Positions 1 through 64,000 of a stretch of 64,000 bases of DNA are shown one piece after another. The DNA comes from Pseudomonadota bacterium. Lineage in GTDB: Bacteria; Pseudomonadota; Gammaproteobacteria; Steroidobacterales; Steroidobacteraceae. The position numbers and the translations under genes were made by a program. The notes beneath the pieces were generated by a model that was given only the letters and a program-made list of their open reading frames with translations, had not been told where the DNA came from and did no database searches. The DNA is taken from positions 214 through 64,213 of the forward strand of contig JAEZCN010000191.1 in NCBI GenBank assembly GCA_023433515.1, given 5' to 3'. The first letter of the stretch is position 1. Each line of letters opens with the position of its first letter.

Positions 1-1283
1 GGCATCGCGTTCATGTCGGAAAGGTGCGCGTAGAAGATGCCCGGGCGCGATCCGTCCGGCGTTGCGCTCATATAATGCTGGGCCGCGCCCGGCTGTTCGC
101 GGAACGCTTCGACGCGCCGCACTTCCAGCTTGGCCTTCGGGAGGATGCCGAAATACTCCGGCAGCTTCGCCTCCATGCCCTTCAGATAGCCTTCGGCGAG
201 CCGGATGTACTCCGCCGCGCCCGCGTCATTGTTCGGCAGGTAAAAACGCTTGTCCGTGCGCATGAAGACAAAGAAGTCTGTCAGCGTGCCCTTGAAGCGT
301 GCCGCCTCTTTCACCTTTTCCATCTCGCCGCGGAGGCGCGCGACTTCCGACAGGCCAAGCGTGTGGATCTCGTCCGCCGTCATGTCGGTCGTGGTCTGCA
401 GGTAGAGCATGGCGTTGTAGAACTCGACGCCATTCGGCAGAGCCAGTGCACCTTGTTTGTCAGGCGTCTGCCCGTTGGGCTTGTCCTCGGTGATGAACGC
501 CGCCACGCGGTCATAGGCCGGCTTCATTTGCGTCGTCATCACATCGGCTACGGCCTTCTCGAACGCCTTGCCTTCATCCGCCGTGATCTTGCCGCCCGTG
601 ACCAGCTTGGCGATCTTCGTCTTGGCGTCGGCGAGCAGCGCCGCGTCCTTGCCTTTGGTGAAGGGCGCGCCCGTCGTCACGCGTTTGATCTCGCTCAATG
701 ACTGGTCATAGGTGAAGCCCGGCATGTGGATGCCGTCCGCCTGCGCTGCCTTCGCGCGCACCAGTAGCTGGTCCAGCGCATCGTCGATCAGCCCGACTCG
801 CGCGACATACGCCTCCATGTCCGTTTTCTCGTCGACGCGATGCTGGTTGATCAGGAAGTTCGGGATGCTCGTGGCCGCATTGCCGCGTGAAAACACATAG
901 CGGTTGCGCCGCCACTTCGCGCTCTCCTCCGCACGCTTCAGTTCGAGCTCCCATATCTCGTAGGAGAGCCTGGCGTCTTCGTTCAGCGTCTCCGGCGCGA
1001 ACTTCGCCTTCATGTCGTTGACGGACTGCCTGCGCCATTCCAGCCGCTTGTCCGCCGCCGCTTCAGAACGATCATCGAGCTCGCCATAACGGGTCTTGAT
1101 TCCCTGGCGGGTCATCTCCTCGGGCAGCTCGGCCAACTCTTCCTGGTATTCCGCATCGAGATAAGCCGTCAGCGCCGCACTGGCCCGAGCGACCGCCTCG
1201 GGCGACGGTCCCTCGACCGCCTGCTCACCCGTACACGCCGCCAGAACCAGCAGAGCTACGCCCGCGCTATAGATCGCCTTCAT
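1..1283 (-). CDS. DUF885-family lipoprotein; 3' end runs off the left window edge, so it is absent from the ORF track
   Basis: My own minus-strand translation from the ATG at 1283 gives MKAIYSAGVALLVLAACTGEQ... (lipobox LAAC), then ...ALPNGVEFYNAMLYLQTTTDMTADEIHTLGLSEVARLRGEMEKVK... The frame is open to position 1. A GAGG motif lies about 8 nt upstream. The + strand ORFs 24..701, 62..265 and similar are antisense shadows. Confidence 0.8.
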   Translation of the reverse strand, partial: MKAIYSAGVALLVLAACTGEQAVEGPSPEAVARASAALTAYLDAEYQEELAELPEEMTRQGIKTRYGELDDRSEAAADKRLEWRRQSVNDMKAKFAPETLNEDARLSYEIWELELKRAEESAKWRRNRYVFSRGNAATSIPNFLINQHRVDEKTDMEAYVARVGLIDDALDQLLVRAKAAQADGIHMPGFTYDQSLSEIKRVTTGAPFTKGKDAALLADAKTKIAKLVTGGKITADEGKAFEKAVADVMTTQMKPAYDRVAAFITEDKPNGQTPDKQGALALPNGVEFYNAMLYLQTTTDMTADEIHTLGLSEVARLRGEMEKVKEAARFKGTLTDFFVFMRTDKRFYLPNNDAGAAEYIRLAEGYLKGMEAKLPEYFGILPKAKLEVRRVEAFREQPGAAQHYMSATPDGSRPGIFYAHLSDMNAM

Positions 1284-1513
1284 CTCACCCTCACTCATGG
1301 AAATCCGTGCCCGAAGTTTGCCCGATATGGCGTGAAGGTGTCTCGGCGCGCCAGTCCTCCGGCGGCCTGGAATAGTTCTACCGGTCACGGTCTCATCGCG
1401 CCTCTCGCCGGAGAGCGACCTCCGGATTTGTGGAATGCGTCACGTTGCCGCCTAACAAGGTGGGTCAGGTGGAGGTACCCTAACGACGCACCTGCCTGAG
1501 GGAGAAACCACCG

Positions 1514-2953
1514 ATGCACACGAATCACTTTGGCCTGCGTCTCGCCGCCGCCACCCTGGCGTTGGCGCTGCCGATGTTGGCCGTAGCCCAGCAGCTCGAG
1601 CGCGACGTCGGTGTCGTCAGCGAAGATGTCGAGGGGCGGCTGGAGGGCTACAGCTTCCAGGAAGGTCCGGTCTCGACGCTCGAGTTTCACGGTACGGCGA
1701 TCGCACTGGGCGCCGCGGGTGAGGGTGAGGTGGAGTTCCAGGACGGGCGTGCACGCGTCGAGATCACGGTGCGAAAGATGCCGGATCCAGCCAAGTTGGG
1801 TCCCTTCTCTACGTATGTGTTGTGGGCCGTCACGGCAGATGGTCGCGCCAACAATATCGGCGCGATCGAAACAGTGAACGGGCTCGGCTCGCTCGAGACT
1901 TCGGCGGCGCTGTCGCAGTTCGCCCTGATCGTCAGCGCGGAGCCGCACTTCGCGGTCACTGCGCCCTCCAAGTACCTGGTGCTGCGCAACCTCGGGAAAC
2001 GCATTCGTGGCAAGCGCGTGATGATTCCGGGGCTGACGGAGCGACTCGACTACAAGAATCTCGCGCGACAGAAGGTGGATCCAAAGGCGAAGTACAAGGT
2101 CCCGGCCGACCTCGTGCAGGCGCGCTACGCGCTCGCCATCGCCACCGGCGCTGAGGCCGACAAGTACGCGGCGCAGGAATTCGGACAGGCGAAGGCCTCG
2201 CTCGCCAAGGCCGAGGAGGCGCAGGCGAGCAAGAAGAGCAGCATCCGCAAGACCGTCCCTCTCATCGCTCGCGACGCGGTGCAGATGGGTGAGGATGCGC
2301 GCCGGCAGGCGATCCTCGGGCGGCAGGCTGCCGATGCCGCGGCGCTCGCCGCCGAGGAGACGAAGAAGCGCGAGGAAGCGGCGGCCGTCGCGCGCCGAGA
2401 CGCGGAGGAGAAGGCACGGGTCGAGGCCGAACGGGTGGCGCAGGAGGCAGCCCGGCAAAAGGCACTCGCTGCCGAGCAGGCATCTCGCGAGGCGGCTTTG
2501 GAGGCACAGCGCCAGGCGCGCGCGGATCTCACGGCGCGGCTGAATCGCGCGCTGCCGACACGGCAGACGGAGCGCGGCATCGTCGCTGAGATTGCAGGCG
2601 TGCAGTTCGCGACGGCAAAGGCCGATTTGCGTCCGGAGGCGCGCGAGGCGCTCGCGCGATTCTCAGGAATCATCGGCGTGTACCCTTCGATTCGCGTCAC
2701 TGTCGAGGGTCACACCGATAATACCGGCAGCCACGAGACGAACCTGACGCTGTCTCAGGCGCGCGCAACTGTGGTGCGCGACTACCTGGCGGCGCAGGGC
2801 GTCGAGTCCTCGCACCTCGACGTGCAGGGACTGGGCCCCGATCGACCAGTTGCGGACAACGCGACCGCGGAAGGGCGTGCGCGCAACCGGCGGGTCGAGA
2901 TCATCCTCACGGGAGACCTGCTGTCCGGAGAAAACCCGACGGCGAGTAGATAG
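1514..2953 (+). CDS. OmpA-family protein: secreted N-terminal domain, Ala/Glu/Arg-rich coiled-coil linker, C-terminal OmpA peptidoglycan-binding domain
   Basis: Signal peptide MHTNHFGLRLAAATLALALPMLAVAQQ. C-terminal OmpA_C signature VTVEGHTDNTGSHETNLTLSQARATVVRDYL...GRARNRRVEIIL. GAGGGAG lies upstream of the ATG. Confidence 0.85.
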   Translation: MHTNHFGLRLAAATLALALPMLAVAQQLERDVGVVSEDVEGRLEGYSFQEGPVSTLEFHGTAIALGAAGEGEVEFQDGRARVEITVRKMPDPAKLGPFSTYVLWAVTADGRANNIGAIETVNGLGSLETSAALSQFALIVSAEPHFAVTAPSKYLVLRNLGKRIRGKRVMIPGLTERLDYKNLARQKVDPKAKYKVPADLVQARYALAIATGAEADKYAAQEFGQAKASLAKAEEAQASKKSSIRKTVPLIARDAVQMGEDARRQAILGRQAADAAALAAEETKKREEAAAVARRDAEEKARVEAERVAQEAARQKALAAEQASREAALEAQRQARADLTARLNRALPTRQTERGIVAEIAGVQFATAKADLRPEAREALARFSGIIGVYPSIRVTVEGHTDNTGSHETNLTLSQARATVVRDYLAAQGVESSHLDVQGLGPDRPVADNATAEGRARNRRVEIILTGDLLSGENPTASR

Positions 2954-3066
2954 AGGACACGATCGGGGAATCGGCCCATATGGCGACTTGCGGCGCGCCT
3001 GCGCGGCACCGCATAACGGTTATGCGCCGATAGGCACTGGCCGGCATTGCGGCGATGCCCCACTGT

Positions 3067-3093
3067 CCGGGTCAGCTCATCCTGGAGACCCGG
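3067..3093 (+). promoter_or_regulatory. 7-bp GC-rich hairpin (CCGGGTC/GACCCGG, 13-nt loop) whose 3' arm overlaps the GGAG Shine-Dalgarno of sugE
   Basis: Sequence ccgggtc-agctcatcctgga-gacccgg ends 3 nt before the ATG at 3097. GGAG at 3084-3087 sits at the loop/stem junction. Confidence 0.35.
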
Positions 3094-3096
3094 CCA

Positions 3097-3423
3097 ATGG
3101 TTCGCATCGCGTGGCTGCAATTGCTGCTCGCCGGCATCTTGGAAATCGCCATGGCGCTGGCCTTGAAGAACTCGCAGGGCTGGACGCGATTCTGGCCGAG
3201 CGCACTCGGTGTCGCCGCGGCGCTCGCCAGCGTGTTCATGCTCACCTCGGCACTGAAACATCTGCCGGTAGGGCTCGCGTACGCCGTCTGGACCGGTATC
3301 GGCGCCGCTGGAGTCGCCGTCGTTGGAATAGTGTGGCTGCACGAGTCCGCCTCGGCGGTCCGGCTCGGCTTCATCTCCATGATCGTGGCGGGCGTTGCCG
3401 GACTGAGATTCATCGAGTCCTGA
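3097..3423 (+). CDS. sugE: SMR-family small multidrug/guanidinium exporter (SugE/Gdx-like)
   Basis: 108 aa with four hydrophobic helices: MVRIAWLQLLLAGILEIAMALALKNSQGW...AYAVWTGIGAAGVAVVGIVWLHE. The conserved membrane Glu lies in helix 1. The listed ORF 3055..3423 has a 14-aa extension with no SD. Confidence 0.85.
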   Translation: MVRIAWLQLLLAGILEIAMALALKNSQGWTRFWPSALGVAAALASVFMLTSALKHLPVGLAYAVWTGIGAAGVAVVGIVWLHESASAVRLGFISMIVAGVAGLRFIES

Positions 3424-3432
3424 GGCGCGCAT

Positions 3433-4062
3433 ATGTCCAGGCTCCTCTACATCGAAGCTTCGCCGTCGAAGAAGCGCTCGCACACCATCGCCGCGGCGCG
3501 CGCCTTCCTGGCTGGCTACCAGCACAGCCATCCGGGGCACGCTGTCGAAACCCTGGATCTCTGGCGCGCCGAGTTGCCGCCTTTCGACGAAGACACGATC
3601 GAAGCGAAATTCGCGGTGCTGCGGAACAAGTCGTTCACACCGCGGCAACTCGAAACCTGGAGCGCCGTGCAGCAAGTGTCGCGTCACTTCAACGGATTCG
3701 ACCGGTACCTGATTGCCACGCCGATGTGGAACTTCGGCGTTCCCTACGTGTTGAAACATTTCATCGACGTGGTCACGCTGGCGGGCGAGAACTGGACGTG
3801 GACGCCGGCCGCGGGCTATCTACCCCTGCTCACCGGCAAGAAGGCGGCGCTCATCTACTCCAGCGCGGGTGCCTATGGCATCGGCCCCGGATATGACGAG
3901 TCGGACTTTCAGAAACCTTACTTGCGCCGCTGGCTGAACTTCATCGGCGTGCACGACATCGCAGAGATCGCCATCGCCCCGACACTCGCCGATTCGGCGC
4001 GCGTGGCCGCCGTCGACGCCGAGGCGCAAGCGCAGGCGTCAGGTCTGGCGCGCACCTTCTGA
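3433..4062 (+). CDS. FMN-dependent NADH-azoreductase-like flavodoxin-fold protein (AzoR family)
   Basis: MSRLLYIEASPS...IATPMWNFGVPYVLKHFIDVV...GKKAALIYSSAG resembles the AzoR core motifs (PMYNF..LK.YFD). Confidence 0.75.
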   Translation: MSRLLYIEASPSKKRSHTIAAARAFLAGYQHSHPGHAVETLDLWRAELPPFDEDTIEAKFAVLRNKSFTPRQLETWSAVQQVSRHFNGFDRYLIATPMWNFGVPYVLKHFIDVVTLAGENWTWTPAAGYLPLLTGKKAALIYSSAGAYGIGPGYDESDFQKPYLRRWLNFIGVHDIAEIAIAPTLADSARVAAVDAEAQAQASGLARTF

Positions 4063-4944
4063 GTTCCGGGGCGAGTCGAACTTCACGGCCCCTCCTGCGC
4101 GCAGCGCGTCGAACATGTGTCGCGTGAACAACCTGACAACCGGGTCCTGCTTGAGGTCGCCATGCGTGAGTATCCAGACATCCGTGTTCATGGCAGGGTC
4201 CGGCGGCTGGATTCGGACCAGTTCGTCGTCGCCTTCCGCGAGAAAGGTCAGGAGCATTGCCGCGCCGAGTCCGGCCTTGACGGCGTCTCGCATCCCCACG
4301 AGTGAATCCGCCGATGCCGCGATACGTTGCGCAGGCACGTTCTGCTCCGCCCACCTCGCTTGCGCCAGGTGCGCGAGGCTCGGGGCCGGCACGATCCAAT
4401 CGCAGGCCTCGAGCTTGCGGCCGCGCGCGCGCCAGTACTTCCGGGATGCGTACGGGGCCGTTTCGATGTAGCCAACCCTGCGGCCGATGAGATTGCCCGA
4501 CGGATCGTTCGATGGCCGGATGGCCACGTCCGCCTCCTGCCGGGCCAGGCTGAGAAAGGCATTGTTGACGACGAGCTGAAGGCGGATCGCGGGGTGAGCG
4601 GCGCGGAACTCCGCCAGCAGTGGCATGAGAATTCCGTGCATCAACGTGTCGGTGCTGGTCACGCGCAATACACGTTTGTCAGGCCTTTCGAGATGGCGCT
4701 GCGCACTTTCGATCTGCTCTGCGACGCCCCCGAGCCGGTCGCGCAATTCCTCGCCCGCCGGGGTCAGTTGATACCCCGTCCGTAGCCGCTTGAAGAGTCG
4801 CTGGCCGATCGCGTGCTCGAGACTCGCGAGCCGGCGCAACACCGTCGAGTGATTGGTGGCTAGCTGCCGCGCGGCCGACGCGATCGACCCGCACCGCGTC
4901 ACCGTCATGAAGAATCGCAGATCGTCCCAGTCAGTACTGCGCAT
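4039..4944 (-). CDS. LysR-family transcriptional regulator
   Basis: N-terminal HTH: LRFFMTVTRCGSIASAARQLATNHSTVLRRLASLEHAIGQRLFKR. Length is typical (~300 aa). The 3' end overlaps the convergent azoR-like gene by 24 nt. Confidence 0.9.
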   Translation of the reverse strand: MRSTDWDDLRFFMTVTRCGSIASAARQLATNHSTVLRRLASLEHAIGQRLFKRLRTGYQLTPAGEELRDRLGGVAEQIESAQRHLERPDKRVLRVTSTDTLMHGILMPLLAEFRAAHPAIRLQLVVNNAFLSLARQEADVAIRPSNDPSGNLIGRRVGYIETAPYASRKYWRARGRKLEACDWIVPAPSLAHLAQARWAEQNVPAQRIAASADSLVGMRDAVKAGLGAAMLLTFLAEGDDELVRIQPPDPAMNTDVWILTHGDLKQDPVVRLFTRHMFDALRAGGAVKFDSPRNSEGARQT

Positions 4945-5039
4945 CGGCCTGGGAGTCTAAACGCCTTCGCTACTTCACGCTCTCCAGCGCCTTGCGCACC
5001 ACGTTCCCACTGATGCCCGCGAGATTGAAACCCTCGCCG

Positions 5040-5753
5040 TCAGTCGACGATGGCTTTGCCCGCGGTGCACTTCATTTCAGAAGGCCCGCCGCGGCAGGGC
5101 ATGTCGAAAGTGCCATCGATGACCATCGTGCGGTCTCCGACGATTTCCTCCTTGGCCTCGAAGTGGAAGCTGCCCGCCATGCCCTTGTCGTCGAATCGCT
5201 CGATGGTCAGCGTGCCGCTGGTGGCCTCGAACATCGAGGTGCCAAACAGAAGCGGGAAGACCCAGAAGCCTTTGGGGGCATTGGGGTCCGCGCTGCGCGG
5301 CACGATGGGATAGGTGCCGGGACCATAAGCCACGTCGGCCTCGGAGAGCTGGCCGCGTCCGTGGATGCCCAGCGCGATCTCGTTCTGGCCGTCGGCATTT
5401 TCGTAGGAGCAGTTCACTTCGAGCGCCGGCGACCTGGCGTCGATGAGTTTCTGGTGTTCGTCGTCGCCGGCCCAGTAGGTGGAGTGCACGGTGCTCGGGC
5501 CTTCACCCAGCATGATCTTGCCGCGCGGGTCCCAGGAGGTCTGCCATTCCCGGGTTTCGGGCGCGGTCATCTTGAGCGTGCAGGCGTGGAGGTAGTCAGC
5601 TCGCCGCGGGTCCGCGCCCGAGTCCTCGGCGGTCCCCACGTCCGCCGCGGCCTCGGGCTCTTGTGTTTCTGCATCCTTGCTGCCGCAGGCCGTGATGAGC
5701 GCAGCCGTCGCCAGGGCTGCAGCCGCGATCGTCGTTGGCTTGAAATGCCTCAT
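5040..5753 (-). CDS. Hypothetical lipoprotein (237 aa)
   Basis: An internal ATG at 5753 gives MRHFKPTTIAAAALATAALITACGSKD (lipobox ITAC), with GGAGAAGGG upstream. The rest of listed ORF 5040..6533 overlaps selO on the opposite strand and looks non-coding. Confidence 0.6.
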   Translation of the reverse strand: MRHFKPTTIAAAALATAALITACGSKDAETQEPEAAADVGTAEDSGADPRRADYLHACTLKMTAPETREWQTSWDPRGKIMLGEGPSTVHSTYWAGDDEHQKLIDARSPALEVNCSYENADGQNEIALGIHGRGQLSEADVAYGPGTYPIVPRSADPNAPKGFWVFPLLFGTSMFEATSGTLTIERFDDKGMAGSFHFEAKEEIVGDRTMVIDGTFDMPCRGGPSEMKCTAGKAIVD

Positions 5754-5918
5754 GCGTCCCTTCTCCCTCTTGAAGATAGGCGCGAGGATGCCACGAGAAG
5801 ATAGGCGTTGTCCGCTGTCGGCTGGCGCCGACTGAGCCGTGAAATTCTTCCAGGCGTTCATGATCGCAGGTTGGTATGGTGTCAAGCGTTGAATCGAGCA
5901 GCTCGAGTCCCGCCGATC

Positions 5919-7388
5919 ATGCATCTCGGCTTTCAAAACACCTACGCTGAACTGCCTTCGCGGTTCTACGCGCGGGTTGCGCCGGCGCGCGTCAAAGATC
6001 CACGGCTGGTCGTCTTCAACTCCCGACTGGCAGAAGAACTCGGCCTCGATCCGCTCGTCCTCGAGCGTGATGCCGCAACCTGGTTCTCGGGCAATCAGGC
6101 GCTCGCCGATGCGGACCCGATTGCCATGGCCTACGCGGGCCATCAATTCGGCGGCTTCGTGCCGCAGCTCGGCGATGGTCGCGCCCTCTTGCTGGGTGAA
6201 CGGGTGGGGCGCGACGGCGAGCGGCGCGACATCCAGCTCAAAGGCTCGGGACGGACGCCGTTCTCGCGCAATGGCGACGGGCGCGCGGCGCTGGGTCCGA
6301 TGCTGCGCGAGTACCTCGTCAGCGAGGCCATGCATGCGCTCGGTATTCCGACCACGCGCTCGCTCGCGGTGGTCACCACCGGCGAGCAGGTCGTTCGCGA
6401 CGATCTGCTGCCCGGAGCGGTGCTGACACGGGTGGCCGCGAGTCACGTTCGAGTCGGCACCTTCGAATACTTCGCCGCTCGTGACGATCACGATGCCGTT
6501 CGCCGGCTGCTCGATTATGTAATTGAGCGCCACTACCCCGAAACGCGCGACACCAAACTACCCGCGTTGGCGGTGCTCGAAGCCGTCACGCAGCGCCAGG
6601 CCGCGTTGATCGCGGACTGGATGAGCGTCGGCTTCATCCATGGCGTCATGAACACGGACAACATGGCCATTTCGGGCGAGACGATCGACTACGGGCCGTG
6701 TGCGTTCATGGATCACTATGACGTGAACACCGTGTTCAGCTCGATCGATCATGGCGGCCGGTATGCGTATGGCAATCAGCCCGCCATCGCGCAATGGAAT
6801 CTCGCGCGGTTCGCCGAAACCCTGCTGCCACTCATCGATGCGGACTCGGAGAAGGCGATCGAGCTCGCGACTGCGGTAGTCAGGGACTTCATGCCGGGTT
6901 TCGATGCGCAGCTCCTGGCACGCATGCGGCGCAAGATCGGCCTGTCGACCGAACACGAAAGCGATGTCGAACTCATCAAGTCCCTGTTGGCAACGATGCA
7001 ATCGGCCGGAGCGGATTTCACGCTGACGTTCCGTCGTCTGGCGGGTTGTGCCGAAGAAACGGGCAACGACGCCGCGATACGCGAGCTGTTCGCGCCGTCG
7101 ACCGGAATCGAAGACTGGCTGCGGCGCTGGCGCGCACGCCTCGCCAGCGAGCCGCACGGTGCGACCGAACGCGGCGCGAATATGCGCCGCGTGAACCCGG
7201 CCTTCGTTCCGCGCAACCATCGAGTGGAGGCGGCGCTCGAAGCGGCCTCGACGCACGGGGACTTCGCGCCGTTCCACCGGCTCCTGAAAATTCTCGAGCA
7301 TCCGTTCGACGACCAGGCTGGCGTGGGGGAATTCGAGCAGCCCCCGGCGCCGGCCGAGCGCGTGCGTCAGACGTTCTGCGGGACTTGA
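5919..7388 (+). CDS. selO: Protein adenylyltransferase SelO (YdiU/UPF0061 pseudokinase family)
   Basis: Motifs: MAYAGHQFGGFVPQLGDGRALLLGE, DIQLKGSGRTPFSR, HGVMNTDNMAISGETIDYGPCAFMD. The product is 489 aa from the ATG at 5919 (MHLGFQNTYAELP). Confidence 0.9.
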   Translation: MHLGFQNTYAELPSRFYARVAPARVKDPRLVVFNSRLAEELGLDPLVLERDAATWFSGNQALADADPIAMAYAGHQFGGFVPQLGDGRALLLGERVGRDGERRDIQLKGSGRTPFSRNGDGRAALGPMLREYLVSEAMHALGIPTTRSLAVVTTGEQVVRDDLLPGAVLTRVAASHVRVGTFEYFAARDDHDAVRRLLDYVIERHYPETRDTKLPALAVLEAVTQRQAALIADWMSVGFIHGVMNTDNMAISGETIDYGPCAFMDHYDVNTVFSSIDHGGRYAYGNQPAIAQWNLARFAETLLPLIDADSEKAIELATAVVRDFMPGFDAQLLARMRRKIGLSTEHESDVELIKSLLATMQSAGADFTLTFRRLAGCAEETGNDAAIRELFAPSTGIEDWLRRWRARLASEPHGATERGANMRRVNPAFVPRNHRVEAALEAASTHGDFAPFHRLLKILEHPFDDQAGVGEFEQPPAPAERVRQTFCGT

Positions 7389-7431
7389 GTGGCTCGGGGC
7401 CGCGCCTCGTTCGATAGCTAGAGACCGGCGG

Positions 7432-8220
7432 CTATGCGGATTTCGCCAACAGCGTATGCTCGACCCACGTCGCAAGCGCATCAAGCATCTCGGCCCTGAC
7501 TTCCGCATCGTTGCGTCCGCTGCGCGCGGGCACATGAAACGAATGATCCGCATCCGGCAGTAGCTTGAGCGTTGCGCGCGCGCCGAGCTGGTCGATGAGC
7601 GGCTGCAGTAGCTCGAGCTTCGCGAGCTCGTCGCGCGTGCCCTGCAAGAACAGCATGGGGATCTCCACCGAGCGCAGGTGCTCGGCGCGCTCGACGGAGG
7701 GCTTCCCCGCCGGGTGCAGCGGAAAACCAATGAAAGCCAGACCCTTCACGCCAGGGAGCGGTTCGATGGATTGCGCCTGCGAGGTCATCCGTCCGCCGAA
7801 GGACCTGCCGCCCGCGATCAGCGTCAGCTTGGGCGCCAAGCGCGCAGCCTCCGCAACGGCCGCGCGCACGGTTGCGTGGCAGACCGGCGGAGGATCCGGG
7901 CGTTTGCTGCGACGCTCCATGTAGGGAAACTGGAAGCGCAGTGTCGCGATTTTCCGGGCGGCGAGATCCGCCGCGATCGCCACCATGGACGGGTGTTCCA
8001 TGCCCGCTCCCGCGCCGTGTGCGAGCACCATGCACGCCGTAGCGCCAGGCGGAAGCTGTAGCAGCGCAGAGACGCGATTCGTCTCGTCGATCGCGAAGGT
8101 CAGCCGCTCTGCATTGCCTGTGCTCACTGGAGCGTCGCCCGCAGCCTTACGCAAATTCGCATGACAGACCCCAGGGCAGAAGAATGTGGGGAGTCCGGCA
8201 CGATGACCAGGGGTTGTCAA
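7432..8220 (-). CDS. Alpha/beta-fold hydrolase (dienelactone-hydrolase-like, COG3571 type); start uncertain
   Basis: VLAHGAGAGMEHPSM...IAGGRSFGGRMTS (nucleophile elbow GxSxG)...LFLQGTRDE...DADHSF. The first codon in the track is TTG. An internal GTG (VSTGNAERL) is an alternative start. Confidence 0.75.
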   Translation of the reverse strand: MTTPGHRAGLPTFFCPGVCHANLRKAAGDAPVSTGNAERLTFAIDETNRVSALLQLPPGATACMVLAHGAGAGMEHPSMVAIAADLAARKIATLRFQFPYMERRSKRPDPPPVCHATVRAAVAEAARLAPKLTLIAGGRSFGGRMTSQAQSIEPLPGVKGLAFIGFPLHPAGKPSVERAEHLRSVEIPMLFLQGTRDELAKLELLQPLIDQLGARATLKLLPDADHSFHVPARSGRNDAEVRAEMLDALATWVEHTLLAKSA

Positions 8221-8346
8221 TGTCTCTACCTATCCACACCCCGAAAGGGATAGAGAGACTCAATCGGATGCGCGATGTCGCTGTAACACGAGACTGATAT
8301 CGTCCTCACCGTCGCCAATCAGGCGATTTCACCAAGGAATATCGAA

Positions 8347-8538
8347 ATGTCTTCGTCGAATCTTGCCGTGCGCTTGGAGCACGCGGCAACGGACGCTCCC
8401 TCCCCCTCGCCACGCCCCGAAAGTCGCGAAGCCGCGAACGACGAGCGCATGGTGAAGAGCGTCCGGCGCAGGTTGTCTCTCACGAACAGGAAGTTCGTCG
8501 TCCACGATCAGGGCTTGCGGTTGTTCCGCATTCGTTGA
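8347..8538 (+). CDS. Possible small protein (63 aa) or part of a small transcript ending at the 8601..8638 terminator
   Basis: ATG preceded by AAGGAA at about -8. A strong + strand terminator lies 63 nt downstream. No recognisable motif, so coding status is uncertain. Confidence 0.25.
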   Translation: MSSSNLAVRLEHAATDAPSPSPRPESREAANDERMVKSVRRRLSLTNRKFVVHDQGLRLFRIR

Positions 8539-8600
8539 TCAGTTAACAAGTGCTCCGCCATCGTTCGCCTACGCGACGATGGGCGGATGCAAGAATTCTG

Positions 8601-8638
8601 AAGCCCCCGCCGGGCGACCGGCGGGGGCTTTTCGTTTT
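8601..8638 (+). terminator. Rho-independent terminator (+ strand only)
   Basis: aagcccccgccgg-gcga-ccggcgggggctt followed by ttcgtttt: an 11 GC-rich bp stem plus a T-tract. The reverse complement lacks a T-tract. Confidence 0.8.
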
Positions 8639-8926
8639 CGGACGGCGCATTTTTGACTAAGTGAGTCAGACGTGCCGTGTCCGCTGCATACCGACAAGTC
8701 ATGCGTTGTCGCGTCGCTGTCCTGCACGGGATTGCTCGTCATCTCCGCCTACAAGAGCGCGCGCGCCTGCAGCCTTCAATCCCGCAAGTTTCGCGACAGA
8801 CTCGATTGCTACCTTGGATTCCGATGACTATCCACTGTCGAGGAACCAGCCATGTCGCAAAGATCCCTGCCGCTCGCCGCCCTTACTACATGCATTGGCT
8901 GGCTTCCAGTGCATGCGCCTTCGCGC

Positions 8927-8959
8927 GCTCTTCACGCCGCGTTCGCACGCTCTTCACGC
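8927..8959. promoter_or_regulatory. Two exact copies of the 11-mer GCTCTTCACGC spaced 22 bp start-to-start, ~80 nt upstream of the TonB-receptor ATG
   Basis: The copies are at 8927-8937 and 8949-8959. A related CCTTCACTC follows. This is a candidate direct-repeat operator; the function is not established. Confidence 0.3.
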
Positions 8960-9039
8960 GGCCTTCACTCCGATCGGCTCAGAGTTCATGCGCGGTGAGC
9001 GTTCATGGGTATCGCGCCGGGCACAATGAGGAGATCGGG

Positions 9040-11415
9040 ATGAAACGAACCATTCGGCTTCTAGCAGCGGTGCTGGTCACCTGCGCATCGTCTGTTGCGA
9101 TGGCGCAAAGCGCGGACGGCGGAATGCGCATTGCCATCGTCAGCATGGAGACGCGGCGGCCCATCGAGGGCGTGACCGTGACCGCTTCCGGCCGCGACGG
9201 TACGGTCGTCACCGGTCGAACAGAGGCCGACGGCACAGTCGAATTAGCAAACCTTGACGCCGGACTCTATGCGGTCACGGCGGCCGGCCCCGGCCTGGTG
9301 ACCGTCAACGAACCCAGCGTACGTGTCGTCGGCCGCAGGGTGACTCCACTCAACTTCGAGATGCTCGGGGCACCGCTCGAGGAAGTCCTGGTTCAAGCCC
9401 GCGCGCTGAGTGCCGACCCGTATGGGGCGGTGAGCAGCTCACTATTGAACCGCGAAGAACTACGCAGCGCCGCTGGGACGGGTAGCGATGTCATGCGAGC
9501 GCTGGACGGCTTGCCGGGACTCGTATCCACCGGCGAATTCGCCAGCTTCTCCGTGCGCGGCCGTGGACCTCGGGACAACCTGATCCTGATCGACGAGTTC
9601 CCCTTCGACCGTGTGGTTCACTTCGACCAGACACTCGGTGAGGAGGAGGACATCGGTGGCGGTGGCCGCTATTCGATTTTCGCGCCTAACTCCATCGCGA
9701 GCGCCGAGTTCTCGCCCGGAGGCTGGAGCGCCGCCTATGGCGGGCGCTCGGGTTCGCTGTTGAAGCTCGATGTCGCGGGCGGCAGCCCGACGCCCAGTGC
9801 CAGTTTGCGGGTGGACATCGCAGGTCTCGAACTCGGCTACGAGGGACCAAGCGGCATCCACGATGGTACGACCATGTACTTCACCGCGCGTCAGTTCGAT
9901 TTCGGCGAAGTCTTCGAGATGATCGAAGAACTGGATATTGGCCAGCCGAAGCTCACCGATATCGTCCTCAAGACCGTCACGACCCTCGATTCCGGCGACA
10001 CGATCGAATTTCTGGGTGTTTATGCGCCGGAGGAATACACGCGCGACATAAACAACGTGCTCGAGTCCCCGAACTTCGAGGATGTGTCGCTGATGGACAC
10101 CGAGCAGGATCTGTACCTGACGGGGCTGACCTGGCGCCACCTGGTCGGTGAGACCGGTGAGTGGACGAATCGAATCTACTTTCGCTCGAACGACAAGACT
10201 TCAGCGGAGGGTGAGGCCTATCCAGACCTCGTTCCGGAGGGCACGCCGGCCGCGGACGTGCCGGTGCGCGAGCGCCTGATGACCGTCACCGAAAAGGAGA
10301 CCGAGATCGGCTGGCACAGTGACTACGTGACTCGCAATCGCCTCGGCCAGGTCTCGGCCGGGCTGCGCGTCTGGCAGACCGACGTCGATTACATGACTGT
10401 ACTCAGGGAGGACTGGGACCGGTTCGTCTATCGTTCGACCGACCCGCGCCCGCCCGGCCAGCAATACATCACGTTGACACCGGATAGCGTCGACTCGGTG
10501 TATGCGGCGAAGGAGACCAGTTATGCCGCCTATGGCGAGCAGTTGTTCGAGTTCGATCGCTGGGATCTGAGAGCAGGGCTTCGTTACGATCGCGATGGCT
10601 TTTCGGACGAATCGCTCGTGTCTCCGCGGCTTGCGGCGAACTGGCGCCCCACGCCGGGCACGCGCGTGTCGGCAACCGCGGGCGTGTTCTATCAGTCGCC
10701 ACGCTTCCTGGTTCGCGCGGCGAGCCCGGAGAACTTCGGTATCGAGAACGAGCGAATCACTCACGTGAGTGTCGGCTTCGAGAAGTACTTCGGACCGAAC
10801 TGGTCGTTGCTCGTCGAGCCGTATTATCAGTGGCTGGACAATCTCGTCGTCGAACAGGAACGCACCAGTGGCCGGGTCACGAACGATGGGGAAGGCACGA
10901 ATCTCGGCGTGGACGTCGTTCTGTCGCGGAACTTCGCGAATGGCTGGTTCGGGAACATCGTGTACGCCTACAACAACGCGCGCGTCGATGACAACGACGG
11001 CTTCGGGGAACACGATGCCGACTTCAATCGCGAGCACTTCTTCTCCATCGGTGGTAGTTGGGAGATCAGCGAACGCTGGAAAGTCGGGGCGCGCTGGAAA
11101 TGGGCGACCGGGCGACCCACGGACGACTACATCATCAACAGCGACGTGCTGGGACCCGGACAGCCGCTGCGGTACTCGAAGGAACTGACGCAGCAGAACG
11201 CGCTTCGGCTCGATGATCATCACTCGCTCAATATCCGGGTCGACTACCGGCGTACTCTTGGTCCGGTGGACCTGGTCGCATTCCTCGATGTGATCAACGT
11301 CTATGCGGGGCCGGGTACCGATGCGCAGGAGTTCGATCCGCGGCGGGGCATAATCGTCGCGGACGAAGGGGAAGCATTTCCCATCATCGGCCTGATCTTT
11401 GAACGTTCCTGGTGA
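9040..11415 (+). CDS. TonB-dependent receptor with N-terminal carboxypeptidase-regulatory-like domain
   Basis: Signal peptide MKRTIRLLAAVLVTCASSVAMAQ. CarbopepD_reg-like segment MRIAIVSMETRRPIEGVTVTASGRDGTVVTGRTEADGTVEL. Plug motifs: DVMRALDGLPGLV, FSVRGRGPRDNLILIDEFP. Barrel end ...GLIFERSW with an aromatic terminus. The listed ORF starts 363 nt too early. Confidence 0.9.
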   Translation: MKRTIRLLAAVLVTCASSVAMAQSADGGMRIAIVSMETRRPIEGVTVTASGRDGTVVTGRTEADGTVELANLDAGLYAVTAAGPGLVTVNEPSVRVVGRRVTPLNFEMLGAPLEEVLVQARALSADPYGAVSSSLLNREELRSAAGTGSDVMRALDGLPGLVSTGEFASFSVRGRGPRDNLILIDEFPFDRVVHFDQTLGEEEDIGGGGRYSIFAPNSIASAEFSPGGWSAAYGGRSGSLLKLDVAGGSPTPSASLRVDIAGLELGYEGPSGIHDGTTMYFTARQFDFGEVFEMIEELDIGQPKLTDIVLKTVTTLDSGDTIEFLGVYAPEEYTRDINNVLESPNFEDVSLMDTEQDLYLTGLTWRHLVGETGEWTNRIYFRSNDKTSAEGEAYPDLVPEGTPAADVPVRERLMTVTEKETEIGWHSDYVTRNRLGQVSAGLRVWQTDVDYMTVLREDWDRFVYRSTDPRPPGQQYITLTPDSVDSVYAAKETSYAAYGEQLFEFDRWDLRAGLRYDRDGFSDESLVSPRLAANWRPTPGTRVSATAGVFYQSPRFLVRAASPENFGIENERITHVSVGFEKYFGPNWSLLVEPYYQWLDNLVVEQERTSGRVTNDGEGTNLGVDVVLSRNFANGWFGNIVYAYNNARVDDNDGFGEHDADFNREHFFSIGGSWEISERWKVGARWKWATGRPTDDYIINSDVLGPGQPLRYSKELTQQNALRLDDHHSLNIRVDYRRTLGPVDLVAFLDVINVYAGPGTDAQEFDPRRGIIVADEGEAFPIIGLIFERSW

Positions 11416-12107
11416 CCGGGTTTGCCCAGAGAGATTGCTCATTGAGATTGCTCATCATCGAAGACAACCCGCGTCTCTGTCAGGCCGTCGCGCAGAGCCT
11501 GCACGCGCAAGGATTCGCAGTCGACACCGCGGCCTCGGCCACCGAGGGACTGCGAATCTGGGAAGCGGCCGACTACGATGCCGCCGTGCTCGATCTCATG
11601 CTCCCGGACGGCAACGGCCTCAACGCGCTGAAGGAAATGCGTGACCGAGGCAGCACGACACCCGTGCTGATCCTCACCGCGCTGGGTGCGATCGAGGATC
11701 GCGTGCGCGGCCTGGATTGCGGTGCGGACGACTATCTGGTCAAACCCTTCGCGATGCAGGAGCTCATCGCCCGGCTGCGCGCGCTGTTGCGTCGGCCGGG
11801 CGCGGCCCTGGGTCGCACGCTGATGCTCGGTAGTTTGAAGCTCGATACGTCCGCGCGCATCGCCACCGTCGCCGGGACGCAGCTCGATCTGACGCGCTCG
11901 GAGCTGATCGTGCTCGAAGCGCTGTTGCGCAATCAGGGTCGTGTCGTCTCGAAGGAGCGGCTTGTCGAATGCCTGTACGATTTTGAGCAGGAGCGCAGCG
12001 CGAATTCGGTGGAGACGCACGTGCACAGATTGCGCAAGAAGCTCGCGGCCGCGGGCGCCGACGTGTCGCTGCGGACACTGCGCGGTCTCGGCTATCTGGC
12101 CTCCTGA
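11412..12107 (+). CDS. OmpR/PhoB-family response regulator
   Basis: Receiver domain LRLLIIEDNPRL...DLMLPDGNG...LILTAL. Winged helix VETHVHRLRKKL...LRTLRGLGYL. The GTG at 11412 overlaps the receptor stop (GTGA). A TTG at 11442 (MRLLIIED) is an alternative start. Confidence 0.9.
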   Translation: MTGFAQRDCSLRLLIIEDNPRLCQAVAQSLHAQGFAVDTAASATEGLRIWEAADYDAAVLDLMLPDGNGLNALKEMRDRGSTTPVLILTALGAIEDRVRGLDCGADDYLVKPFAMQELIARLRALLRRPGAALGRTLMLGSLKLDTSARIATVAGTQLDLTRSELIVLEALLRNQGRVVSKERLVECLYDFEQERSANSVETHVHRLRKKLAAAGADVSLRTLRGLGYLAS

Positions 12108-12117
12108 TCGCGGCTCG

Positions 12118-13464
12118 ATGCGCGCACCGTCCCTGCTTCGTTCACTCGTCGTCCGGCTGACCATCGTGGTCGTGCTGGCGCTCGCCGTCAGCTATCTGGT
12201 GTTGTACTCCGAGTTTCGGGAAGGGCTGTGGGGTCTGGAAGGGCAGAGCATTGCCGTCCAGGTGCAGGACCTGCGTGCGTCGGTCGTGTCGGAGAACGGT
12301 CCGCCGCGACTCGAATTGCCCCGCTCCCTTCAAGAGTTCTACGCCCGACCGGATGCGTTGAACGGCTATCAATTGCTGAGCGCGAATGGGTCGGTGCTTC
12401 AGTCGGGCGGATTCTCCGCGCCTTATCTGCCATTGCCGAACGTTCAAGGCGGCGGGCAGATCGTCATGCAGCGGGAAACGGATGCGTCGTCGGGCAACAG
12501 CGTCATGGCTGCCACGCTCTATCTGGATGATCGGCACTGGTTGCGTGTGGTGCGGAACCTGGAGGATGAAGAGAGTCTGGTCGCCCAGCTCATGCTCGGC
12601 GCGTTGGACGAGCTCTATTGGCCGATTGCCCTGCTGCTGATCGCCGTGGTCGGCGTCGTGGTCGTGACGGTGCGGTCTTCGCTTCGTTCCTTGCGTGCCG
12701 TCTCCCATCAGGCCTCGACGTTGTCGCTGAGTCGTCTGGACGAGCGGTTGCATGCCAAGAACCTTCCCCGGGAGCTCGTCCCGCTGGTCAACGCAGTCAA
12801 CACCTCGCTCGATCGGCTCGAGGCGGACTATCGCGTACAGAGGGAATTTTCCGCCAACGCCGCGCATCAGCTGCGCACCCCGCTGGCGACATTGCGAGCG
12901 CGGCTCGAATCCCGCTTTTCGGCGCAGGAGCTGGGCGATGTCGCATTCGAAATCGAACAGCTCGCGCGGCTCGTCGAGCAACTGCTCTGTCTAGCGCGCC
13001 TCGATTCGCAGGAACAGTTCCAGTTCGCCGAGTTCGACGCTCACGCCGTTGCGCTGGAAGTGGCGCGGGAGCTGGCGCCTGTTGCGCTCGAATCAGAGCA
13101 CTACCTGACCGCCGTGACGCCCGACGCTTCCGTGCCTGCGCACGGGAATGCAACGCTGACGCGCCTGGTTTTTCGCAACCTGATCGAGAACGCGATTCAG
13201 TACACGCCCGCCGGCACGTCGATCACGCTGTCCGCTGATTCCGGCACTGTGATCATTGCCGATGACGGTCCGGGAATCGCCGCGCTTGCCGTTGCCTCAC
13301 TGTTCGAGAGGTTCCGGCGCGCTCCCGATGCCACGGGTCCCGGTGCGGGCCTGGGGCTTGCGATCGCGAAGTGCATCATGGAACGGCAGGGAGGGCGGCT
13401 GGCGCTCGACGCGAATGCGACGCGCGGCGCGCGTTTCGTGATGGAGTTTCCGGAACCCATGTAG
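12118..13464 (+). CDS. Sensor histidine kinase (two TM segments, HisKA + HATPase_c)
   Basis: H-box FSANAAHQLRTPLATL. ATP-lid motifs IADDGPGI and GAGLGLAIAKCIME. The ATG at 12118 lies 10 nt after the regulator's stop. Confidence 0.9.
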   Translation: MRAPSLLRSLVVRLTIVVVLALAVSYLVLYSEFREGLWGLEGQSIAVQVQDLRASVVSENGPPRLELPRSLQEFYARPDALNGYQLLSANGSVLQSGGFSAPYLPLPNVQGGGQIVMQRETDASSGNSVMAATLYLDDRHWLRVVRNLEDEESLVAQLMLGALDELYWPIALLLIAVVGVVVVTVRSSLRSLRAVSHQASTLSLSRLDERLHAKNLPRELVPLVNAVNTSLDRLEADYRVQREFSANAAHQLRTPLATLRARLESRFSAQELGDVAFEIEQLARLVEQLLCLARLDSQEQFQFAEFDAHAVALEVARELAPVALESEHYLTAVTPDASVPAHGNATLTRLVFRNLIENAIQYTPAGTSITLSADSGTVIIADDGPGIAALAVASLFERFRRAPDATGPGAGLGLAIAKCIMERQGGRLALDANATRGARFVMEFPEPM

Positions 13465-13496
13465 GTCACGGGTGGTTTGGACTTGCCGTTCGCCAG

Positions 13497-14327
13497 CTAA
13501 CGGTGCGAAGCAAGACGCCGGTCATACGCATCGCCAAATTGGATGATGCGACGTGTGCCTAGTTTGTCGCCATTCATGAACTCGTCGAATCGCGCGGTCA
13601 CTTCGATCATCGCCTTGCCGATCTGCTCGGCTTTCACCGCGGCGCCGATGGGCGCAAAGAACCAATAGAGAAGGCGCTGGCCAGCATGCGCCTCTTCGTC
13701 GGTCGGGCCGATGTAGTCCGGCCGATAGGCGATCACGCGCAGTCTGGTTTCCGCGGCGAGCTCGAATAGCGTTCGCTCGGCCCGGACCTTCTCGCGCGCC
13801 CACATCGCCGTCGAATCATCCGAGATATCGCTGGAACTGATGTAGTGGAACGAAATCTCGGGCATTTGGCTGACCTCGAGCCACTTCGAAACGAACCTCG
13901 CGGGATAGGTGACGTGAATCGTGCCGTAGGTTTTTTCGTCGACGCCGAGGGAGCTGATTCCGATCGCCCAGAAAACCGCATCCGCGGCGGCTATCTGATC
14001 GCCAATCGCGGAATAGTCGAGATAGTCCTGATGCAAAGTCATCTGGATCTTTCCAGACGCGACGCCTTGTTCGATTCGCGGAGTCATGCGACGTGTGATG
14101 ACGTGGATCTTCTGGATGTCGGAGCTGGCCAAGGCGGCTTTCAGAATGCCGTCCCCAGCCGTTCCGCTGGCGCCAAAGATCGCGATTGTCTTGTTGCCCG
14201 CTGCCGGGTTCGCGAGAGCCGCTACCTCGTCGTCGCGCAACGCCAGGCTCACTGCTGCGCAGGCGTACACCACCGCAAACAGTATCAGCGGGATGAGCAG
14301 AATGGTCCGCTTGCCGGGCTTCTTCAT
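13497..14327 (-). CDS. NAD(P)-binding Rossmann-fold protein (atypical SDR/NmrA-like) with N-terminal membrane anchor
   Basis: MKKPGKRTILLIPLILFAVVYACAAV..., then KTIAIFGASGTAGDGILKAAL (GxxGxxG). GAGGAAG SD. Confidence 0.75.
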   Translation of the reverse strand: MKKPGKRTILLIPLILFAVVYACAAVSLALRDDEVAALANPAAGNKTIAIFGASGTAGDGILKAALASSDIQKIHVITRRMTPRIEQGVASGKIQMTLHQDYLDYSAIGDQIAAADAVFWAIGISSLGVDEKTYGTIHVTYPARFVSKWLEVSQMPEISFHYISSSDISDDSTAMWAREKVRAERTLFELAAETRLRVIAYRPDYIGPTDEEAHAGQRLLYWFFAPIGAAVKAEQIGKAMIEVTARFDEFMNGDKLGTRRIIQFGDAYDRRLASHR

Positions 14328-14451
14328 GGGGTAACCGCTTCCTCACTTGGTCAAGGCACAGGTAGTTAAAGCACAGGCGCCGCGTGTTCAGGCTGCATTT
14401 TCGCTGCGAGAGGTCTACTCTCGCCCCTCCCGAGCCCCGGAGGAAGCCCTC

Positions 14452-16131
14452 ATGAAACGCGCTGTCGTGCTGACGCTGATCGTGCTGCTCGCATTTGCTG
14501 GCGGCTACTTCCTCTCTCGCACGGACCATAGCACCCCTCCGGCGCCGCAGCTCGAACCGGTGGGCGCGACGCTGCTCGAAGGTCTTGGCGACTACAGCAT
14601 GCCTGTCAGCACCGAGCATCCCGAAGCTCAGCGCTGGTTCAACCAAGGCCTCATGCTGACATACGGCTTCAACCACGACGCCGCGGAGCGCTCGTTCCTC
14701 AAGGCCGCCGAGCTCGATCCAAACTGCGCGATGTGCTGGTGGGGCGCCGCGCTGGTGCTCGGGCCGCACGTCAATTCGGGCATGGACGCGACTAACAATC
14801 CCAAGGCTTGGGATCGGCTGCAGCGCGCTCAGATGTCAGCCTCGACCGCGGACAAGCGCGAGCAGGCCTACATTCAGGCCTTGTCCGCGCGGTATGCGCA
14901 AGACCCGCCCGAGGACCGCCGTCCTCTCGACCAGGCGTATGCAAGCGCAATGGCGAGCCTGGTCCAGCAGTATCCGGACGATCTCGACGCGGCAACGCTG
15001 TACGCCGAATCGTTGATGAACCTTCAGCCATGGGACTACTGGGACGCCCAGGGTCGCCCGACTGGCAACACGGCAGAGGTCGTTTCCCGGCTCGAATCGG
15101 TCATCTCGCGCAATGCCGATCACGCCGGCGCGCTGCACCTGTACGTGCACGCGGTGGAAGCTTCGAACGAGCCGGAACGTGGCGTCGCGGCGGCGGATCG
15201 CCTGCGTGAGCTGATTCCCGGCTCAGGTCATCTCGTGCACATGCCGGCGCACATCTATGCGCGCGTCGGTCGTTATCACGACGCGGTGATCGCGAACCAG
15301 AAAGCCATCGCGTCGGACGATGCGTATCTCGCCAGGTGCAGGCCGCAGCCCGGCGTCTATCCACTGGGCTACGTGCCGCACAACCACCACTTCCTGTGGT
15401 TCGCGGCCACGATGGAAGGCGCGAGCGCCGTCGCGATGGAAGCTGCGAAGGCCACCAGTGCACGCACCAGCGACCCAACGCTGATGCGCACCGCGGGATT
15501 CGAGGCGATGCAGGTGTTCTCGCTCACGCCGCTGTTTGCGAATGTGCGCTTCGGGCGCTGGCAGGACGTCGAGGGCACGCCGCGCCCGGAGGACGATCTG
15601 CCCTACATGATTGCGATGTGGCACTACGCCCAGGGAATCGCGGCCGTACGCCAGGGCAAGCCGGACGAGGCGCGAAGCCATCACGAGGCCATCGTCGCGG
15701 CTGCTCGCGATCCGGCGATCGAGAAAATGAAAGTCTGGGATCGCTACTCGATCATCAATGGCGTTCGTATCGCCGAGCGTGTGCTGGCGGCGGAGCTGGC
15801 CCGCGCTCAGAAGGACTACGCCACGGCTGCCGCCGCCCTGAGAGAAGCCGTCGCGCTGGAGGATTCGATTCCCTACGACGAGCCGCCGGGCTGGCACGCG
15901 CCGGTTCGCCAGACACTCGGCGCCGTGCTGTTGCAGAGCGGCAAGGCAGCGGAGGCCCAGGCGATCTTCGTGGAAGAGCTGCGCCGCAATCCCGAAAACG
16001 GATGGTCGCTGTTCGGACTGGAGAAATCGCTGCGAGCCCAGGGCCGCAAGCAGGAAGCCGGCGACGTCGCCGAGCGTTTCCAGCGCGCGTGGATGAATGC
16101 GGATGTCGAGTTGAACGTCGCGACGCTGTAA
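14452..16131 (+). CDS. Exported/anchored tetratricopeptide-repeat-like protein (559 aa)
   Basis: An internal ATG at 14452 gives MKRAVVLTLIVLLAFAGGYFL, with GGAGGAAG upstream. The protein is helical-repeat-rich, with TPR-like segments such as AERSFLKAAELDPNCAM and AQAIFVEELRRNPENGWSLFGL. Confidence 0.7.
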   Translation: MKRAVVLTLIVLLAFAGGYFLSRTDHSTPPAPQLEPVGATLLEGLGDYSMPVSTEHPEAQRWFNQGLMLTYGFNHDAAERSFLKAAELDPNCAMCWWGAALVLGPHVNSGMDATNNPKAWDRLQRAQMSASTADKREQAYIQALSARYAQDPPEDRRPLDQAYASAMASLVQQYPDDLDAATLYAESLMNLQPWDYWDAQGRPTGNTAEVVSRLESVISRNADHAGALHLYVHAVEASNEPERGVAAADRLRELIPGSGHLVHMPAHIYARVGRYHDAVIANQKAIASDDAYLARCRPQPGVYPLGYVPHNHHFLWFAATMEGASAVAMEAAKATSARTSDPTLMRTAGFEAMQVFSLTPLFANVRFGRWQDVEGTPRPEDDLPYMIAMWHYAQGIAAVRQGKPDEARSHHEAIVAAARDPAIEKMKVWDRYSIINGVRIAERVLAAELARAQKDYATAAAALREAVALEDSIPYDEPPGWHAPVRQTLGAVLLQSGKAAEAQAIFVEELRRNPENGWSLFGLEKSLRAQGRKQEAGDVAERFQRAWMNADVELNVATL

Positions 16132-16175
16132 CTAGAGAGGGTACGGGCGTGCCAGGGTGCGTAGATAAGGAGTCT

Positions 16176-16265
16176 CCCGTATCTCTGGGGCTACCAAATA
16201 CCGCCTTTCGGTTGATTCAGTATCCCAACGGCTACATTTGGCATTGAGATCCTGTATCTCAGGGG
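16176..16265. repeat. Two related 15-mers, CCCGTATCTCTGGGG (16176-16190) and CCTGTATCTCAGGGG (16251-16265), in a visibly lower-GC intergenic stretch
   Basis: 13 of 15 positions are identical. Each 15-mer is flanked by short inverted CC(C/T)G...(C/T)GGG ends. They lie upstream of the small ORFs at 16314/16357. Confidence 0.4.
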
Positions 16266-16356
16266 ATGCCATGCCTGGCCGAACTCGCAATTCTGTAACC
16301 CGTGGGATACAGCATGAGCACTCTCGCCGACGTGGCGGACATGCTGAAAGCAGTCC

Positions 16357-16578
16357 GTGACCTGGGCCCCTGGAAAATCTCTCGAAACGTTCTTCAAGGC
16401 GAGGCTCGGTGTCGCGCCTCGTGAATACGCGGAAATGGTCGAACGGGTTTGCGAGTCGGCGGTGGAAGTTGGCCATGAGTTGATCGAAGCCGCAAAGAAC
16501 GAGCCTCGCTGGCACGACATTGCAAAGCAAATGACCCATGCATGGGACGATGGGATGGCCTCACTGCGTCGGAAGTAG
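16357..16578 (+). CDS. Small hypothetical ORF (73 aa, GTG start), possibly the 3' part of a frameshifted gene that begins at the ATG at 16314
   Basis: The ATG at 16314 opens MSTLADVADMLKAVRDLGPW..., which stops after 36 codons. The +1 frame continues as ...GKSLETFFKARLGVAPREYAEMVERV... to 16578. The frame switch would fall in the run gggcccctgg. Confidence 0.3.
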   Translation: MTWAPGKSLETFFKARLGVAPREYAEMVERVCESAVEVGHELIEAAKNEPRWHDIAKQMTHAWDDGMASLRRK

Positions 16579-18099
16579 TCAGGCCCGGCTGGCGTCCACG
16601 CTGGCATTGAGCTCCGCCGCGAGTCTTCGCGCCACATCCACAGGCAGATATCGAATGCGAACGCCGGCTGACCTCGCGCCTCCTCCTCCAGCGGTATCCA
16701 CTGTCAGGCTCGCCATGTGCCGGCGCCGGTCGAAAGGTGACGTCGACACGTTCAGCGACTGCACACGGTCGCGCGGCACGATCGTCAACTGGCGTGTCAG
16801 CCAGCCCGACCGGAACAGCAACACGTCGCGCTGCAGCGCCCAGCGCGTGTGCTTCACGTACAGATGCGCATGCATCCACGCGAGTCCAACCGCGATCGGA
16901 ACGGCGAAAACAGCGGCCTCGCGCAGGTACCACCAGGTCGGTCCCACGAAGATCGGAAGGAGCAGCAGGGCGCCGCGCCGGAAAATGCGCGAGCGAGCTC
17001 CTGGTGCGAGCGGTTGCCAGTCCGTCTGCGCGGCGGGATCGAAGACGGGTAGCGCCGCGGCGATCAACGCCGGCGCCGCGGCGGTGGGGCAGACGGGCGC
17101 CAGCCAGCGTGTCTTCATCCGCTCCGGGTTGGGCCGCTCTTCTTCGCCGCCGCCGTCGCCCGCCAGATCCACATCCAGGGAGACTCTGCCAAACAGTCGA
17201 TGCAGCGGCGACTCCGACTGATGCACCGCCTGGATCCGGCGTATCCGCAGCGTGAGGGCGATGCTCGTGAATAGTCCATAACGCGCACGCAGATCCCCGG
17301 CGTGCCGCGTCAGCGTGAAATCGTGCAGCGTTATCAACGCCACCACGACCGAAAGGATTCGTACGGCGAGCAGCGCCGAGACGATCACGAGGAGGGCGAG
17401 CAGAATCTGCATCGCCATCCCGAGCCCTGCGACGCCGCTGAGCGCCGATGAATGCAGCCATTCGTCGATGAACTCGCGATTCACGTCGAAGAAGCCCGCT
17501 TGCTGCATCAATCCGGCGCCGGCGGCCACGAGGATCAGGCCGCGGTTGTCGATCAGTCCGTGACGCACCAGTTCCATCGGCGACAGATGCAGCAGCGGCG
17601 GCTCGTCGGGCGCTTGCGCCGCTTCCGTGGCGGGTTGCGAATCGGCGAACACCCGTTGGCGCATCTCCTGGACCGCGTTCGAGTCCAGCACGCTGATGAG
17701 CGCTTCGGGCTTTCCGCCGGTGGAGGTCTGCACGCGCACCTGTGCGACGTTCAGCAGCCGATGCAGCGGCCCGCGCTCGGTATCGATGTTCTCGATGCGC
17801 GAATACTCGATCTGGCGCACGTTCCGGAATATCACCCCGTCGCGAATCACCAGGCCGCGGGGGCCGAATCCATAGCGAAAGGTCCATTGATGCCACACGG
17901 CGCGTACGAGCATCGCGCCTACGAATACCAGAGCGAGAGGCGTGCCTATCCAGTCGTCGTCGCGGCGCGCGCCGAATAGCAGGAGCACGATGAGCGGGAA
18001 GATCAGTTGCCGCACCGAGCCCGTCAGCGCGAACAGCCAGGACGACCGATGCAATCGCAGTGTCGGCTCGAATTCCGCCGCGCCGCCTTCAGACGCCAC
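16579..18099 (-). CDS. YdbT-like membrane protein with three bacterial PH (bPH_2/DUF304) domains
   Basis: TM hairpins alternate with PH-like modules, e.g. RYGFGPRGLVIRDGVIFRNVRQIEYSRIENIDTERGPLHRLLNVAQVRV. The GTG at 18099 overlaps the ydbS-like stop by 11 nt. The listed start at 18150 would overlap by 62 nt. Confidence 0.8.
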   Translation of the reverse strand: MASEGGAAEFEPTLRLHRSSWLFALTGSVRQLIFPLIVLLLFGARRDDDWIGTPLALVFVGAMLVRAVWHQWTFRYGFGPRGLVIRDGVIFRNVRQIEYSRIENIDTERGPLHRLLNVAQVRVQTSTGGKPEALISVLDSNAVQEMRQRVFADSQPATEAAQAPDEPPLLHLSPMELVRHGLIDNRGLILVAAGAGLMQQAGFFDVNREFIDEWLHSSALSGVAGLGMAMQILLALLVIVSALLAVRILSVVVALITLHDFTLTRHAGDLRARYGLFTSIALTLRIRRIQAVHQSESPLHRLFGRVSLDVDLAGDGGGEEERPNPERMKTRWLAPVCPTAAAPALIAAALPVFDPAAQTDWQPLAPGARSRIFRRGALLLLPIFVGPTWWYLREAAVFAVPIAVGLAWMHAHLYVKHTRWALQRDVLLFRSGWLTRQLTIVPRDRVQSLNVSTSPFDRRRHMASLTVDTAGGGGARSAGVRIRYLPVDVARRLAAELNASVDASRA

Positions 18100-18544
18100 T
18101 GTCGCGATTCTCCGCGAGCAACGCGTCGCGTAACGCGATGGCATCCGCATGCGCGAGGCCGGGTAGTTCGATCTTCGTGTAGCGGCTGCCGGCCGTGTAC
18201 AACTTCAACGTGCCGACACCGAAGCGCCGCTGCAGCGGCCCTTGCGAGACATCCGTGTGCTGGATGCGCGCCCGCGGCAGCGCGATCCTCGACCGCCAGA
18301 GGACGCCGCGCTCGATTGCGATGCCGGTCGCATCGACGCCGAATCGCAGGCGCCGGTAATACGCCTCCGGCCAGACCCAGCTGAGCGTCAATCCGACCGC
18401 GGCAATGAGCAGTGGCACCAACAGACCGGGCGCACCGAATCGGATGACGAGACCGCATGCGCAGACGGTGGCAATCGAGGTCATCAGCAGACCTTGCCAG
18501 CGCCACACGATGATCACGGCACGGTCGACTTGAGAGGTTTCCAT
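18089..18544 (-). CDS. YdbS-like membrane protein with a single bacterial PH domain
   Basis: Two TM helices, then RFGVDATGIAIERGVLWRSRIALPRARIQHTDVSQGPLQRRFGVGTLKLYTAG. It lies immediately upstream of the YdbT-like gene, the classical pairing. Confidence 0.8.
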   Translation of the reverse strand: METSQVDRAVIIVWRWQGLLMTSIATVCACGLVIRFGAPGLLVPLLIAAVGLTLSWVWPEAYYRRLRFGVDATGIAIERGVLWRSRIALPRARIQHTDVSQGPLQRRFGVGTLKLYTAGSRYTKIELPGLAHADAIALRDALLAENRDSGV

Positions 18545-18724
18545 CGGCTGCCTGCTCGCGAAAACAGCATTGTAATCGTCCGCGCAAGGTCGGAGTTCCA
18601 GTCTCCTGATCGAAGCCCATCACGAAATGACTGCAAGATTGCTGATTTTGGCGGCGGAGAAGTTAAAGTCGGAGGTGGTGCGTAAGGCCTGATCCCGGAT
18701 CGGCGCCTGACAGGGGGCAAAGGG

Positions 18725-19288
18725 ATGGTGGTGGAAACGGCGCAGACGCCAGTGACCGAGCTGCTGGCCCGCAGCCGCGCCGGCGACGCGGGCGCGCTCG
18801 ATGTGGCATTCGCGGCGGTGTACGAGCAGCTCAAGCAGGCCGCGCGCAAACAACTGCGCAAGCAGCGCCGCGCGTTCCAGACCACGGCGCTCGTACACGA
18901 GGCCTGGCTGAAGCTGGCCGGCAACGCCGCATTGGAACCCTCCGACCGCAATCACCTGATGGCCCTTTCCGCCCGTGCCATGCACCACGTGCTGGTGGAC
19001 CATGCGCGCGAGATCCACGCCGCCAAGCGCGGCGGCGGCGAACAGGCCGTGACGCTGACGGACTGCGCGGCGATCCAGCCGCAGGCGGAAGTCGAGGTGC
19101 TGGCGCTGCACGAGTTGCTCGAGGAACTGCGGCGTTTCGATCCGCGCGCCGCGCAGATCGTCGAGCTGCGCTACTTCGGTGGTTACGAGGAACCGGAGAT
19201 CGCCACGCTGCTGGAAGTCAGCGAATCCACCGTGCAGCGCGACTGGCGCCGTACCCGCGCCTGGCTCGCGGCCAGACTTGGGCACTGA
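18725..19288 (+). CDS. ECF sigma factor of the kinase-associated type (Sigma70_ECF / TIGR02999-like)
   Basis: TELLARSRAGDAGALDVAFAAVYEQLKQAARKQL...LVHEAWLKL...IVELRYFGGYEEPEIATLLEVSESTVQRDWRRTRAWLAARL. No anti-sigma gene is adjacent. Its stop TGA is directly followed by the kinase ATG. Confidence 0.9.
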   Translation: MVVETAQTPVTELLARSRAGDAGALDVAFAAVYEQLKQAARKQLRKQRRAFQTTALVHEAWLKLAGNAALEPSDRNHLMALSARAMHHVLVDHAREIHAAKRGGGEQAVTLTDCAAIQPQAEVEVLALHELLEELRRFDPRAAQIVELRYFGGYEEPEIATLLEVSESTVQRDWRRTRAWLAARLGH

Positions 19289-22192
19289 ATGGATACCCAC
19301 CGCGGTCCGCTGGCGATGCGCATCTTCGAGCAGCTCATCGAGCTGTCACCGGAGCGGCGTGCGGCGGGACTCGACGAATTGTGCGCGGACGATGCCGAGC
19401 TGCGTGCGCTGGTCGAAGCCATGCTGGTCGCCGATGCCCAGGCCCAAGAGCCCTTCGGCGGCAACGCCGCGAAGTGGCAAGCGGAACTGCAGGGCCAGTC
19501 CGCGGCGGAGGCAGCGACAAACGCGCAGGTCGGCAAGACGATCGGCGCGTGGCGCATCGTCGGCGAGCTGGGTCGCGGCGGCATGGGCACGGTGTACACG
19601 GTTCAACGCAGCGACGGGGCTTATGCGCAAAAGGCGGCGCTGAAGCTGATCCGCAGCGCCTCCGATTCGCCGGCCGCGCGCGAGCGCTTCGTGCGCGAGC
19701 GGCAACTGCTCGCGCAGCTGCGCCATCCGCACATCGCCACCTTGCTGGACGGCGGCTTCAGCGCGGAGGGCGATCCGTACTTCGTCATGGAATACATCGA
19801 TGGCATGCCCATCGACCAGTGGTGTGACAAACACCAGCTGGGCCTGCGCGAGCGCATCGAACTATTCCTGCAGGCGCTGGACGCGGTGAGCTGCGCGCAT
19901 CGCAGCCTGATCATTCATCGCGACCTGAAGCCATCGAACCTGATGGTTGATGCCGACGGGCGGGTGAAGCTGCTGGACTTCGGCATCGCCAAACAACTCG
20001 ACGGCGCGGAGGCCACGGCCACCAGCGACCGCGCGCTGACCTTCGAATACGCCAGCCCCGAGCAGTTGCACGCCGCGCCCATCACCACGGCCACCGACGT
20101 GTGGCAACTGGGTATCGTGCTGCATCGGCTGCTGAGCGGCGCGCATCCGTTCGGCCTGCAACGCGACACGCCGCTGCCCAAGCAGTTGCAGTTGCTGGAG
20201 CGTGAGCCGGAACCGCTGACGCGCGCGGCGGCGCAGGCTGCGCCTGAACTGGCCGGCTTGCGCGGCGGATTGAGTCCGGAACTGCTGGCGAAGAACTTGC
20301 GCGGCCCGTTGACGCAGATCGTGCAGGGTTGTTTGCGGCGCATGCCGGAAGGGCGCTACGTCAGCGTCGACGCACTCGCCGAAGACTTGCGCCGTTGGTT
20401 GCGTCACCGACCGCTGCGCATCGTGCCACCTACACGCGCGCTGCGATTCCGCCTGTGGTGGCGTCGCAACCTCGTGATGGCCACGGCCGCGTCGCTGGTG
20501 TTGCTGGCCGTGCTCGGCGGCAGCGGCGCGGCGTTGTGGCAGGCGCGCGAGGCGCGGGCGCAGGCCGCCATCGCCGAGCAGCGGCGAATCGAGGCGGAAA
20601 GACAGAGCGCCAACGCGCGCGAGGTGATGGCATTCCTCAACGACACGCTCGCGGCCGCGGCGCCCGAGAACGCGCTCAGCACCGAAGTCAGCGTGCGGCA
20701 GCTGCTCGAACATGCACGCGCCAAGCTCGACGAGCGCGGCGCGGTCGACCCGCAGGTGCGCCAGGCGGTGCAGCGTATGCTCGGTCACCTGCACAACGCG
20801 GTTGGTGAAAAGCTCATCGCGCGGGAACTGCTGGAAGCTGGATTGGATGGGCAAGAGGCGCGCAGCCGCGAGGAAGCATTGGCGCTGGCGGAGGACCACA
20901 CCGTGCACGCCTTCGTCCTCGGCACGATGGATCTGGGCGAGGAGAGCCTGGCGGCGGCCGAACGGGCGGCCGAGCTCCGGCGACGTTTCGCGCCGGACGA
21001 TCCCATGCAGCAGTTCAAGGCGCTGGAAGCGCTCGGATTTGCCCACCATCGAGCCCGCGACGTCGAGAACGCGGAGAAACAATGGCTGCAGGCGATCGAG
21101 CTGGCGAAAGGAATTCCCGATCCCTCCCCGGACGATTTCTCGAGCGTCATCAACGTCTACCAGATGCTGAGCAGGCAGTCGGTTTTTACGGGCGATTTCG
21201 CCCGCGCCCTGCAACTGGCTGAAGAAGGACTGGCCCTTCTCCAGAGTCGCGGCCTTCCGCCGCAGTCACCCTGGCGGTCGGCGCTGCTGCACGCCAAGGC
21301 CAATGCGCTCAGCATCAATGGCGATGCCGCTGCCGCCGAACCACTGCTTCGCGAAGCCATCGCCATCCATACGAAGACTGTGGGCGCCTTCGGCAACGAA
21401 GCAGGCACATTGCATGGCGCATTGGGCATCGTATTGAACGAACTGGGCCGATACCGCGAGGCGGCCGAAGAGGTGGAGCGCGAGCACCAGCTCAATGCGG
21501 CCTCCGTCGAAGCGCCGCTGCAACGAGCGATCAACCTCACCAACCTTGGCGCGATATACGAGAACGCCGGCGACTATCCACGGGCGCTGACATTGTTCGA
21601 GGAAAGTCTCGCCATCCTCGATGAGGGTGGTGTCGGCAAGGAGGAGGCCCGCCGGCGCCAACTGGAGCGCAACTACGCGCGCGGCCTGGCCTTGGCTGGC
21701 CGGTTCGCCGAGGCGGATGCGCTACTGCGCCGGCTGCAGACCGCCGCGCGGCGGCTCGACGGTGAGGATTCGGCAGAATACGCGCTGCTGACCTGGAACC
21801 GCGTGGTGCTGGCGCGGTACAGCGGTGACACCGCCAACGGTCTTCGTTTGCTGGACGAAGCGAAGGCCAAATGGGCCAAACTCGTCCCCGACACGCATCC
21901 CGTGTTCACCCAGGTCCTGCGCTATGGCGCCGCCTTTGCGCGGCAGCGCGGAGACCTCGCCGCGGCGGAGCGCGACCAGCGCGAAGCGGTGCGGCGATTC
22001 GAGGCCGGCGCCGTGCCGGTCAACCTCGCCATCGCCCGCGCCGAACTGGCCGCGGTCCGCTTTGAGCGCGGCGACCGCGCCGAAGCCCGCGCGCTGCTCG
22101 GGCAAGCCATGCCCGTGCTGCGCGATTCAGTGTTGCCGCAGGACGTGAACCGCAAACAGGCCGAGGCGTTGGCGCGCACGCTGGGTGTGTAG
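19289..22192 (+). CDS. Ser/Thr protein kinase with one TM segment and a long TPR-like C-terminal region (967 aa)
   Basis: Hanks motifs: GELGRGGMGTVY, AALKLIR, HRDLKPSNLMV, DFGIAK, YASPEQ. TM segment VMATAASLVLLAVLGGSGAALW. TPR-like repeats run to the C-terminus. Confidence 0.9.
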   Translation: MDTHRGPLAMRIFEQLIELSPERRAAGLDELCADDAELRALVEAMLVADAQAQEPFGGNAAKWQAELQGQSAAEAATNAQVGKTIGAWRIVGELGRGGMGTVYTVQRSDGAYAQKAALKLIRSASDSPAARERFVRERQLLAQLRHPHIATLLDGGFSAEGDPYFVMEYIDGMPIDQWCDKHQLGLRERIELFLQALDAVSCAHRSLIIHRDLKPSNLMVDADGRVKLLDFGIAKQLDGAEATATSDRALTFEYASPEQLHAAPITTATDVWQLGIVLHRLLSGAHPFGLQRDTPLPKQLQLLEREPEPLTRAAAQAAPELAGLRGGLSPELLAKNLRGPLTQIVQGCLRRMPEGRYVSVDALAEDLRRWLRHRPLRIVPPTRALRFRLWWRRNLVMATAASLVLLAVLGGSGAALWQAREARAQAAIAEQRRIEAERQSANAREVMAFLNDTLAAAAPENALSTEVSVRQLLEHARAKLDERGAVDPQVRQAVQRMLGHLHNAVGEKLIARELLEAGLDGQEARSREEALALAEDHTVHAFVLGTMDLGEESLAAAERAAELRRRFAPDDPMQQFKALEALGFAHHRARDVENAEKQWLQAIELAKGIPDPSPDDFSSVINVYQMLSRQSVFTGDFARALQLAEEGLALLQSRGLPPQSPWRSALLHAKANALSINGDAAAAEPLLREAIAIHTKTVGAFGNEAGTLHGALGIVLNELGRYREAAEEVEREHQLNAASVEAPLQRAINLTNLGAIYENAGDYPRALTLFEESLAILDEGGVGKEEARRRQLERNYARGLALAGRFAEADALLRRLQTAARRLDGEDSAEYALLTWNRVVLARYSGDTANGLRLLDEAKAKWAKLVPDTHPVFTQVLRYGAAFARQRGDLAAAERDQREAVRRFEAGAVPVNLAIARAELAAVRFERGDRAEARALLGQAMPVLRDSVLPQDVNRKQAEALARTLGV

Positions 22193-22215
22193 GTCCCGGG
22201 CGGGACAAGTCTCGC

Positions 22216-22659
22216 TTAGTCGACGAACACCGTCGGTGATCCCTGGATGACCTTGCCAGCAGGCGACGGGTGAGCCACATTTACTGCATCACCGACGCGG
22301 GCTACTGGCTTGCCGCCACCGTTGAGCCGGACCGTCGGGCCTTTAACCTGAGCCATGCTGCCAGCCTGGAGCGTGGCCATCATGTTGCTCTTCAGGAGTA
22401 AATCCGCCCCCGCCTGGATGGTGAGTGCCTGGGCACTCTTGATCGTCAGCGAGTTGCCGTTGATGGTGATGAACGAGCGCAGTTGAGCGTTCTGCTTCTC
22501 GAGCTCGGCGATTCTCTTTTCCATGGCCGCGAGCCGGGTTTCGACGGGGCTTTGAGCGTCAGCCGCCTGCCGGCCACTTGCTTCCCTTGAGACGGCGAAA
22601 ACTCCGGCCAGTATGACGACAGCCATGGTGACTGCAAACGTACGTCCCTTTTTCGACAT
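22216..22659 (-). CDS. Small anchored protein: TM/signal, coiled coil, then beta-helix repeats with a PAAR-like tip (gp5/VgrG C-terminal-like by eye)
   Basis: The ATG at 22659 has a GGAGAGG SD. Sequence: MSKKGRTFAVTMAVVILAGVFAV; ETRLAAMEKRIAELEKQNAQLRSF; SLTIKSAQALTIQAGADLLLKSNMMATLQAGSMAQVKGPTVRLNGGGKPVARVGDAV...GKVIQGSPTVFVD. Confidence 0.6.
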   Translation of the reverse strand: MSKKGRTFAVTMAVVILAGVFAVSREASGRQAADAQSPVETRLAAMEKRIAELEKQNAQLRSFITINGNSLTIKSAQALTIQAGADLLLKSNMMATLQAGSMAQVKGPTVRLNGGGKPVARVGDAVNVAHPSPAGKVIQGSPTVFVD

Positions 22660-22787
22660 GGTTGAAACCTCTCCGCTGATGCGCGCGGCTTGATGATGGT
22701 AGTTAGTCAAATACGCTCTGATTGGTGGCGACATTGAAAGCCTCCGGCTTGAAGTTCATGAAGGTGTTGAGCGACGCGATGCGATCG

Positions 22788-24068
22788 TCACTTGATGAGC
22801 GTCAGCGTGCAGCTCCACGGTTCTGTGATGAGGATCTGGCCGCCGATGACATTGCGGCCCGGCGGCAGGGTGAGCGTGCCGCTGGTCTCGTCCTGGTTGA
22901 GGGTGATGTGGTACGGGCCCTCGCCGATGGCGCCGGAATGTTTCCAGTCCCAGGTGCCGGCTCTCTCGCCGGTGGGTGTGAACCGGAAGGACACGCCGTT
23001 CGTCCGCGCATGGAAAGGTCCATCGACGTCGGGAATTTCGCCTTGCAGCGCGCAACCGCCGATCACATAACCCTTCTTGCAGTTGTTCGCGCTGCGGCGG
23101 ATCTGGTTCATGCGCTGCTCGACGAGTTGCTCGAGCTCATGTTTGGACCATTCGAGGGCCGGGCCGCTCAGCAGCCCGACCACTGGCGTGAGAATGCCGG
23201 CGACCGCGCCGGTCACCGTGTTGACGCCTCGCACTGTGTCGTCGGCGATGATGTCCGCGCGCATCTCGTCGAGCTGTTTCAGGATCTTCTCTTTCTCACC
23301 GGGGGCCCACTGTGCACCGCGCGGATTGCTCTCGATGCACTTGCGCAGTTCGTCGAGTTCCTTGATGCGTTTGAGCGCTTCCCTGGAGAGCTTGCCCAGA
23401 TCATTGGCCGCGTTGGCCACGGTGATCTGCGCGCTGATCCTGCCGCCCAACCTGGCGCCGAAGGTCTTGTTGAGCAGCCTGTCGCGGACTTCGTCGCTGG
23501 CCGTCTCCGAGACCCATCGCTGGAACACCTCGCCGAAGCCGCCGGAGAACTGCTGCGCATGAGCTCTGGGGATGAGCAAGTCGATGAGGTCGAACTCACG
23601 CGTCCGCAGCGCGGGCGGCAGGGCGGAGGCCAGTGTCATGGGGATGTCCGCCTCCGGCACGTAGTAGCGGATCGCGAGTGCGACGCGGCCTGGTTCCACC
23701 GAGGATTCCAGGATCTCTGCCGGTTTGACCTCGCTGGCATCGACCCGGCGCACGCGCAACTCGATGCGCGAAGTGTCGCCCCAGGGATAGGTGAGCACGA
23801 CATGCGCGACGCCCGGCTCTGGGCTGCTGCTATTCCAGGTAGTCAGGGCCAGCACGCGAGCTTCGTCTGGCTCGGCGCCCGCGTCGATCAGCTTCTGCAC
23901 GATGGCCGGATCCGGCGTGCCGTCCGGATTCGGTTCGGGCGCGACGGGAAGTTGCGCTTTCGCCGCGGGTGGAGTCCGATTCTCAGCCGGTGCATTGCCG
24001 CCGCAGCTGGCGAGCACCAGCATCATCGGAGCGAGCAGGGCGATGCGTTTCATCGTGACGCTTCTCAT
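22788..24068 (-). CDS. Uncharacterised lipoprotein, paralog B1 of the duplicated module
   Basis: MRSVTMKRIALLAPMMLVLASCGG (lipobox). The start ATG overlaps the stop of A1 (ATGA at 24065-24068). It has long identical runs with B2. An alternative ATG lies at 24053. Confidence 0.75.
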   Translation of the reverse strand: MRSVTMKRIALLAPMMLVLASCGGNAPAENRTPPAAKAQLPVAPEPNPDGTPDPAIVQKLIDAGAEPDEARVLALTTWNSSSPEPGVAHVVLTYPWGDTSRIELRVRRVDASEVKPAEILESSVEPGRVALAIRYYVPEADIPMTLASALPPALRTREFDLIDLLIPRAHAQQFSGGFGEVFQRWVSETASDEVRDRLLNKTFGARLGGRISAQITVANAANDLGKLSREALKRIKELDELRKCIESNPRGAQWAPGEKEKILKQLDEMRADIIADDTVRGVNTVTGAVAGILTPVVGLLSGPALEWSKHELEQLVEQRMNQIRRSANNCKKGYVIGGCALQGEIPDVDGPFHARTNGVSFRFTPTGERAGTWDWKHSGAIGEGPYHITLNQDETSGTLTLPPGRNVIGGQILITEPWSCTLTLIK

Positions 24069-25195
24069 TTCACCAGCGACTTGAAGACTTCCGCGTTCTG
24101 TTCGATCAGGTCACGCAGCTGGTAGTACTCGCCGCGCCTGGCTTGATTGCCCAGTCGGATGACGATGTATTGCGGCTCGCCGGCCGCCTTGGACTTGTCC
24201 AGGTAGTTCGGGCTCGGTTTGACCGGTACTTGAACGCCGGAGCCAACTTGTGATGCATCGAGGAATTCGTAGCCCGCCTCGTAAGTCATGCGCACGATGG
24301 CCGGCTGCTGCAGCCATGCCGCTGGCTGCTTCAGCAACTGCTGGTAACGGGCAATGGGCTTTTCGTATGTCGTGGCGAGAATGCTGTTGATCGTCGCGTG
24401 ATCGACCGGCTGTCCGGCGCCGGTGTAACCGCGTGTCATGTCGCTGCGTGTGTGCGCCGCGCCGACTTGCAGGATGCCGATCTGCTTGCGCAGGAATTCC
24501 TCGCGGGTCACATAGGCGAAGGGCAACTGACCGCCGCGGGTGAACCAGTAGATGTCGGTGTATTCACCGCGGATATGGAAGTGGCCGTTCTTCGGCTGCG
24601 GCAGGCCATCGACGAGCCATTCGTCCAGCAGCGTGTAGAAGCCGAATTGCGAATCCTCGCCTGTGCCGTCACCGTTCGGGCTGTCCGGGGTGAACTTGTC
24701 GGGCACCCGGTAGGGACCATGGTGCAGGCCGTCGTTGATGGTGACGTAGGCGGAAAAACCATAGTGCCCGTCCTTGAAGAACTTGCCGTTGGACAGGCAG
24801 CCATACGGGTAGCTGAGCACGTGGAAATTCCATGGGTGCATGTTCGCGGGCATTCCGTGATTGCGCGTGAACACGGTGCCGCCGGTGCGGGTCTCGAAAC
24901 CGTTCGGTGCGAAACCGGCGAAGATTGGCTTGATCTTCGCCAGCACCGCGCCCGCGCCAGCGGGGCTGGGAGCGTAAGCCTCATCCTTGCGTGCGGCGGC
25001 GGTGCGACCCACCGCGTTCGCGTCGCAATTGGCCTGCATCTGCGCCAGCGGCACGGCCGGGCCGGAAGGTACCGGCTTGACGTCGGCGGATATGGCGCGG
25101 GAGGCGCCTTGCGAGTGCGCCGCGAGCGGCAGGACGCAGCCGAGGGTAGTTAGTGCCAGTGTGGCGGTGATGGCGAATTTCGTGTCGGGTTTCAT
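24065..25195 (-). CDS. Uncharacterised exported protein, paralog A1 of the duplicated module (376 aa)
   Basis: An internal ATG at 25195 gives MKPDTKFAITATLALTTLGCVLPLAAHSQGA. The upstream 197 codons of listed ORF 24065..25786 overlap B2 and are Arg-rich junk. It is homologous to A2 throughout. Confidence 0.75.
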   Translation of the reverse strand: MKPDTKFAITATLALTTLGCVLPLAAHSQGASRAISADVKPVPSGPAVPLAQMQANCDANAVGRTAAARKDEAYAPSPAGAGAVLAKIKPIFAGFAPNGFETRTGGTVFTRNHGMPANMHPWNFHVLSYPYGCLSNGKFFKDGHYGFSAYVTINDGLHHGPYRVPDKFTPDSPNGDGTGEDSQFGFYTLLDEWLVDGLPQPKNGHFHIRGEYTDIYWFTRGGQLPFAYVTREEFLRKQIGILQVGAAHTRSDMTRGYTGAGQPVDHATINSILATTYEKPIARYQQLLKQPAAWLQQPAIVRMTYEAGYEFLDASQVGSGVQVPVKPSPNYLDKSKAAGEPQYIVIRLGNQARRGEYYQLRDLIEQNAEVFKSLVK

Positions 25196-25215
25196 GGTCT
25201 TCTGCCTTGGCTCGT

Positions 25216-26511
25216 TCATCCGTCGCAGTCGTCGATCTGTGTCCAGACGGCCTTGCCGGGTGGTTGCTGGATGCAGGCGCCCGTCGGGAGACAGACCGTT
25301 CCCTGGTAAGTCGCGGACATCCGGTTCTTGTCGCCGGTGAGCGTGTAAGTGCCGTCGCCGCGGACGCCGCTGTGATTGAAGTTGAATGAGCCGCTGCGTG
25401 CGCTCGAGGGCGTGTGTGTCATCGAGCCGCCGCAAGCGGCGAACGTGAATGGCTTCGTCACGTCGCAGACCTTCCATGGGCCGCGGCAGTCGCCGACGCC
25501 ATCGATCACGTAAGAGTTCTTGTCGCACTCGGGCGCGCTGCGGCGAATCTCGTTCATGCGCTGCTTGACGAGTTGTTCCAGCTCGTCTTGCGACTGCGCG
25601 AGCGCGGGGCCCGTCAGGAAACCGACGATCGGGGTGAGCGCACCGGCCACGACGCCGGTAACGGTGTTCACGCCCCTCACCGTATCGTCGGCAATGATTT
25701 CCGCGCGGGCCGCGTCGAGCTGCTTGAGGATCTTCTCCTTCTGACCGGCAACCCACTGCGCACCGCTCGGGTTGCTCTCGATGCATTTGCGCAGCTCGTC
25801 GAGGTCCCTGAGTCGCTTGCGCGCCTTCTCGGAAAGCTCGTGCAGCTCCTTGCCCGCATTGGCCACGTTGATCGCGGCGCCGACCCGGCCGCCGGCCTTC
25901 GTGCCGAGCATCTTTTCGAGCAGCTTGTCGCGTACTTCGTCACTGGCCGTCTCGGTGAGCCAGCGCTGGAACACTTGCCCGTAGCCGCCGGAGAACTGCT
26001 GCGCGTGCGCGGCCGGGATCAGCAAGCCGATGAGATCGAGTTCGCGCGTGCGCAAAGCCGGCGGCAGCGCGGAGGCGTGCGTCATCGGGATGTCCGCTTC
26101 CGGCACGTAGTAGCGGATCGCGAGGGCTACTCGGCCTGGCTCGACCGACGCTTCCAGGATTTCCGCCGCCTGGACATCGCCGGCATCGACGCGAACGACG
26201 CGCAACTCGATGCGCGAGGTGTCGCCCCACGGGTAGGTGAGCACGACATGCGCCACTCCAGGCTCGGGATTGCTGGCGTTCCAGGTAGTCAGGGCCAGCA
26301 GGCGCGCTTCGTCCTGTTCGACACCCGCGTCGATCAGCTTCTGCACGACGGCCGGGTCAGGCGTGCCGTCCGGGTTCGGCTCGGGCGCGACGGGCTGGCC
26401 CGCACCTTGCGTCGCGGTTTGCGCCGCATCGGGCGTGGTCTTGCCGCTGCAAGCGACGAGGGTCAGCAGCATCGCGGCCAGCAACCCGATGCGTGTCTTC
26501 GCCGCGCCCAT
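25216..26511 (-). CDS. Uncharacterised lipoprotein, paralog B2 of the duplicated module
   Basis: MGAAKTRIGLLAAMLLTLVACSGK (lipobox). The ATG directly abuts the TAG stop of A2 at 26512. The C-terminal ~95 aa are Cys-rich and unlike B1. Confidence 0.75.
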   Translation of the reverse strand: MGAAKTRIGLLAAMLLTLVACSGKTTPDAAQTATQGAGQPVAPEPNPDGTPDPAVVQKLIDAGVEQDEARLLALTTWNASNPEPGVAHVVLTYPWGDTSRIELRVVRVDAGDVQAAEILEASVEPGRVALAIRYYVPEADIPMTHASALPPALRTRELDLIGLLIPAAHAQQFSGGYGQVFQRWLTETASDEVRDKLLEKMLGTKAGGRVGAAINVANAGKELHELSEKARKRLRDLDELRKCIESNPSGAQWVAGQKEKILKQLDAARAEIIADDTVRGVNTVTGVVAGALTPIVGFLTGPALAQSQDELEQLVKQRMNEIRRSAPECDKNSYVIDGVGDCRGPWKVCDVTKPFTFAACGGSMTHTPSSARSGSFNFNHSGVRGDGTYTLTGDKNRMSATYQGTVCLPTGACIQQPPGKAVWTQIDDCDG

Positions 26512-27912
26512 CTACTTCACCAGCGCCTTGAAGACTTCGGCGTTCTGCTCGATCAGATCACGAAGCTGGTAGTACTCGCCGCGCCTGTGCGAGTTCTTCA
26601 TGTAGATGACGATGTATTGCGGCTCGCCGGGCGCCTTGGACTTGTCCAGGTAGTCTGGGTCCGGCTTGATCGGCACGAGCACGCGGGAGTCGATCTTCGA
26701 TTCGTCGAGGATTTCGTAGCTCGCATCCGCCGCGCTCGCGCTCGGACTCAGGATGGCTTTCTGCTGCAGCCATGACACCGGCATCGTCAAGAGCTTCTGG
26801 TAGTTGGCGATGGGCTTGCGGTAGGAGTAGTCGAGAATCGGGTCGATACGCGCGCGGTTGGGTTGCTGGCCGGCGGCGGTGTATGCGCTCTCCTGCCTGC
26901 GCTGCTCGTCGGCCAGGCCGACCTGCAGGATGTCGATCTGCTTGCGCAGGAATTCTCCGCGGGTCACATAGGCGAATGGCAACTGGCCGCCGCGCGTGAA
27001 CCAATAGCTGTCGGTGTATTCGCCAGGAATATGGAAGTACCCGTTCGTCGCCCGCGGCAGGCCGTTCGCGAGCCAGTCGCTGCGCAGGCGGAAGAAGCCC
27101 AGTTTGGCGTCCTGGCTGGTGCCGTCGCCGTTCTCGCTGTTGGGGTCGAAGTCGGGGGGCAGGCTGAATGGGCCTTCACCCATGGAGTAATTGACGTTGA
27201 TGAACGCGTGAAAGCCGTAGTGGGTGTCCTTGAAGAACTTGCCGTTCGAATGGCAGCCGTACGGCAGGGAGCCCACGGCGTAGACCCACGGGCGCATGTA
27301 CGCGGGCTGCAAGGCAGTGACATCGACCGGCAGGCTGCCGCTGGCCTCGGTTTCAAACCCATTCGGCGCGAAGCCGGCGAACACCGGCTTGATCTTCGCG
27401 AGCACCGCCGCCGCGCCGGGCAGGCCTGGATTGAACGCGGGATCCTTGCGCGCGGCCCTGGTGCGGCCCACCGCATTCACATCGCAACTGGCCTGCATTT
27501 TCGCGAGCGGCACGGCGGGGCCGGAGGGAACTGGCTTGATGTCGGCGGGCAGGGCATGGACTGTCGGCGTGGCGGCCTGGGCTGGTGCCGCGTCAGTCAT
27601 CGCCGAACCGGGCGTCGCGTCCGTGTGCGGCACCACGTCGTCAGTCGCGGTGTTCTCCGGCTCATAGGTCTCGACCTTCGCGCCCTTCTTCTTGGCCGCG
27701 CGGATGCACTGCTCGTCGCCGAGGGCACACCGCACCACCTTTCGCGCGGCCTGGTCCGCCTTGTTCTCCACTTCTTCCGTCGCAGTGCGCTTGATCCTGT
27801 CCTTCAGCAGGTCGCCGAGGCTCTGCGCCTCAGCTACATGCGGCACGGCGCAGGCCAAGGTAGCTAGTACCAGCGTGGCGATGGAAGCGATCGTCGTATG
27901 GCGATTCATCAC
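26512..27912 (-). CDS. Uncharacterised exported protein, paralog A2 (has an extra ~95-aa N-terminal segment relative to A1)
   Basis: Signal peptide (M)MNRHTTIASIATLVLATLACAVPHVAEAQ. The track start at 27912 is GTG; the ATG at 27909 has better GGAGAC spacing. It shares GEYTD.YWFTRGGQLPFAYVTR.EFLRKQI and RRGEYYQLRDLIEQNAEVFK.LVK with A1. Confidence 0.75.
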   Translation of the reverse strand: MMNRHTTIASIATLVLATLACAVPHVAEAQSLGDLLKDRIKRTATEEVENKADQAARKVVRCALGDEQCIRAAKKKGAKVETYEPENTATDDVVPHTDATPGSAMTDAAPAQAATPTVHALPADIKPVPSGPAVPLAKMQASCDVNAVGRTRAARKDPAFNPGLPGAAAVLAKIKPVFAGFAPNGFETEASGSLPVDVTALQPAYMRPWVYAVGSLPYGCHSNGKFFKDTHYGFHAFINVNYSMGEGPFSLPPDFDPNSENGDGTSQDAKLGFFRLRSDWLANGLPRATNGYFHIPGEYTDSYWFTRGGQLPFAYVTRGEFLRKQIDILQVGLADEQRRQESAYTAAGQQPNRARIDPILDYSYRKPIANYQKLLTMPVSWLQQKAILSPSASAADASYEILDESKIDSRVLVPIKPDPDYLDKSKAPGEPQYIVIYMKNSHRRGEYYQLRDLIEQNAEVFKALVK

Positions 27913-27942
27913 GGTCTCCGGTTGTGAGGTGGTGCGGAAGGC

Positions 27943-29265
27943 TCAGTTGATCTTCTTCAAGATGCCCTTGAGAAATTTCTTGCCCTTGCTTTCCTTCTGA
28001 CCTTCCTCTTGCGCGGGTTCTTCGTCCGTGGTGTCGGCGTCGGCGCCGTACGAGTCGTCCGTGTCCATGCCCATGCCGCCGAAATCCATGCCGAGCATCG
28101 CGCCGGCGGTGGACTTGGTGCGGATGCGCACGTTCCACTCCGCATTCCACTTCTTCAGTTCTTCTGCAGCGGCGGGTCTCGGCGGCCACACCACGTGGGT
28201 CTCGGGGCCGTAGGCGATCATGCTCAGCATGCTCATTCCGCCCATGCCGCTTTCCGCGCCAGCTCCGTCGCGAGAGGCGAAGATGCCCTTCGGAATCGTG
28301 CAGCTCGTGGCGGTCGGCGGCAGCAGCACTTTCTCCTTCAGCCAGCGGTCGATGTACGAACCCGTCAGGTACTGCTGCAGTCCGTGCCCGGCGCCGGCGC
28401 TCTCGGCGCTGCTCCACAGCACCATGGTGTTCTGGCCCTGCATCGCGATCGCGTTGACGAAGTAGGCTCGTGCGCGATCGACGGTCTGCCAGTTCACCGC
28501 GATGGCATCGGTGAGCTGGCCCTTGGTGCTGAGCGCGATCTTCGGCATGAACTCCGCGTTTCGGCCCAGATCGAACTTCAGCGATTCCGGCACGCCGTTG
28601 CCGGTCATGCGATGGGATCCGGCGAGCAAGGCGCCGTTGGACACGCGCCGACCATCCTTCTTGTTAGGCCACACGGCATAGGCCGGAGTGGCGTCGACGT
28701 CGCGATCAGGTACGAACTTGCCCGGCGTCATGCTGCCGCTGGTCTGCATGGCGCCGCCCGACATCTTCATTTTGAATGTGGTCGGCTGGCCGGCACGCAC
28801 CTTGTCGCCGCAACCCCAGTATTCGAGGATGGTGATCTCGATATCGGGCACCTTTTGTGTGCCACCCTTCGTTTGGGGGGTGGGCTCCGGTGGAGGTGGC
28901 GGCGTCAGCAGCAGAGACTTGCCCAGCTTCAAGCCATCGGGAATCGCGAGCTGCGCCTCCACGCCAGGCTTGAGCTTGTTGTACAGCGCCACGTCGAGGT
29001 ATTGCCCGGACTGCCCCCCGCCGCCGGCATTACCGCGCGCGGTCGGATAACGCATCTCGTTGTTGGCTCCTCCCATCATCCGGCCGGCAAGGCCAGCCAT
29101 CGCGCCCATGTCGGGCATGCCGGAGCTATGCGTGGAAACGTCGATCCAGACCAGCGTTTCGGGGGTTTGCGCCTGGGCGGCGGCGGCAGTCAGGGCCGCC
29201 GAGGATGCGAAGGCAAGCGCGGTGGTCAACGGCGCGAGGCGCCGACGGTTGGGCGAGCGAGGCAT
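27943..29265 (-). CDS. Uncharacterised secreted protein with Met/Gly-rich segments and an acidic-then-basic tail (440 aa)
   Basis: The ATG at 29265 has an AGGAGAA SD. Signal peptide MPRSPNRRRLAPLTTALAFASSAALTAAAAQA. Met/Gly-rich segments: GMPDMGAMAGLAGRMMGG, GMGGMSMLSM, MLGMDFGGMGMD. Tail: DDSYGADADTTDEEPAQEEGQKESKGKKFLKGILKKIN. Confidence 0.7.
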   Translation of the reverse strand: MPRSPNRRRLAPLTTALAFASSAALTAAAAQAQTPETLVWIDVSTHSSGMPDMGAMAGLAGRMMGGANNEMRYPTARGNAGGGGQSGQYLDVALYNKLKPGVEAQLAIPDGLKLGKSLLLTPPPPPEPTPQTKGGTQKVPDIEITILEYWGCGDKVRAGQPTTFKMKMSGGAMQTSGSMTPGKFVPDRDVDATPAYAVWPNKKDGRRVSNGALLAGSHRMTGNGVPESLKFDLGRNAEFMPKIALSTKGQLTDAIAVNWQTVDRARAYFVNAIAMQGQNTMVLWSSAESAGAGHGLQQYLTGSYIDRWLKEKVLLPPTATSCTIPKGIFASRDGAGAESGMGGMSMLSMIAYGPETHVVWPPRPAAAEELKKWNAEWNVRIRTKSTAGAMLGMDFGGMGMDTDDSYGADADTTDEEPAQEEGQKESKGKKFLKGILKKIN

Positions 29266-29426
29266 GACGTTTCTCCTGTGCAGCGGCCACTTTCGGGGCC
29301 ACAGAGGAGTTATCGGGAAATGGCTCGCAGACCCGTCACGCTCATGGCGCAAGGTGCGGTTCGGGAGGAAGGATATGTAAGGAGCCGGAAGACTCGTTAC
29401 GGACTGACGTTCAGAACGCCTGGAAG

Positions 29427-29464
29427 AAAAAAGCCCCTCGCCGGTTTCCCGGCGAGGGGCTTTT
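29427..29464 (-). terminator. Rho-independent terminator, best on the minus strand; bidirectional architecture
   Basis: aaaaaa-gcccctcgccgg-tttc-ccggcgaggggc-tttt: a 12-bp stem. On the minus strand it is followed by TTTTTTCTTCC, 36 nt after the stop of the gene ending at 29500. Confidence 0.8.
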
Positions 29465-29499
29465 CATTCGACACGCAATGCGGCCCTGATTCTTCGAAA

Positions 29500-29838
29500 T
29501 CAGGCCACCGGCAAGTCCACCGACGCGGGCATCAGCCGGCGACGCTGCTCTTCCTGCACCTGCTCGAGCGACAGACGCGTCGCGGCTGCCACCGATTTCA
29601 GAACGGGATGCGATTCGGCACGCGGCAAGGTCAGGCCATGGGCCCGTTCCCACGCGCGAATTCTCGCGCTCGGGGCATTGGCGGTCGACGTCAGGTCGAG
29701 AAGCTCGGTCCTGCGGCGTTCATCCGCTGCCGCGCGCTCCTCGGCCAGTCGAACGCGGTACTCCGCGGGTAGTTCACCCGGGTTGAGAGGCGATACGGTC
29801 ATCGATGCTGGACTCCGATAATCATGGTACGTATTCAT
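29500..29838 (-). CDS. Hypothetical protein (112 aa), last gene of the RRM operon
   Basis: The ATG at 29838 overlaps the stop of the upstream gene (ATGA). Sequence includes RVRLAEERAAADERRRTELLDL...IRAWERAHGLTLPR. It is followed by the terminator. An alternative ATG at 29802 gives MTVSPLN. Confidence 0.55.
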   Translation of the reverse strand: MNTYHDYRSPASMTVSPLNPGELPAEYRVRLAEERAAADERRRTELLDLTSTANAPSARIRAWERAHGLTLPRAESHPVLKSVAAATRLSLEQVQEEQRRRLMPASVDLPVA

Positions 29839-30245
29839 TTACCCACCGCGATCGAGTATTCGATCTGCAAGTCGCAGAGCGTCTTGCCGTGGGGGCCGTG
29901 ACGTTCGCCAGAGCACCGGATGTGTCCTTCCGCATGGTCCGTGCCCTGTGCCGCGATGTCATCGACGTTCGCCGCGAGATTGAGCTCGCCGCTACAGCCC
30001 GCATACGGACACGGGTAGACGAAGTAGGCGCGCGCGGGTGGATGCAACACGATGGATTGCGGTGCCGGTGGTTTGGAAACCTCGTCATTGAATACGAGGT
30101 CGACCCGCAGCGTCGCGAACTGTGGGAACTGCACGCGCAATTCCTTCGCGGCCATGCGATCCCGGCGCTGCCTTTCGAGCCGCAGGTTTCGCGCCTTTTC
30201 AGGACTCAGGGCCGTCAGATTCTTCGCGCCGTTGCGCGGTCTCAT
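29835..30245 (-). CDS. Hypothetical basic/Cys-His-rich protein (136 aa)
   Basis: The ATG at 30245 overlaps the RRM gene stop (ATGA). Sequence: MRPRNGAKNLTALSPEKARNLRLERQRRDR...YPCPYAGCSGE...HAEGHIRCSGERHGPHGKTLC (CX4C...CX12C plus His residues). The rest of listed ORF 29835..30728 is an off-frame overlap of the RRM gene. Confidence 0.55.
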   Translation of the reverse strand: MRPRNGAKNLTALSPEKARNLRLERQRRDRMAAKELRVQFPQFATLRVDLVFNDEVSKPPAPQSIVLHPPARAYFVYPCPYAGCSGELNLAANVDDIAAQGTDHAEGHIRCSGERHGPHGKTLCDLQIEYSIAVGK

Positions 30246-30523
30246 CGGCGCCCGTACCCGCCGCCGCCGCCGCCACCGCGGGGTTTGTCCTGCGCCTCGT
30301 TGACCTTCAGCGGGCGGCCGCCAAAATCCTTGCCGTTGAGCGATTGCATGGCGCGCTGCGCGTCCGCGCCCGACATCTCCACGAACCCGAAGCCGCGCGG
30401 CTGTCCCGTGTCGCGGTCGTTGATCAGAGCGACCTTCTCGACGGTGCCGTGTGCGGCGAAAAGTTCGCGCACGCTGTCTTCCGTGGCGCTGAACGGCAGG
30501 TTTCCAACATAAAGCTTGGTCAA
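30242..30523 (-). CDS. RNA-binding protein with a single RRM (RNP-1/RNP-2) domain and a Gly-rich tail
   Basis: RNP-2 motif LYVGNL, RNP-1 motif RGFGFVEM, tail KPRGGGGGGGYGRR. The TTG start at 30523 lies 6 nt after GAGGAG and gives MTKLYVGNLPF. Confidence 0.9.
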   Translation of the reverse strand: MTKLYVGNLPFSATEDSVRELFAAHGTVEKVALINDRDTGQPRGFGFVEMSGADAQRAMQSLNGKDFGGRPLKVNEAQDKPRGGGGGGGYGRR

Positions 30524-30863
30524 GAGAAACTCCTCGAACGGTGATGTAGATAGCCGGCGCAAATGCGCCGCTCCGATGTGATTGCTTCAGGTGGCGGACT
30601 CGAGGCCGCAACGATGCGTCGGGCGACGCGCGAGCTGGAGCGAAACCGGCTCGGATCACAGGGGGTGCTAAAGGTACTTCAAAATGAGCGTTCCCGCTGG
30701 CTGAATTGCGTTTTTCCAGCGAAATCAACCAACCGGGCGGCGGCCTGCGGTACGGCGGACCGGGTGGGGCGTCCGCTCAGGATGTATGTGCGTTCTGCGA
30801 AGGAAATGCCTCCGTGAACAAATGTCACGGAAGCGCTCGAAAAACTCACGCATTGGTGCCGCG

Positions 30864-31496
30864 TTACGATCCGCCGCGCGTCACCGCACGGACCTTTCCT
30901 GTGCCTCCACCACCGCAGTAGAACGTATCTTTCCCATTCGACTCCAGTCCGGACACGTTGACGCTCGCAGGTAGTTCGACGCTCTCCAGCACCTCGCCGG
31001 ATTCCGGGTCCACGCGCCGCAACTCGCTCTCATCGCCTTCCCACGTCGCATGCCACAACTCGTTGCCGAGCCACGTGACCCCGGTGACGAAGCGATTGGA
31101 TTCGATCGTGCGCAGCACTTTGCCAGTTGCGGGATCCACCTGGTGGATCTTGCGTGCGCGATATTCGCCTACCCACAGCGAGCCCTCCGCCCACGCAAGT
31201 CCCGAGTCGCCACCATTGCCGGGCGCGGGGATGGTGGAGATCACCTTGCCGGTATCGGGGTCCACCTTCTGAATATGGCTTTCGGCAATCTGGTAAAGGT
31301 GCTTGCCGTCGAATGCCGTCCCCGCGTGAGCCTGCACGTCGAGCGAGCGCCGCACCTCGCCGGTAGTTGGATCGATGGCATTGAGCTTGTCGCCGCAGGC
31401 GGCCCACACATTCTTGCCGTCGAAGGTTACGCCGCCCACCTTGGTCCCTTCGGGAAAGGTGTATTCACGGACCACTTTGGCTGCGGATCTCTTCAC
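30864..31496 (-). CDS. Beta-propeller repeat protein (glutamine-cyclotransferase-like repeats)
   Basis: Four repeats of a (I/V)DPxTGxV motif: IDPTTGEVRRSL, VDPDTGKVISTI, VDPATGKVLRTI, VDPESGEVLESV. GTG start with a GAGGAGAG SD. Confidence 0.65.
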   Translation of the reverse strand: MKRSAAKVVREYTFPEGTKVGGVTFDGKNVWAACGDKLNAIDPTTGEVRRSLDVQAHAGTAFDGKHLYQIAESHIQKVDPDTGKVISTIPAPGNGGDSGLAWAEGSLWVGEYRARKIHQVDPATGKVLRTIESNRFVTGVTWLGNELWHATWEGDESELRRVDPESGEVLESVELPASVNVSGLESNGKDTFYCGGGGTGKVRAVTRGGS

Positions 31497-31529
31497 GTCG
31501 CTCTCCTCGAACCGTTGATGCTCACCATG

Positions 31530-32747
31530 CTAGACACCCGGCAGCGGGGCGGGGAGTAACAAGGTAGTCGCGATTCCGGGTAGCGGTGGAGTCATCCAGC
31601 GGCGCGAACGGCCCGCGCCATACGCCTGCACCTTTCCGGCCGCCGCGAGATCGTCGAGCGCGCGCTGCACGCTGCGTTGACTGGTGCCGAGCGCCAGCGC
31701 CAAGGCAGACGTGGGCCAGGACTCGCCATCCGCGAGAAACGCGAGCACGGCCGCGTGTTCTTCTTCCATCGGCCGCGCCAGCACGACGACCTGCCGCGCT
31801 TTCGGTTTCAGCACGAAGCCCGTCTTCGTGGCCTCGACGTCGGCAACGCCTTTAAGAACCTTTCGCAGCCGGCCCATTTCGACGCGCAGTCGCGCACGCA
31901 GTGACTCATCCGCGACCTCGATGCGGAACGCACGGCGCACGAGCTCGTCGCGTGCTACGTCGTCGGGCCAGGCCTCGGCCAATGCGCGGGCGAGCGTGAA
32001 AAGTACCGCGCGTCCCGCGAGCGCGATCACTTTACCGTCGGCACGCACGGCATACCGACACTCATCGAAGATCAGCGCCTTCGAAGCGAATGTGGCTTCG
32101 ACCTCTTCAAGTGTCACGACGCGTTTCTCCCCGCGCGCGAGCAGTCGGGCGGCGGGTGCATCGAGAATGCGTGCGACAGCTTCGACTTCGGCGACGAGCG
32201 CCGCAATGCCCGCCACGCGTGCAGCTTCCATCGCACGAGCCAACGCCGCGCGCGCGAGCCGGGTCCGGATTCGTCGAATGGCAATACCCGCGACGATGAG
32301 TGCGTGCGTGGCCTCGAGTGCCGGCGTCAATGCCGTGCGTTCGATCTCGATCAAGAGCGCATCGGCATCGTCGAGCCTGCCTATCAACAGCAATCGGCGG
32401 ATCTGTAGATAGCGCGCGTGCGCGGTGTTCAGCCGGTCGCCGTGTTGTTCGAGGATCTTTCGAGCGGCCTCCAATCGTTTCGGGGGCCACCCCAGATCGC
32501 GCGAGGCGAGCGAAAGCTCCGCCTCGGCAACGATGCACCGTGCACGGGCCACGGACTCCCTCGCGCCAAAGGCCCGCGCCGCCGCGCGCACCAGCTCCTT
32601 CGCACGCCGAAAGTCCCCGATCTGGGCCATCGCGATACCGCGCAGCGCCAGCGCCGGCGCATCCTTGCGCAACGCAATCCGGTTGAGCGCGCCGAGTGGG
32701 TCGCCGGCGGCCAGCGCGCGCGCCGCGGCGGTGATCAGCGAGTCCAT
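31530..32747 (-). CDS. Putative transcriptional regulator: helical N-terminal region, OmpR/PhoB-type winged helix, C-terminal HTH
   Basis: LVRRAFRIEVADESLRARLRVEMGRLRKVLKGVADVEATKTGFVLKP is trans_reg_C-like. WPTSALALALGTSQRSVQRALDDLAAAGKVQAYGAGRSRRW is HTH-like. Confidence 0.65.
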   Translation of the reverse strand: MDSLITAAARALAAGDPLGALNRIALRKDAPALALRGIAMAQIGDFRRAKELVRAAARAFGARESVARARCIVAEAELSLASRDLGWPPKRLEAARKILEQHGDRLNTAHARYLQIRRLLLIGRLDDADALLIEIERTALTPALEATHALIVAGIAIRRIRTRLARAALARAMEAARVAGIAALVAEVEAVARILDAPAARLLARGEKRVVTLEEVEATFASKALIFDECRYAVRADGKVIALAGRAVLFTLARALAEAWPDDVARDELVRRAFRIEVADESLRARLRVEMGRLRKVLKGVADVEATKTGFVLKPKARQVVVLARPMEEEHAAVLAFLADGESWPTSALALALGTSQRSVQRALDDLAAAGKVQAYGAGRSRRWMTPPLPGIATTLLLPAPLPGV

Positions 32748-32845
32748 CGTTGAACTACGTTGTTCCCAATCCCGACAAAGATGTCACTCCCGCTGCTCGC
32801 GCCCGGTACCCAAGAATGGCCGCCTCATCACCGGAGGAGCCCATC

Positions 32846-33628
32846 ATGACTCACGCAATCGGAACCCGCGAACAATGGCTGAAAGCCCGGCTCGAGCTGC
32901 TGCAGGCCGAGAAGGATCACGTGCGACAGGCGGACGAGCTCGCGCGCCGCCGCCAGGCGCTGCCCTGGGTGCGCGTCGAAAAGGACTATTCCTTCGAAGC
33001 CGAGCAGGGCAGGGTGTCCTTGAAGGACCTGTTCCGCGGGCGCTCGCAGCTCCTCGTTTATCACTTCATGTTCGGTCCGACTTGGTCGCAGGGCTGCCCG
33101 TCCTGTTCGGCAATCGCCGATGGCTTCGACGGCATCGCGGTGCATCTCGAGAACCACGACGTGTCGCTGACCGCGGTCTCGCGCGCGACGTTGGCGAAGC
33201 TGCTGGGCTTTCGCAAGCGCATGGGCTGGACCTTCCCGTGGGTGTCGGCCGCGGACGGTGCGTTCAACTTCGACTTCAACGTGTCGTTCACCGAAGAGCA
33301 GCAGCGCGCCGGCACCATCGAATACAACTACGCGCGCAACGCGCATGCGATGGACCAGATCGTGGAAGTGCATCCGGTGGTGGCGGCCATTGCAAGAGGA
33401 GTAGGCACCGACGCGGCCACCTACGGCCGCGACCGGCCCGGCATGAGCGCGTTCATCCAGCAGGACGGCGCTATCTACCACACGTACTCCACCTACGCGC
33501 GCGGCCTCGACCCGCTGTGGAACAAGTACCAGTGGCTGGATCGCGCGCCGCTGGGCCGCAACGAGGGTGGCATCTGGTGGAAGCGCCACGACGAGTACGC
33601 CGCGGCGGATCGCGCGAGCGTGGCGTGA
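32846..33628 (+). CDS. DUF899 thioredoxin-like family protein
   Basis: The ATG at 32846 follows GGAGGAG. Sequence: MTHAIGTREQWLKARLELLQAEKDH...LLVYHFMFGPTWSQGCPSCS...YHTYSTYARGLD, typical of DUF899. Confidence 0.85.
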   Translation: MTHAIGTREQWLKARLELLQAEKDHVRQADELARRRQALPWVRVEKDYSFEAEQGRVSLKDLFRGRSQLLVYHFMFGPTWSQGCPSCSAIADGFDGIAVHLENHDVSLTAVSRATLAKLLGFRKRMGWTFPWVSAADGAFNFDFNVSFTEEQQRAGTIEYNYARNAHAMDQIVEVHPVVAAIARGVGTDAATYGRDRPGMSAFIQQDGAIYHTYSTYARGLDPLWNKYQWLDRAPLGRNEGGIWWKRHDEYAAADRASVA

Positions 33629-33659
33629 ATCCGGATCTGGCGCGTTATCGACTCGGATC

Positions 33660-33866
33660 GGCCTGCGATGCGCCTGGTGCTGCGCACCACTCACCGCCGT
33701 CCTGCTGGTGGCCGGCGTCATGGATCTGCGCGCGATGGCGCTCGTGACGCTCGCCATCTGCGCGGAACGGTTGCTGCCCGACAGCATTCCCGCAGCGAGG
33801 GTTGTCGGTGCGATTCTGCTCTTGGTGGGCACCTGCGTGCTGCTCGATGCGGCGATACTGGCCTGA
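33660..33866 (+). pseudogene. C-terminal remnant of a DUF2182-type metal-binding membrane protein
   Basis: GLRCAWCCAPLTAVLLVAGVMDLRAMALVTLAICAERLLP matches the family's C-terminal CxxCC...GVM(D/N)L..MA motif as I remember it. The ~170 N-terminal residues are missing. The only in-frame start lies inside the DUF899 gene. Confidence 0.45.
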
Positions 33867-33976
33867 CCCCGGGTTCACGACGCATGCGCCAAGCCTGACT
33901 CTGGAAATATCTTTCCAGCGGGTGTCGAATCGGGCCCCCGCCATTCGACTGTGTAGTAGCTACCTAGGAGAAGCCC

Positions 33977-34354
33977 ATGTCCCGATATGTAGACGGATTC
34001 ATCCTGCCGATTCCGAAGAAGAAGCTCGCGCGCTACCGCCAAATCGCCCGAGTGGCCGCCAAGGTCTGGCGCGATCACGGAGCCCTCGAGTACGTCGAGT
34101 GTGTCGCCGACCAGCTCACCAGCAAGCAGGACGGCAAGACCTACACCTCCATCTTTCCGAAGCTCGCCAAGGTCAAGCCCGGCGAGGTGGTCGTGTTTTC
34201 CTGGATCACCTACAAGTCGAAGGCCGACAAGAATCGCATCATGAAGAAGGTGATGGCCGATCCGCGCCTCGCGGACATGATGAATCCCGCCAGCATGCCC
34301 TTCGACATGAAACGCATGGCCTGGGCCGGATTCAAGCCGATCGTCGAAGCGTAG
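33977..34354 (+). CDS. DUF1428 family protein
   Basis: MSRYVDGFILPIPKKKLARYRQIA...FSWITYKSKADKNRIMKKVMADPRL...MAWAGFKPIV. AGGAGAAG SD. Confidence 0.85.
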   Translation: MSRYVDGFILPIPKKKLARYRQIARVAAKVWRDHGALEYVECVADQLTSKQDGKTYTSIFPKLAKVKPGEVVVFSWITYKSKADKNRIMKKVMADPRLADMMNPASMPFDMKRMAWAGFKPIVEA

Positions 34355-34357
34355 GCC

Positions 34358-34939
34358 TTACCGCAGCACGTCCTTCGACGAGGTGATGAGCACGCACATG
34401 CAGCCGGTTTCGCTCCACACGCGACTATCGCTCGTGCCGGGATCGGCACGGTTGTAGTCGCCCGCCACGAGCTTCCGGTCGTCTATCCACAGCTCGCCCT
34501 CGAGCAGGTGCAATTCCTCGACACCGCTGTGCGTATGCGGTGGATAGGCGACGCCGGGCGCGAGCCGTACCAGCATGCTCACGCGATCGTGCGCCGAGTC
34601 GGTGGCGAGCAGCTTGCAGGCGATTCCTGGCGCGACCTGCTCCCACTCGGGGTCCCCGACCTCGCGCGACGTCGGCAAGAGTATTTCCCGGCCGAGGGCC
34701 CCGGCGACACGCGCCGCGATCCGTTCCCGCAACGACGGAGGCGCTTGCGTGCCGCTTCCTTCGTTGTCGACGAAGTAATCGACCAGGGGTCGTAGTTGTT
34801 CGAGCTCGCCGCGACAGCCATCGCACTGGCGTAGGTGTGCCTCCAACGCCGTCACCTGCCCGGCAGGCAGCGTGCGCAGCGCAAAGAGGGTGACGCGCTC
34901 GACTTCTTCGCAACGTTCTGAGTCCAGGTTCTCGCTCAT
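34358..34939 (-). CDS. ChrR-like anti-sigma factor (zf-HC2 N-terminus + C-terminal cupin)
   Basis: The ATG at 34939 overlaps the sigma stop (ATGA). N-terminus LEAHLRQCDGCRGELEQL. Cupin GVAYPPHTHSGVEELHLLEGELWID. Confidence 0.8.
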   Translation of the reverse strand: MSENLDSERCEEVERVTLFALRTLPAGQVTALEAHLRQCDGCRGELEQLRPLVDYFVDNEGSGTQAPPSLRERIAARVAGALGREILLPTSREVGDPEWEQVAPGIACKLLATDSAHDRVSMLVRLAPGVAYPPHTHSGVEELHLLEGELWIDDRKLVAGDYNRADPGTSDSRVWSETGCMCVLITSSKDVLR

Positions 34940-35295
34940 CGTTCTGTCCCACACGCTCGCAACGCGCACGAACGCGCAAGGTTCATGATCCATGCGACTA
35001 CCGTGCCGCTCGCGGCGTCGTAAGTCGCGGCCTTGTGCCAAAGGTCTTGAAACACTTCCACCGTCACTAACTCGGCAACGGCGCGTTCGTGGGTGATCCG
35101 CATGGCGAGCGCGAAGACGATGCCATGGGTCCACATGTACAGGGTGCCGAAAGCATGGGTGTCGCCGACCGCCACCTTGCAAAGCAGATCGGTCCAATCC
35201 TGTTCCGGGATACGCGGCCGGGAGGCGTCCGCGTAAAGCAACCCGCCCAGTGTAAGTACGGCTTCTCCGGCCGTCTCCTGCACCTTGGCATTCAT
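34936..35295 (-). CDS. ECF sigma-factor fragment containing only region 2 (119 aa); region 4 absent
   Basis: HAFGTLYMWTHGIVFALAMRITHERAVAELVTVEVFQDLWHKAATYD...VVAWIMNLARSCAL, then a stop. There is no region-4 HTH in any frame before the anti-sigma gene. Confidence 0.65.
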   Translation of the reverse strand: MNAKVQETAGEAVLTLGGLLYADASRPRIPEQDWTDLLCKVAVGDTHAFGTLYMWTHGIVFALAMRITHERAVAELVTVEVFQDLWHKAATYDAASGTVVAWIMNLARSCALRACGTER

Positions 35296-35353
35296 ACTCG
35301 CGGTTTCACTTCGCTCCCGGACCTAGGGAGCCAAAGAATGTCGCGGCCGGAGT

Positions 35354-36058
35354 TTGCGAGCTATAGGGCGGAACCGACGCGGCTATCGGAAATATCTGAC
35401 AGCCTTGGCGGTGATCCTGATAGCGGCGGTGAGCGCGGACGCGGACTTCATTGCCGACGGTGAGCTCGCGCGACAACTCGCGCGGACGCTAGGCTGGAAC
35501 GTCTGGATCCCCGGCATTGACGACGCCACATTTCAAACGGGAAAGGTCACGAACAAGTTGCCCGACGGCAGCGTCAAACAAGTCAACTTCCTGGCAAGCG
35601 TCGCCGGGCTCGTCACTGAAGATGTCAGGAAGCGAGCGCTCGAAATGGAAGTACCGGAAATTGGAAGGCTGCGGGTGATGCATCCTGTCGACGTGTTCGA
35701 TAGCCGGATCCAGAATCTCGCGCTGATACCTGCGAAGCAGACGCCGGCTGGCGTGTCGCAGGCGAACCTTGCGATCGATGTCGCCAGGGCGTTCATTCGC
35801 GCGGAAATCGTCGAGCGCGGCGAGCGAAAAGCCCTGCCGTTGCTCGAGCGGATCGCCGAATTCGCGAAAGACAGCGGAGCCATCCGGGTCTTCCTGCAAT
35901 ATGACATCGATCCGCTGCGCGCCGTCCCGCTCGAGGATTTCAGAACGACCACGGCCCTTCATACACAGCGCTGGCCGCGGATCTCGGCGGCCCTCACGAG
36001 GAAGCGCGACAAGCTTCGCCGGTTGCAGGCGCGAACCAGGAAATCTCGCAAGGTCTAG
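35354..36058 (+). CDS. Hypothetical protein (234 aa from a TTG); N-terminus ambiguous
   Basis: The ORF is open with a plausible C-terminal two-thirds (...RVMHPVDVFDSRIQNLALIPAKQTPAGVSQANLAIDVARAF...) and a basic tail. An ATG at 35338 opens a different frame that stops at 35463. Confidence 0.45.
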   Translation: MRAIGRNRRGYRKYLTALAVILIAAVSADADFIADGELARQLARTLGWNVWIPGIDDATFQTGKVTNKLPDGSVKQVNFLASVAGLVTEDVRKRALEMEVPEIGRLRVMHPVDVFDSRIQNLALIPAKQTPAGVSQANLAIDVARAFIRAEIVERGERKALPLLERIAEFAKDSGAIRVFLQYDIDPLRAVPLEDFRTTTALHTQRWPRISAALTRKRDKLRRLQARTRKSRKV

Positions 36059-36176
36059 TTCGAGCGCCCCACCCCCCGCGAAAGCCCGGTTTCCCCGGGT
36101 ACGACGCGATCGGCTGGCCCGAGCGCGGAAGGACGCTTATTCTCCCTCCGCCGAACAAATCCATCAGAGCAATAAA

Positions 36177-37589
36177 ATGACTACAACTGCTGAACGGCTG
36201 AGCGTGGGGGAGAAGATCGGATACAGCCTGGGCGACCTGGCGGCCAATCTCATATTCCAGACTTTCATCACCTTCCTGGCGTTTTTCTACACCGACGTTT
36301 ACAAGATCCCGGCAGGCACCGCCTCCGCGATCATCTTCTGGGGCGGCCTCTTCGGCGGTGTGATCTTCAATCCCATCATGGGACTGATCGCCGATCGCAC
36401 GAATACGCGCTGGGGCAAGTTCCGTCCCTGGGTGCTGTGGACCGCGGTGCCGTTCGGCGTGTTCTCGCTGCTGGCGTTCTCGACGCCGGATCTCGGCGAG
36501 CAGGGCAAGATCTACTACGCCGCAATCACGTACACGCTGCTGGTCACGATCTACGCGGCAAACAATCTTCCCTACGCGGCGCTGAGCGGTGTGCTGACCG
36601 GCAACATGTCGGAGCGCAACAGCCTGTCCTCGTACCGCTTCGTCGCGGTGATGATCGCCCAGTTCGTCATCCAGGTGTTGCTGCTGCCGCTGGTGCTCGC
36701 GCTCGGCGACGGCGATCAGGCGGCCGGCTTCCGCAAGGCGATGATGGGTTTCGCGATCATCGGCACGATCTTCTTCATCATCACGTTCCTGACGACGAAG
36801 GAGCGCATCGTTCCGACGGCGGAACAGAAGTCCACCGTGAAGCAGGATCTCGTCGACCTGTTCCGCAACAAGCCGTGGCTGCTGATGCTGGTCGTCATCG
36901 TGATGGTCTTCATCAACCTGGCATTGAAGGGCGGCTCATACATCTACTATTTCCAGTACTTCGTCGACCGGGCGGCGCTGACGCAGTTTCTGGACGGCTT
37001 CGGGTTCCACGGCGATCCCGTCTCCACCGGCTTCGGCATCTTCAACGGCGGCGGCATCATCATGATGATCGTCGGCATCGGCTTCACCAGGCCGCTCGCC
37101 GACCGCTTCGGCAAGCGCAACGTGTTCAGTGCGGGACTCTTCGCTTCGACCCTGTTCCTGCTTGCGTTCGTGTTCTTTCCGCCCGACGCCATCGGGACGA
37201 TGATGCTCTCGCAGATCCTCCACGGCTTCTTCTACGGCATCACGATTCCGCTGCTGTGGGCGATGATCGCGGACGTCGCCGACTACTCGGAGTGGAAGAA
37301 CAATCGTCGCGCCACGGCCATTGTTTTCTCCGCCATGATCCTCGGCCTCAAGTTCGGCCTGGCGGTCGGCGGCGCGCTGGTCGCGAAGCTGCTGGACATC
37401 TACGGCTACGTGCCCGATGCGGCCCTGCAGTCGTCCGACGTGGTTCAGGGCGTCAAACTGTCGATCAGTATCTATGCGTCGATTCCGTTCCTGATCTGCT
37501 GCGTTGTCCTGTTCTTCTACGAGATCAACAAGGCGATGGAAACGCGGATCGAAACCGAGCTGGCTCAGCGTCGCCGCGCGACGTCCTGA
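36177..37589 (+). CDS. Glycoside-pentoside-hexuronide (GPH):cation symporter family MFS transporter
   Basis: MTTTAERLSVGEKIGYSLGDLAANLIFQTFITFLAFFYTDVYKIP...GLIADRTNTRWGKFRPW is the GPH signature. About 12 TM segments. The listed ORF begins 408 nt too early. Confidence 0.9.
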   Translation: MTTTAERLSVGEKIGYSLGDLAANLIFQTFITFLAFFYTDVYKIPAGTASAIIFWGGLFGGVIFNPIMGLIADRTNTRWGKFRPWVLWTAVPFGVFSLLAFSTPDLGEQGKIYYAAITYTLLVTIYAANNLPYAALSGVLTGNMSERNSLSSYRFVAVMIAQFVIQVLLLPLVLALGDGDQAAGFRKAMMGFAIIGTIFFIITFLTTKERIVPTAEQKSTVKQDLVDLFRNKPWLLMLVVIVMVFINLALKGGSYIYYFQYFVDRAALTQFLDGFGFHGDPVSTGFGIFNGGGIIMMIVGIGFTRPLADRFGKRNVFSAGLFASTLFLLAFVFFPPDAIGTMMLSQILHGFFYGITIPLLWAMIADVADYSEWKNNRRATAIVFSAMILGLKFGLAVGGALVAKLLDIYGYVPDAALQSSDVVQGVKLSISIYASIPFLICCVVLFFYEINKAMETRIETELAQRRRATS

Positions 37590-37610
37590 CACACGAGGAA
37601 CCCGAGCATC

Positions 37611-38636
37611 ATGTCGAACGATTCAGAAGTCGATTACTCCGGCGAAGACTACGAAGCCCTCACCCGCAGGGCCATTTCCCAGCCGCTGGTGACGAACATC
37701 TACACGGCCGATCCGTCGGCGCACGTGTTCGAGGGGAAGATCTACGTCTATCCCTCGCACGACGTCGAAGCCGGCATCCCGTTCAACGACCTCGGCGATC
37801 ACTTCGACATGCGCGACTATCACGTGCTGCGGCTGGATTCGCCGACGAGCCCGGCGGTCGACTGCGGTGTCGCGCTCGACATCAAGGATGTGAAGTGGGC
37901 GCAGCGCCAGATGTGGGCGCCGGATGCCGCGACGAAGGACGGCAAGTACTACCTGTATTTCCCGGCCAAGCGCGCCGACGGCATTTTCCAGATCGGTGTC
38001 GCCGTCGGCGATCGCCCCGAGGGCCCGTTCAAACCGGAGCCTGAGGCGATCAAGGGTAGTTATTCCATCGACCCGGCCGTATTCGTGGATGACGACGGTT
38101 CCGCGTACATGTACTTCGGCGGCATCTGGGGCGGTCAGCTCCAGAAGTATCGCGACAACACATACGGCGAAAAGAACGAGGAGCCCTCGGACAGCCAACC
38201 GGCGCTGTGCCCGCGTGTCGCGGAGCTCACCGCGGACATGAAGCAGTTCGCCGAAGCACCGCGCGCGGTCGTGATCCTCGACGAAGCGCGCGAGCCACTG
38301 CTCGCCGGCGATCACGACCGGCGCTTCTTCGAGGCGTCATGGATGCACAAGTACAACGGCAAGTACTACTTCTCGTACTCCACCGGTGACACTCACTACT
38401 TGTGCTACGCGATCGGCGACAATCCCTACGGCCCGTTCACCTATCAGGGCCGGATCCTCACGCCCGTGATCGGCTGGACGACGCATCATTCGATCTGCGA
38501 GTTCCAGGGCAAGTGGTACCTGTTCTACCACGACTCCGTGCTGTCGAAAGGCGTGACGCACTTGCGCTCGGTGAAGATGACCGAGCTGACGTACGACGCC
38601 AACGGTCGCATCCAGACGATCACTCCCTACCGCTAG
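37611..38636 (+). CDS. Glycoside hydrolase family 43 (beta-xylosidase/alpha-L-arabinofuranosidase type)
   Basis: YTADPSAHVFEGKIYVYPSHD, MWAPDAATKDGKYYLYFP, IDPAVFVDDDG, FFEASWMHKYNGKYYFSYS. It lies directly downstream of the GPH transporter. Confidence 0.9.
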   Translation: MSNDSEVDYSGEDYEALTRRAISQPLVTNIYTADPSAHVFEGKIYVYPSHDVEAGIPFNDLGDHFDMRDYHVLRLDSPTSPAVDCGVALDIKDVKWAQRQMWAPDAATKDGKYYLYFPAKRADGIFQIGVAVGDRPEGPFKPEPEAIKGSYSIDPAVFVDDDGSAYMYFGGIWGGQLQKYRDNTYGEKNEEPSDSQPALCPRVAELTADMKQFAEAPRAVVILDEAREPLLAGDHDRRFFEASWMHKYNGKYYFSYSTGDTHYLCYAIGDNPYGPFTYQGRILTPVIGWTTHHSICEFQGKWYLFYHDSVLSKGVTHLRSVKMTELTYDANGRIQTITPYR

Positions 38637-38668
38637 CGGCGGAGTGAATTCGCATCACGCACGGCGCG

Positions 38669-39706
38669 TCACTTGACGCGTCGATGCGTGATGATGAATT
38701 CGCGAGCAACCTTCCCATCTATCTCGACCCACATCCGTTGCGCGCGCTCATCGCGTGACTTGACCACGATTTCGTTGTTGTAGACCGCGGCCTTTCCGTT
38801 CTCGGTCATCTGCATCGAGCCGCGCACGGTGTTGCCCTGCACCTGGATCGCGATCGGCGCCGCGAGCAGTCCGCTGTCGGTCAGGCGCGCGGTGCTCAAC
38901 ATCTTCCTGGCCGGATCGTAGCCGGAGATGTCCAGCGCCGAATCCGCGGGACGGTTGGTCCATTCGTGGTGCCAGGTGCACACGTTGCCGATGCCCTTCA
39001 CCGCGGCAACACATTCCCAGGTGGCGTAGGCCTTGGTGCGTTCTTCGCCGTTGATGATCTCGCCCTCGCTGCGCCAGGTGCCGCGTTGTCCCTCGAGCCA
39101 CGCGACGATCTCGGCGGGGACTTCCGTGCTCGGCGGAGCATCACGGTTCACGACGAGTGGGGCGCCCGCAATACGCCGCTGCGTGAGCTGCCATTCCCGC
39201 ACGCGTTTGCCGTCCTCGTCGAAGGTGATGTGTTGCCGCCATTCGCCCGGCTTGGTGACGACTATCTCGTTGCGCATGACGCGCGGCTTTCCGTCTTCGC
39301 TGGTGGACTCCCGCACCACGGTCATGGTGTTTCCGCGCACGGTCACTTCGGCGCCCGCGCCCAGGACTCCCGTGTCGTTGACGCGCTGCATCCGGAGCAC
39401 CTTGAGTTTCGGGTCGTACCCCATGATGTCGAGCGCGTAGTCGTGAGGCCGGTCGGTCCATTCGTGGTACCACATGCACACGTTGCCCACGCCGTTCACG
39501 GCCGCTTTGCATTCCCAGCTCGCCGTCACTGGCGTGCGCTTCTCACCCTGGATGTCCCAGCCCTCGGCGCGCCACTGGCCGCGGTGCTCGAGCAACATGG
39601 CGCTGACGTCCGGCGGAATCTGCGGAGGAGCCGGAGGGTCGGCCGCATGGCTCGCGGAGGTGAGTGCAAGCGCAGCAAACAGGAACGATCCGCGGAGTAG
39701 TTTCAT
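38669..39706 (-). CDS. Secreted protein built from two tandem copies of a ~150-aa domain
   Basis: The ATG at 39706 gives MKLLRGSFLFAALALTSASHA. Internal duplication: WECKAAVNGVGNVCMWYHEWTDRPHDYALDIMGYDP versus WECVAAVKGIGNVCTWHHEWTNRPADSALDISGYDP. Confidence 0.7.
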   Translation of the reverse strand: MKLLRGSFLFAALALTSASHAADPPAPPQIPPDVSAMLLEHRGQWRAEGWDIQGEKRTPVTASWECKAAVNGVGNVCMWYHEWTDRPHDYALDIMGYDPKLKVLRMQRVNDTGVLGAGAEVTVRGNTMTVVRESTSEDGKPRVMRNEIVVTKPGEWRQHITFDEDGKRVREWQLTQRRIAGAPLVVNRDAPPSTEVPAEIVAWLEGQRGTWRSEGEIINGEERTKAYATWECVAAVKGIGNVCTWHHEWTNRPADSALDISGYDPARKMLSTARLTDSGLLAAPIAIQVQGNTVRGSMQMTENGKAAVYNNEIVVKSRDERAQRMWVEIDGKVAREFIITHRRVK

Positions 39707-39828
39707 GACCCGGCCCTCGAGTTGGGTGGAATAAACGCTCCGGACGCTACAATCGAGATGCCCCGCGACGCCTGAGGAAAGCCTCAGGATCACCTTAGTT
39801 CTGTCGAAGGAATCGACCCAGGCCCCCG

Positions 39829-41715
39829 ATGACCGCGACGAAAACCAGAATCGGCGCCTGGATCGCCGACCCGGCATCGAACCTGCTCTTACGGGATGGG
39901 CAAGCGGTGCGTCTCGAGCCGCGCGCCATGGACGTGCTCATGCACCTGGCGGCACGCGGCGGCGAGGTTGCGTCAGTCAACGATCTGATGGCCGCGGTCT
40001 GGAAAAACGTGGTCGTGAGCGATGGCTCCGTCTATCTAGCCATCAGCCAGTTGCGCGAGGCGCTCGGAACCACGGAAGGCGGCCAGAGCTACATCGAAAC
40101 CGTTCCGAAGCGGGGGTATCGGCTCGTCGTGCCGGTAGAGCCCGCGATGGAACTGGCTTCGGAGCCGGTCGCGGACCCGGCGCCCGTCCCGGTGTCGAAT
40201 CGCTTGTGGAAGACGACGGCAATCGCGGCGGTCGTGCTGGCGGCCCTGTCGGCGATCTTGTGGGCGGTCTTTCGACCGGCTGCGACCGACATCGACCGCT
40301 CGCTCGCGGTGCTTCCCTTCGCGGACCTGTCCCCCGACGGAGGCCAGGCGTACTTCGCCGACGGCATCACCGAGGAAGTGCTCGACCGCCTCGCGCGTCT
40401 GCGGGACCTGCGCGTCATCGCACGCACGTCGTCCTTCCAGTTGCGCGGACAGGGCGTGGAGGCTCGCGCGGTCGGTGAGAAGCTGGGCGTGAAACATCTG
40501 CTTCTCGGCAGCGTGCGCAAGGGCGGTGACCGCGTGCGCATCACGGCGCAACTGATCGAGGCGCCGACCAGCCGGCAATTGTGGGCCCAGACCTTCGAAC
40601 GTCCGCTCGAAGACATCTTCGCCGTCCAGGACGAGATCGCAAAATCCGTCAGCGCCGCGATGCAGGTGAAGCTGCGCGTGGGGGATCTCGCGCGCATGCC
40701 GGGCATGACGGACGACGTCGAGGCTTACGACGAATACCTGCGCGGCAGGGCGCTCAATCTCGTCGGCCGCCCGGAGTCCTATCCACTGGCGATCGCGCAC
40801 CTGCAACGCGCAATCGCCATCGACCCGGAGTTTTCGATGGCATGGTCTGGGCTCAGCGGAACCTATAGCAATGCCGCTTACGCCGTCCCCGGGCGCGCCG
40901 TTGAATGGCTGCGGTCCGCCGAGTATTCGCTCGAGCGGGCGCGGCAACTGACGCCGGACGCGCCACACGTCCTGCAATTGCTCGGCATCGCGGCGACACG
41001 CCGTGGAGACTGGTTAGGCGCGGCGGCGTACTTCAAGCGCCTGGAGGAGACTATTGCCGAACATGGCGCGATCGCGGAGCTGGCGGGCTCGCACGGCGTA
41101 TTCCTGTTGTGTGTCGGCAGGGTAAGCGAGGCGATCCCGGTACTCGAAGATGCGCGCGCCAACAATCCACTCGGGCCCGGATACGCAAGTTTCCTGGCTC
41201 TGGCCTACGTGGCCAATGCCGACTACGGCGCCGCGCTCGGCGAAGTCGATCGCGGACTGCAGCTCGAAGGACTGCGCGAGGGATTCTTGGGCCTGGGATT
41301 CAGCATCGCACTCGCGAGCGGCGATCGTGGCGAGATCGATCGCAGGCTCGCCGCGCTCACCGACAGCGTTCCCGCCGCGGCCATCAACCGGCGCATGGCG
41401 AAGTTTCTCGACGCGCCGTCGGGGGGGGCTGACGAACTTCGCGCCGTCGCGAGCACCGCGGCCGACACGGAGAAAGTCATGGTCGCGGCGTGGGCCGCGT
41501 ACTTCGACGACCCGCAGACTGCGCTGGAAATTCTGTCCGAAGTCATACCTCGGCGCCCGCACCCGGCTCCGATCTGGATGCCTTTGTTCGCCGACACCCG
41601 GCGCTTGCCGGGTTTCACGACGCTTGTTGGAGACCTCGGCATGACCGACTACTGGCGCGTGCACGGCTACGGTGATTTCTGCAAGCCGGCAAGGGATCGG
41701 ATCGAGTGCCGTTGA
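39829..41715 (+). CDS. Membrane-anchored winged-helix (CadC/ToxR-like) regulator with TolB-like and TPR periplasmic region
   Basis: LEPRAMDVLMHLAARGGEVASVNDLMAAVW...YIETVPKRGYRLV (trans_reg_C). TM segment TTAIAAVVLAALSAILWAVF. TPR-like repeats follow. Confidence 0.8.
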   Translation: MTATKTRIGAWIADPASNLLLRDGQAVRLEPRAMDVLMHLAARGGEVASVNDLMAAVWKNVVVSDGSVYLAISQLREALGTTEGGQSYIETVPKRGYRLVVPVEPAMELASEPVADPAPVPVSNRLWKTTAIAAVVLAALSAILWAVFRPAATDIDRSLAVLPFADLSPDGGQAYFADGITEEVLDRLARLRDLRVIARTSSFQLRGQGVEARAVGEKLGVKHLLLGSVRKGGDRVRITAQLIEAPTSRQLWAQTFERPLEDIFAVQDEIAKSVSAAMQVKLRVGDLARMPGMTDDVEAYDEYLRGRALNLVGRPESYPLAIAHLQRAIAIDPEFSMAWSGLSGTYSNAAYAVPGRAVEWLRSAEYSLERARQLTPDAPHVLQLLGIAATRRGDWLGAAAYFKRLEETIAEHGAIAELAGSHGVFLLCVGRVSEAIPVLEDARANNPLGPGYASFLALAYVANADYGAALGEVDRGLQLEGLREGFLGLGFSIALASGDRGEIDRRLAALTDSVPAAAINRRMAKFLDAPSGGADELRAVASTAADTEKVMVAAWAAYFDDPQTALEILSEVIPRRPHPAPIWMPLFADTRRLPGFTTLVGDLGMTDYWRVHGYGDFCKPARDRIECR

Positions 41716-41855
41716 GCGACCCGCTTTCGGGACGTAGTTAGCACAGAGGTGTCGCCGCGCATTGCGGTGACGCCCGCCCGGGAGATCAGTTTCTGGCAGC
41801 GGCGATCGGTTGTCCTGATCCCGGCGTGAATACATCGAGAGATTGACGTAGATAG

Positions 41856-41889
41856 AAAGGCCCCCGTGGGGATATCTCCGGGGGCCTTT
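41856..41889. terminator. GC-rich hairpin between convergent genes (bidirectional terminator candidate)
   Basis: aaaggcccccg-tggggatatctc-cgggggccttt. The flanking T/A tracts are short, so intrinsic termination strength is uncertain. Confidence 0.6.
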
Positions 41890-41914
41890 CGTTCAGGGCG
41901 TCAGCCCACGCCTG

Positions 41915-44011
41915 CTACCAGATCACGACCTTCTTGTCCCCACTGTTGACCATCGGGTCGCCTTCCTTGCAGCCGAACGCCTTGGCGAACGACTTCATGT
42001 TGGTCGGCGTGCCGTTGGCGCGCACGCGTCCCGGCGCGTGCGGATCCGAGGCGATGATCAGCTTGGTCAGCTCCGGCGTGTACTTCTCGCGCCAGGCCGC
42101 GGCGAAGCCGAGGAAGAACCGCTGGTCGCGCGTGAGGTTGTCGATCATCGGGTCGGGTTTGCCGGCGGACGCCATCTGCAAGGCATCGTAGGCGACGTTG
42201 AGTCCGCCGAGATCCGCGATGTTCTCGCCGAGCGTCAAGTTGCCGTTCACCTTCTCGGTGAGACCGGGCGCCGCGATGTAGTCGTTGTACTGGCTGACCA
42301 GCTTGCCGGTCAGCTTTTCGAAGCTCGCCGCGTCTTCCTTCGTCCACCACTGCTCGAAATTCCCCGACGGTCCGAAGCGCGAGCCCTGGTCGTCATAGCC
42401 GTGGATCAGCTCGTGGCCGATCACCATGCCGATCGCGCCGTAGTTCAACGCATCGTCGGCCTCGGGATCGAAGAAGGGCGGCTGCAGGATCGCCGCCGGG
42501 AACACGATCTCGTTCAACTGCGGGTTGTAATACGCGTTGACCGTCTGCGGCGTCATGTCCCATTCGGTCTTGTCGACGGGCTTGCCAATCTTGTCGAGCT
42601 TCCAGCGGTAGTTGAACGCCCGGGCCGCGGCGACGTTGCCGTACAGGCTGTCGCGGCCGGTAGTGAGGCCCGTCCAGTCGCGCCACTTGTCGGGATAGCC
42701 GATCTTGGTGTTGAACGCGCCCCATTTCTCCATCGCCTTCTTCTTCGTGGCGTCACTCATCCACGAAAGGTTCTCGATGCGCACTTTCAAGGCGGCGCGC
42801 AGGTTGTCGACGAGCTGCTCCATCTGCGCCTTCGAAGAGGCCGGGAACGCGACTTCGACGTAGCGCTGCCCCATCGCTTCGCCGACGGAGTTCTCGATCA
42901 TGCCCAGGACGCGTTTCCAGCGCGGCCGCTGTTCCTTCCGGCCCTGCAGCGTCTTGCCGTAGAACTCGAAGCTTTCGGTGACGAACGGTTCGCTGAGATA
43001 AGGCGCCGCGTCATCGAGCACCTTGAAGCGGAACCAGCTCTGCCACTGCGACACGGGCACGTCCGCGATCATCTTGCTCACTTCCTTGTGGAACGCGGGG
43101 ACGCCCAGCGAGAACCACTCGGGCGTCGCGACACCCTGCGACTCGAAGAACTTCGTCCACGGGAAGTTAGGCGCCAGCTTGTCCGCTTCGGCCATCTTCA
43201 CCGGGTGGTAGTAGAGCTCCACGTCGCGCGAGAGCTGCTCGCTCGACTTCGACGCCTTGGCCAGGCGCGTTTCGAACGCCAGCACCGCGGCCGCCTGCTT
43301 CGCGGCTTCGTCGGCCGGTGTGCCCGCCAGCTCGAACAGCTTCGCGATGTGCTTCACGTACGCTTCCCGGATCGGTTTCTTGTCCGCGAGTGTGTAGTAC
43401 GTGGAGTCGGGCAGCCCCAGGCCACCCTGGAAGGCCGATGCGATGTACATCGTGGAATTCTTGAAATCCGGTTCCCCGCCGAACGTGAACAGCGGGTTCT
43501 CGCCAGCCGCGGCGAGCTTCCGCAGATGCTCGGCAATGGAAGGTCCGTCGGCGAGCGCGTCGATGGCGGCGAAGCGGCTCTCGAGCGGCGTCAGCCCCGC
43601 CTCGTCGAGCTTCCGCTCGTCCATGCCCGTGGCCCAGAAGTCGCCGATGATTTTGTCGATGCCCGTGGCATCGGGTTCGGCGGCGATGCGTTCGGCGAGC
43701 TGCTGACGCACGCCCAATGAGCGGTTGTTCAGGACGAGGAATGCTCCCCAGGCCGGCTCGTCCGCGGGAATCTCATTCTCGCTCAGCCATTTGCCGTTCG
43801 CGTAGGCCCCCAGGTCCTTGCAGGCGTTCTGCGCCGGGTCCAGGTCCGTGGCGGCGAAGCGGATGGGCTGTTGCAGTTTGCTTTCGTCGAGCGCCCAGGC
43901 GGCGGGCGCGGCGGCTTTTTTCTCGTCGGCGGCGCGCTGGCAGCCGGCGAGCGCCAGCAGCACGGCTGCGGCAACGGACATCGACGTGAGGGATCGGCTC
44001 GTGACGGACAT
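41915..44011 (-). CDS. M13-family zinc metallopeptidase (PepO/endothelin-converting-enzyme-like) lipoprotein
   Basis: HExxH in VIGHELIHGYDDQG; ENIADLGG (ExxxD). The ATG at 44011 follows AGGAG. Signal MSVTSRSLTSMSVAAAVLLALAGCQ (lipobox). Confidence 0.9.
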   Translation of the reverse strand: MSVTSRSLTSMSVAAAVLLALAGCQRAADEKKAAAPAAWALDESKLQQPIRFAATDLDPAQNACKDLGAYANGKWLSENEIPADEPAWGAFLVLNNRSLGVRQQLAERIAAEPDATGIDKIIGDFWATGMDERKLDEAGLTPLESRFAAIDALADGPSIAEHLRKLAAAGENPLFTFGGEPDFKNSTMYIASAFQGGLGLPDSTYYTLADKKPIREAYVKHIAKLFELAGTPADEAAKQAAAVLAFETRLAKASKSSEQLSRDVELYYHPVKMAEADKLAPNFPWTKFFESQGVATPEWFSLGVPAFHKEVSKMIADVPVSQWQSWFRFKVLDDAAPYLSEPFVTESFEFYGKTLQGRKEQRPRWKRVLGMIENSVGEAMGQRYVEVAFPASSKAQMEQLVDNLRAALKVRIENLSWMSDATKKKAMEKWGAFNTKIGYPDKWRDWTGLTTGRDSLYGNVAAARAFNYRWKLDKIGKPVDKTEWDMTPQTVNAYYNPQLNEIVFPAAILQPPFFDPEADDALNYGAIGMVIGHELIHGYDDQGSRFGPSGNFEQWWTKEDAASFEKLTGKLVSQYNDYIAAPGLTEKVNGNLTLGENIADLGGLNVAYDALQMASAGKPDPMIDNLTRDQRFFLGFAAAWREKYTPELTKLIIASDPHAPGRVRANGTPTNMKSFAKAFGCKEGDPMVNSGDKKVVIW

Positions 44012-44148
44012 GAACGGCTCCTGCGGGAAATTGCTGGGGTGAAGACTAGCGCGCAGTCCCACCGGTTCCTGCCGGATTCGCCCAGCCGTGCGGTGAACCG
44101 ATGTGCGCGGCGCGGAGCCCGCCGCGGAGCCCGCCGCAGCATGCCCGG

Positions 44149-44475
44149 ATGCTGACTCGCAGACAGTTTGCCGAGGCCGCGGGTGCCGTGCTCGCCTTCG
44201 GGACAGGGAGCGCGGCGGCGCCCACGTGGCGCGAGCGTCGTGAGTCGTATCCGCAGGGGGTTGCCTCGGGGGATCCCGCGCCGGAGAGCGTGATTCTGTG
44301 GACGCGGCGTCAGCCGGCGGAAGGTGATTCGCGCACCGCCTATCTACTTACCGTGGAAGTCGCGAAGGACCCGGCATTCCGAGAAGTCGTCGTGCGCGGC
44401 AAGGCCGAGGTCACCTCCGATACCGACTGGACCTGCCGCTTCATGGCGGCCGGGCTCAGCCCCGCGACCGAGTAC
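44149..44475 (+). pseudogene. N-terminal remnant (~109 codons) of a Tat-exported alkaline phosphatase D (PhoD)
   Basis: MLTRRQFAEAAGAVLAFG (twin-Arg signal), YPQGVASGDPAPESVILWTRRQP...DPAFREVV..GKAEVTSDTDWTCRFMAAGLSPATEY. Similarity ends here, before the metallophosphatase domain, and the frame runs into the FkbM gene region. Confidence 0.6.
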
Positions 44476-44584
44476 TGCCGACCGTCGTCGAAGGAGACGC
44501 GGGCTATTCGCTTTGATCCGAGTCGACCTGCACAGCAAGTCGTCGTAGCATGCGCCGCGACATCCGCACTCGCTTGCACCTGCC

Positions 44585-46006
44585 ATGACATCGACTACCC
44601 AACTGGAAATGATCGACGGCGTCCGGGTCGTCGTTCCCGACTCACTCGACCTGATCACCTGCTACGTTCTGAAGGAGCAGCAGGACTGGTTCGAAGACGA
44701 AATCAAGTTTCTAAGGCGGCTGCTGCAACCGGGCCAGCGGATCATCGACATTGGCGCCAACCTCGGCGTGTACACACTCTCGATGGCGCGAACCGTCGGG
44801 CCGACGGGGCGTGTCTGGGCTTTCGAGCCGGCCTCGTCCACGGCCGGGCTGTTGGCCCAAGGCATTGCGGCCAACGGGTTCGGTCACGTGGTGCTCGAGC
44901 AGTGCGCGTTGTCTTCCGAGAGCGGCACCCTGCGCCTCACGCTGAACGACCAGTCGGAACTCAATTCGCTGGTGCGCGACGGGGAACCATCGGGCGCGAG
45001 CGAAGAGGTGCAGGTATCGACTCTCGACGAGTGCCGCGAGCGCCATGGCTGGCGGGACATCGCCTTCATCAAGATCGACGCCGAAGGGGAAGAGCGCAAC
45101 ATCCTGAACGGCGGCAAGCGGTTCCTGGCCGAGGAATCGCCACTGATCCAGTACGAAGTCAAAGCCGGAACGCAGGTGCACATGGAGCTCGTCGATCACT
45201 TCGCCGCGCTCGGCTATCCCTCGTATCGGCTGGTTCCCGGGCTTGGCATCCTGGCGCCGTTCGACCGCGCGGCCAGACCCGATACCTATCTACTCAATCT
45301 CTTCGCATGCAAGCAGGATCGAGCCGACGCGCTCGCCAAACAGGGCTTCCTGACGCAAGGCACCGCAGCGGCGACGCAGGCGAGGGGCGGGGGCTTGTCC
45401 GCGATGTGGAGCCGGATCACGTCGCGCGTGGCATACGACTGGCATACGACGCTGATGCGCCTGCCTTACGGCAAGCAACTCGCCGGCCTCTGGAAATCGA
45501 CCATGAAGGATTCCGACGACAGCTCCGAGGTCGCGGAAGCGCTGCATGACTACGCGATGAGCCGCGATGCGGATTTGCCCGCAAGCCAGCGCTTTGCTGC
45601 TCTGAGCAAGAGCGTCGGCGCGTTCAGATCGCTGGCCGGGCGTGGGTCGAGAGGATTGCGCCTGGCGAGCCTCGCGCGCGCGGCAGCGGACCTGGGCGAG
45701 CGCTCGCTTGCGATCGAGGCGCTGCAGCGGCTCGGCACGGAAGTGAACGAGAAGAAGCAGGTGGATCTCGCTGAGCCATTTCTCGTACCTTCGGCACGCT
45801 TCGACACCATCGTGCCGGGCGATTCGATCGGCGACTGGGTCATGGCGGCGACGATGGAAGAGCTCGAGCGGCTCGGCGCGTTCTCTTCTTTTTATACGCG
45901 CCAGACGACCCTGCCGCGATTGGACGCGCTTCGCGCCATGGGCTTCGCGAGCCCCGAGATGCAGCGCCGCGCGGCGCTGATCCGGCAACGCTTCGCCCTT
46001 GGCTGA
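44585..46006 (+). CDS. FkbM-family SAM-dependent methyltransferase with a ~240-aa helical C-terminal extension
   Basis: IIDIGANLGVYTLSMARTVGPTGRVWAFEP...IAFIKIDAEGEERNILNGG is the FkbM signature. Confidence 0.85.
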   Translation: MTSTTQLEMIDGVRVVVPDSLDLITCYVLKEQQDWFEDEIKFLRRLLQPGQRIIDIGANLGVYTLSMARTVGPTGRVWAFEPASSTAGLLAQGIAANGFGHVVLEQCALSSESGTLRLTLNDQSELNSLVRDGEPSGASEEVQVSTLDECRERHGWRDIAFIKIDAEGEERNILNGGKRFLAEESPLIQYEVKAGTQVHMELVDHFAALGYPSYRLVPGLGILAPFDRAARPDTYLLNLFACKQDRADALAKQGFLTQGTAAATQARGGGLSAMWSRITSRVAYDWHTTLMRLPYGKQLAGLWKSTMKDSDDSSEVAEALHDYAMSRDADLPASQRFAALSKSVGAFRSLAGRGSRGLRLASLARAAADLGERSLAIEALQRLGTEVNEKKQVDLAEPFLVPSARFDTIVPGDSIGDWVMAATMEELERLGAFSSFYTRQTTLPRLDALRAMGFASPEMQRRAALIRQRFALG

Positions 46007-46050
46007 CGCGGGCTGACGTGGGCTGACGTGGGCTGACGTGGGCTGACGGG
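46001..46050. repeat. Tandem repeat, 5 copies of a 10-bp unit GGCTGACG(C/T/G)G
   Basis: ggctgacgcg ggctgacgtg ggctgacgtg ggctgacgtg ggctgacggg. The first unit contains the FkbM stop codon (TGA at 46004-46006). Confidence 0.95.
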
Positions 46051-46165
46051 TTCGAGGAATCGAACTAACTAAAGGATCGGGCAGGGGCCGGCACAGCCGC
46101 TGTCCCGTTCCCGGGATACGCCTCGCCGGCTTGAGCGCCTGCTCGCGCCAGCGCATAGTCGGCTC

Positions 46166-47098
46166 ATGGCCCGGTTCATCAGGCACGTGGCGACGACCGT
46201 GTTGGTAGCGGGCGCGTTATTGGTGGCCATACCGGCGCATGCCTGCGAGCCCCTCGAGTCCGACACTCCCAGTGTCGCGGGTGAAACGCGAAAAGACAGC
46301 GCCGGCCGCGCCGTTGCCCGCATCAACATCAACGGCCAGGGCCCGTTCCGCTTCATCATCGACACCGGCGCGAATCGCTCGGTGCTCTCCAGGTCGCTCG
46401 CCACGCGCCTTGGCCTGACGCCTTCGGGCGAAGACGTGGTGCATTCGATCGTCGGCCCCGAGTCCGCAACACTCGTGCACGTCGATTCGCTCTCGTTCGG
46501 TTCGCTTCGCCTGTCGCAAGGCGACACGCCCGTGCTCGACGGTCCGATGCTCGACGGCGAACACGGTTTGCTCGGTGTAGACGGCATGGCCGGGCGCCTG
46601 CTGCACCTCGACTTCGACAAGCGTTGTGTAGCTATCTACGAGAGCGCCGCTCAATTGACGATGAAAGGCTGGCTGAGTGTGCCGGCGCAACTGCGATTCG
46701 GTTCGCTGTTGCTGGTGGAGGGAGGGATCGTCGGCGTGCGCGTCAACGTGTTGATCGACACGGGCTCGGACATCTCGATCGGCAACGAGCGTTTCCGCGA
46801 GGCCCTGCGCGACGTCGCGGCACGATCGATCGAATACCGCGACGGGCACGCCTTCACATTCGGCCGACCCCTGCTGCTCGAGGAGAGTGTCTGGACGCCG
46901 TCCCTGCGCCTCGGCCGCACGGTCGTCGACGGTGTGCACGCATACATCGGCAACTTCCATATCTTCGATGTCTGGGGCCTGCAGGACGAGCCGACCGTGC
47001 TCATCGGCATGGACGTGCTCGCCCAATCGCGCGAGATGGCGATCGACTACCAGCGCGGCGTCGTGCACTTCCGCAAGCGCCCGCGCGGCTACCAGTGA
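46166..47098 (+). CDS. Retropepsin-like (clan AA) aspartic protease, two-lobed, exported
   Basis: Two D(T/S)G active-site motifs, FRFIIDTGANRSVL and VLIDTGSDISIG. Signal MARFIRHVATTVLVAGALLVAIPAHA. Confidence 0.75.
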   Translation: MARFIRHVATTVLVAGALLVAIPAHACEPLESDTPSVAGETRKDSAGRAVARININGQGPFRFIIDTGANRSVLSRSLATRLGLTPSGEDVVHSIVGPESATLVHVDSLSFGSLRLSQGDTPVLDGPMLDGEHGLLGVDGMAGRLLHLDFDKRCVAIYESAAQLTMKGWLSVPAQLRFGSLLLVEGGIVGVRVNVLIDTGSDISIGNERFREALRDVAARSIEYRDGHAFTFGRPLLLEESVWTPSLRLGRTVVDGVHAYIGNFHIFDVWGLQDEPTVLIGMDVLAQSREMAIDYQRGVVHFRKRPRGYQ

Positions 47099-47176
47099 GG
47101 CCCGCATCACCCTTGTGACGCGGCCGGTTGACCTCTTCGCGTGGTTAGGGCAAATGAGTATTCGACACCTGCCTTG

Positions 47177-48091
47177 ATGAGATGGTGGAGGGGCCTCTTG
47201 TCGATCTCGTTCAATGAATTCTTGCCGCGCGTCCTGGCCGGCCTGCTGCTGGCGCTGTCTCTATCTACCGCGGCGGCGGAGAAGAAGGTGAAGTACGTGC
47301 CGCCCCCGGGCTTCGACGGCAGAACCTGGGGCGAGCTGCGCAGTACCTTCAACCGCCTTCCCGCCGAACCCATCGGCGTGGGCGCGGGATTCATCGTGCC
47401 GGTGCAGAAGCAAGCCGCATTCACCTGCGTTCCGGGGCGCCCGGGCGGCGGCCCGATGAGCGGCGCCGTCGACGGTTGCGACTTCCACGCCACGTTGCAG
47501 CGGATCTACCGGGATTACGAGGGCGGTGGATTCTACGTCCTCTCCGAGTACCTCATCCCCGGCCAGGGATTTCGCTGGGGCGACAAGCAGACCGGCGTGG
47601 TACTGCATCCGATCGTGTGGCAGTTCTGCGCGAACTGGAAAGGCTCGGTGAAAAAGAAGGAGCCCCCGCCGGACTTCGCCGACATCAACAAGTTCTGCGG
47701 CATGCGACTCGAGTTCCAGAGCGAGTCGCGCGAGGAGCTCGTCAAACTACCAGCGGATCACGTGACGGTTTACGACCGCGCGCTCGACCAGCTCGTGGCC
47801 AAGTACGGCAGGCCGCGGGGCTACCTGCGCCGCGGGCAGGTGATCATCGAGACCGAAGAGGGCACGTCGACGCAGGCCTCGGAGCGCAAGTTCAGCATCT
47901 ACCGCTGGTGCCCCGCCACGGGCAACGGCCTGCACACCGACTGCGCAGCAAGTGTCGTGTTGACCATAAACCCGGCCACGGGTCGCGGAATGGTGCTGTA
48001 TTCCACGCCGATGGTCTGGGAATACGCCTATGCGCGCGACACCAACAAGCGGGGCGACCCGCTGTACCGCATCCTGCACGCGCGGCGCTGA
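47177..48091 (+). CDS. Hypothetical exported protein (304 aa)
   Basis: The ATG at 47177 gives MRWWRGLLSISFNEFLPRVLAGLLLALSLSTAAA. Several Cys residues. No recognisable family motif. Confidence 0.55.
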   Translation: MRWWRGLLSISFNEFLPRVLAGLLLALSLSTAAAEKKVKYVPPPGFDGRTWGELRSTFNRLPAEPIGVGAGFIVPVQKQAAFTCVPGRPGGGPMSGAVDGCDFHATLQRIYRDYEGGGFYVLSEYLIPGQGFRWGDKQTGVVLHPIVWQFCANWKGSVKKKEPPPDFADINKFCGMRLEFQSESREELVKLPADHVTVYDRALDQLVAKYGRPRGYLRRGQVIIETEEGTSTQASERKFSIYRWCPATGNGLHTDCAASVVLTINPATGRGMVLYSTPMVWEYAYARDTNKRGDPLYRILHARR

Positions 48092-48168
48092 CCTGGAGTA
48101 GTTCGGCTGTCACGATCGGGCGGCGGGGGGCAAGGGCTAATAGCTGGCAGATCCCGCAGGGACTCTTG

Positions 48169-49155
48169 CTAACAGGGTTCCAGCTCTTTGGCTGCCTGCT
48201 TTCCGGCCCGATGGTACCCCTTGTACCCGATCTCCCGCGCAAGCTCGCTGCGGAAATCCTGGTTCGCCGCAACGCGCGCCAGCGCCGTGCGGAAATCGTA
48301 CACCGGCTTCCAGCCTAACTTCTCGCGCGCGCGGTCGTTGACGTACACGCGGTCGAGGATAGGCAGCATCTTCCAGCCGCGCGCGGCGTAGGCGCTGGCG
48401 AACTCCGGCACGTGGCGCGCGAGCACCGCCGGCGCGTCGCGGCCCAGCTCCGCCAGGTCCTCGCGCGTGAACGGCGAAGTGGCGGAGATGATGAACTTGT
48501 CGAACCCCAGCTCCGGCGCGCGCGCGATGGCGAGCAGGTGCGAGCTCACCACGTCTTCCACGTCCACCCGGCGGTAGAGCAGCTCGTTGAGCTTGAGGTT
48601 GGCGTCCTCGTACTCCGAGGCGCGCTCTGGCACGTCGTCGTTCTCCGGAAAGAACCGCGAGGTGCGCAACACCAGGCAGGGTAGTTTGTGATTGCGGTGG
48701 AAGAGCTTGCACAGATCTTCCGCCGCGGTCTTGGTCACGCCATAGATGTTCTTCGGCTGCGGCACCACTTCTTCCGTGATCCACGCGGCCGGCGCTCCGG
48801 GCGGCGGCGTGAGCGCATCGCCGAACGTGCTCGTGGTGCTGGTGAAGATGAACGAGCGCACCTCGTTGGCGACCGCGGCCTCGAGAAGATTCAGCGTGCC
48901 GGTGATGTTCGTGTCGACGAAGGCCTGGCGCGGATGCGTGGCTACGTGCGGCTTGTGCAGCGTGGCCGCGTGAAACACCACATCCACGCCGCGCATGCAC
49001 CTGTCCACGAACGCGCGATCGGAGATGGAGCCCGTCACGTGCGTGAAGGGCGAGGGCAATACGTCCACACCCAGCGCCTCGTGCCCGTGCGCCGGCAGTG
49101 TACGCATGAGCGCTTCGCCGAGGTGGCCGGCGCTTCCCGTAACCAGAATCTTCAT
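48169..49155 (-). CDS. NAD-dependent epimerase/dehydratase family protein
   Basis: MKILVTGSAGHLGEALMRTL (GxxGxxG). The YxxxK region is in IYGVTKTAAEDL. Confidence 0.85.
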   Translation of the reverse strand: MKILVTGSAGHLGEALMRTLPAHGHEALGVDVLPSPFTHVTGSISDRAFVDRCMRGVDVVFHAATLHKPHVATHPRQAFVDTNITGTLNLLEAAVANEVRSFIFTSTTSTFGDALTPPPGAPAAWITEEVVPQPKNIYGVTKTAAEDLCKLFHRNHKLPCLVLRTSRFFPENDDVPERASEYEDANLKLNELLYRRVDVEDVVSSHLLAIARAPELGFDKFIISATSPFTREDLAELGRDAPAVLARHVPEFASAYAARGWKMLPILDRVYVNDRAREKLGWKPVYDFRTALARVAANQDFRSELAREIGYKGYHRAGKQAAKELEPC

Positions 49156-49185
49156 GGGCCCGCCGACTGACTGGATGAGTCGGGC

Positions 49186-50019
49186 CTACGCCAGCGCCTT
49201 CTTGAACCGCGCGAGCTTCCGCTCCCACCCTCGCTCGGCCGCCGCCGCATTGTGATTCTGCGAATCCGGCGGCATCCAGCCGTGATTCGCGCCCTCGTAC
49301 ACCTCGATCTCCGCCGTGACCTTTGCGTCGTCGAACGCCTTGCGCAGGATGTCCTTCGACGTCGGGTCCTTCTGATCGTCGTTGTCCGCGATCGCGACCA
49401 GCATGCTGGCCTTCATCTTCGGAATCAGCAGGTGCGGACTGTCGTCGTTCGTCGTGGTCAATCCACCGCCGTGGAACGAGCAGCCGGCGCCGATGCGCTC
49501 CGGCAGCGATGCCGCGGTGCGGAACACGATGGGCCCGCCCATGCAGTAGCCGGTCGTGCCGATCTTGCGTTTCGTGTCGACGGCCTTCTGCTCATCGAGC
49601 CAGGCCACGAAGGCCTTCGCATCGGAGAAATGCGTGGTGGGACTCAACGTGCGCGCATAGCTGAACGCGTCCTCGCGGCTCGCGGGCTGTCCTTTGACGG
49701 AGCGGTAGAAAGGATTGACCGTGAGTACGGCGTAGCCCGCTTCCGCGAGCCGCTTGCCCATCGCGCGGAACGCGGGGCGAAGTCCGAAGATGTCAGGCCA
49801 TACCAGCACGGCGGCAGTCGCCTGGGCCGGATGCACGAAGTGCGCATCGCAGACGCCATCGGGCGTTTTGATCTCGACTTCGGATTCCGTGACGTCGGCG
49901 GCCGAAGCGATCCTGGGGAGCATCGCCGCCAGCGACGCACCGAGACCCAGCGTGCCGAACTGGCGGCGCGAGAGCTCGTTGCCGCGCAGGATGTCGTCGT
50001 TCGAATCGCGCTCGCACAT
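49186..50019 (-). CDS. Dienelactone hydrolase family protein with a Tat-type signal
   Basis: LSRRQFGTLGLGASLAAMLPRIASA. GTTGYCMGG (nucleophile Cys elbow, as in DLH). ANHGW near the C-terminus. Confidence 0.85.
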   Translation of the reverse strand: MCERDSNDDILRGNELSRRQFGTLGLGASLAAMLPRIASAADVTESEVEIKTPDGVCDAHFVHPAQATAAVLVWPDIFGLRPAFRAMGKRLAEAGYAVLTVNPFYRSVKGQPASREDAFSYARTLSPTTHFSDAKAFVAWLDEQKAVDTKRKIGTTGYCMGGPIVFRTAASLPERIGAGCSFHGGGLTTTNDDSPHLLIPKMKASMLVAIADNDDQKDPTSKDILRKAFDDAKVTAEIEVYEGANHGWMPPDSQNHNAAAAERGWERKLARFKKALA

Positions 50020-50168
50020 GACAGGCCCCCATGAGAATGGTTGGTGGGCTGCGATTCTAGCGGGCCCTCACAATGATACGGAAATCGAACTTGCACGCCG
50101 TCGAATCGGAATGCCGATCGCCGCAATCGGCCCCCTAGAATGTTTGCGTTACACACGCAGGGGGCCAC

Positions 50169-51866
50169 ATGAGCGATTCGAAGAAGCGCGCGGGACTCAC
50201 TCGCCGCGAGGCGCTGATTCTTTCTTCCACCGCGGGCGCGGGACTTGCGGCGACGAACTTCGCCGCTGCGTCTGACAGCACCAAGACGGCGGCTCATCAA
50301 GGCCCTGGAAATCTGACCACGCCACGTTCGGCCATCGCGAAAACACAGTACGGCAAAGTGCGCGGCTACCTGGACGGCGGTGTCTTCACGTTCAAAGGCA
50401 TCCCGTACGGCCAGACCACCGCCGGTGAGAATCGCTGGCTCCCCGCGAAACCGCCGACCCCCTGGTCGGACGAATATCCCGCGTTGATCTACGGCGCGAA
50501 CTGCCCGCAGAACACACATCCGTGGACGAGCATCGAACAGACGTTCATCCAGGACTGGGACGACGGCTGGATGAGCGAGGACATGCTCAAGCTCAACATC
50601 TGGACGCCGAGCCTGAGCGGCAAGCGCCCCGTGATGGTCTATTTCCACGGCGGCGGCTTCAGCTTCGGCTCCTCGTACGAACTGCCTTCGCACGAAGGCG
50701 CGCAGATGGCGCGGCATCACGATGTGGTGCAGGTTTCCGTCAATCATCGCCTGAACATTCTCGGGTTCTTCGATGCGGCGGAGGTCGGTGGGTCCGCCTA
50801 CGAAGATTCCGCCAACGTCGGCATGACGGATCTCGTCGCGGCCTTGCGCTGGGTCCACGAGAACATCGCCAACTTCGGCGGCGATCCGGATCGCGTGATG
50901 ATCTACGGCCAATCCGGCGGTGGTTCGAAGGTGACGACGCTGATGGGCATGCCGTCCGCGTCGGGCCTGTTCCATCGCGCGGCCGCGATGTCGGGTGGCG
51001 GCGGAAACATCCCGAGCCGGGAACAGCAGCGCGAGCTCGCGCGGCAGACGATGAAAGAGTTAGGCCTCGCGCCGAACGACATCGCCGCGCTGCGGAAGGT
51101 GGAGTGGTCGAAGCTTTTCGCGGCGGGCAACGCGGCGGCGGCCAAGATCAATCCAGTCGGTCCCCCGATGGGTGGGCCGGGTGCACCGGGCACGCCGCGT
51201 GTCGGCTGGTCGCCCTGCGTCGATGGAAAGATCGTCAACATGCGCTCGTTCTTCAATGCCGCGCCCGAGATCTCGAAACACGTGCCGATGCTGATCGGCT
51301 CGGTGACCGAGGAAGGCAACATCATGTCGCGGCGGCCGACCGAGGACGAGTGGCGCGACAATCTCACGAAGACGTATGGAGCGGAGAAGGCCGTCGCCAT
51401 CATCGCCGCGCTCAAGAAGGCCTATCCACAGAAGAAGATTCGGACGCTGTCGTACATCTGCAGCGGACATCCGGGGCTCAACGGGCTCGCCATTCGCAAC
51501 AGGGTCGTGCAGATGGCGGGCTTCAAGCACGCGCTCAGCGCGGCGCCGGCGTACACGTACTATTTCACCTGGCAGACACCGATACTCGATGGCGAGCCAG
51601 GCGCGTGGCACACCGCGGAGCTCGCGTTCTGCTTCGACAACACGAAGCGCTGCGAGCAGGGCACCGGCAACACGCCCGAAGCCCAGGCACTCGCGAAGAA
51701 GATGGCGTCCTCGTGGGCGAAGTTCGCCGCGACGGGGAATCCCAGCATCCCCGGACTCGCCTGGCAACCCACCGATCCGGGCTCGAACCGGACGATGGTC
51801 TGGGACAACGAGAGCCGGATGGTGGACGACCCGGATGGTGAGGCGCGCAAGATCATTCTGTCCTAG
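50169..51866 (+). CDS. Type-B carboxylesterase/lipase family protein with a Tat-type signal
   Basis: GLTRREALILSSTAGAGLAATNFAAA. VMVYFHGGGFSFGS. IYGQSGGGSKV (GxSxG). Confidence 0.9.
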   Translation: MSDSKKRAGLTRREALILSSTAGAGLAATNFAAASDSTKTAAHQGPGNLTTPRSAIAKTQYGKVRGYLDGGVFTFKGIPYGQTTAGENRWLPAKPPTPWSDEYPALIYGANCPQNTHPWTSIEQTFIQDWDDGWMSEDMLKLNIWTPSLSGKRPVMVYFHGGGFSFGSSYELPSHEGAQMARHHDVVQVSVNHRLNILGFFDAAEVGGSAYEDSANVGMTDLVAALRWVHENIANFGGDPDRVMIYGQSGGGSKVTTLMGMPSASGLFHRAAAMSGGGGNIPSREQQRELARQTMKELGLAPNDIAALRKVEWSKLFAAGNAAAAKINPVGPPMGGPGAPGTPRVGWSPCVDGKIVNMRSFFNAAPEISKHVPMLIGSVTEEGNIMSRRPTEDEWRDNLTKTYGAEKAVAIIAALKKAYPQKKIRTLSYICSGHPGLNGLAIRNRVVQMAGFKHALSAAPAYTYYFTWQTPILDGEPGAWHTAELAFCFDNTKRCEQGTGNTPEAQALAKKMASSWAKFAATGNPSIPGLAWQPTDPGSNRTMVWDNESRMVDDPDGEARKIILS

Positions 51867-51896
51867 TCGTGGCGCCGGGCCACAGCAAATGAGGTC

Positions 51897-52865
51897 GTGA
51901 TGACCGGATCGTTCCGTGCGGCGTTAACCTGCGTATTACTCGTCGCATGTCCGATCATGGGTGGCGCGGCGCTGGCGCAATCGTCCGCGCCAGCGCCGGA
52001 CACCATCTTTCCACCGAAGATGCAGAGCTTTCCGCTCTACGGCGACGCCGCGATCCCCAACGCGAAGCCGGTCTCGGACGAAGAAGCCTCGGCGAACGGA
52101 AGCTGGATACAGAAAGTCTCGCGGCCCTTCATCCAGGTCTATCTACCTGCCCGCGCAAAGGCCACCGGAGCGAGCGTCGTGATCATCCCGGGCGGCGGGT
52201 ACGCGGGTCTCACCTTCGAATACGAAGGCACCGAGCAGGCGCGCTTCTTCGTCGATCACGGCATCGCGGCGTTCGTGGTGAAGTACCGCATCCCCAGCGA
52301 TCGGACCATGGTCGACAAGTCCATCGGCCCGCTGCAGGACGCGCAGCAGGCGATGCGCTTCGTGCGCGAGCGCGCCGCCCAGTGGAAACTGGACCCGGAA
52401 CGGGTCGGCGTGATCGGTTTCTCGGCCGGTGGTCACCTCGCGTCGACGCTCGCAACCCGCTTCGGCGAGCCACGCATCGAGAACCCGGATCGCGTCGAAC
52501 TGCGGCCCGACTTTCTCGTCCTCGTGTATCCCGTCATCAGCATGGACGCGAAGATCACGCACATGGACTCGCGCAAGGCGCTGCTCGGCGCGAACCCGTC
52601 GGACGACCAGGTCCGTTATTTCTCGAGCGAACTACACGTGACGAAGGATTCGCCGCCGGCACTGCTCCTGCACGCCGCGGACGATCGCCTGGTCGACGTG
52701 GAGAACAGCGTCGTGTTCTTCGATGCGATGCGGCGCGCGGGTGTGCCGGTCGAAGCGCGCCTGTTCCAGCAGGGTCAGCATGGATTCATCCTCATGCCGC
52801 GCGACCGCTGGCAGGGCGCGATCATGGAGTGGCTCACGGTGAACGGCTGGCTGAGTTCGAGATGA
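51897..52865 (+). CDS. Alpha/beta hydrolase (esterase, xylanase/acetyl-esterase-like)
   Basis: VVIIPGGGYAG, IGFSAGGHLAS (GxSxG), HAADDRLV, GQHGF. Signal peptide present. The start is GTG at 51897 or ATG at 51900. Confidence 0.85.
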   Translation: MMTGSFRAALTCVLLVACPIMGGAALAQSSAPAPDTIFPPKMQSFPLYGDAAIPNAKPVSDEEASANGSWIQKVSRPFIQVYLPARAKATGASVVIIPGGGYAGLTFEYEGTEQARFFVDHGIAAFVVKYRIPSDRTMVDKSIGPLQDAQQAMRFVRERAAQWKLDPERVGVIGFSAGGHLASTLATRFGEPRIENPDRVELRPDFLVLVYPVISMDAKITHMDSRKALLGANPSDDQVRYFSSELHVTKDSPPALLLHAADDRLVDVENSVVFFDAMRRAGVPVEARLFQQGQHGFILMPRDRWQGAIMEWLTVNGWLSSR

Positions 52866-53003
52866 TTCGCGAGTGAAGGCGCAGTAACAAAGGTGTTCCC
52901 GGCCCAGGGCCTGGCGCAATCCGTCGTACGTCAGCATCCACCCGCAACGACTGCGGGCCATTCCTACTTTCCGAATGGTGTCCTGGAATCGCATCTTCCA
53001 GAC

Positions 53004-54299
53004 ATGCGAAAACCAGCTTTCGGGACTTCTTGCGGCTGCATCGCGGCATTCATGCTCGCGGCCGCCGCGGGGCCGGCATCGAGCAACGCGGCAGACAAGC
53101 TCGTGCCGCAACATTCGGAAGACGTTCGACCCGCACTCAAACGAGGCGCCGACGGAGAATCCGCGACTCTCGAGCTCGAGGCGTTCGACCGGGATTTCCG
53201 CCTGCAACTCACGATCAACCAGCGACTCGCGAATGTCGCTGCCGGCAGTTCCGTGCAGCTCTACAAGGGAACCGTCGAAGGCGTGCCCGGTTCCTGGGCG
53301 CGCATCAGCATTCAGGACGGTCGGCCGCGCGGCATGATTTGGGATGGCAGTGAGATATTCGTGGTCGATGCGGCGCCGGATGGAGTCAATTACGGCGCCG
53401 CAGGCACGGTGATGTTCAAATTATCGGACGCCGTGATGGAGCAGAGCGTTTCGCTCGACGGCGATACGGTGGAGACGCCGCGCGACGCATCGGCGGCCTA
53501 CGACGCCATGATCGACGACGTGCGCGCCAGGATGCAGGGACTTCAGTCCGGCGCACCCGATGAGGTCGTCGAGATATCCATCCTCGGCGATGCGGACTAC
53601 CTGGCTCGCTACTCGAGCGAAACGCAGGCCCGCGACGCGATTCTCACGCGCCTCAACAACGTGGACGGAATCTTCAGCGCGCAGCTCGGCGTGCAACTGC
53701 AGGTCGTGTCGGTGGATATCGCCGGCACTCACACGGCCAGCCTTTCCGGGACCACCGATTCCGGCAAATTGCTGGAAGAGCTCGGACAGTTGCGACGAGA
53801 CAGGACCGCGCTTTCATCGACCGGACTCACACACTTGTTCACCGGGCGCCGGCTCAACGGCGACAGCGCGGGCATTGCCTACATGCTCGCACTCTGCAGC
53901 CCGCGTTATGCCACCAGTCTCGCCATGGCGCACGGCAACGCCGTGCTCGATAGTTTGATCACCGCGCACGAGATCGGTCATGTATTCGGCGCGCCCCACG
54001 ACGGAGAGGATGACTGCTCGGGCACGCCGCAGGGCGAATACATCATGACGCCGTCGATCAGCACGTCGGTCGCGTCGTTCTCACAATGCAGCATCGACGA
54101 GATCGAAGCGGTGATCGACAGCTACTCGTGCGTGGTCCCGCTGCCGGCGTCCGGTCCGGCCCCGCTCGAGCCTCCGGCCCCGCCATCCGGTGACGGTGAC
54201 GGAGGCGGAGGAAGCAGCGGAGGCGGCGGCGGATCGTTCGATCCGTTCCTGTTACTGCTCTTGCTCGCGCTCGGGGCGAGAAGGGCGCGTCGAACGTGA
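53004..54299 (+). CDS. Reprolysin-like (M12B/metzincin) zinc metalloprotease with a Gly-rich + hydrophobic + Arg C-terminal sorting-type tail
   Basis: HEIGHVFGAPHD (HExxHxxGxxHD). Signal MRKPAFGTSCGCIAAFMLAAAAGPASSNA. Tail GDGDGGGGSSGGGGGSFDPFLLLLLLALGARRARRT (54192..54296). Confidence 0.8.
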   Translation: MRKPAFGTSCGCIAAFMLAAAAGPASSNAADKLVPQHSEDVRPALKRGADGESATLELEAFDRDFRLQLTINQRLANVAAGSSVQLYKGTVEGVPGSWARISIQDGRPRGMIWDGSEIFVVDAAPDGVNYGAAGTVMFKLSDAVMEQSVSLDGDTVETPRDASAAYDAMIDDVRARMQGLQSGAPDEVVEISILGDADYLARYSSETQARDAILTRLNNVDGIFSAQLGVQLQVVSVDIAGTHTASLSGTTDSGKLLEELGQLRRDRTALSSTGLTHLFTGRRLNGDSAGIAYMLALCSPRYATSLAMAHGNAVLDSLITAHEIGHVFGAPHDGEDDCSGTPQGEYIMTPSISTSVASFSQCSIDEIEAVIDSYSCVVPLPASGPAPLEPPAPPSGDGDGGGGSSGGGGGSFDPFLLLLLLALGARRARRT

Positions 54300-54372
54300 G
54301 TCCAACTTCCGGCGCCATTCACGACACCTTCTGATTTGCCGGCATGACCGGCTCGCAAACGGACTTGCCCGC

Positions 54373-54444
54373 GGTGGCGGTGGCGGATTAATCGATCCGG
54401 CCTTATTGCTGCTCATGCTTACGCTTCTGACCGTGCGACTGCGC
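54373..54444 (+). pseudogene. Orphan copy of a C-terminal sorting tail (GGGGGLIDPALLLLMLTLLTVRLR) with no protein body
   Basis: It shows DNA and peptide similarity to the tail of the upstream metalloprotease (ggtggcggtggcggattaatcgatccggcc... versus ggaggcggcggcggatcgttcgatccgttcc...). It lies 74 nt after that gene's stop. The upstream frame content is Arg/Ser junk. Confidence 0.4.
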
Positions 54445-54645
54445 CCCGGCACATCGCGCCAATGTTCGATAGCGGCGTCTACTGACTGGCTACGAGTCCT
54501 CTAGCTGTCGACATCGCTTACAGTCGTGGGCTGTGGAATCGCTAACTTCTTGAAAAGACATTGGCGGCTTGCTTATTGCAGGCTTCCGCCTGGACTGGAA
54601 TGGTAATCGTCAATAAGTACCAAACTAACAGGCAGGATTGAGAAT

Positions 54646-55362
54646 ATGCGCCTCGCAGCTTTTGTGATGGGTCTGGTCGCAATGGGCTCAGCGCACGCGA
54701 CCATTATCACGATTGACGCTCGGGATCTTGCACCAGGCGCACCCGTCAACGCAGCAGGTGCAAGGTTTTCGGTGTTCAAGAATGAAGGAGGAATCGTCGC
54801 TCTTGAGCCGTTGTTAGGCGGTGGTAGCGTGATCGGCGGCCTCTTTGGCGGAATGTATGACGCATTCCCATGCGTGCTCGACTCGAGCTGCGTGACCGAG
54901 CCATTTGCCTTGCTGCGCGTCGATTTTCATTCGCCGACCGACTATGTGGGAATGCGCGCCGTAGTTTCGAATTTCGAAGATCCAGGCGCTCTATGGGCAT
55001 TCAGGGCAGACGGCTCGCTGATCTCCTCATGCCATTTTTTCGGTGCAACGGCGCATGGGAGGCCGCCGCAGATAGGGGGTGTCGACTATGGATCGAGTGG
55101 GGAGCCCTGTGGGTACGTGCAGATGAGCGGCTGCGACCAGTGGACTTGCGCGACGTTCTTCAACTACATCTCAATTACTTCTTCGTCATCGGAGATCGCC
55201 TTCGTGCTTTTCGGTGGGTACGCTCACAACTGGAATAGGCACGCTGCAGATCAAATTAGCTACAGCGTTTCAGAGCCGAGTTCGATCGTCTTGCTCAGCG
55301 TGGGGCTGCTCGGTGCTCTTGCCAGTGCCCGGCGACGACGTTTCGGCGTCGGCTTGCGCTAA
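54646..55362 (+). CDS. PEP-CTERM sorting-domain protein (238 aa)
   Basis: Signal MRLAAFVMGLVAMGSAHA. C-terminus VSEPSSIVLLSVGLLGALASARRRR, i.e. a PEP-like motif, a TM helix and an Arg cluster. The gene and its flanks are visibly lower in GC. Confidence 0.8.
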   Translation: MRLAAFVMGLVAMGSAHATIITIDARDLAPGAPVNAAGARFSVFKNEGGIVALEPLLGGGSVIGGLFGGMYDAFPCVLDSSCVTEPFALLRVDFHSPTDYVGMRAVVSNFEDPGALWAFRADGSLISSCHFFGATAHGRPPQIGGVDYGSSGEPCGYVQMSGCDQWTCATFFNYISITSSSSEIAFVLFGGYAHNWNRHAADQISYSVSEPSSIVLLSVGLLGALASARRRRFGVGLR

Positions 55363-55517
55363 CTTCGTGGGACGAGGGAAATAGACTCGAGTTGGTGCTG
55401 CCCTCCCAGATAAGGAAACCTGCACACACGCGCTAACCATCTCGCGAAACTAGCTACCTGCAGAAATTGAGACCCAGCCGGAACTCCGGCTCGGCACAGT
55501 CCTGATATAACGCCCCG

Positions 55518-56681
55518 ATGGAATGCCCGAAGTGCCACCATCAGCAGGAAGCGACGGACAAGTGCGAGTCCTGTGGGGTGTATTTCTCGAAGCTGGCTGC
55601 TCCCTCGACCGCGCCGAAGCCGCCCCCGCGTCGCGGCGGGCCGCACGACGCGCCGGCGGGATCGAAGATCGGAATCGGTCCGATCGTCGCCACGGCTGCC
55701 GTCACCGGGTTGCTGGTCTTCTGGTTCATGCGCGACGAGGACGAGCGCCCAGCTCCCGTCAAGCCGGTGGCCGTTCGGACGGACTTGCGGACGATCGAGC
55801 GTCCGCCGACGGAGGAAGTGGAAGACGCCGGGGAAGACGAAGAACTGAACAGTAGTCAGGCCGGCCCGACCGATTCGGCGACCCCCCTCGAAGCCGCGCG
55901 CGATGCAACGGTTCTCATCGAGACGCCTTTCGGGACGGGCTCGGGATTCATCGTCGACGGACAATGCAACGTCGTCACCAACCGGCACGTGGTGGAGATG
56001 GACGGGGCAAAGATGGCCGACAGCGCCGTGCGCGACCGGGATACGCAGGCCAGACTGGCCCAGGCCGTGGATCGCCTCCGATATTCGCTCCGGACTGCCG
56101 AGGGGCGGTTGTACAACCTGCGCAATCAGCCCGGAACGAATGTCGAGCAGACCGTGCTCGAGCACAAGATCGCGGAGATGCGCAAAGCGCTCTCGGATCC
56201 GGAGAAGCACTTCAAGAATTACGTCATCGAGACAGTCAACAAGGAAAGTCGCGCCGGATTCTCGGCGACGCTGGCTGACGGCCGACGTTACGAAGGGCTG
56301 GACGCCAGGATCGCCGAGGACGTCGATCTCGCATTGTTCAAGCTGCCGGCGAAGTTCTGCACGTTCGTGCGTGCGGGTCGATCCACGGATCTCGGCTACG
56401 GCCAGCGCCTGTACACCATCGGCAATCCATCCGGCATGGCCTTCACGCTGACGTCGGGCGTCTACTCCGGCGAACGCGTCAACGGCGACAAGCGGCTGCT
56501 CCAGACGGACGCGCCTATCAACCCGGGCAATAGCGGCGGACCGCTGCTCACCGAAGATGGCCGTGTCGTCGGCGTCAACACCATGGTCCTGCGCGGCACG
56601 CAGGGAATCGGATTCGCATTGCCGATCGAGCTGGTGTTCGATGCGTTTCCGGAGCTGAATGCGATGCGCTTCAGGGACTGA
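55518..56681 (+). CDS. Membrane-anchored trypsin-like serine protease (S1, HtrA-like fold, no PDZ) with an N-terminal zinc ribbon
   Basis: Zinc ribbon MECPKCHHQQEATDKCESCG. TM segment IGIGPIVATAAVTGLLVFWF. Catalytic residues: His in VVTNRHVV, Asp in DVDLALFKL, Ser in NPGNSGGPL. About 110 residues of coiled-coil-like sequence lie between His and Asp. Confidence 0.85.
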   Translation: MECPKCHHQQEATDKCESCGVYFSKLAAPSTAPKPPPRRGGPHDAPAGSKIGIGPIVATAAVTGLLVFWFMRDEDERPAPVKPVAVRTDLRTIERPPTEEVEDAGEDEELNSSQAGPTDSATPLEAARDATVLIETPFGTGSGFIVDGQCNVVTNRHVVEMDGAKMADSAVRDRDTQARLAQAVDRLRYSLRTAEGRLYNLRNQPGTNVEQTVLEHKIAEMRKALSDPEKHFKNYVIETVNKESRAGFSATLADGRRYEGLDARIAEDVDLALFKLPAKFCTFVRAGRSTDLGYGQRLYTIGNPSGMAFTLTSGVYSGERVNGDKRLLQTDAPINPGNSGGPLLTEDGRVVGVNTMVLRGTQGIGFALPIELVFDAFPELNAMRFRD

Positions 56682-56705
56682 CGATTCGCGCGAGCGCTAC
56701 ACATT

Positions 56706-56731
56706 CTGACGAGCGGGGCTGCGCTCGTCAG
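56706..56731. terminator. 10-bp perfect hairpin shared by the convergent protease and serpin genes
   Basis: ctgacgagcg-gggctg-cgctcgtcag. The 3' arm overlaps the serpin stop codon (56728-56730). There is no T-tract, so termination is uncertain. Confidence 0.45.
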
Positions 56732-58035
56732 CGCTCGGAAGGATCGACGACGCGGCCCTGGAACAGTATCGCTCCCGTCGCGTTGTGACGGATGAAGAAC
56801 AGGAACGGGCGATCGACGACGAGCGTCGGGGGTGCCGACGTTACTCCAACCCCCACGCCGGTGGCGGCGGAGGCGGTCGTTCCCTTCTCGTCCACGGCGA
56901 TGATCGCCTTGTGTATGACGCTCTGAACCTGCAGACCGCGCGCGCCGTCGATGCCCGAAAAATCGGCGCTGTCGCCGAATGCTACGGGCATTCCCAGCGC
57001 CGACAGCGACTGGTTGAGCGGAACTTCGGTGCCGAACTCGAAACGCGGCATGATCAGGTTGGCGCCGCCGGCCGGCGGCGCCCCCGCGAGAATGGCACCG
57101 ACGGATTCGGTAGTCAGGCCGGACTCGAAGCCCGAAAACGTGCCGGCGTCCGGGACCACGATGATCATCGAGGTCGTGTCGCCCACGTAGTCCAGTGCAC
57201 CCGCGTTCCAGCCCGGGCCGTTCCAGATGCCTGCGTTGTATTGCCCGTTCATCATCGGCACGGAAACGTCGCCGGTGAGCGCGTGGAAGGTCGCGTTGGA
57301 GCTGTCTTTCAGGAACGGGACCTTCCAGTCCCCGTGGAAGAAGACCGCGTTGGCCAACACCAGCCGGGTGAGCGTGTTGATGGACCCCTCGGGGAACAGT
57401 GTCGGTATCTGATCCTCCGTCACATCGGCGACCCAGCGATTGATCGACTGGCGGGCTTGCTCGGGGGCGGAGGAGAAATTCTCCGTATGGAGACCGGCGT
57501 CGTAATTTTCCGCGAGCACGTCGAGGTAGGCAGGCAGGACGTTCAGGCCCTGCTGGATCCAGATCGAATTCGCGATGTTCACGCGAAATGACGCCGGGTC
57601 GCCGGCGGGCGGTGGAGTGGTCAGTGCCAGGTCCAGCGCATTGAAGGCGGCGTGCAGCCGTGGGGCGGGCAGGCTGAAGCGGAGGGCATCGGCCATCTGC
57701 GTCGCGGTCGTCGTCCTCGCGCCGGCGTACAACATCGCGAGCGCGGTCGAGATGCTGGTCTGGGAGTAGACGAAATTGCCCTGATCCTGCGACCGGATCT
57801 GGTGGTAGAGGTCGATCGAGAATGCGAGGTTGTCGTTCGCGAAGGTGGCGGCGTCTTCGTTGCTGACCAGCGGGGACGTGAGACGCTGCCTGGAGGAGCG
57901 CAGCTCGTTCAACTGGAAGTCGTCGCGTGGGGACGAGCCATCGGCGCTACCCGAGCCGCCGCAGGACGACAGCGTCATCACGGACATCAGGACCAGGCAC
58001 GGCAACATCACCAGCGAATCGAGTAGACGTCTCAT
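56728..58035 (-). CDS. Serpin (I4 family) lipoprotein, inhibitory-type hinge
   Basis: The ATG at 58035 follows GAGGGAGGTG. Signal MRRLLDSLVMLPCLVLMSVMTLSSCGG (lipobox). Serpin signatures SISTALAMLYAGARTTTATQM and FHGDWKVPF. Hinge and reactive loop EKGTTASAATGVGVGVTSAPP. C-terminus VVDRPFLFFIRH..GAILFQGRVVDP. Confidence 0.9.
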   Translation of the reverse strand: MRRLLDSLVMLPCLVLMSVMTLSSCGGSGSADGSSPRDDFQLNELRSSRQRLTSPLVSNEDAATFANDNLAFSIDLYHQIRSQDQGNFVYSQTSISTALAMLYAGARTTTATQMADALRFSLPAPRLHAAFNALDLALTTPPPAGDPASFRVNIANSIWIQQGLNVLPAYLDVLAENYDAGLHTENFSSAPEQARQSINRWVADVTEDQIPTLFPEGSINTLTRLVLANAVFFHGDWKVPFLKDSSNATFHALTGDVSVPMMNGQYNAGIWNGPGWNAGALDYVGDTTSMIIVVPDAGTFSGFESGLTTESVGAILAGAPPAGGANLIMPRFEFGTEVPLNQSLSALGMPVAFGDSADFSGIDGARGLQVQSVIHKAIIAVDEKGTTASAATGVGVGVTSAPPTLVVDRPFLFFIRHNATGAILFQGRVVDPSER

Positions 58036-58268
58036 GGCCACCTCCCTCGTAAACGTGGATGAGAGCTTTGCACGACACCCATCGGGCGTCTGTGAAGATC
58101 TGTGTTCCGGGCCGGCCGGCGTCCCGCATATCTAACTAACTGATGCGAAAGAAATATTGACGCGGTCGCTCCCGAGTTCGATCGATTGATCGCCGGCGCG
58201 CGATTGCGCGAGCGGACGCATGAGGGAGGATCGGTCGATGCGCACGGCCGCAAGCAAACGCCTGCCCG

Positions 58269-59561
58269 TCAGAACGCCGCGTCGAACCCGATCAGCAGGT
58301 AGTTCTCGAGGGTCTCGTGCCCCACGAAGTCGGGATCATCGTCGCGGCTCAGCAGGTCCGCATTCACTTCGATGACGCCCTTCACATTTCGCATGAAGTA
58401 GTACGACGCGCTCAGCGTGAGTGAATTCATGTCGATGCCCTCGAACACGGTCTGGGTGCCCTCGAAATCGCGCGAGTCGTTGTAGTTGTAGAGCAGCGAG
58501 AAAGTCCAGCGGTCGCTGTGGATGTAATCCACGCCGGCAAACGCGCCGAACCAGCGGAAGTCGCGCTCGGGTTCGACGTCCAGGAAATCATCCCACTCGC
58601 TCCACAATACCTGCGCGAACCAGTACGTCTTGGCGCCGCGCTGGCCCGAGATGTCCAGGCCATACACCCGGCGGTCCGTGTCGCGTGCGCCGATGCGCTC
58701 ACCGGCGGAACCGGCGGCGCTGCGCTGCTCGCCGGCCAGGCCGAAAAGGCCGGTGGAGACGAGGCCGAACCGCGTGCCGACGCGCATGAACATCGACTTG
58801 CTGTCGTCGTTGTCGAACATCCGGTCGGGCCGCCGGAATCCCGGTGAGTCGATGTTCAGGTTGGCGTCGATACCATTGCCGTTCACGGCGCCGATGTCCA
58901 CATCGACAGGCCCCAGCCCACGGCCTAACAACACGCCGCGCTCGTACGTGATGCCCGCCATGCGATAGAGCTGGAAGTCCTGGAAGGTGAGGCGCGTTTC
59001 ACGCGGAAACATCAGGTCCGAGACCTGGAACTGGCCGAGCTGCATGCCGATGCCAGTGCCGAAGACATCGTCATGGCTGAACCAGGCGTCCTCGATCAGT
59101 ACGGTGCCGTTCTCGCCCTTCTCCGCGAAGATGCCGTATGCATAAAAGGTGATGTGGTCGGAGAGCGGCGCCGACATGATCAGCTTGATCAGATAGGGCG
59201 CCTGGACATCGAAGCTCGAGCCGTTGCCGGTGGGGCCGGTGACAGGATCAACATCCTCGCCGTCACGGCCCTGCACGAACGCTTGTGCCCGGATACCAAG
59301 GGGCAGGGACGACGGCAACGCGAGCCGATCGTCGCCGCCGCTCACCGCTTTCTCCTTCCAGTTCGGCAACCTCATGTTGAGGTCGTCCCGGAAGCTCTCG
59401 CCGAAGGCATTGAGCCGCGGATAGGCCGAATGGCAGACGTTGCAGCTCATCTCGTACTGCCGCGCGAACCCGGGCATGGCTTGAGATGTTCCGCTGAATG
59501 CCAGTGCGATCAGCAGCGCAACAGCGGGCGCAGAAAAGAACGGCAACCCCGATCTGCTCAT
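58269..59561 (-). CDS. Predicted outer-membrane beta-barrel protein with an N-terminal CxxCH (c-type heme-binding-like) motif
   Basis: Signal MSRSGLPFFSAPAVALLIALAFSGTSQA. The mature N-terminus is MPGFARQYEMSCNVCHSAYPRLNAFGESF. Alternating beta-strand pattern, and a C-terminal ...LLIGFDAAF with aromatic terminus. Confidence 0.7.
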   Translation of the reverse strand: MSRSGLPFFSAPAVALLIALAFSGTSQAMPGFARQYEMSCNVCHSAYPRLNAFGESFRDDLNMRLPNWKEKAVSGGDDRLALPSSLPLGIRAQAFVQGRDGEDVDPVTGPTGNGSSFDVQAPYLIKLIMSAPLSDHITFYAYGIFAEKGENGTVLIEDAWFSHDDVFGTGIGMQLGQFQVSDLMFPRETRLTFQDFQLYRMAGITYERGVLLGRGLGPVDVDIGAVNGNGIDANLNIDSPGFRRPDRMFDNDDSKSMFMRVGTRFGLVSTGLFGLAGEQRSAAGSAGERIGARDTDRRVYGLDISGQRGAKTYWFAQVLWSEWDDFLDVEPERDFRWFGAFAGVDYIHSDRWTFSLLYNYNDSRDFEGTQTVFEGIDMNSLTLSASYYFMRNVKGVIEVNADLLSRDDDPDFVGHETLENYLLIGFDAAF

Positions 59562-59878
59562 GAGGGGGAGAATGCCACCAATCGTCCATCTCGAGACACG
59601 CGCCCACTACGTAAGGGGCTCAGTAGAAGGCCGTATCCGCACAGTCGGACATCCGGAGCAGCATCCGTTCTCTATCTAGTGGCGATGAAGTCTCACGTAC
59701 GGGGGACCTGATGACGCACCGCAACCCGGCCGTCGGCGAGCCGATCGACGTGCGCTGCTGCCGGCGGAGCAGCCTCAGTGCGACTTTCACCGGGCAGTCA
59801 TCGTGATTTCCGACGGTCAGTCACGAAGCTGGAGGCGAATGATCCGCGATCTCTTCTCGAGAGTGGAATAGTTCAGAC

Positions 59879-61150
59879 ATGCGGACTCACCGGATCGCCG
59901 GGTGGCAGGTCGTGATCGGGGTCACCGCGATCACAGCGGTGCTCGTGCTGGCGGAAATTCCACGCGACACCTGGCTCTCGAGTGCGGCCGCAAGTCTGGT
60001 GCTCGGGGCGTCCGCACTCGCTCTCATGGGCACCGCGGCCCTGCTTGCAGCTCGCTGGAAGGTGATCGAATCCGTTCTCGGAGGGCTCGATCGCGTCTAC
60101 CTGGCGCACAAGTGGCTGGCGGTGTGGGCTCTCGTCTTCGCCTCGGTGCACCTGGTTTTCCAGGCCGAATTGAAGGTGTGGGACTTAGCTTCCATCCTTG
60201 AACTCCCGCGATACACGACAAGGCTGGTGCGGCAGCTCAGTTTCGTCGCGCTCATGTTGATCGTGTTGCTCGCGCTGAACCGCAAGATTCCTTACAGCAC
60301 CTGGCGATGGTGGCACAAGCTTTCCGGGCCACTGTTCCTGATCGTCATCCTTCACTGGCTGAGCATCCGTTCGCCCGTCGCGCTCGCAAGCCCGGCGGGC
60401 ATCTGGCTTGCGGGAATCGCCTCGCTGGGCGTCGCGGGCGCTGCGTACAAGTTGTTGCTGTACCCACGTGTCGGGAACTCCGCCGAATATGAGGTTCTGC
60501 AAGCATCGCCCGAGGGCTCGGCGCTGCACCTCGAACTCCAGCCGGTCGGCAAGCCGATCTCGTTCAAGGCGGGGCAGTTCGGATTCCTGAGCATCAAGGA
60601 AGACGGGTTGCGGGAGCCGCACCCCTTCACGATCGCCGCACGCAGTCCTGAAGGTCGAGTCCATTTCGTGATTCGCGATCTCGGCGACTACACGCATCGG
60701 CTCATCGAAGTCACACGCCCCGGCATGCGCGCCGACATCTACGCACCCTACGGTCGCTTCGCACGTGTCTCCTCGGCCTCGCACGAGATATGGATCGCTG
60801 GCGGCGTGGGTGTGACGCCTTTCATCGCGTGGCTGACAGACCCCGAAGCCGTGCCCTTCGAGCGAGTCACGTTCTTCTACTTCTTCACTCCCGGTCGCGA
60901 ATTCCCCAGTGCCGCTTCGCTGCGGGAACTGTCGGAGAAACATGGAGTGGAATTCGTGGCGGTGTCGCAGGGACCTTCGAGTCCTGAGTTCACCGATATC
61001 CTGGCACGGATCGCGAACAGCGCGGACGCCACGCAAGTGACCGTGAGTCTGTGCGGCCCGAAGGGCCTGCTTGCAGCCGTTCGCGCGCGGATGCGGTTGA
61101 ATGGCATGCCGCAGAAGAACCTGCACTACGAATACTTCGAATTCAGATGA
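59879..61150 (+). CDS. NOX/ferric-reductase-domain protein: 6-TM bis-heme domain + FAD- and NAD(P)H-binding domains
   Basis: Two His pairs in TM helices, spaced 14 and 13 residues (AHKW...SVHL; WWHKL...ILHWL). FAD motif HPFTIAA. NAD motif IAGGVGVTPF. C-terminal CGPKGL. Confidence 0.85.
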   Translation: MRTHRIAGWQVVIGVTAITAVLVLAEIPRDTWLSSAAASLVLGASALALMGTAALLAARWKVIESVLGGLDRVYLAHKWLAVWALVFASVHLVFQAELKVWDLASILELPRYTTRLVRQLSFVALMLIVLLALNRKIPYSTWRWWHKLSGPLFLIVILHWLSIRSPVALASPAGIWLAGIASLGVAGAAYKLLLYPRVGNSAEYEVLQASPEGSALHLELQPVGKPISFKAGQFGFLSIKEDGLREPHPFTIAARSPEGRVHFVIRDLGDYTHRLIEVTRPGMRADIYAPYGRFARVSSASHEIWIAGGVGVTPFIAWLTDPEAVPFERVTFFYFFTPGREFPSAASLRELSEKHGVEFVAVSQGPSSPEFTDILARIANSADATQVTVSLCGPKGLLAAVRARMRLNGMPQKNLHYEYFEFR

Positions 61151-62418
61151 CCGACCGGAGAGTCACGTGGCTCCCTTTGCATCTGAAGCCGCTGCTGCGC
61201 TTTCGAGTGCTCCTGGCATTGCTGCTCGCACTGATGGTGCTGCTGCTGTTGTGGGCGAAGCTGCGCGGGCCCGTGCTGCCCGGCTATCGCATCGAATCCG
61301 GTCCGCTGGTGCAGAACGTCGTGGCGACCGGCCGCGTGATCGCCACGTCGCGCGCGCAGGTCGGTAGTGAGATCACAGGCACCGTGCTCGAACGGCGGGT
61401 GAAGGAAGGAGACAGCGTGAAGGCGGGCGACATCCTGGTCACGTTGCGCTCGGAGGATCTCGTCGCCCGCGTTCGCGAAGCCGAGGCGGCGCTGCGACAG
61501 CTCGAGTCGGCCACGCGCCCGCAACGACAGGCGGAACTGCGGCAGGCCGAGGCGCAGCTCGCGCAGGCCACGCGGGAGCGCGCGCGCCGCGCGGAACTCA
61601 TTACACGGCAGCTCGTCGCCCGCGAGGCGCTCGAACAAGCCGAGGAAGCCGAGACCGTGGCGCGCGCGACGGCGGAACGGGCGCGCCTTGCCGCCGACGC
61701 CGTGGCAACCGGCCGCAGCGAAGAGCGTCAGCTTCGCGAGCGCCTGGCCGCGGCGCGGGCGCAGCTCGAGAAAGCCGTGGTTCGCGCAACCGTCGAGGGG
61801 ACAGTGCTGACTCGCAATGTCGAACCGGGCGATCTGGTGCAGCCCGGGCGCGTCCTGCTCGAGATCGCGCGCAGCGGCGACACGGAGATCGAAGTCCCCG
61901 TCGACGAGAAAAACCTGGCGACGCTCGCATTGGGACAGCAGGCGCAGTGTCTCGCCGACGCGTTCCCCGACCGGCCCTTCGGCGCGGTGGTCAACTACAT
62001 CGCGCCGAGCATCGACGCGGGGCGTGGCACGGTCTCAGTTCGCCTCACAGTCGAGCCGGTTCCGGCCTTCCTGCGTCAGGACATGACCGTGACGGTTACC
62101 GTGGAAACCGGACGCCGCGAGGACGCGCGCGTCGTGCCCAACGATGCCGTGTTCGCGGCGGATACTCCGCAGCCGTTCGTGCTGGCGGTGCGCAATGGTC
62201 GTGTCGAGCGGCAACCCGTGACGCTGGGCCTGAGAGGGATGGCGCTGTCCGAAGTGACCGCGGGACTGAACGTCGGGGATCGGGTGCTGGCGGCCGCGGC
62301 GGATCACCAGAACCTGTCGGACGGCGCCCGCGTTCGCGTGAGCATCGAGGCGGTTCCCGCATCGGGCATGGAGGCCAGTAGCGGCGCGCGCAATGAGATT
62401 CCGGTCCAGCTCGACTGA
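61147..62418 (+). CDS. HlyD/MacA-family periplasmic adaptor (membrane fusion protein)
   Basis: The ATG at 61147 overlaps the NOX stop (ATGA). TM anchor, a lipoyl-like segment (VGSEITGTVLERRVKEGDSVKAGDILVTL) and a long coiled coil. The listed ORF starts 96 nt early. Confidence 0.85.
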   Translation: MTDRRVTWLPLHLKPLLRFRVLLALLLALMVLLLLWAKLRGPVLPGYRIESGPLVQNVVATGRVIATSRAQVGSEITGTVLERRVKEGDSVKAGDILVTLRSEDLVARVREAEAALRQLESATRPQRQAELRQAEAQLAQATRERARRAELITRQLVAREALEQAEEAETVARATAERARLAADAVATGRSEERQLRERLAAARAQLEKAVVRATVEGTVLTRNVEPGDLVQPGRVLLEIARSGDTEIEVPVDEKNLATLALGQQAQCLADAFPDRPFGAVVNYIAPSIDAGRGTVSVRLTVEPVPAFLRQDMTVTVTVETGRREDARVVPNDAVFAADTPQPFVLAVRNGRVERQPVTLGLRGMALSEVTAGLNVGDRVLAAAADHQNLSDGARVRVSIEAVPASGMEASSGARNEIPVQLD

Positions 62419-62423
62419 CGATC

Positions 62424-63626
62424 ATGTGGGTCGAATCCACCATCGCCGTGAAGTTCATGCGGGAGAACCGCACGCAGACGACGCTGATCCTCGTGGGGAT
62501 CGCGGTCGGCGTCGCCGTGATCGTGTTCATCACGGCGCTGATCACCGGCTTGCAGGCCAACATCATCGATCGCACGCTCGGCACGCAGGCGCACATCAAG
62601 GTGCAACCACCGGATGAGATCAACCGCATCTCGCCCGCGCCGCCCGGGGTGACACGACTGGTACTGGAAACCCGGCGCGCGCAGCGCCTGCGATCGATCA
62701 ACAACTGGCAGCAGGCGGCGCTGACGCTGGAGTCGCTGCCCGAGGTCACGGCGGTTTCGCCCGTGGTGTCCGGGCCCGCATTCGCCTTGCGCGGCAACGC
62801 CATCGAATCGGTGGCGCTCGTCGGCATCGATCCGCCGCGCTACCAGCGCATCATCCCCATTGCCCAGGACATCGTCGCCGGGCAATTGCGCGTCGGTGCG
62901 GGTGACGCGGTGATCGGCAACCTGCTCGCGCAGGACCTGGGCGTGCGTGTCGGGGACAAACTACTTCTGCGGGCCGGAGAGGGCCGCGAAGCGCAGCTCA
63001 ACGTCGCGGGCATCTTCGAGCTCGGCGTGCGCGAGCTCGATCAGCGTTACGTCTATCTGGACCTGAAGCAGACTCAATCGCTGCTCGACCTGCCCGGCGG
63101 CGTCACCGTCATCGACCTCACGGTGCGGGACATCTTCGCGGCCGATCGGGTCGCCGCGCGCATCCGGCAGCTCACCGGGCTCGAGGCCGAGAGCTGGATG
63201 CAGAGCAACGCGCAACTGATGAACGCATTGACGTCACAAAGCCTGTCCACGCGGATGATCGCCTTCTTCGTCGGCCTGTCGGTGGCGTTCGGTATCGCCA
63301 GCGTGTTGTCCATCAGCGTGGTTCAGCGCACGCGCGAAATCGGCATCCTGCGCGCCATGGGCACCACGCGCCGGCAGATGCTGCTGGTGTTCCTGGTCCA
63401 GGGAGCCGTGCTCGGGCTGCTGGGATCGGCGGTGGGCGCGTTCGCCGGGTATGGACTCGTGTGGGTCTTCAACGAGTTCGGGCCAGGGCTGTTCCACATC
63501 CCGCTGGCGCCGCTGCTCGTGCCCGCGGCCATGGCGCTCGCAACGCTCGTGGGTGTGCTGGCAGCGGCGGTGCCCGCGCGGCGCGCGGCGCGTCTCGATC
63601 CGGTCGAGGCCATTCGCTATGTCTGA
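62424..63626 (+). CDS. ABC transporter permease, FtsX/MacB/LolC type
   Basis: N-terminal TM, a large periplasmic domain, then a C-terminal FtsX domain (REIGILRAMGTTRRQMLLVFLVQG...). Confidence 0.9.
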   Translation: MWVESTIAVKFMRENRTQTTLILVGIAVGVAVIVFITALITGLQANIIDRTLGTQAHIKVQPPDEINRISPAPPGVTRLVLETRRAQRLRSINNWQQAALTLESLPEVTAVSPVVSGPAFALRGNAIESVALVGIDPPRYQRIIPIAQDIVAGQLRVGAGDAVIGNLLAQDLGVRVGDKLLLRAGEGREAQLNVAGIFELGVRELDQRYVYLDLKQTQSLLDLPGGVTVIDLTVRDIFAADRVAARIRQLTGLEAESWMQSNAQLMNALTSQSLSTRMIAFFVGLSVAFGIASVLSISVVQRTREIGILRAMGTTRRQMLLVFLVQGAVLGLLGSAVGAFAGYGLVWVFNEFGPGLFHIPLAPLLVPAAMALATLVGVLAAAVPARRAARLDPVEAIRYV

Positions 63627-64000
63627 CGAAGTCCTGCGGCTCGCGAGCCTTCGCAAGTCCTACAACGTGGGCCTGCCCACCGAAATGGAGGTTTTGCACG
63701 GCATCGACCTCACGCTCGGCCGGCAGGACTTCGCGGCGCTGGTCGGACCTTCCGGCTCCGGCAAGAGCACCTTGCTGAACTTGTTAGGGCTGCTCGATTC
63801 ACCCACCGCCGGAGAGGTGTACCTCCTCGGCCAGCCGACCCGCGAGATGGACGACACTGGCCGAACGCATCTGCGCGCGAGCGCCATCGGCTTCGTGTTC
63901 CAGTTCCACCATCTGCTTCCCGCGTTCAGCGCGCTCGAGAATGTGATGATGCCGTTGATGGTGACGCGTGGACGTCCCAGCGCGGAGACGCTCGAGCGGG
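63619..64000 (+). CDS. ABC transporter ATP-binding protein (MacB/LolD type); 3' end off the window, so absent from the ORF track
   Basis: My own translation from the ATG at 63619, which overlaps the permease end by 8 nt: [18 protein letters not shown]...[21 protein letters not shown] (Walker A)...[20 protein letters not shown]. Confidence 0.9.

Follow-up and report, generated by a model that had tools for sequence, protein, structure and literature searches.

A run of six same-strand genes in a 64-kb window (the whole stretch of DNA analysed) was singled out in the original prediction as one dedicated system of six separate exported proteins, ending in a spike-like one. We asked whether these genes form such a fixed machine or are one version of a wider locus.

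Six packed genes encode four families of exported proteins

The six minus-strand ORFs lie where they had been predicted (Table 1), and their junctions were read directly. The gap of 30 nt between g1 and A1 holds a GGAGA ribosome-binding site, A1 abuts B1 as described (TAG/ATG at 26512/26511), B1 and A2 are separated by 20 nt, and 128 nt lie between B2 and g6. The stop codon of g6 is 23 nt from that of the Ser/Thr kinase gene on which it had been said to converge. The ATGA overlap described for A2 and B2 (24065-24068) exists in the ORFs as they stand and gives way to an 11-nt gap if B2 begins at the ATG at 24053, which is probably its true start because homologs and public gene calls begin there (MKR...). 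For A1 the ATG at 27909 is the probable start, since the database homolog P0001 has 465 aa and matches at 100% identity across the region aligned; the alternative A2 start at 25219 would give 384 aa, the length of the public gene call, and an ATGA overlap with B1. An AGGAGA ribosome-binding site precedes the g1 ATG at 29265. The strong terminator said to insulate the upstream side is present as a hairpin with a T-run (dG -43.4 kcal/mol, z = -7.37), and a simple scanner, which also missed this hairpin, found no minus-strand terminator-like site within the operon. Because orthologs with 82-91% amino-acid identity keep the same order in three related MAGs, these are real genes and not chance ORFs.

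Table 1. Coordinates of the features of the locus, as positions in the 64-kb window
Feature	Position	Strand	Remarks
g1, 440-aa secreted protein, first gene of the locus	27943..29265	(-)	SPase-I-type signal peptide; 737 homologs
A1, 466-aa secreted protein, family A	26512..27912	(-)	SPase-I-type signal peptide
B1, 431-aa lipoprotein	25216..26511	(-)	Lipobox LVAC
B1 hydrophobic Gly-rich segment	25597..25671		Residues 281-305
B1 C-terminal domain	25219..25527		Residues 329-431; type-1, Cys-rich, Ig-like
A2, 376-aa secreted paralog of A1	24065..25195	(-)	60% identity to A1; SPase-I-type signal peptide
B2, 426-aa lipoprotein, paralog of B1	22788..24068	(-)	Lipobox LASC; 66% identity to B1
g6, 147-aa spike-like protein	22216..22659	(-)	N-terminal hydrophobic segment; sub-threshold PAAR matches
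g6 heptad coiled coil	22474..22551		Residues 37-62
g6 octad beta-repeats	22318..22473		Residues 63-114; six repeats
g6 single PAAR repeat	22219..22317		Residues 115-147; KPVARVGD...GSPTVFVD
PknS-like Hanks Ser/Thr kinase	19289..22192	(+)	Pkinase E = 8.5e-44 at residues 90-361; converges on g6
ECF43-type sigma factor	18725..19288	(+)	PF07638 E = 4e-43
Candidate ECF-type promoter TGACGGGT-N15-CGATAAC	29309..29338	(-)	Some 45 nt before the g1 start codon
Intrinsic terminator of the upstream 112-aa gene (29500..29838)	29427..29464	(-)	Perfect 17-bp GC-rich hairpin and T-run

The operon runs g1, a tandem-duplicated A-B pair (A1, B1, A2, B2) and g6. As the two A proteins and the two B proteins are paralog pairs, the six genes represent four families rather than six separate proteins. 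All six products carry export signals, which bears out their description as envelope-directed proteins that begin with a signal peptide or lipobox (for g6, a signal peptide or anchor). Searches of Pfam, NCBIfam, PHROGs, PADLOC and PDB sequences returned no family for five of the six (g1, A1, A2, B1, and B2). The statement that no family could be named holds for these five; g6 has PAAR matches below threshold.

The homologs of g1 are all unnamed, lack Pfam domains and occur in Lysobacter, Luteimonas, Pseudoxanthomonas, and Thermomonas; in other Lysobacteraceae the gene stands alone. Their alignment shows Gly/Met-rich segments, two invariant Cys and a basic C-terminal tail (KKFLKGILKKIN). The first protein had been called Met-rich, and the segments are there (conserved GMPDMG...RMMGG and MLGMD...GM, 5.2% Met), but the protein is no idiosyncratic member: it forms the conserved core of the locus. 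These segments could suggest a periplasmic metal (copper) handling operon. We consider this extremely unlikely, as g1 does not resemble CopA/PcoA, CusF, CopC or any metal-binding family, the remaining five proteins are not Met- or His-rich, and the locus holds no metal-efflux or metal-sensor gene. An FrmR-like neighbour gene in L017-19 is part of a formaldehyde-detoxification frmRAB-like trio.

Family A is very rare, with only 17 clusters among 5.8 billion proteins, and its alignment has 86 invariant columns. A1 is extended at its N terminus by about 70 aa (LGDLLKDRIKR...C..GD..C), which A2 lacks.

Lipoproteins with exchanged C-terminal domains

Both B proteins have S or G at position +2 of the lipobox. 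In B1, a Pro-rich tether leads to an alpha/beta domain (residues 45-190), a helical region (191-325) and the C-terminal domain, and hydropathy and the AF2 model place the hydrophobic Gly-rich segment at a predicted helix-turn-helix. A profile search recovered 84 relatives of B1 among 1.84 billion representatives, with weak matches of the C-terminal region to Ig/HYR/He_PIG repeat proteins. The AF2 model (40 sequences, pLDDT 72.9, pTM 0.62) was compared by Foldseek, a check that had been proposed, and found no match in PDB or BFVD; its best PDB hit, colicin E3 (E = 0.037, TM 0.08), is not significant. We rejected an alpha-pore-forming toxin (ClyA, XaxAB/YaxAB, Hbl/Nhe) or colicin-type pore-former fold for B1, as no pore-forming toxin appears in the Foldseek list.

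The C-termini of B1 and B2 are divergent. B2 ends in a type-2 domain that also occurs, at 65% identity, in two otherwise unrelated lipoproteins (L009_558 and L018_589). Ig-like C-terminal domains have been swapped between cassette protein families. The B proteins resemble Slam-dependent lipoproteins of the TbpB/fHbp type in their lipobox, long Pro-rich tether and beta-rich C-terminal module of about eight strands common to diverse lipoproteins, but the central helical hairpin of B1 with its hydrophobic tip has no counterpart there. We rejected the identity itself: no Foldseek or PDB-sequence similarity to TbpB, fHbp, or HpuA was found, and no Slam (DUF560) gene is present among the called genes of L007, L009, and L017-19.

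A candidate spike at the end of the operon

The description of the last protein as spike-like is supported. A single N-terminal hydrophobic segment (residues 1-28) is followed by the coiled coil, the octads and one PAAR repeat, and hydrophobicity autocorrelation peaks at lag 8 (value 0.31). The family matches are weak and thematically consistent, all below curated thresholds: Pfam PAAR_motif at E = 1.7e-4 (22.2 bits, under the 27-bit cut-off), phrog_281 PAAR at 7e-5, and in NCBIfam TssI_Fran at 1.7e-3 and PAAR at 4.4e-3 (17.1 bits versus a cut-off of 124). Outside coiled coils, PDB profile matches were confined to spike or tip parts (4jiv_D PAAR, the T4 gp5 helix, SalCis10, phi92 gp138, and the VgrG C-terminus), those to the T4 gp5 helix, the Pvc8 chimera and the VgrG C-terminus being weak (E = 0.1-4.5). 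A full PAAR-repeat protein (PF05488 / NF033420) was rejected, since the scores fall below the cut-offs and residues 108-147 match about one repeat and not three.

Judged by its sequence pattern, the protein probably trimerises into a small spike of coiled coil and beta-helix, with the PAAR repeats of the three chains, one from each, as its cap. Its octads and PAAR repeat (PVARVGD...GSPTVFV) recall the C-terminal triple beta-helix and tip of gp5/VgrG-PAAR spike complexes of phages, T6SS and extracellular contractile injection systems. It departs from these in being one chain of 147 aa that has a Sec signal or anchor and a coiled coil, carries one PAAR repeat where they have three, and lacks an OB-fold, gp27-like or toxin domain. 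The locus, the loci of relatives and the sampled large ORFs of the window yielded no VgrG, T6SS or contractile injection system genes, and none for a sheath, tube or baseplate.

An ECF43-type sigma factor and kinase next door

Converging on g6 are genes for a sigma factor and a kinase, the latter beginning 1 nt past the end of the former. At residues 52-55 the PF07638 sigma factor has QTTA in place of the acidic sigma-2.2 motif (DAED). This is the hallmark of ECF43 sigma factors, in which xTTA is a phospho-Thr motif replacing the acidic one (PMC13147305, PMC8999054). The kinase comprises an N-terminal extension of about 89 aa, the kinase domain, one hydrophobic transmembrane-like segment (LVMATAASLVLLAVLGG) and a C-terminal TPR region of about 550 aa (TPR_12 matches). 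With an adjacent Hanks-type kinase, a sensor-type domain and no anti-sigma factor gene, the pair has the make-up of a signalling module.

The closest known systems are two ECF43 pairs: EcfK/PknS of Xanthomonas citri, in which the sigma factor and a Hanks kinase control a T6SS against amoebae, and EcfP/PknT of Vibrio parahaemolyticus, with a polymyxin-resistance regulon (PMC13147305, PMC8999054). Our pair is likened to EcfK/PknS, from the same bacterial order, by motif and architecture: a PF07638 sigma factor with xTTA, a kinase with N-terminal extension, kinase domain, transmembrane-like segment and periplasmic TPRs, no anti-sigma gene between or beside the pair, and adjacent genes as the putative targets. 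It differs in a longer kinase (967 versus 833 aa in PknS) and in its cargo, which consists of Sec-exported proteins and lipoproteins of no known family and not a T6SS. With EcfP/PknT it shares a sigma factor of the phosphorylation-activated type with a TTA motif, an adjacent kinase and a predicted envelope-related response, but the cargo and inducing signal are other, and the locus gives no sign of polymyxin or LPS modification.

A constant frame around a variable cassette

We compared the locus across related Lysobacteraceae, including the cultured Pseudoxanthomonas suwonensis (L017, complete genome) and Luteimonas saliphila (L019). In every related genome with readable flanks (the window, L001-3, L007/8, L009, L017, L018, and L019), g1, variable exported genes and the convergent kinase-sigma pair occur together, in line with the suggestion that the cluster might accompany an ECF-kinase pair. 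Kinase orthologs with 56-73% identity hold the same position in L007, L009, and L017, and the sigma/kinase pair is conserved in these and in L018 and L019. Only g1 and the pair are constant. The genes between g1 and the kinase vary by genome and include A, B, a third lipoprotein family, DUF2272 and beta-propeller proteins. The six genes are fully syntenic in three genomes of about 85% identity, and beyond these the joint occurrence of A, B, the 440-aa protein and the spike-like protein breaks down. Lack of synteny in related genomes had been named as a result that would refute the prediction, and past this level of identity it is what we observe.

A single envelope machine, in which all six proteins build a single apparatus at the surface or across the envelope and g6 is its needle, would agree with the tight same-strand packing and translational coupling, the export signals on all products, the six-gene synteny in close relatives and the spike-like g6. 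It is nonetheless improbable, because outside the closest relatives its parts are not found together. A stands by itself in L004-6, lies beside a different lipoprotein family and without B in L009, and is absent from L007, L017, L018, and L019; B occurs without A in L007 and L017 (and in L012, whose contig ends inside the B gene); g6 is found in the closest relatives only; and g1 is monocistronic elsewhere. The set includes two recent paralog pairs and lacks an ATPase, channel or secretin-like component. The six genes are therefore not a fixed machine, and the conserved unit is g1, a variable cassette, the kinase and the sigma factor. We tentatively favour placing the six genes in a conserved Lysobacteraceae locus (g1, an exported-protein cassette, a convergent Hanks kinase and an ECF43 sigma factor), as its target operon and its variable cargo; they would form an inducible hypervariable surface and envelope regulon. 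This reading draws on the recurring architecture, the shared upstream motif described below, the type of sigma factor and kinase, and features of the cargo (export signals, paralogy, domain swapping, rare families and the spike-like g6). Counted against this reading are the lone A genes, which show that A does not need the locus.

The cassette could also be a polymorphic effector or toxin array, its B- and C-type lipoproteins inserting into membranes through the hydrophobic helical hairpin and delivered by vesicles or at the cell surface, with A and others as helpers or protective proteins and g6 aiding piercing. Hypervariable gene content inside conserved flanks, C-terminal domains swapped among unrelated N-terminal bodies, the Gly-rich segment of B1, a DUF2272/CHAP-like putative peptidoglycan hydrolase in the cassette slot of L007 and L019, and the anti-amoeba T6SS under the homologous pair of X. 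citri all agree with this. We judge it unlikely, since Pfam, NCBIfam, PHROGs, PADLOC and Foldseek detected no toxin, immunity or pore-former family or fold, the swapped domains look like Ig-like binding or scaffold modules and not catalytic toxin domains, toxin-immunity gene pairing is not regular, and A, itself secreted, is missing from four of the loci. A polymorphic toxin system was rejected on the lack of toxin/immunity matches, the Ig-like C-termini and downstream genes that are inconsistent between genomes. A more specific idea, which we hold to be very improbable, is that g6 may be a new Sec-exported, membrane-tethered homotrimeric mini-spike without a contractile machine (coiled coil, gp5-like triple beta-helix, PAAR-like cone to which each chain gives one repeat). 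It would join polymorphic lipoproteins (membrane-inserting hairpin and swappable Ig-like targeting domain) to make up a contact-dependent weapon, or a device for breaching the outer membrane, that is induced by the ECF43/kinase pair and specific to Lysobacteraceae.

A shared motif upstream of g1

Upstream of g1 we detected the bipartite motif TGACGG-N16-CCGATAAC; its strict form TGACGG-N16-CCGATA and the core TTTCCCGATAAC each occur exactly once in the window. At identical spacing the motif recurs upstream of g1 in L001-3 and of a divergent YadA-type (trimeric autotransporter) adhesin gene in L007/8/9. In P. suwonensis the version is TGTCCTGT-N15-CGCATA, and TGTCCTGT-N15-YGCATA is present in four copies (none expected), upstream of g1, of two internal cassette genes and of a large gene divergent from the sigma gene, a homolog of the L007 adhesin. 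This related motif also precedes g1 in L019 and the lone g1 of L011, with a looser version in L010; the g1 homologs of L010 and L011 have no nearby sigma/kinase pair, yet keep the motif. These lone copies, and the finding of no adhesin gene beside the sigma gene in the window, also count against the locus reading.

The genes could be chance neighbours, unrelated periplasmic or outer-membrane proteins that arose by local duplication beside a housekeeping g1, with an incidental sigma/kinase pair regulating something else. That g1 is widespread and often alone, that A can stand alone, that no functional link between the families was found, and that profile-profile comparisons were negative would fit. 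We find this doubtful, because the g1-cassette-kinase-sigma arrangement recurs in at least four chromosomal settings and at least two named genera besides the lineage of the window, because g1, genes inside the cassette and the gene that diverges from the sigma gene are linked by one motif, and because in L007 the whole block including g1 sits between infC and rpmI.

Proposed function

In the regulon that we favour, the transmembrane kinase would, by analogy, use its TPR domain to sense a cue from the periplasm or envelope and, as proposed from EcfK/PknS and EcfP/PknT, phosphorylate the sigma factor on a Thr of QTTA. The sigma factor would then guide RNA polymerase to the conserved motif upstream of g1. 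From there a single transcript, as the tight junctions and the lack of terminator-like sites between the genes suggest, may cover g1, the two A-B pairs and possibly g6. All products are predicted to cross the cytoplasmic membrane by Sec, and B1 and B2 would be lipidated, with +2 residues that under the E. coli rule suggest sorting to the outer membrane.

Tandem duplication, replacement of genes and exchange of Ig-like C-terminal domains have shaped the cassette, a pattern that fits proteins which face changing outside partners. From the adhesin gene under the motif in sister genomes and the variability of the cassette we infer an inducible surface programme. As no catalytic or binding function can be assigned to any product, evolutionary pattern and analogy are what suggest that this programme may serve adhesion, antagonism or defence against predators or competitors.

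Organization of the six-gene operon

The six minus-strand genes of the operon (g1, A1, B1, A2, B2, and g6, from first to last) were all recovered where the original prediction had placed them, together with the sigma factor and kinase genes that converge on g6. A1 and A2 are 60% identical and B1 and B2 66% identical, so the six genes represent four families and the core of the operon is a tandemly duplicated A-B unit. Inspection of the junction sequences showed a 30-nt gap between g1 and A1 with a GGAGA ribosome-binding site before A1, the expected direct abutment of A1 and B1 (TAG followed by ATG), and a spacing of 128 nt between B2 and g6. The expected ATGA overlap is possible at A2/B2 and also at B1/A2, according to the ATG chosen; in public gene calls on the identical contig, A2 has 384 aa and B2 has 421 aa. 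The stop codon of g6 lies 23 nt from that of the kinase gene, as predicted, and the strong terminator upstream of g1 is a classic hairpin (dG -43 kcal/mol, z = -7.4). Within the operon, a scan of the minus strand detected no terminator-like site. Heuristic signal analysis bore out an export signal on every product, namely SPase-I-type leaders on g1, A1, and A2, lipoboxes in B1 (LVAC/S) and B2 (LASC/G), and one N-terminal hydrophobic segment in g6.

Beyond the operon, a 112-aa ORF without family match, which is 92-96% identical in three sister MAGs, ends at the strong terminator, and a gene further upstream encodes an RNA-binding protein that has an RRM domain (PF00076, E = 9e-21) and a Gly-rich tail. 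A prophage or mobile-element origin was rejected, since we found no phage families and the window carries ordinary chromosomal genes.

Coordinates of features in the window and in related loci (L001-L003, sister MAGs; L007 and L009, metagenome contigs; L011, P. daejeonensis; L017, P. suwonensis; L019, Luteimonas saliphila)
Locus	Feature	Position	Strand	Product
Window	TPR protein gene	14347..16131	+	
Window	Triple bPH_2 membrane protein gene	16579..18150	-	
Window	Sigma factor gene	18725..19288	+	
Window	Kinase gene	19289..22192	+	
Window	g6	22216..22659	-	147 aa
Window	B2	22788..24068	-	426 aa
Window	A2	24065..25195	-	376 aa
Window	B1	25216..26511	-	431 aa
Window	A1	26512..27912	-	466 aa
Window	Lys/Arg-rich motif of A1	27700..27830		
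Window	g1	27943..29265	-	440 aa
Window	Conserved g1 tail	27946..27980		
Window	Motif copy	29309..29338	-	
Window	Terminator	29427..29464		
Window	ORF without family match	29500..29838	-	112 aa
Window	RRM-domain protein gene	30242..30562	-	
L001	Tandem g6 duplicates	15957..16953		
L002	Gap	15170..15943		
L003	Tandem g6 duplicates	15231..16229		
L007	Inserted block	3190..19505		
L007	DUF2272 gene	5694..6548		
L007	Motif copy	14887	+	
L007	Sigma-divergent gene	14960..18838		
L009	Motif copies	6585, 18149	+	
L009	Sigma-divergent gene	18223..21359		
L011	Motif copy	9944	+	
L017	Motif copies	5260, 8296, 9941, 17197	+	
L017	Beta-propeller genes	8419..9795, 11447..13093		
L017	Sigma-divergent gene	17273..21392		
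L019	Motif copy	9938	+	
L019	DUF2272 gene	11275..12150		

Conserved flanks and a variable cassette

The three sister MAGs (about 85% identity) retain the entire arrangement. In more distant relatives g1 (48-74% identical), the kinase (56-73%), and the sigma factor (62-88%) form constant flanks, while the genes between g1 and the kinase-sigma pair, here called the cassette, are freely replaced. In addition, lone A genes lie beside unrelated genes in three contigs (L004-L006), and g1 stands alone in Lysobacter solisilvae and P. daejeonensis. Because the flanks are constant, the genes between them replaced, and A or g1 found alone elsewhere, the proposal that six proteins form one dedicated system fails the synteny test beyond the sister MAGs, and with six-gene synteny lost there a single machine of six proteins is very improbable. 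The anticipated co-occurrence with an ECF-kinase pair was clear in the sister MAGs and in all six loci listed below; that the genes are unrelated neighbours we consider unlikely.

Gene order in related loci
Locus	Source	Genes
L007/L008	Metagenome	g1, DUF2272, 613-aa lipoprotein, 498-aa B-like, 424-aa B, convergent kinase-sigma, divergent YadA-type trimeric autotransporter
L009	Metagenome	g1, 619-aa lipoprotein, A, A, 558-aa lipoprotein, kinase-sigma pair, adhesin
L017	Pseudoxanthomonas suwonensis complete genome CP011144	g1, 553-aa lipoprotein, 458-aa NHL-like, 463-aa B, PQQ-type propeller, kinase-sigma, adhesin homolog
L018	Metagenome	g1, 589-aa and 560-aa lipoproteins, kinase-sigma pair
L019	Luteimonas saliphila	g1, DUF2272, 561-aa lipoprotein, kinase-sigma pair

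Variation extends to domains. Two types of Cys-containing C-terminal domain of about 95 aa (...TWTKIDDCD and YVIGGC...CTLT) are exchanged among B-type proteins and the unrelated 553-619-aa lipoproteins of the relatives' cassettes (family C), and the C-terminus of B2 is 65% identical to those of the 558-aa lipoprotein of L009 and the 589-aa lipoprotein of L018. A polymorphic effector array is a quite unlikely explanation of the locus. Slam-type lipoproteins, alpha-pore-formers, and polymorphic toxins were rejected, as the features that define membership in these groups were not found in the proteins or loci searched.

The chromosomal settings also differ (beside thrABC in L009 and a further related locus, L012; beside a frmRAB-like trio in L017-L019; in the infC/rpmI gap in L007), and the whole block appears to relocate as a unit. 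The rpmI-rplT-pheST and infC-thrS genes normally form one tight cluster; in L007 the block of g1, cassette, kinase, sigma factor, and adhesin is inserted between them. The slot right after g1 is occupied in L007 and L019 by DUF2272 genes that are 76% identical and whose secreted product is weakly CHAP-like and putatively hydrolyses peptidoglycan.

The lone-A contigs L004, L005, and L006 are high in GC, encode A proteins 55-76% identical to those of the window, and belong to MAGs labelled Vicinamibacteraceae, Bifidobacteriaceae, and Solibacteraceae, all from SRP344714. Their assignment to three different phyla suggests that the contigs are mis-binned. AraC-type and SDR neighbours are visibly similar in L004 and L005. 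A more distant kinase is encoded 1-6 kb from A in L005 and L006, with an ECF sigma factor in L005 as well.

Large sigma-divergent proteins (1300-1560 aa) are encoded in L007, L009, and L017. The L007 protein, which contains collagen-like GPQ repeats, is a trimeric autotransporter of the YadA type, and those of L009 and L017 are homologous to it, whereas L. saliphila has two NosD/beta-helix proteins in this position instead. No adhesin gene adjoins the sigma gene of the window; the site at which sister genomes carry it is occupied, upstream of the sigma gene, by genes for a TPR protein and for a membrane protein with three bacterial PH (bPH_2) domains.

A putative kinase-activated sigma factor and its candidate promoter

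The sigma factor (PF07638, E = 4e-43) has QTTA at residues 52-55, and an xTTA signature in sigma-2.2 is the hallmark of ECF43 sigma factors, in which the acidic motif that contacts RNA polymerase is missing and which are activated when a neighbouring Hanks kinase phosphorylates Thr (PMC13147305, PMC8999054). This signalling mode was established recently, with two worked examples, the EcfK/PknS pair governing a T6SS regulon in X. citri and the EcfP/PknT pair governing a polymyxin regulon in V. parahaemolyticus (PMC13147305, PMC8999054). The window kinase shares the layout of PknS, in that an N-terminal extension (here about 89 aa) precedes the kinase domain, which is followed by a single hydrophobic segment and then by a long TPR region. 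The regulatory module is of an already known kind.

Comparison of upstream regions revealed a bipartite motif, GTGACGGGT-N15-CGATAAC, 5' of g1 in the window. The same motif with the same spacing is found 5' of g1 in the sister MAGs and 5' of the sigma-divergent adhesin gene in L007, L008, and L009. The core of this motif and its strict form occur once each in the 64-kb window. A variant in P. suwonensis, TGTCCTGT-N15-YGCATA, has four copies in 21 kb against 0.00 expected; they precede g1, two internal cassette genes, and the sigma-divergent gene, all in sense orientation. The variant is also located 5' of g1 in L. saliphila and of the stand-alone g1 in P. daejeonensis, with a looser version at the L. 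solisilvae g1. At the adhesin genes, L007 and L009 have the window type of the motif and L017 the TGTCCTGT variant. Across Lysobacteraceae, a conserved promoter-like motif of the TGWCSKGY-N15-CGMATA type ties together g1, internal cassette genes, and genes for trimeric autotransporters or other surface proteins, and it could serve to define an ECF43 regulon.

A scan of the region found no sigma-70 promoter, and the motif was rejected as one after scan and inspection since neither its hexamers nor its spacing suit sigma-70. ECF promoters typically have a -10 element that contains CG. We infer from these patterns that the TGACGG-N16-CCGATAAC motif is a candidate promoter recognised by the adjacent sigma factor. 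If so, g1 would be the core member of the regulon and the cassette a variable extension of it.

Orphan protein families

The expectation that the proteins belong to no nameable family holds for g1, A, and B, which had no match in Pfam, NCBIfam, PHROGs, or PADLOC. Against PDB sequences and profiles, g1 and A had no match and B had sub-significant matches only (best E = 0.054). Family A is extraordinarily rare, with 17 clusters among 5.8 billion proteins, and profile-profile comparison showed it to be unrelated to both g1 and B. Seven close relatives of B were found, and a full HMMER search of its profile against 1.84 billion representatives detected 84 relatives at E <= 1e-3, with identities as low as about 20% in those that were aligned; a Pfam domain was present in none of 40 members of this superfamily. 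More than 700 homologs of g1 occur in Lysobacter, Luteimonas, Pseudoxanthomonas, and Thermomonas, which places the window in Lysobacteraceae. All are annotated as hypothetical and lack Pfam domains, and none was found in viral contigs. The Met-rich segments of g1 are the one observation in favour of copper handling, to which we give hardly any credence.

An AF2 model of B1 from 7 sequences was too poor for use (pLDDT 42); with 40 sequences it reached pLDDT 72.9 and pTM 0.62. In this model a disordered Pro-rich tether leads into an alpha/beta domain (about residues 45-190); next come a helical region (191-325) and, at the C-terminus, a beta domain with some eight strands. The hydrophobic Gly-rich segment predicted within a helical region corresponds to residues 281-305, at the turn joining two long helices. 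Foldseek of the model against PDB and BFVD returned nothing significant (best E = 0.02-0.04, TM < 0.2). The C-terminal stretch of the B profile weakly matches repeats of HYR-, He_PIG-, Big-, or PKD-rich proteins, and thus this domain is probably Ig-like. The g1, A, and B families are truly orphan, as is, at the available resolution, the B fold.

An amphipathic Lys/Arg-rich motif (LGDLLKDRIKR / LGGLFKRTVER / LDALFKRTAKR) lies just past the signal peptide of A1 (residues ~30-75) and is shared by the long A proteins and two unrelated beta-propeller proteins of P. suwonensis, whose N-termini share 43% identity across 54 aa. KKLLKGLLRNF, the conserved tail of g1, resembles it; apart from the propeller pair, these likenesses were judged by eye. 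The motif may act as a peptide for sorting or for binding a partner such as the TPR domain of the kinase.

The spike-like protein g6

The g6 protein starts with a hydrophobic leader, followed by a coiled coil of about 3.5 heptads (residues 37-62), six octads (SFITINGN / SLTIKSAQ / ALTIQAGA / DLLLKSNM / MATLQAGS / MAQVKGPT), and the C-terminus GGGKPVARVGDAVNVAHPSPAGKVIQGSPTVFVD; for the octads, the autocorrelation of hydrophobicity has maxima at lags 2 and 8. The C-terminus scored below threshold against the PAAR models of Pfam (1.7e-4), PHROG (7e-5), and NCBIfam (4e-3). Using a profile of six g6 sequences, we obtained PDB matches to designed coiled coils and otherwise solely to spike or tip components. 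Residues 65-113 match the T4 gp5 beta-helix fragment (4jiw_A, 4jiv_A, 6p22_A), residues 111-147 match the PAAR protein 4jiv_D (E = 0.014), and further matches are SalCis10, phi92 gp138, and a VgrG C-terminus. These matches are individually weak and collectively uniform in theme, and we therefore accept spike-like as the best description of the last protein. It is best described as a putative trimerising coiled coil with a gp5-type beta-helix and a single PAAR repeat in each chain, so that the trimer has three.

It was rejected as a genuine PAAR protein given the single repeat, the sub-threshold scores, and the Sec signal, and because neither the locus nor the sampled large ORFs of the window showed any VgrG or T6SS context. 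Searches of phage genomes, metagenome contigs, and viral contigs gave coiled-coil noise only, with no g6 relative outside the close clade; one candidate (L013), encoded on an AT-rich contig, was rejected as a coiled-coil protein unrelated to g6. Families A and g6 are confined to a very narrow lineage. Tandem g6 duplicates in L001 and L003 are about 62-69% identical to the window copy, and a 770-nt gap in L002 might be where a second copy decayed.

Proposed function and significance

We propose that an envelope cue would be sensed by the kinase, which would phosphorylate the sigma factor; the phosphorylated sigma factor would then start transcription at the motif. The products of g1-A1-B1-A2-B2, perhaps with g6, would be exported, B1 and B2 as lipoproteins, probably of the outer membrane. 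The duplication, replacement, and domain swapping of the cassette, the Ig-like C-terminal modules, and the putatively co-regulated adhesin in sister genomes argue for an inducible surface programme directed at changing external partners (adhesion, antagonism, or defence), a reading that we put just short of an even chance and whose regulatory half is much better supported than its functional half. The anti-amoeba weapon governed by EcfK/PknS is a precedent in line with it (PMC13147305, PMC8999054).

The locus would represent a third, different, and apparently widespread ECF43/kinase regulon, in Lysobacteraceae. As far as the searched databases and literature show, its cargo, candidate promoter consensus, hypervariable-cassette organisation, and exported PAAR-like mini-spike are undescribed. 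Because the locus is conserved in cultured strains, the candidate promoter consensus is directly testable in P. suwonensis CP011144 and Luteimonas saliphila, and if the promoter prediction is true, sequence alone could suffice to map the regulon across whole genomes. Four exported families (g1, A, B, and C) lack sequence relatives of known function, and B also lacks a structural relative. With a PAAR-like mini-spike exported by Sec, spike architecture would be put to unusual use outside contractile systems. Lysobacteraceae are known for predatory and antagonistic lifestyles, and the hypervariability of the cassette, set between conserved flanks, suggests an arms-race interface.
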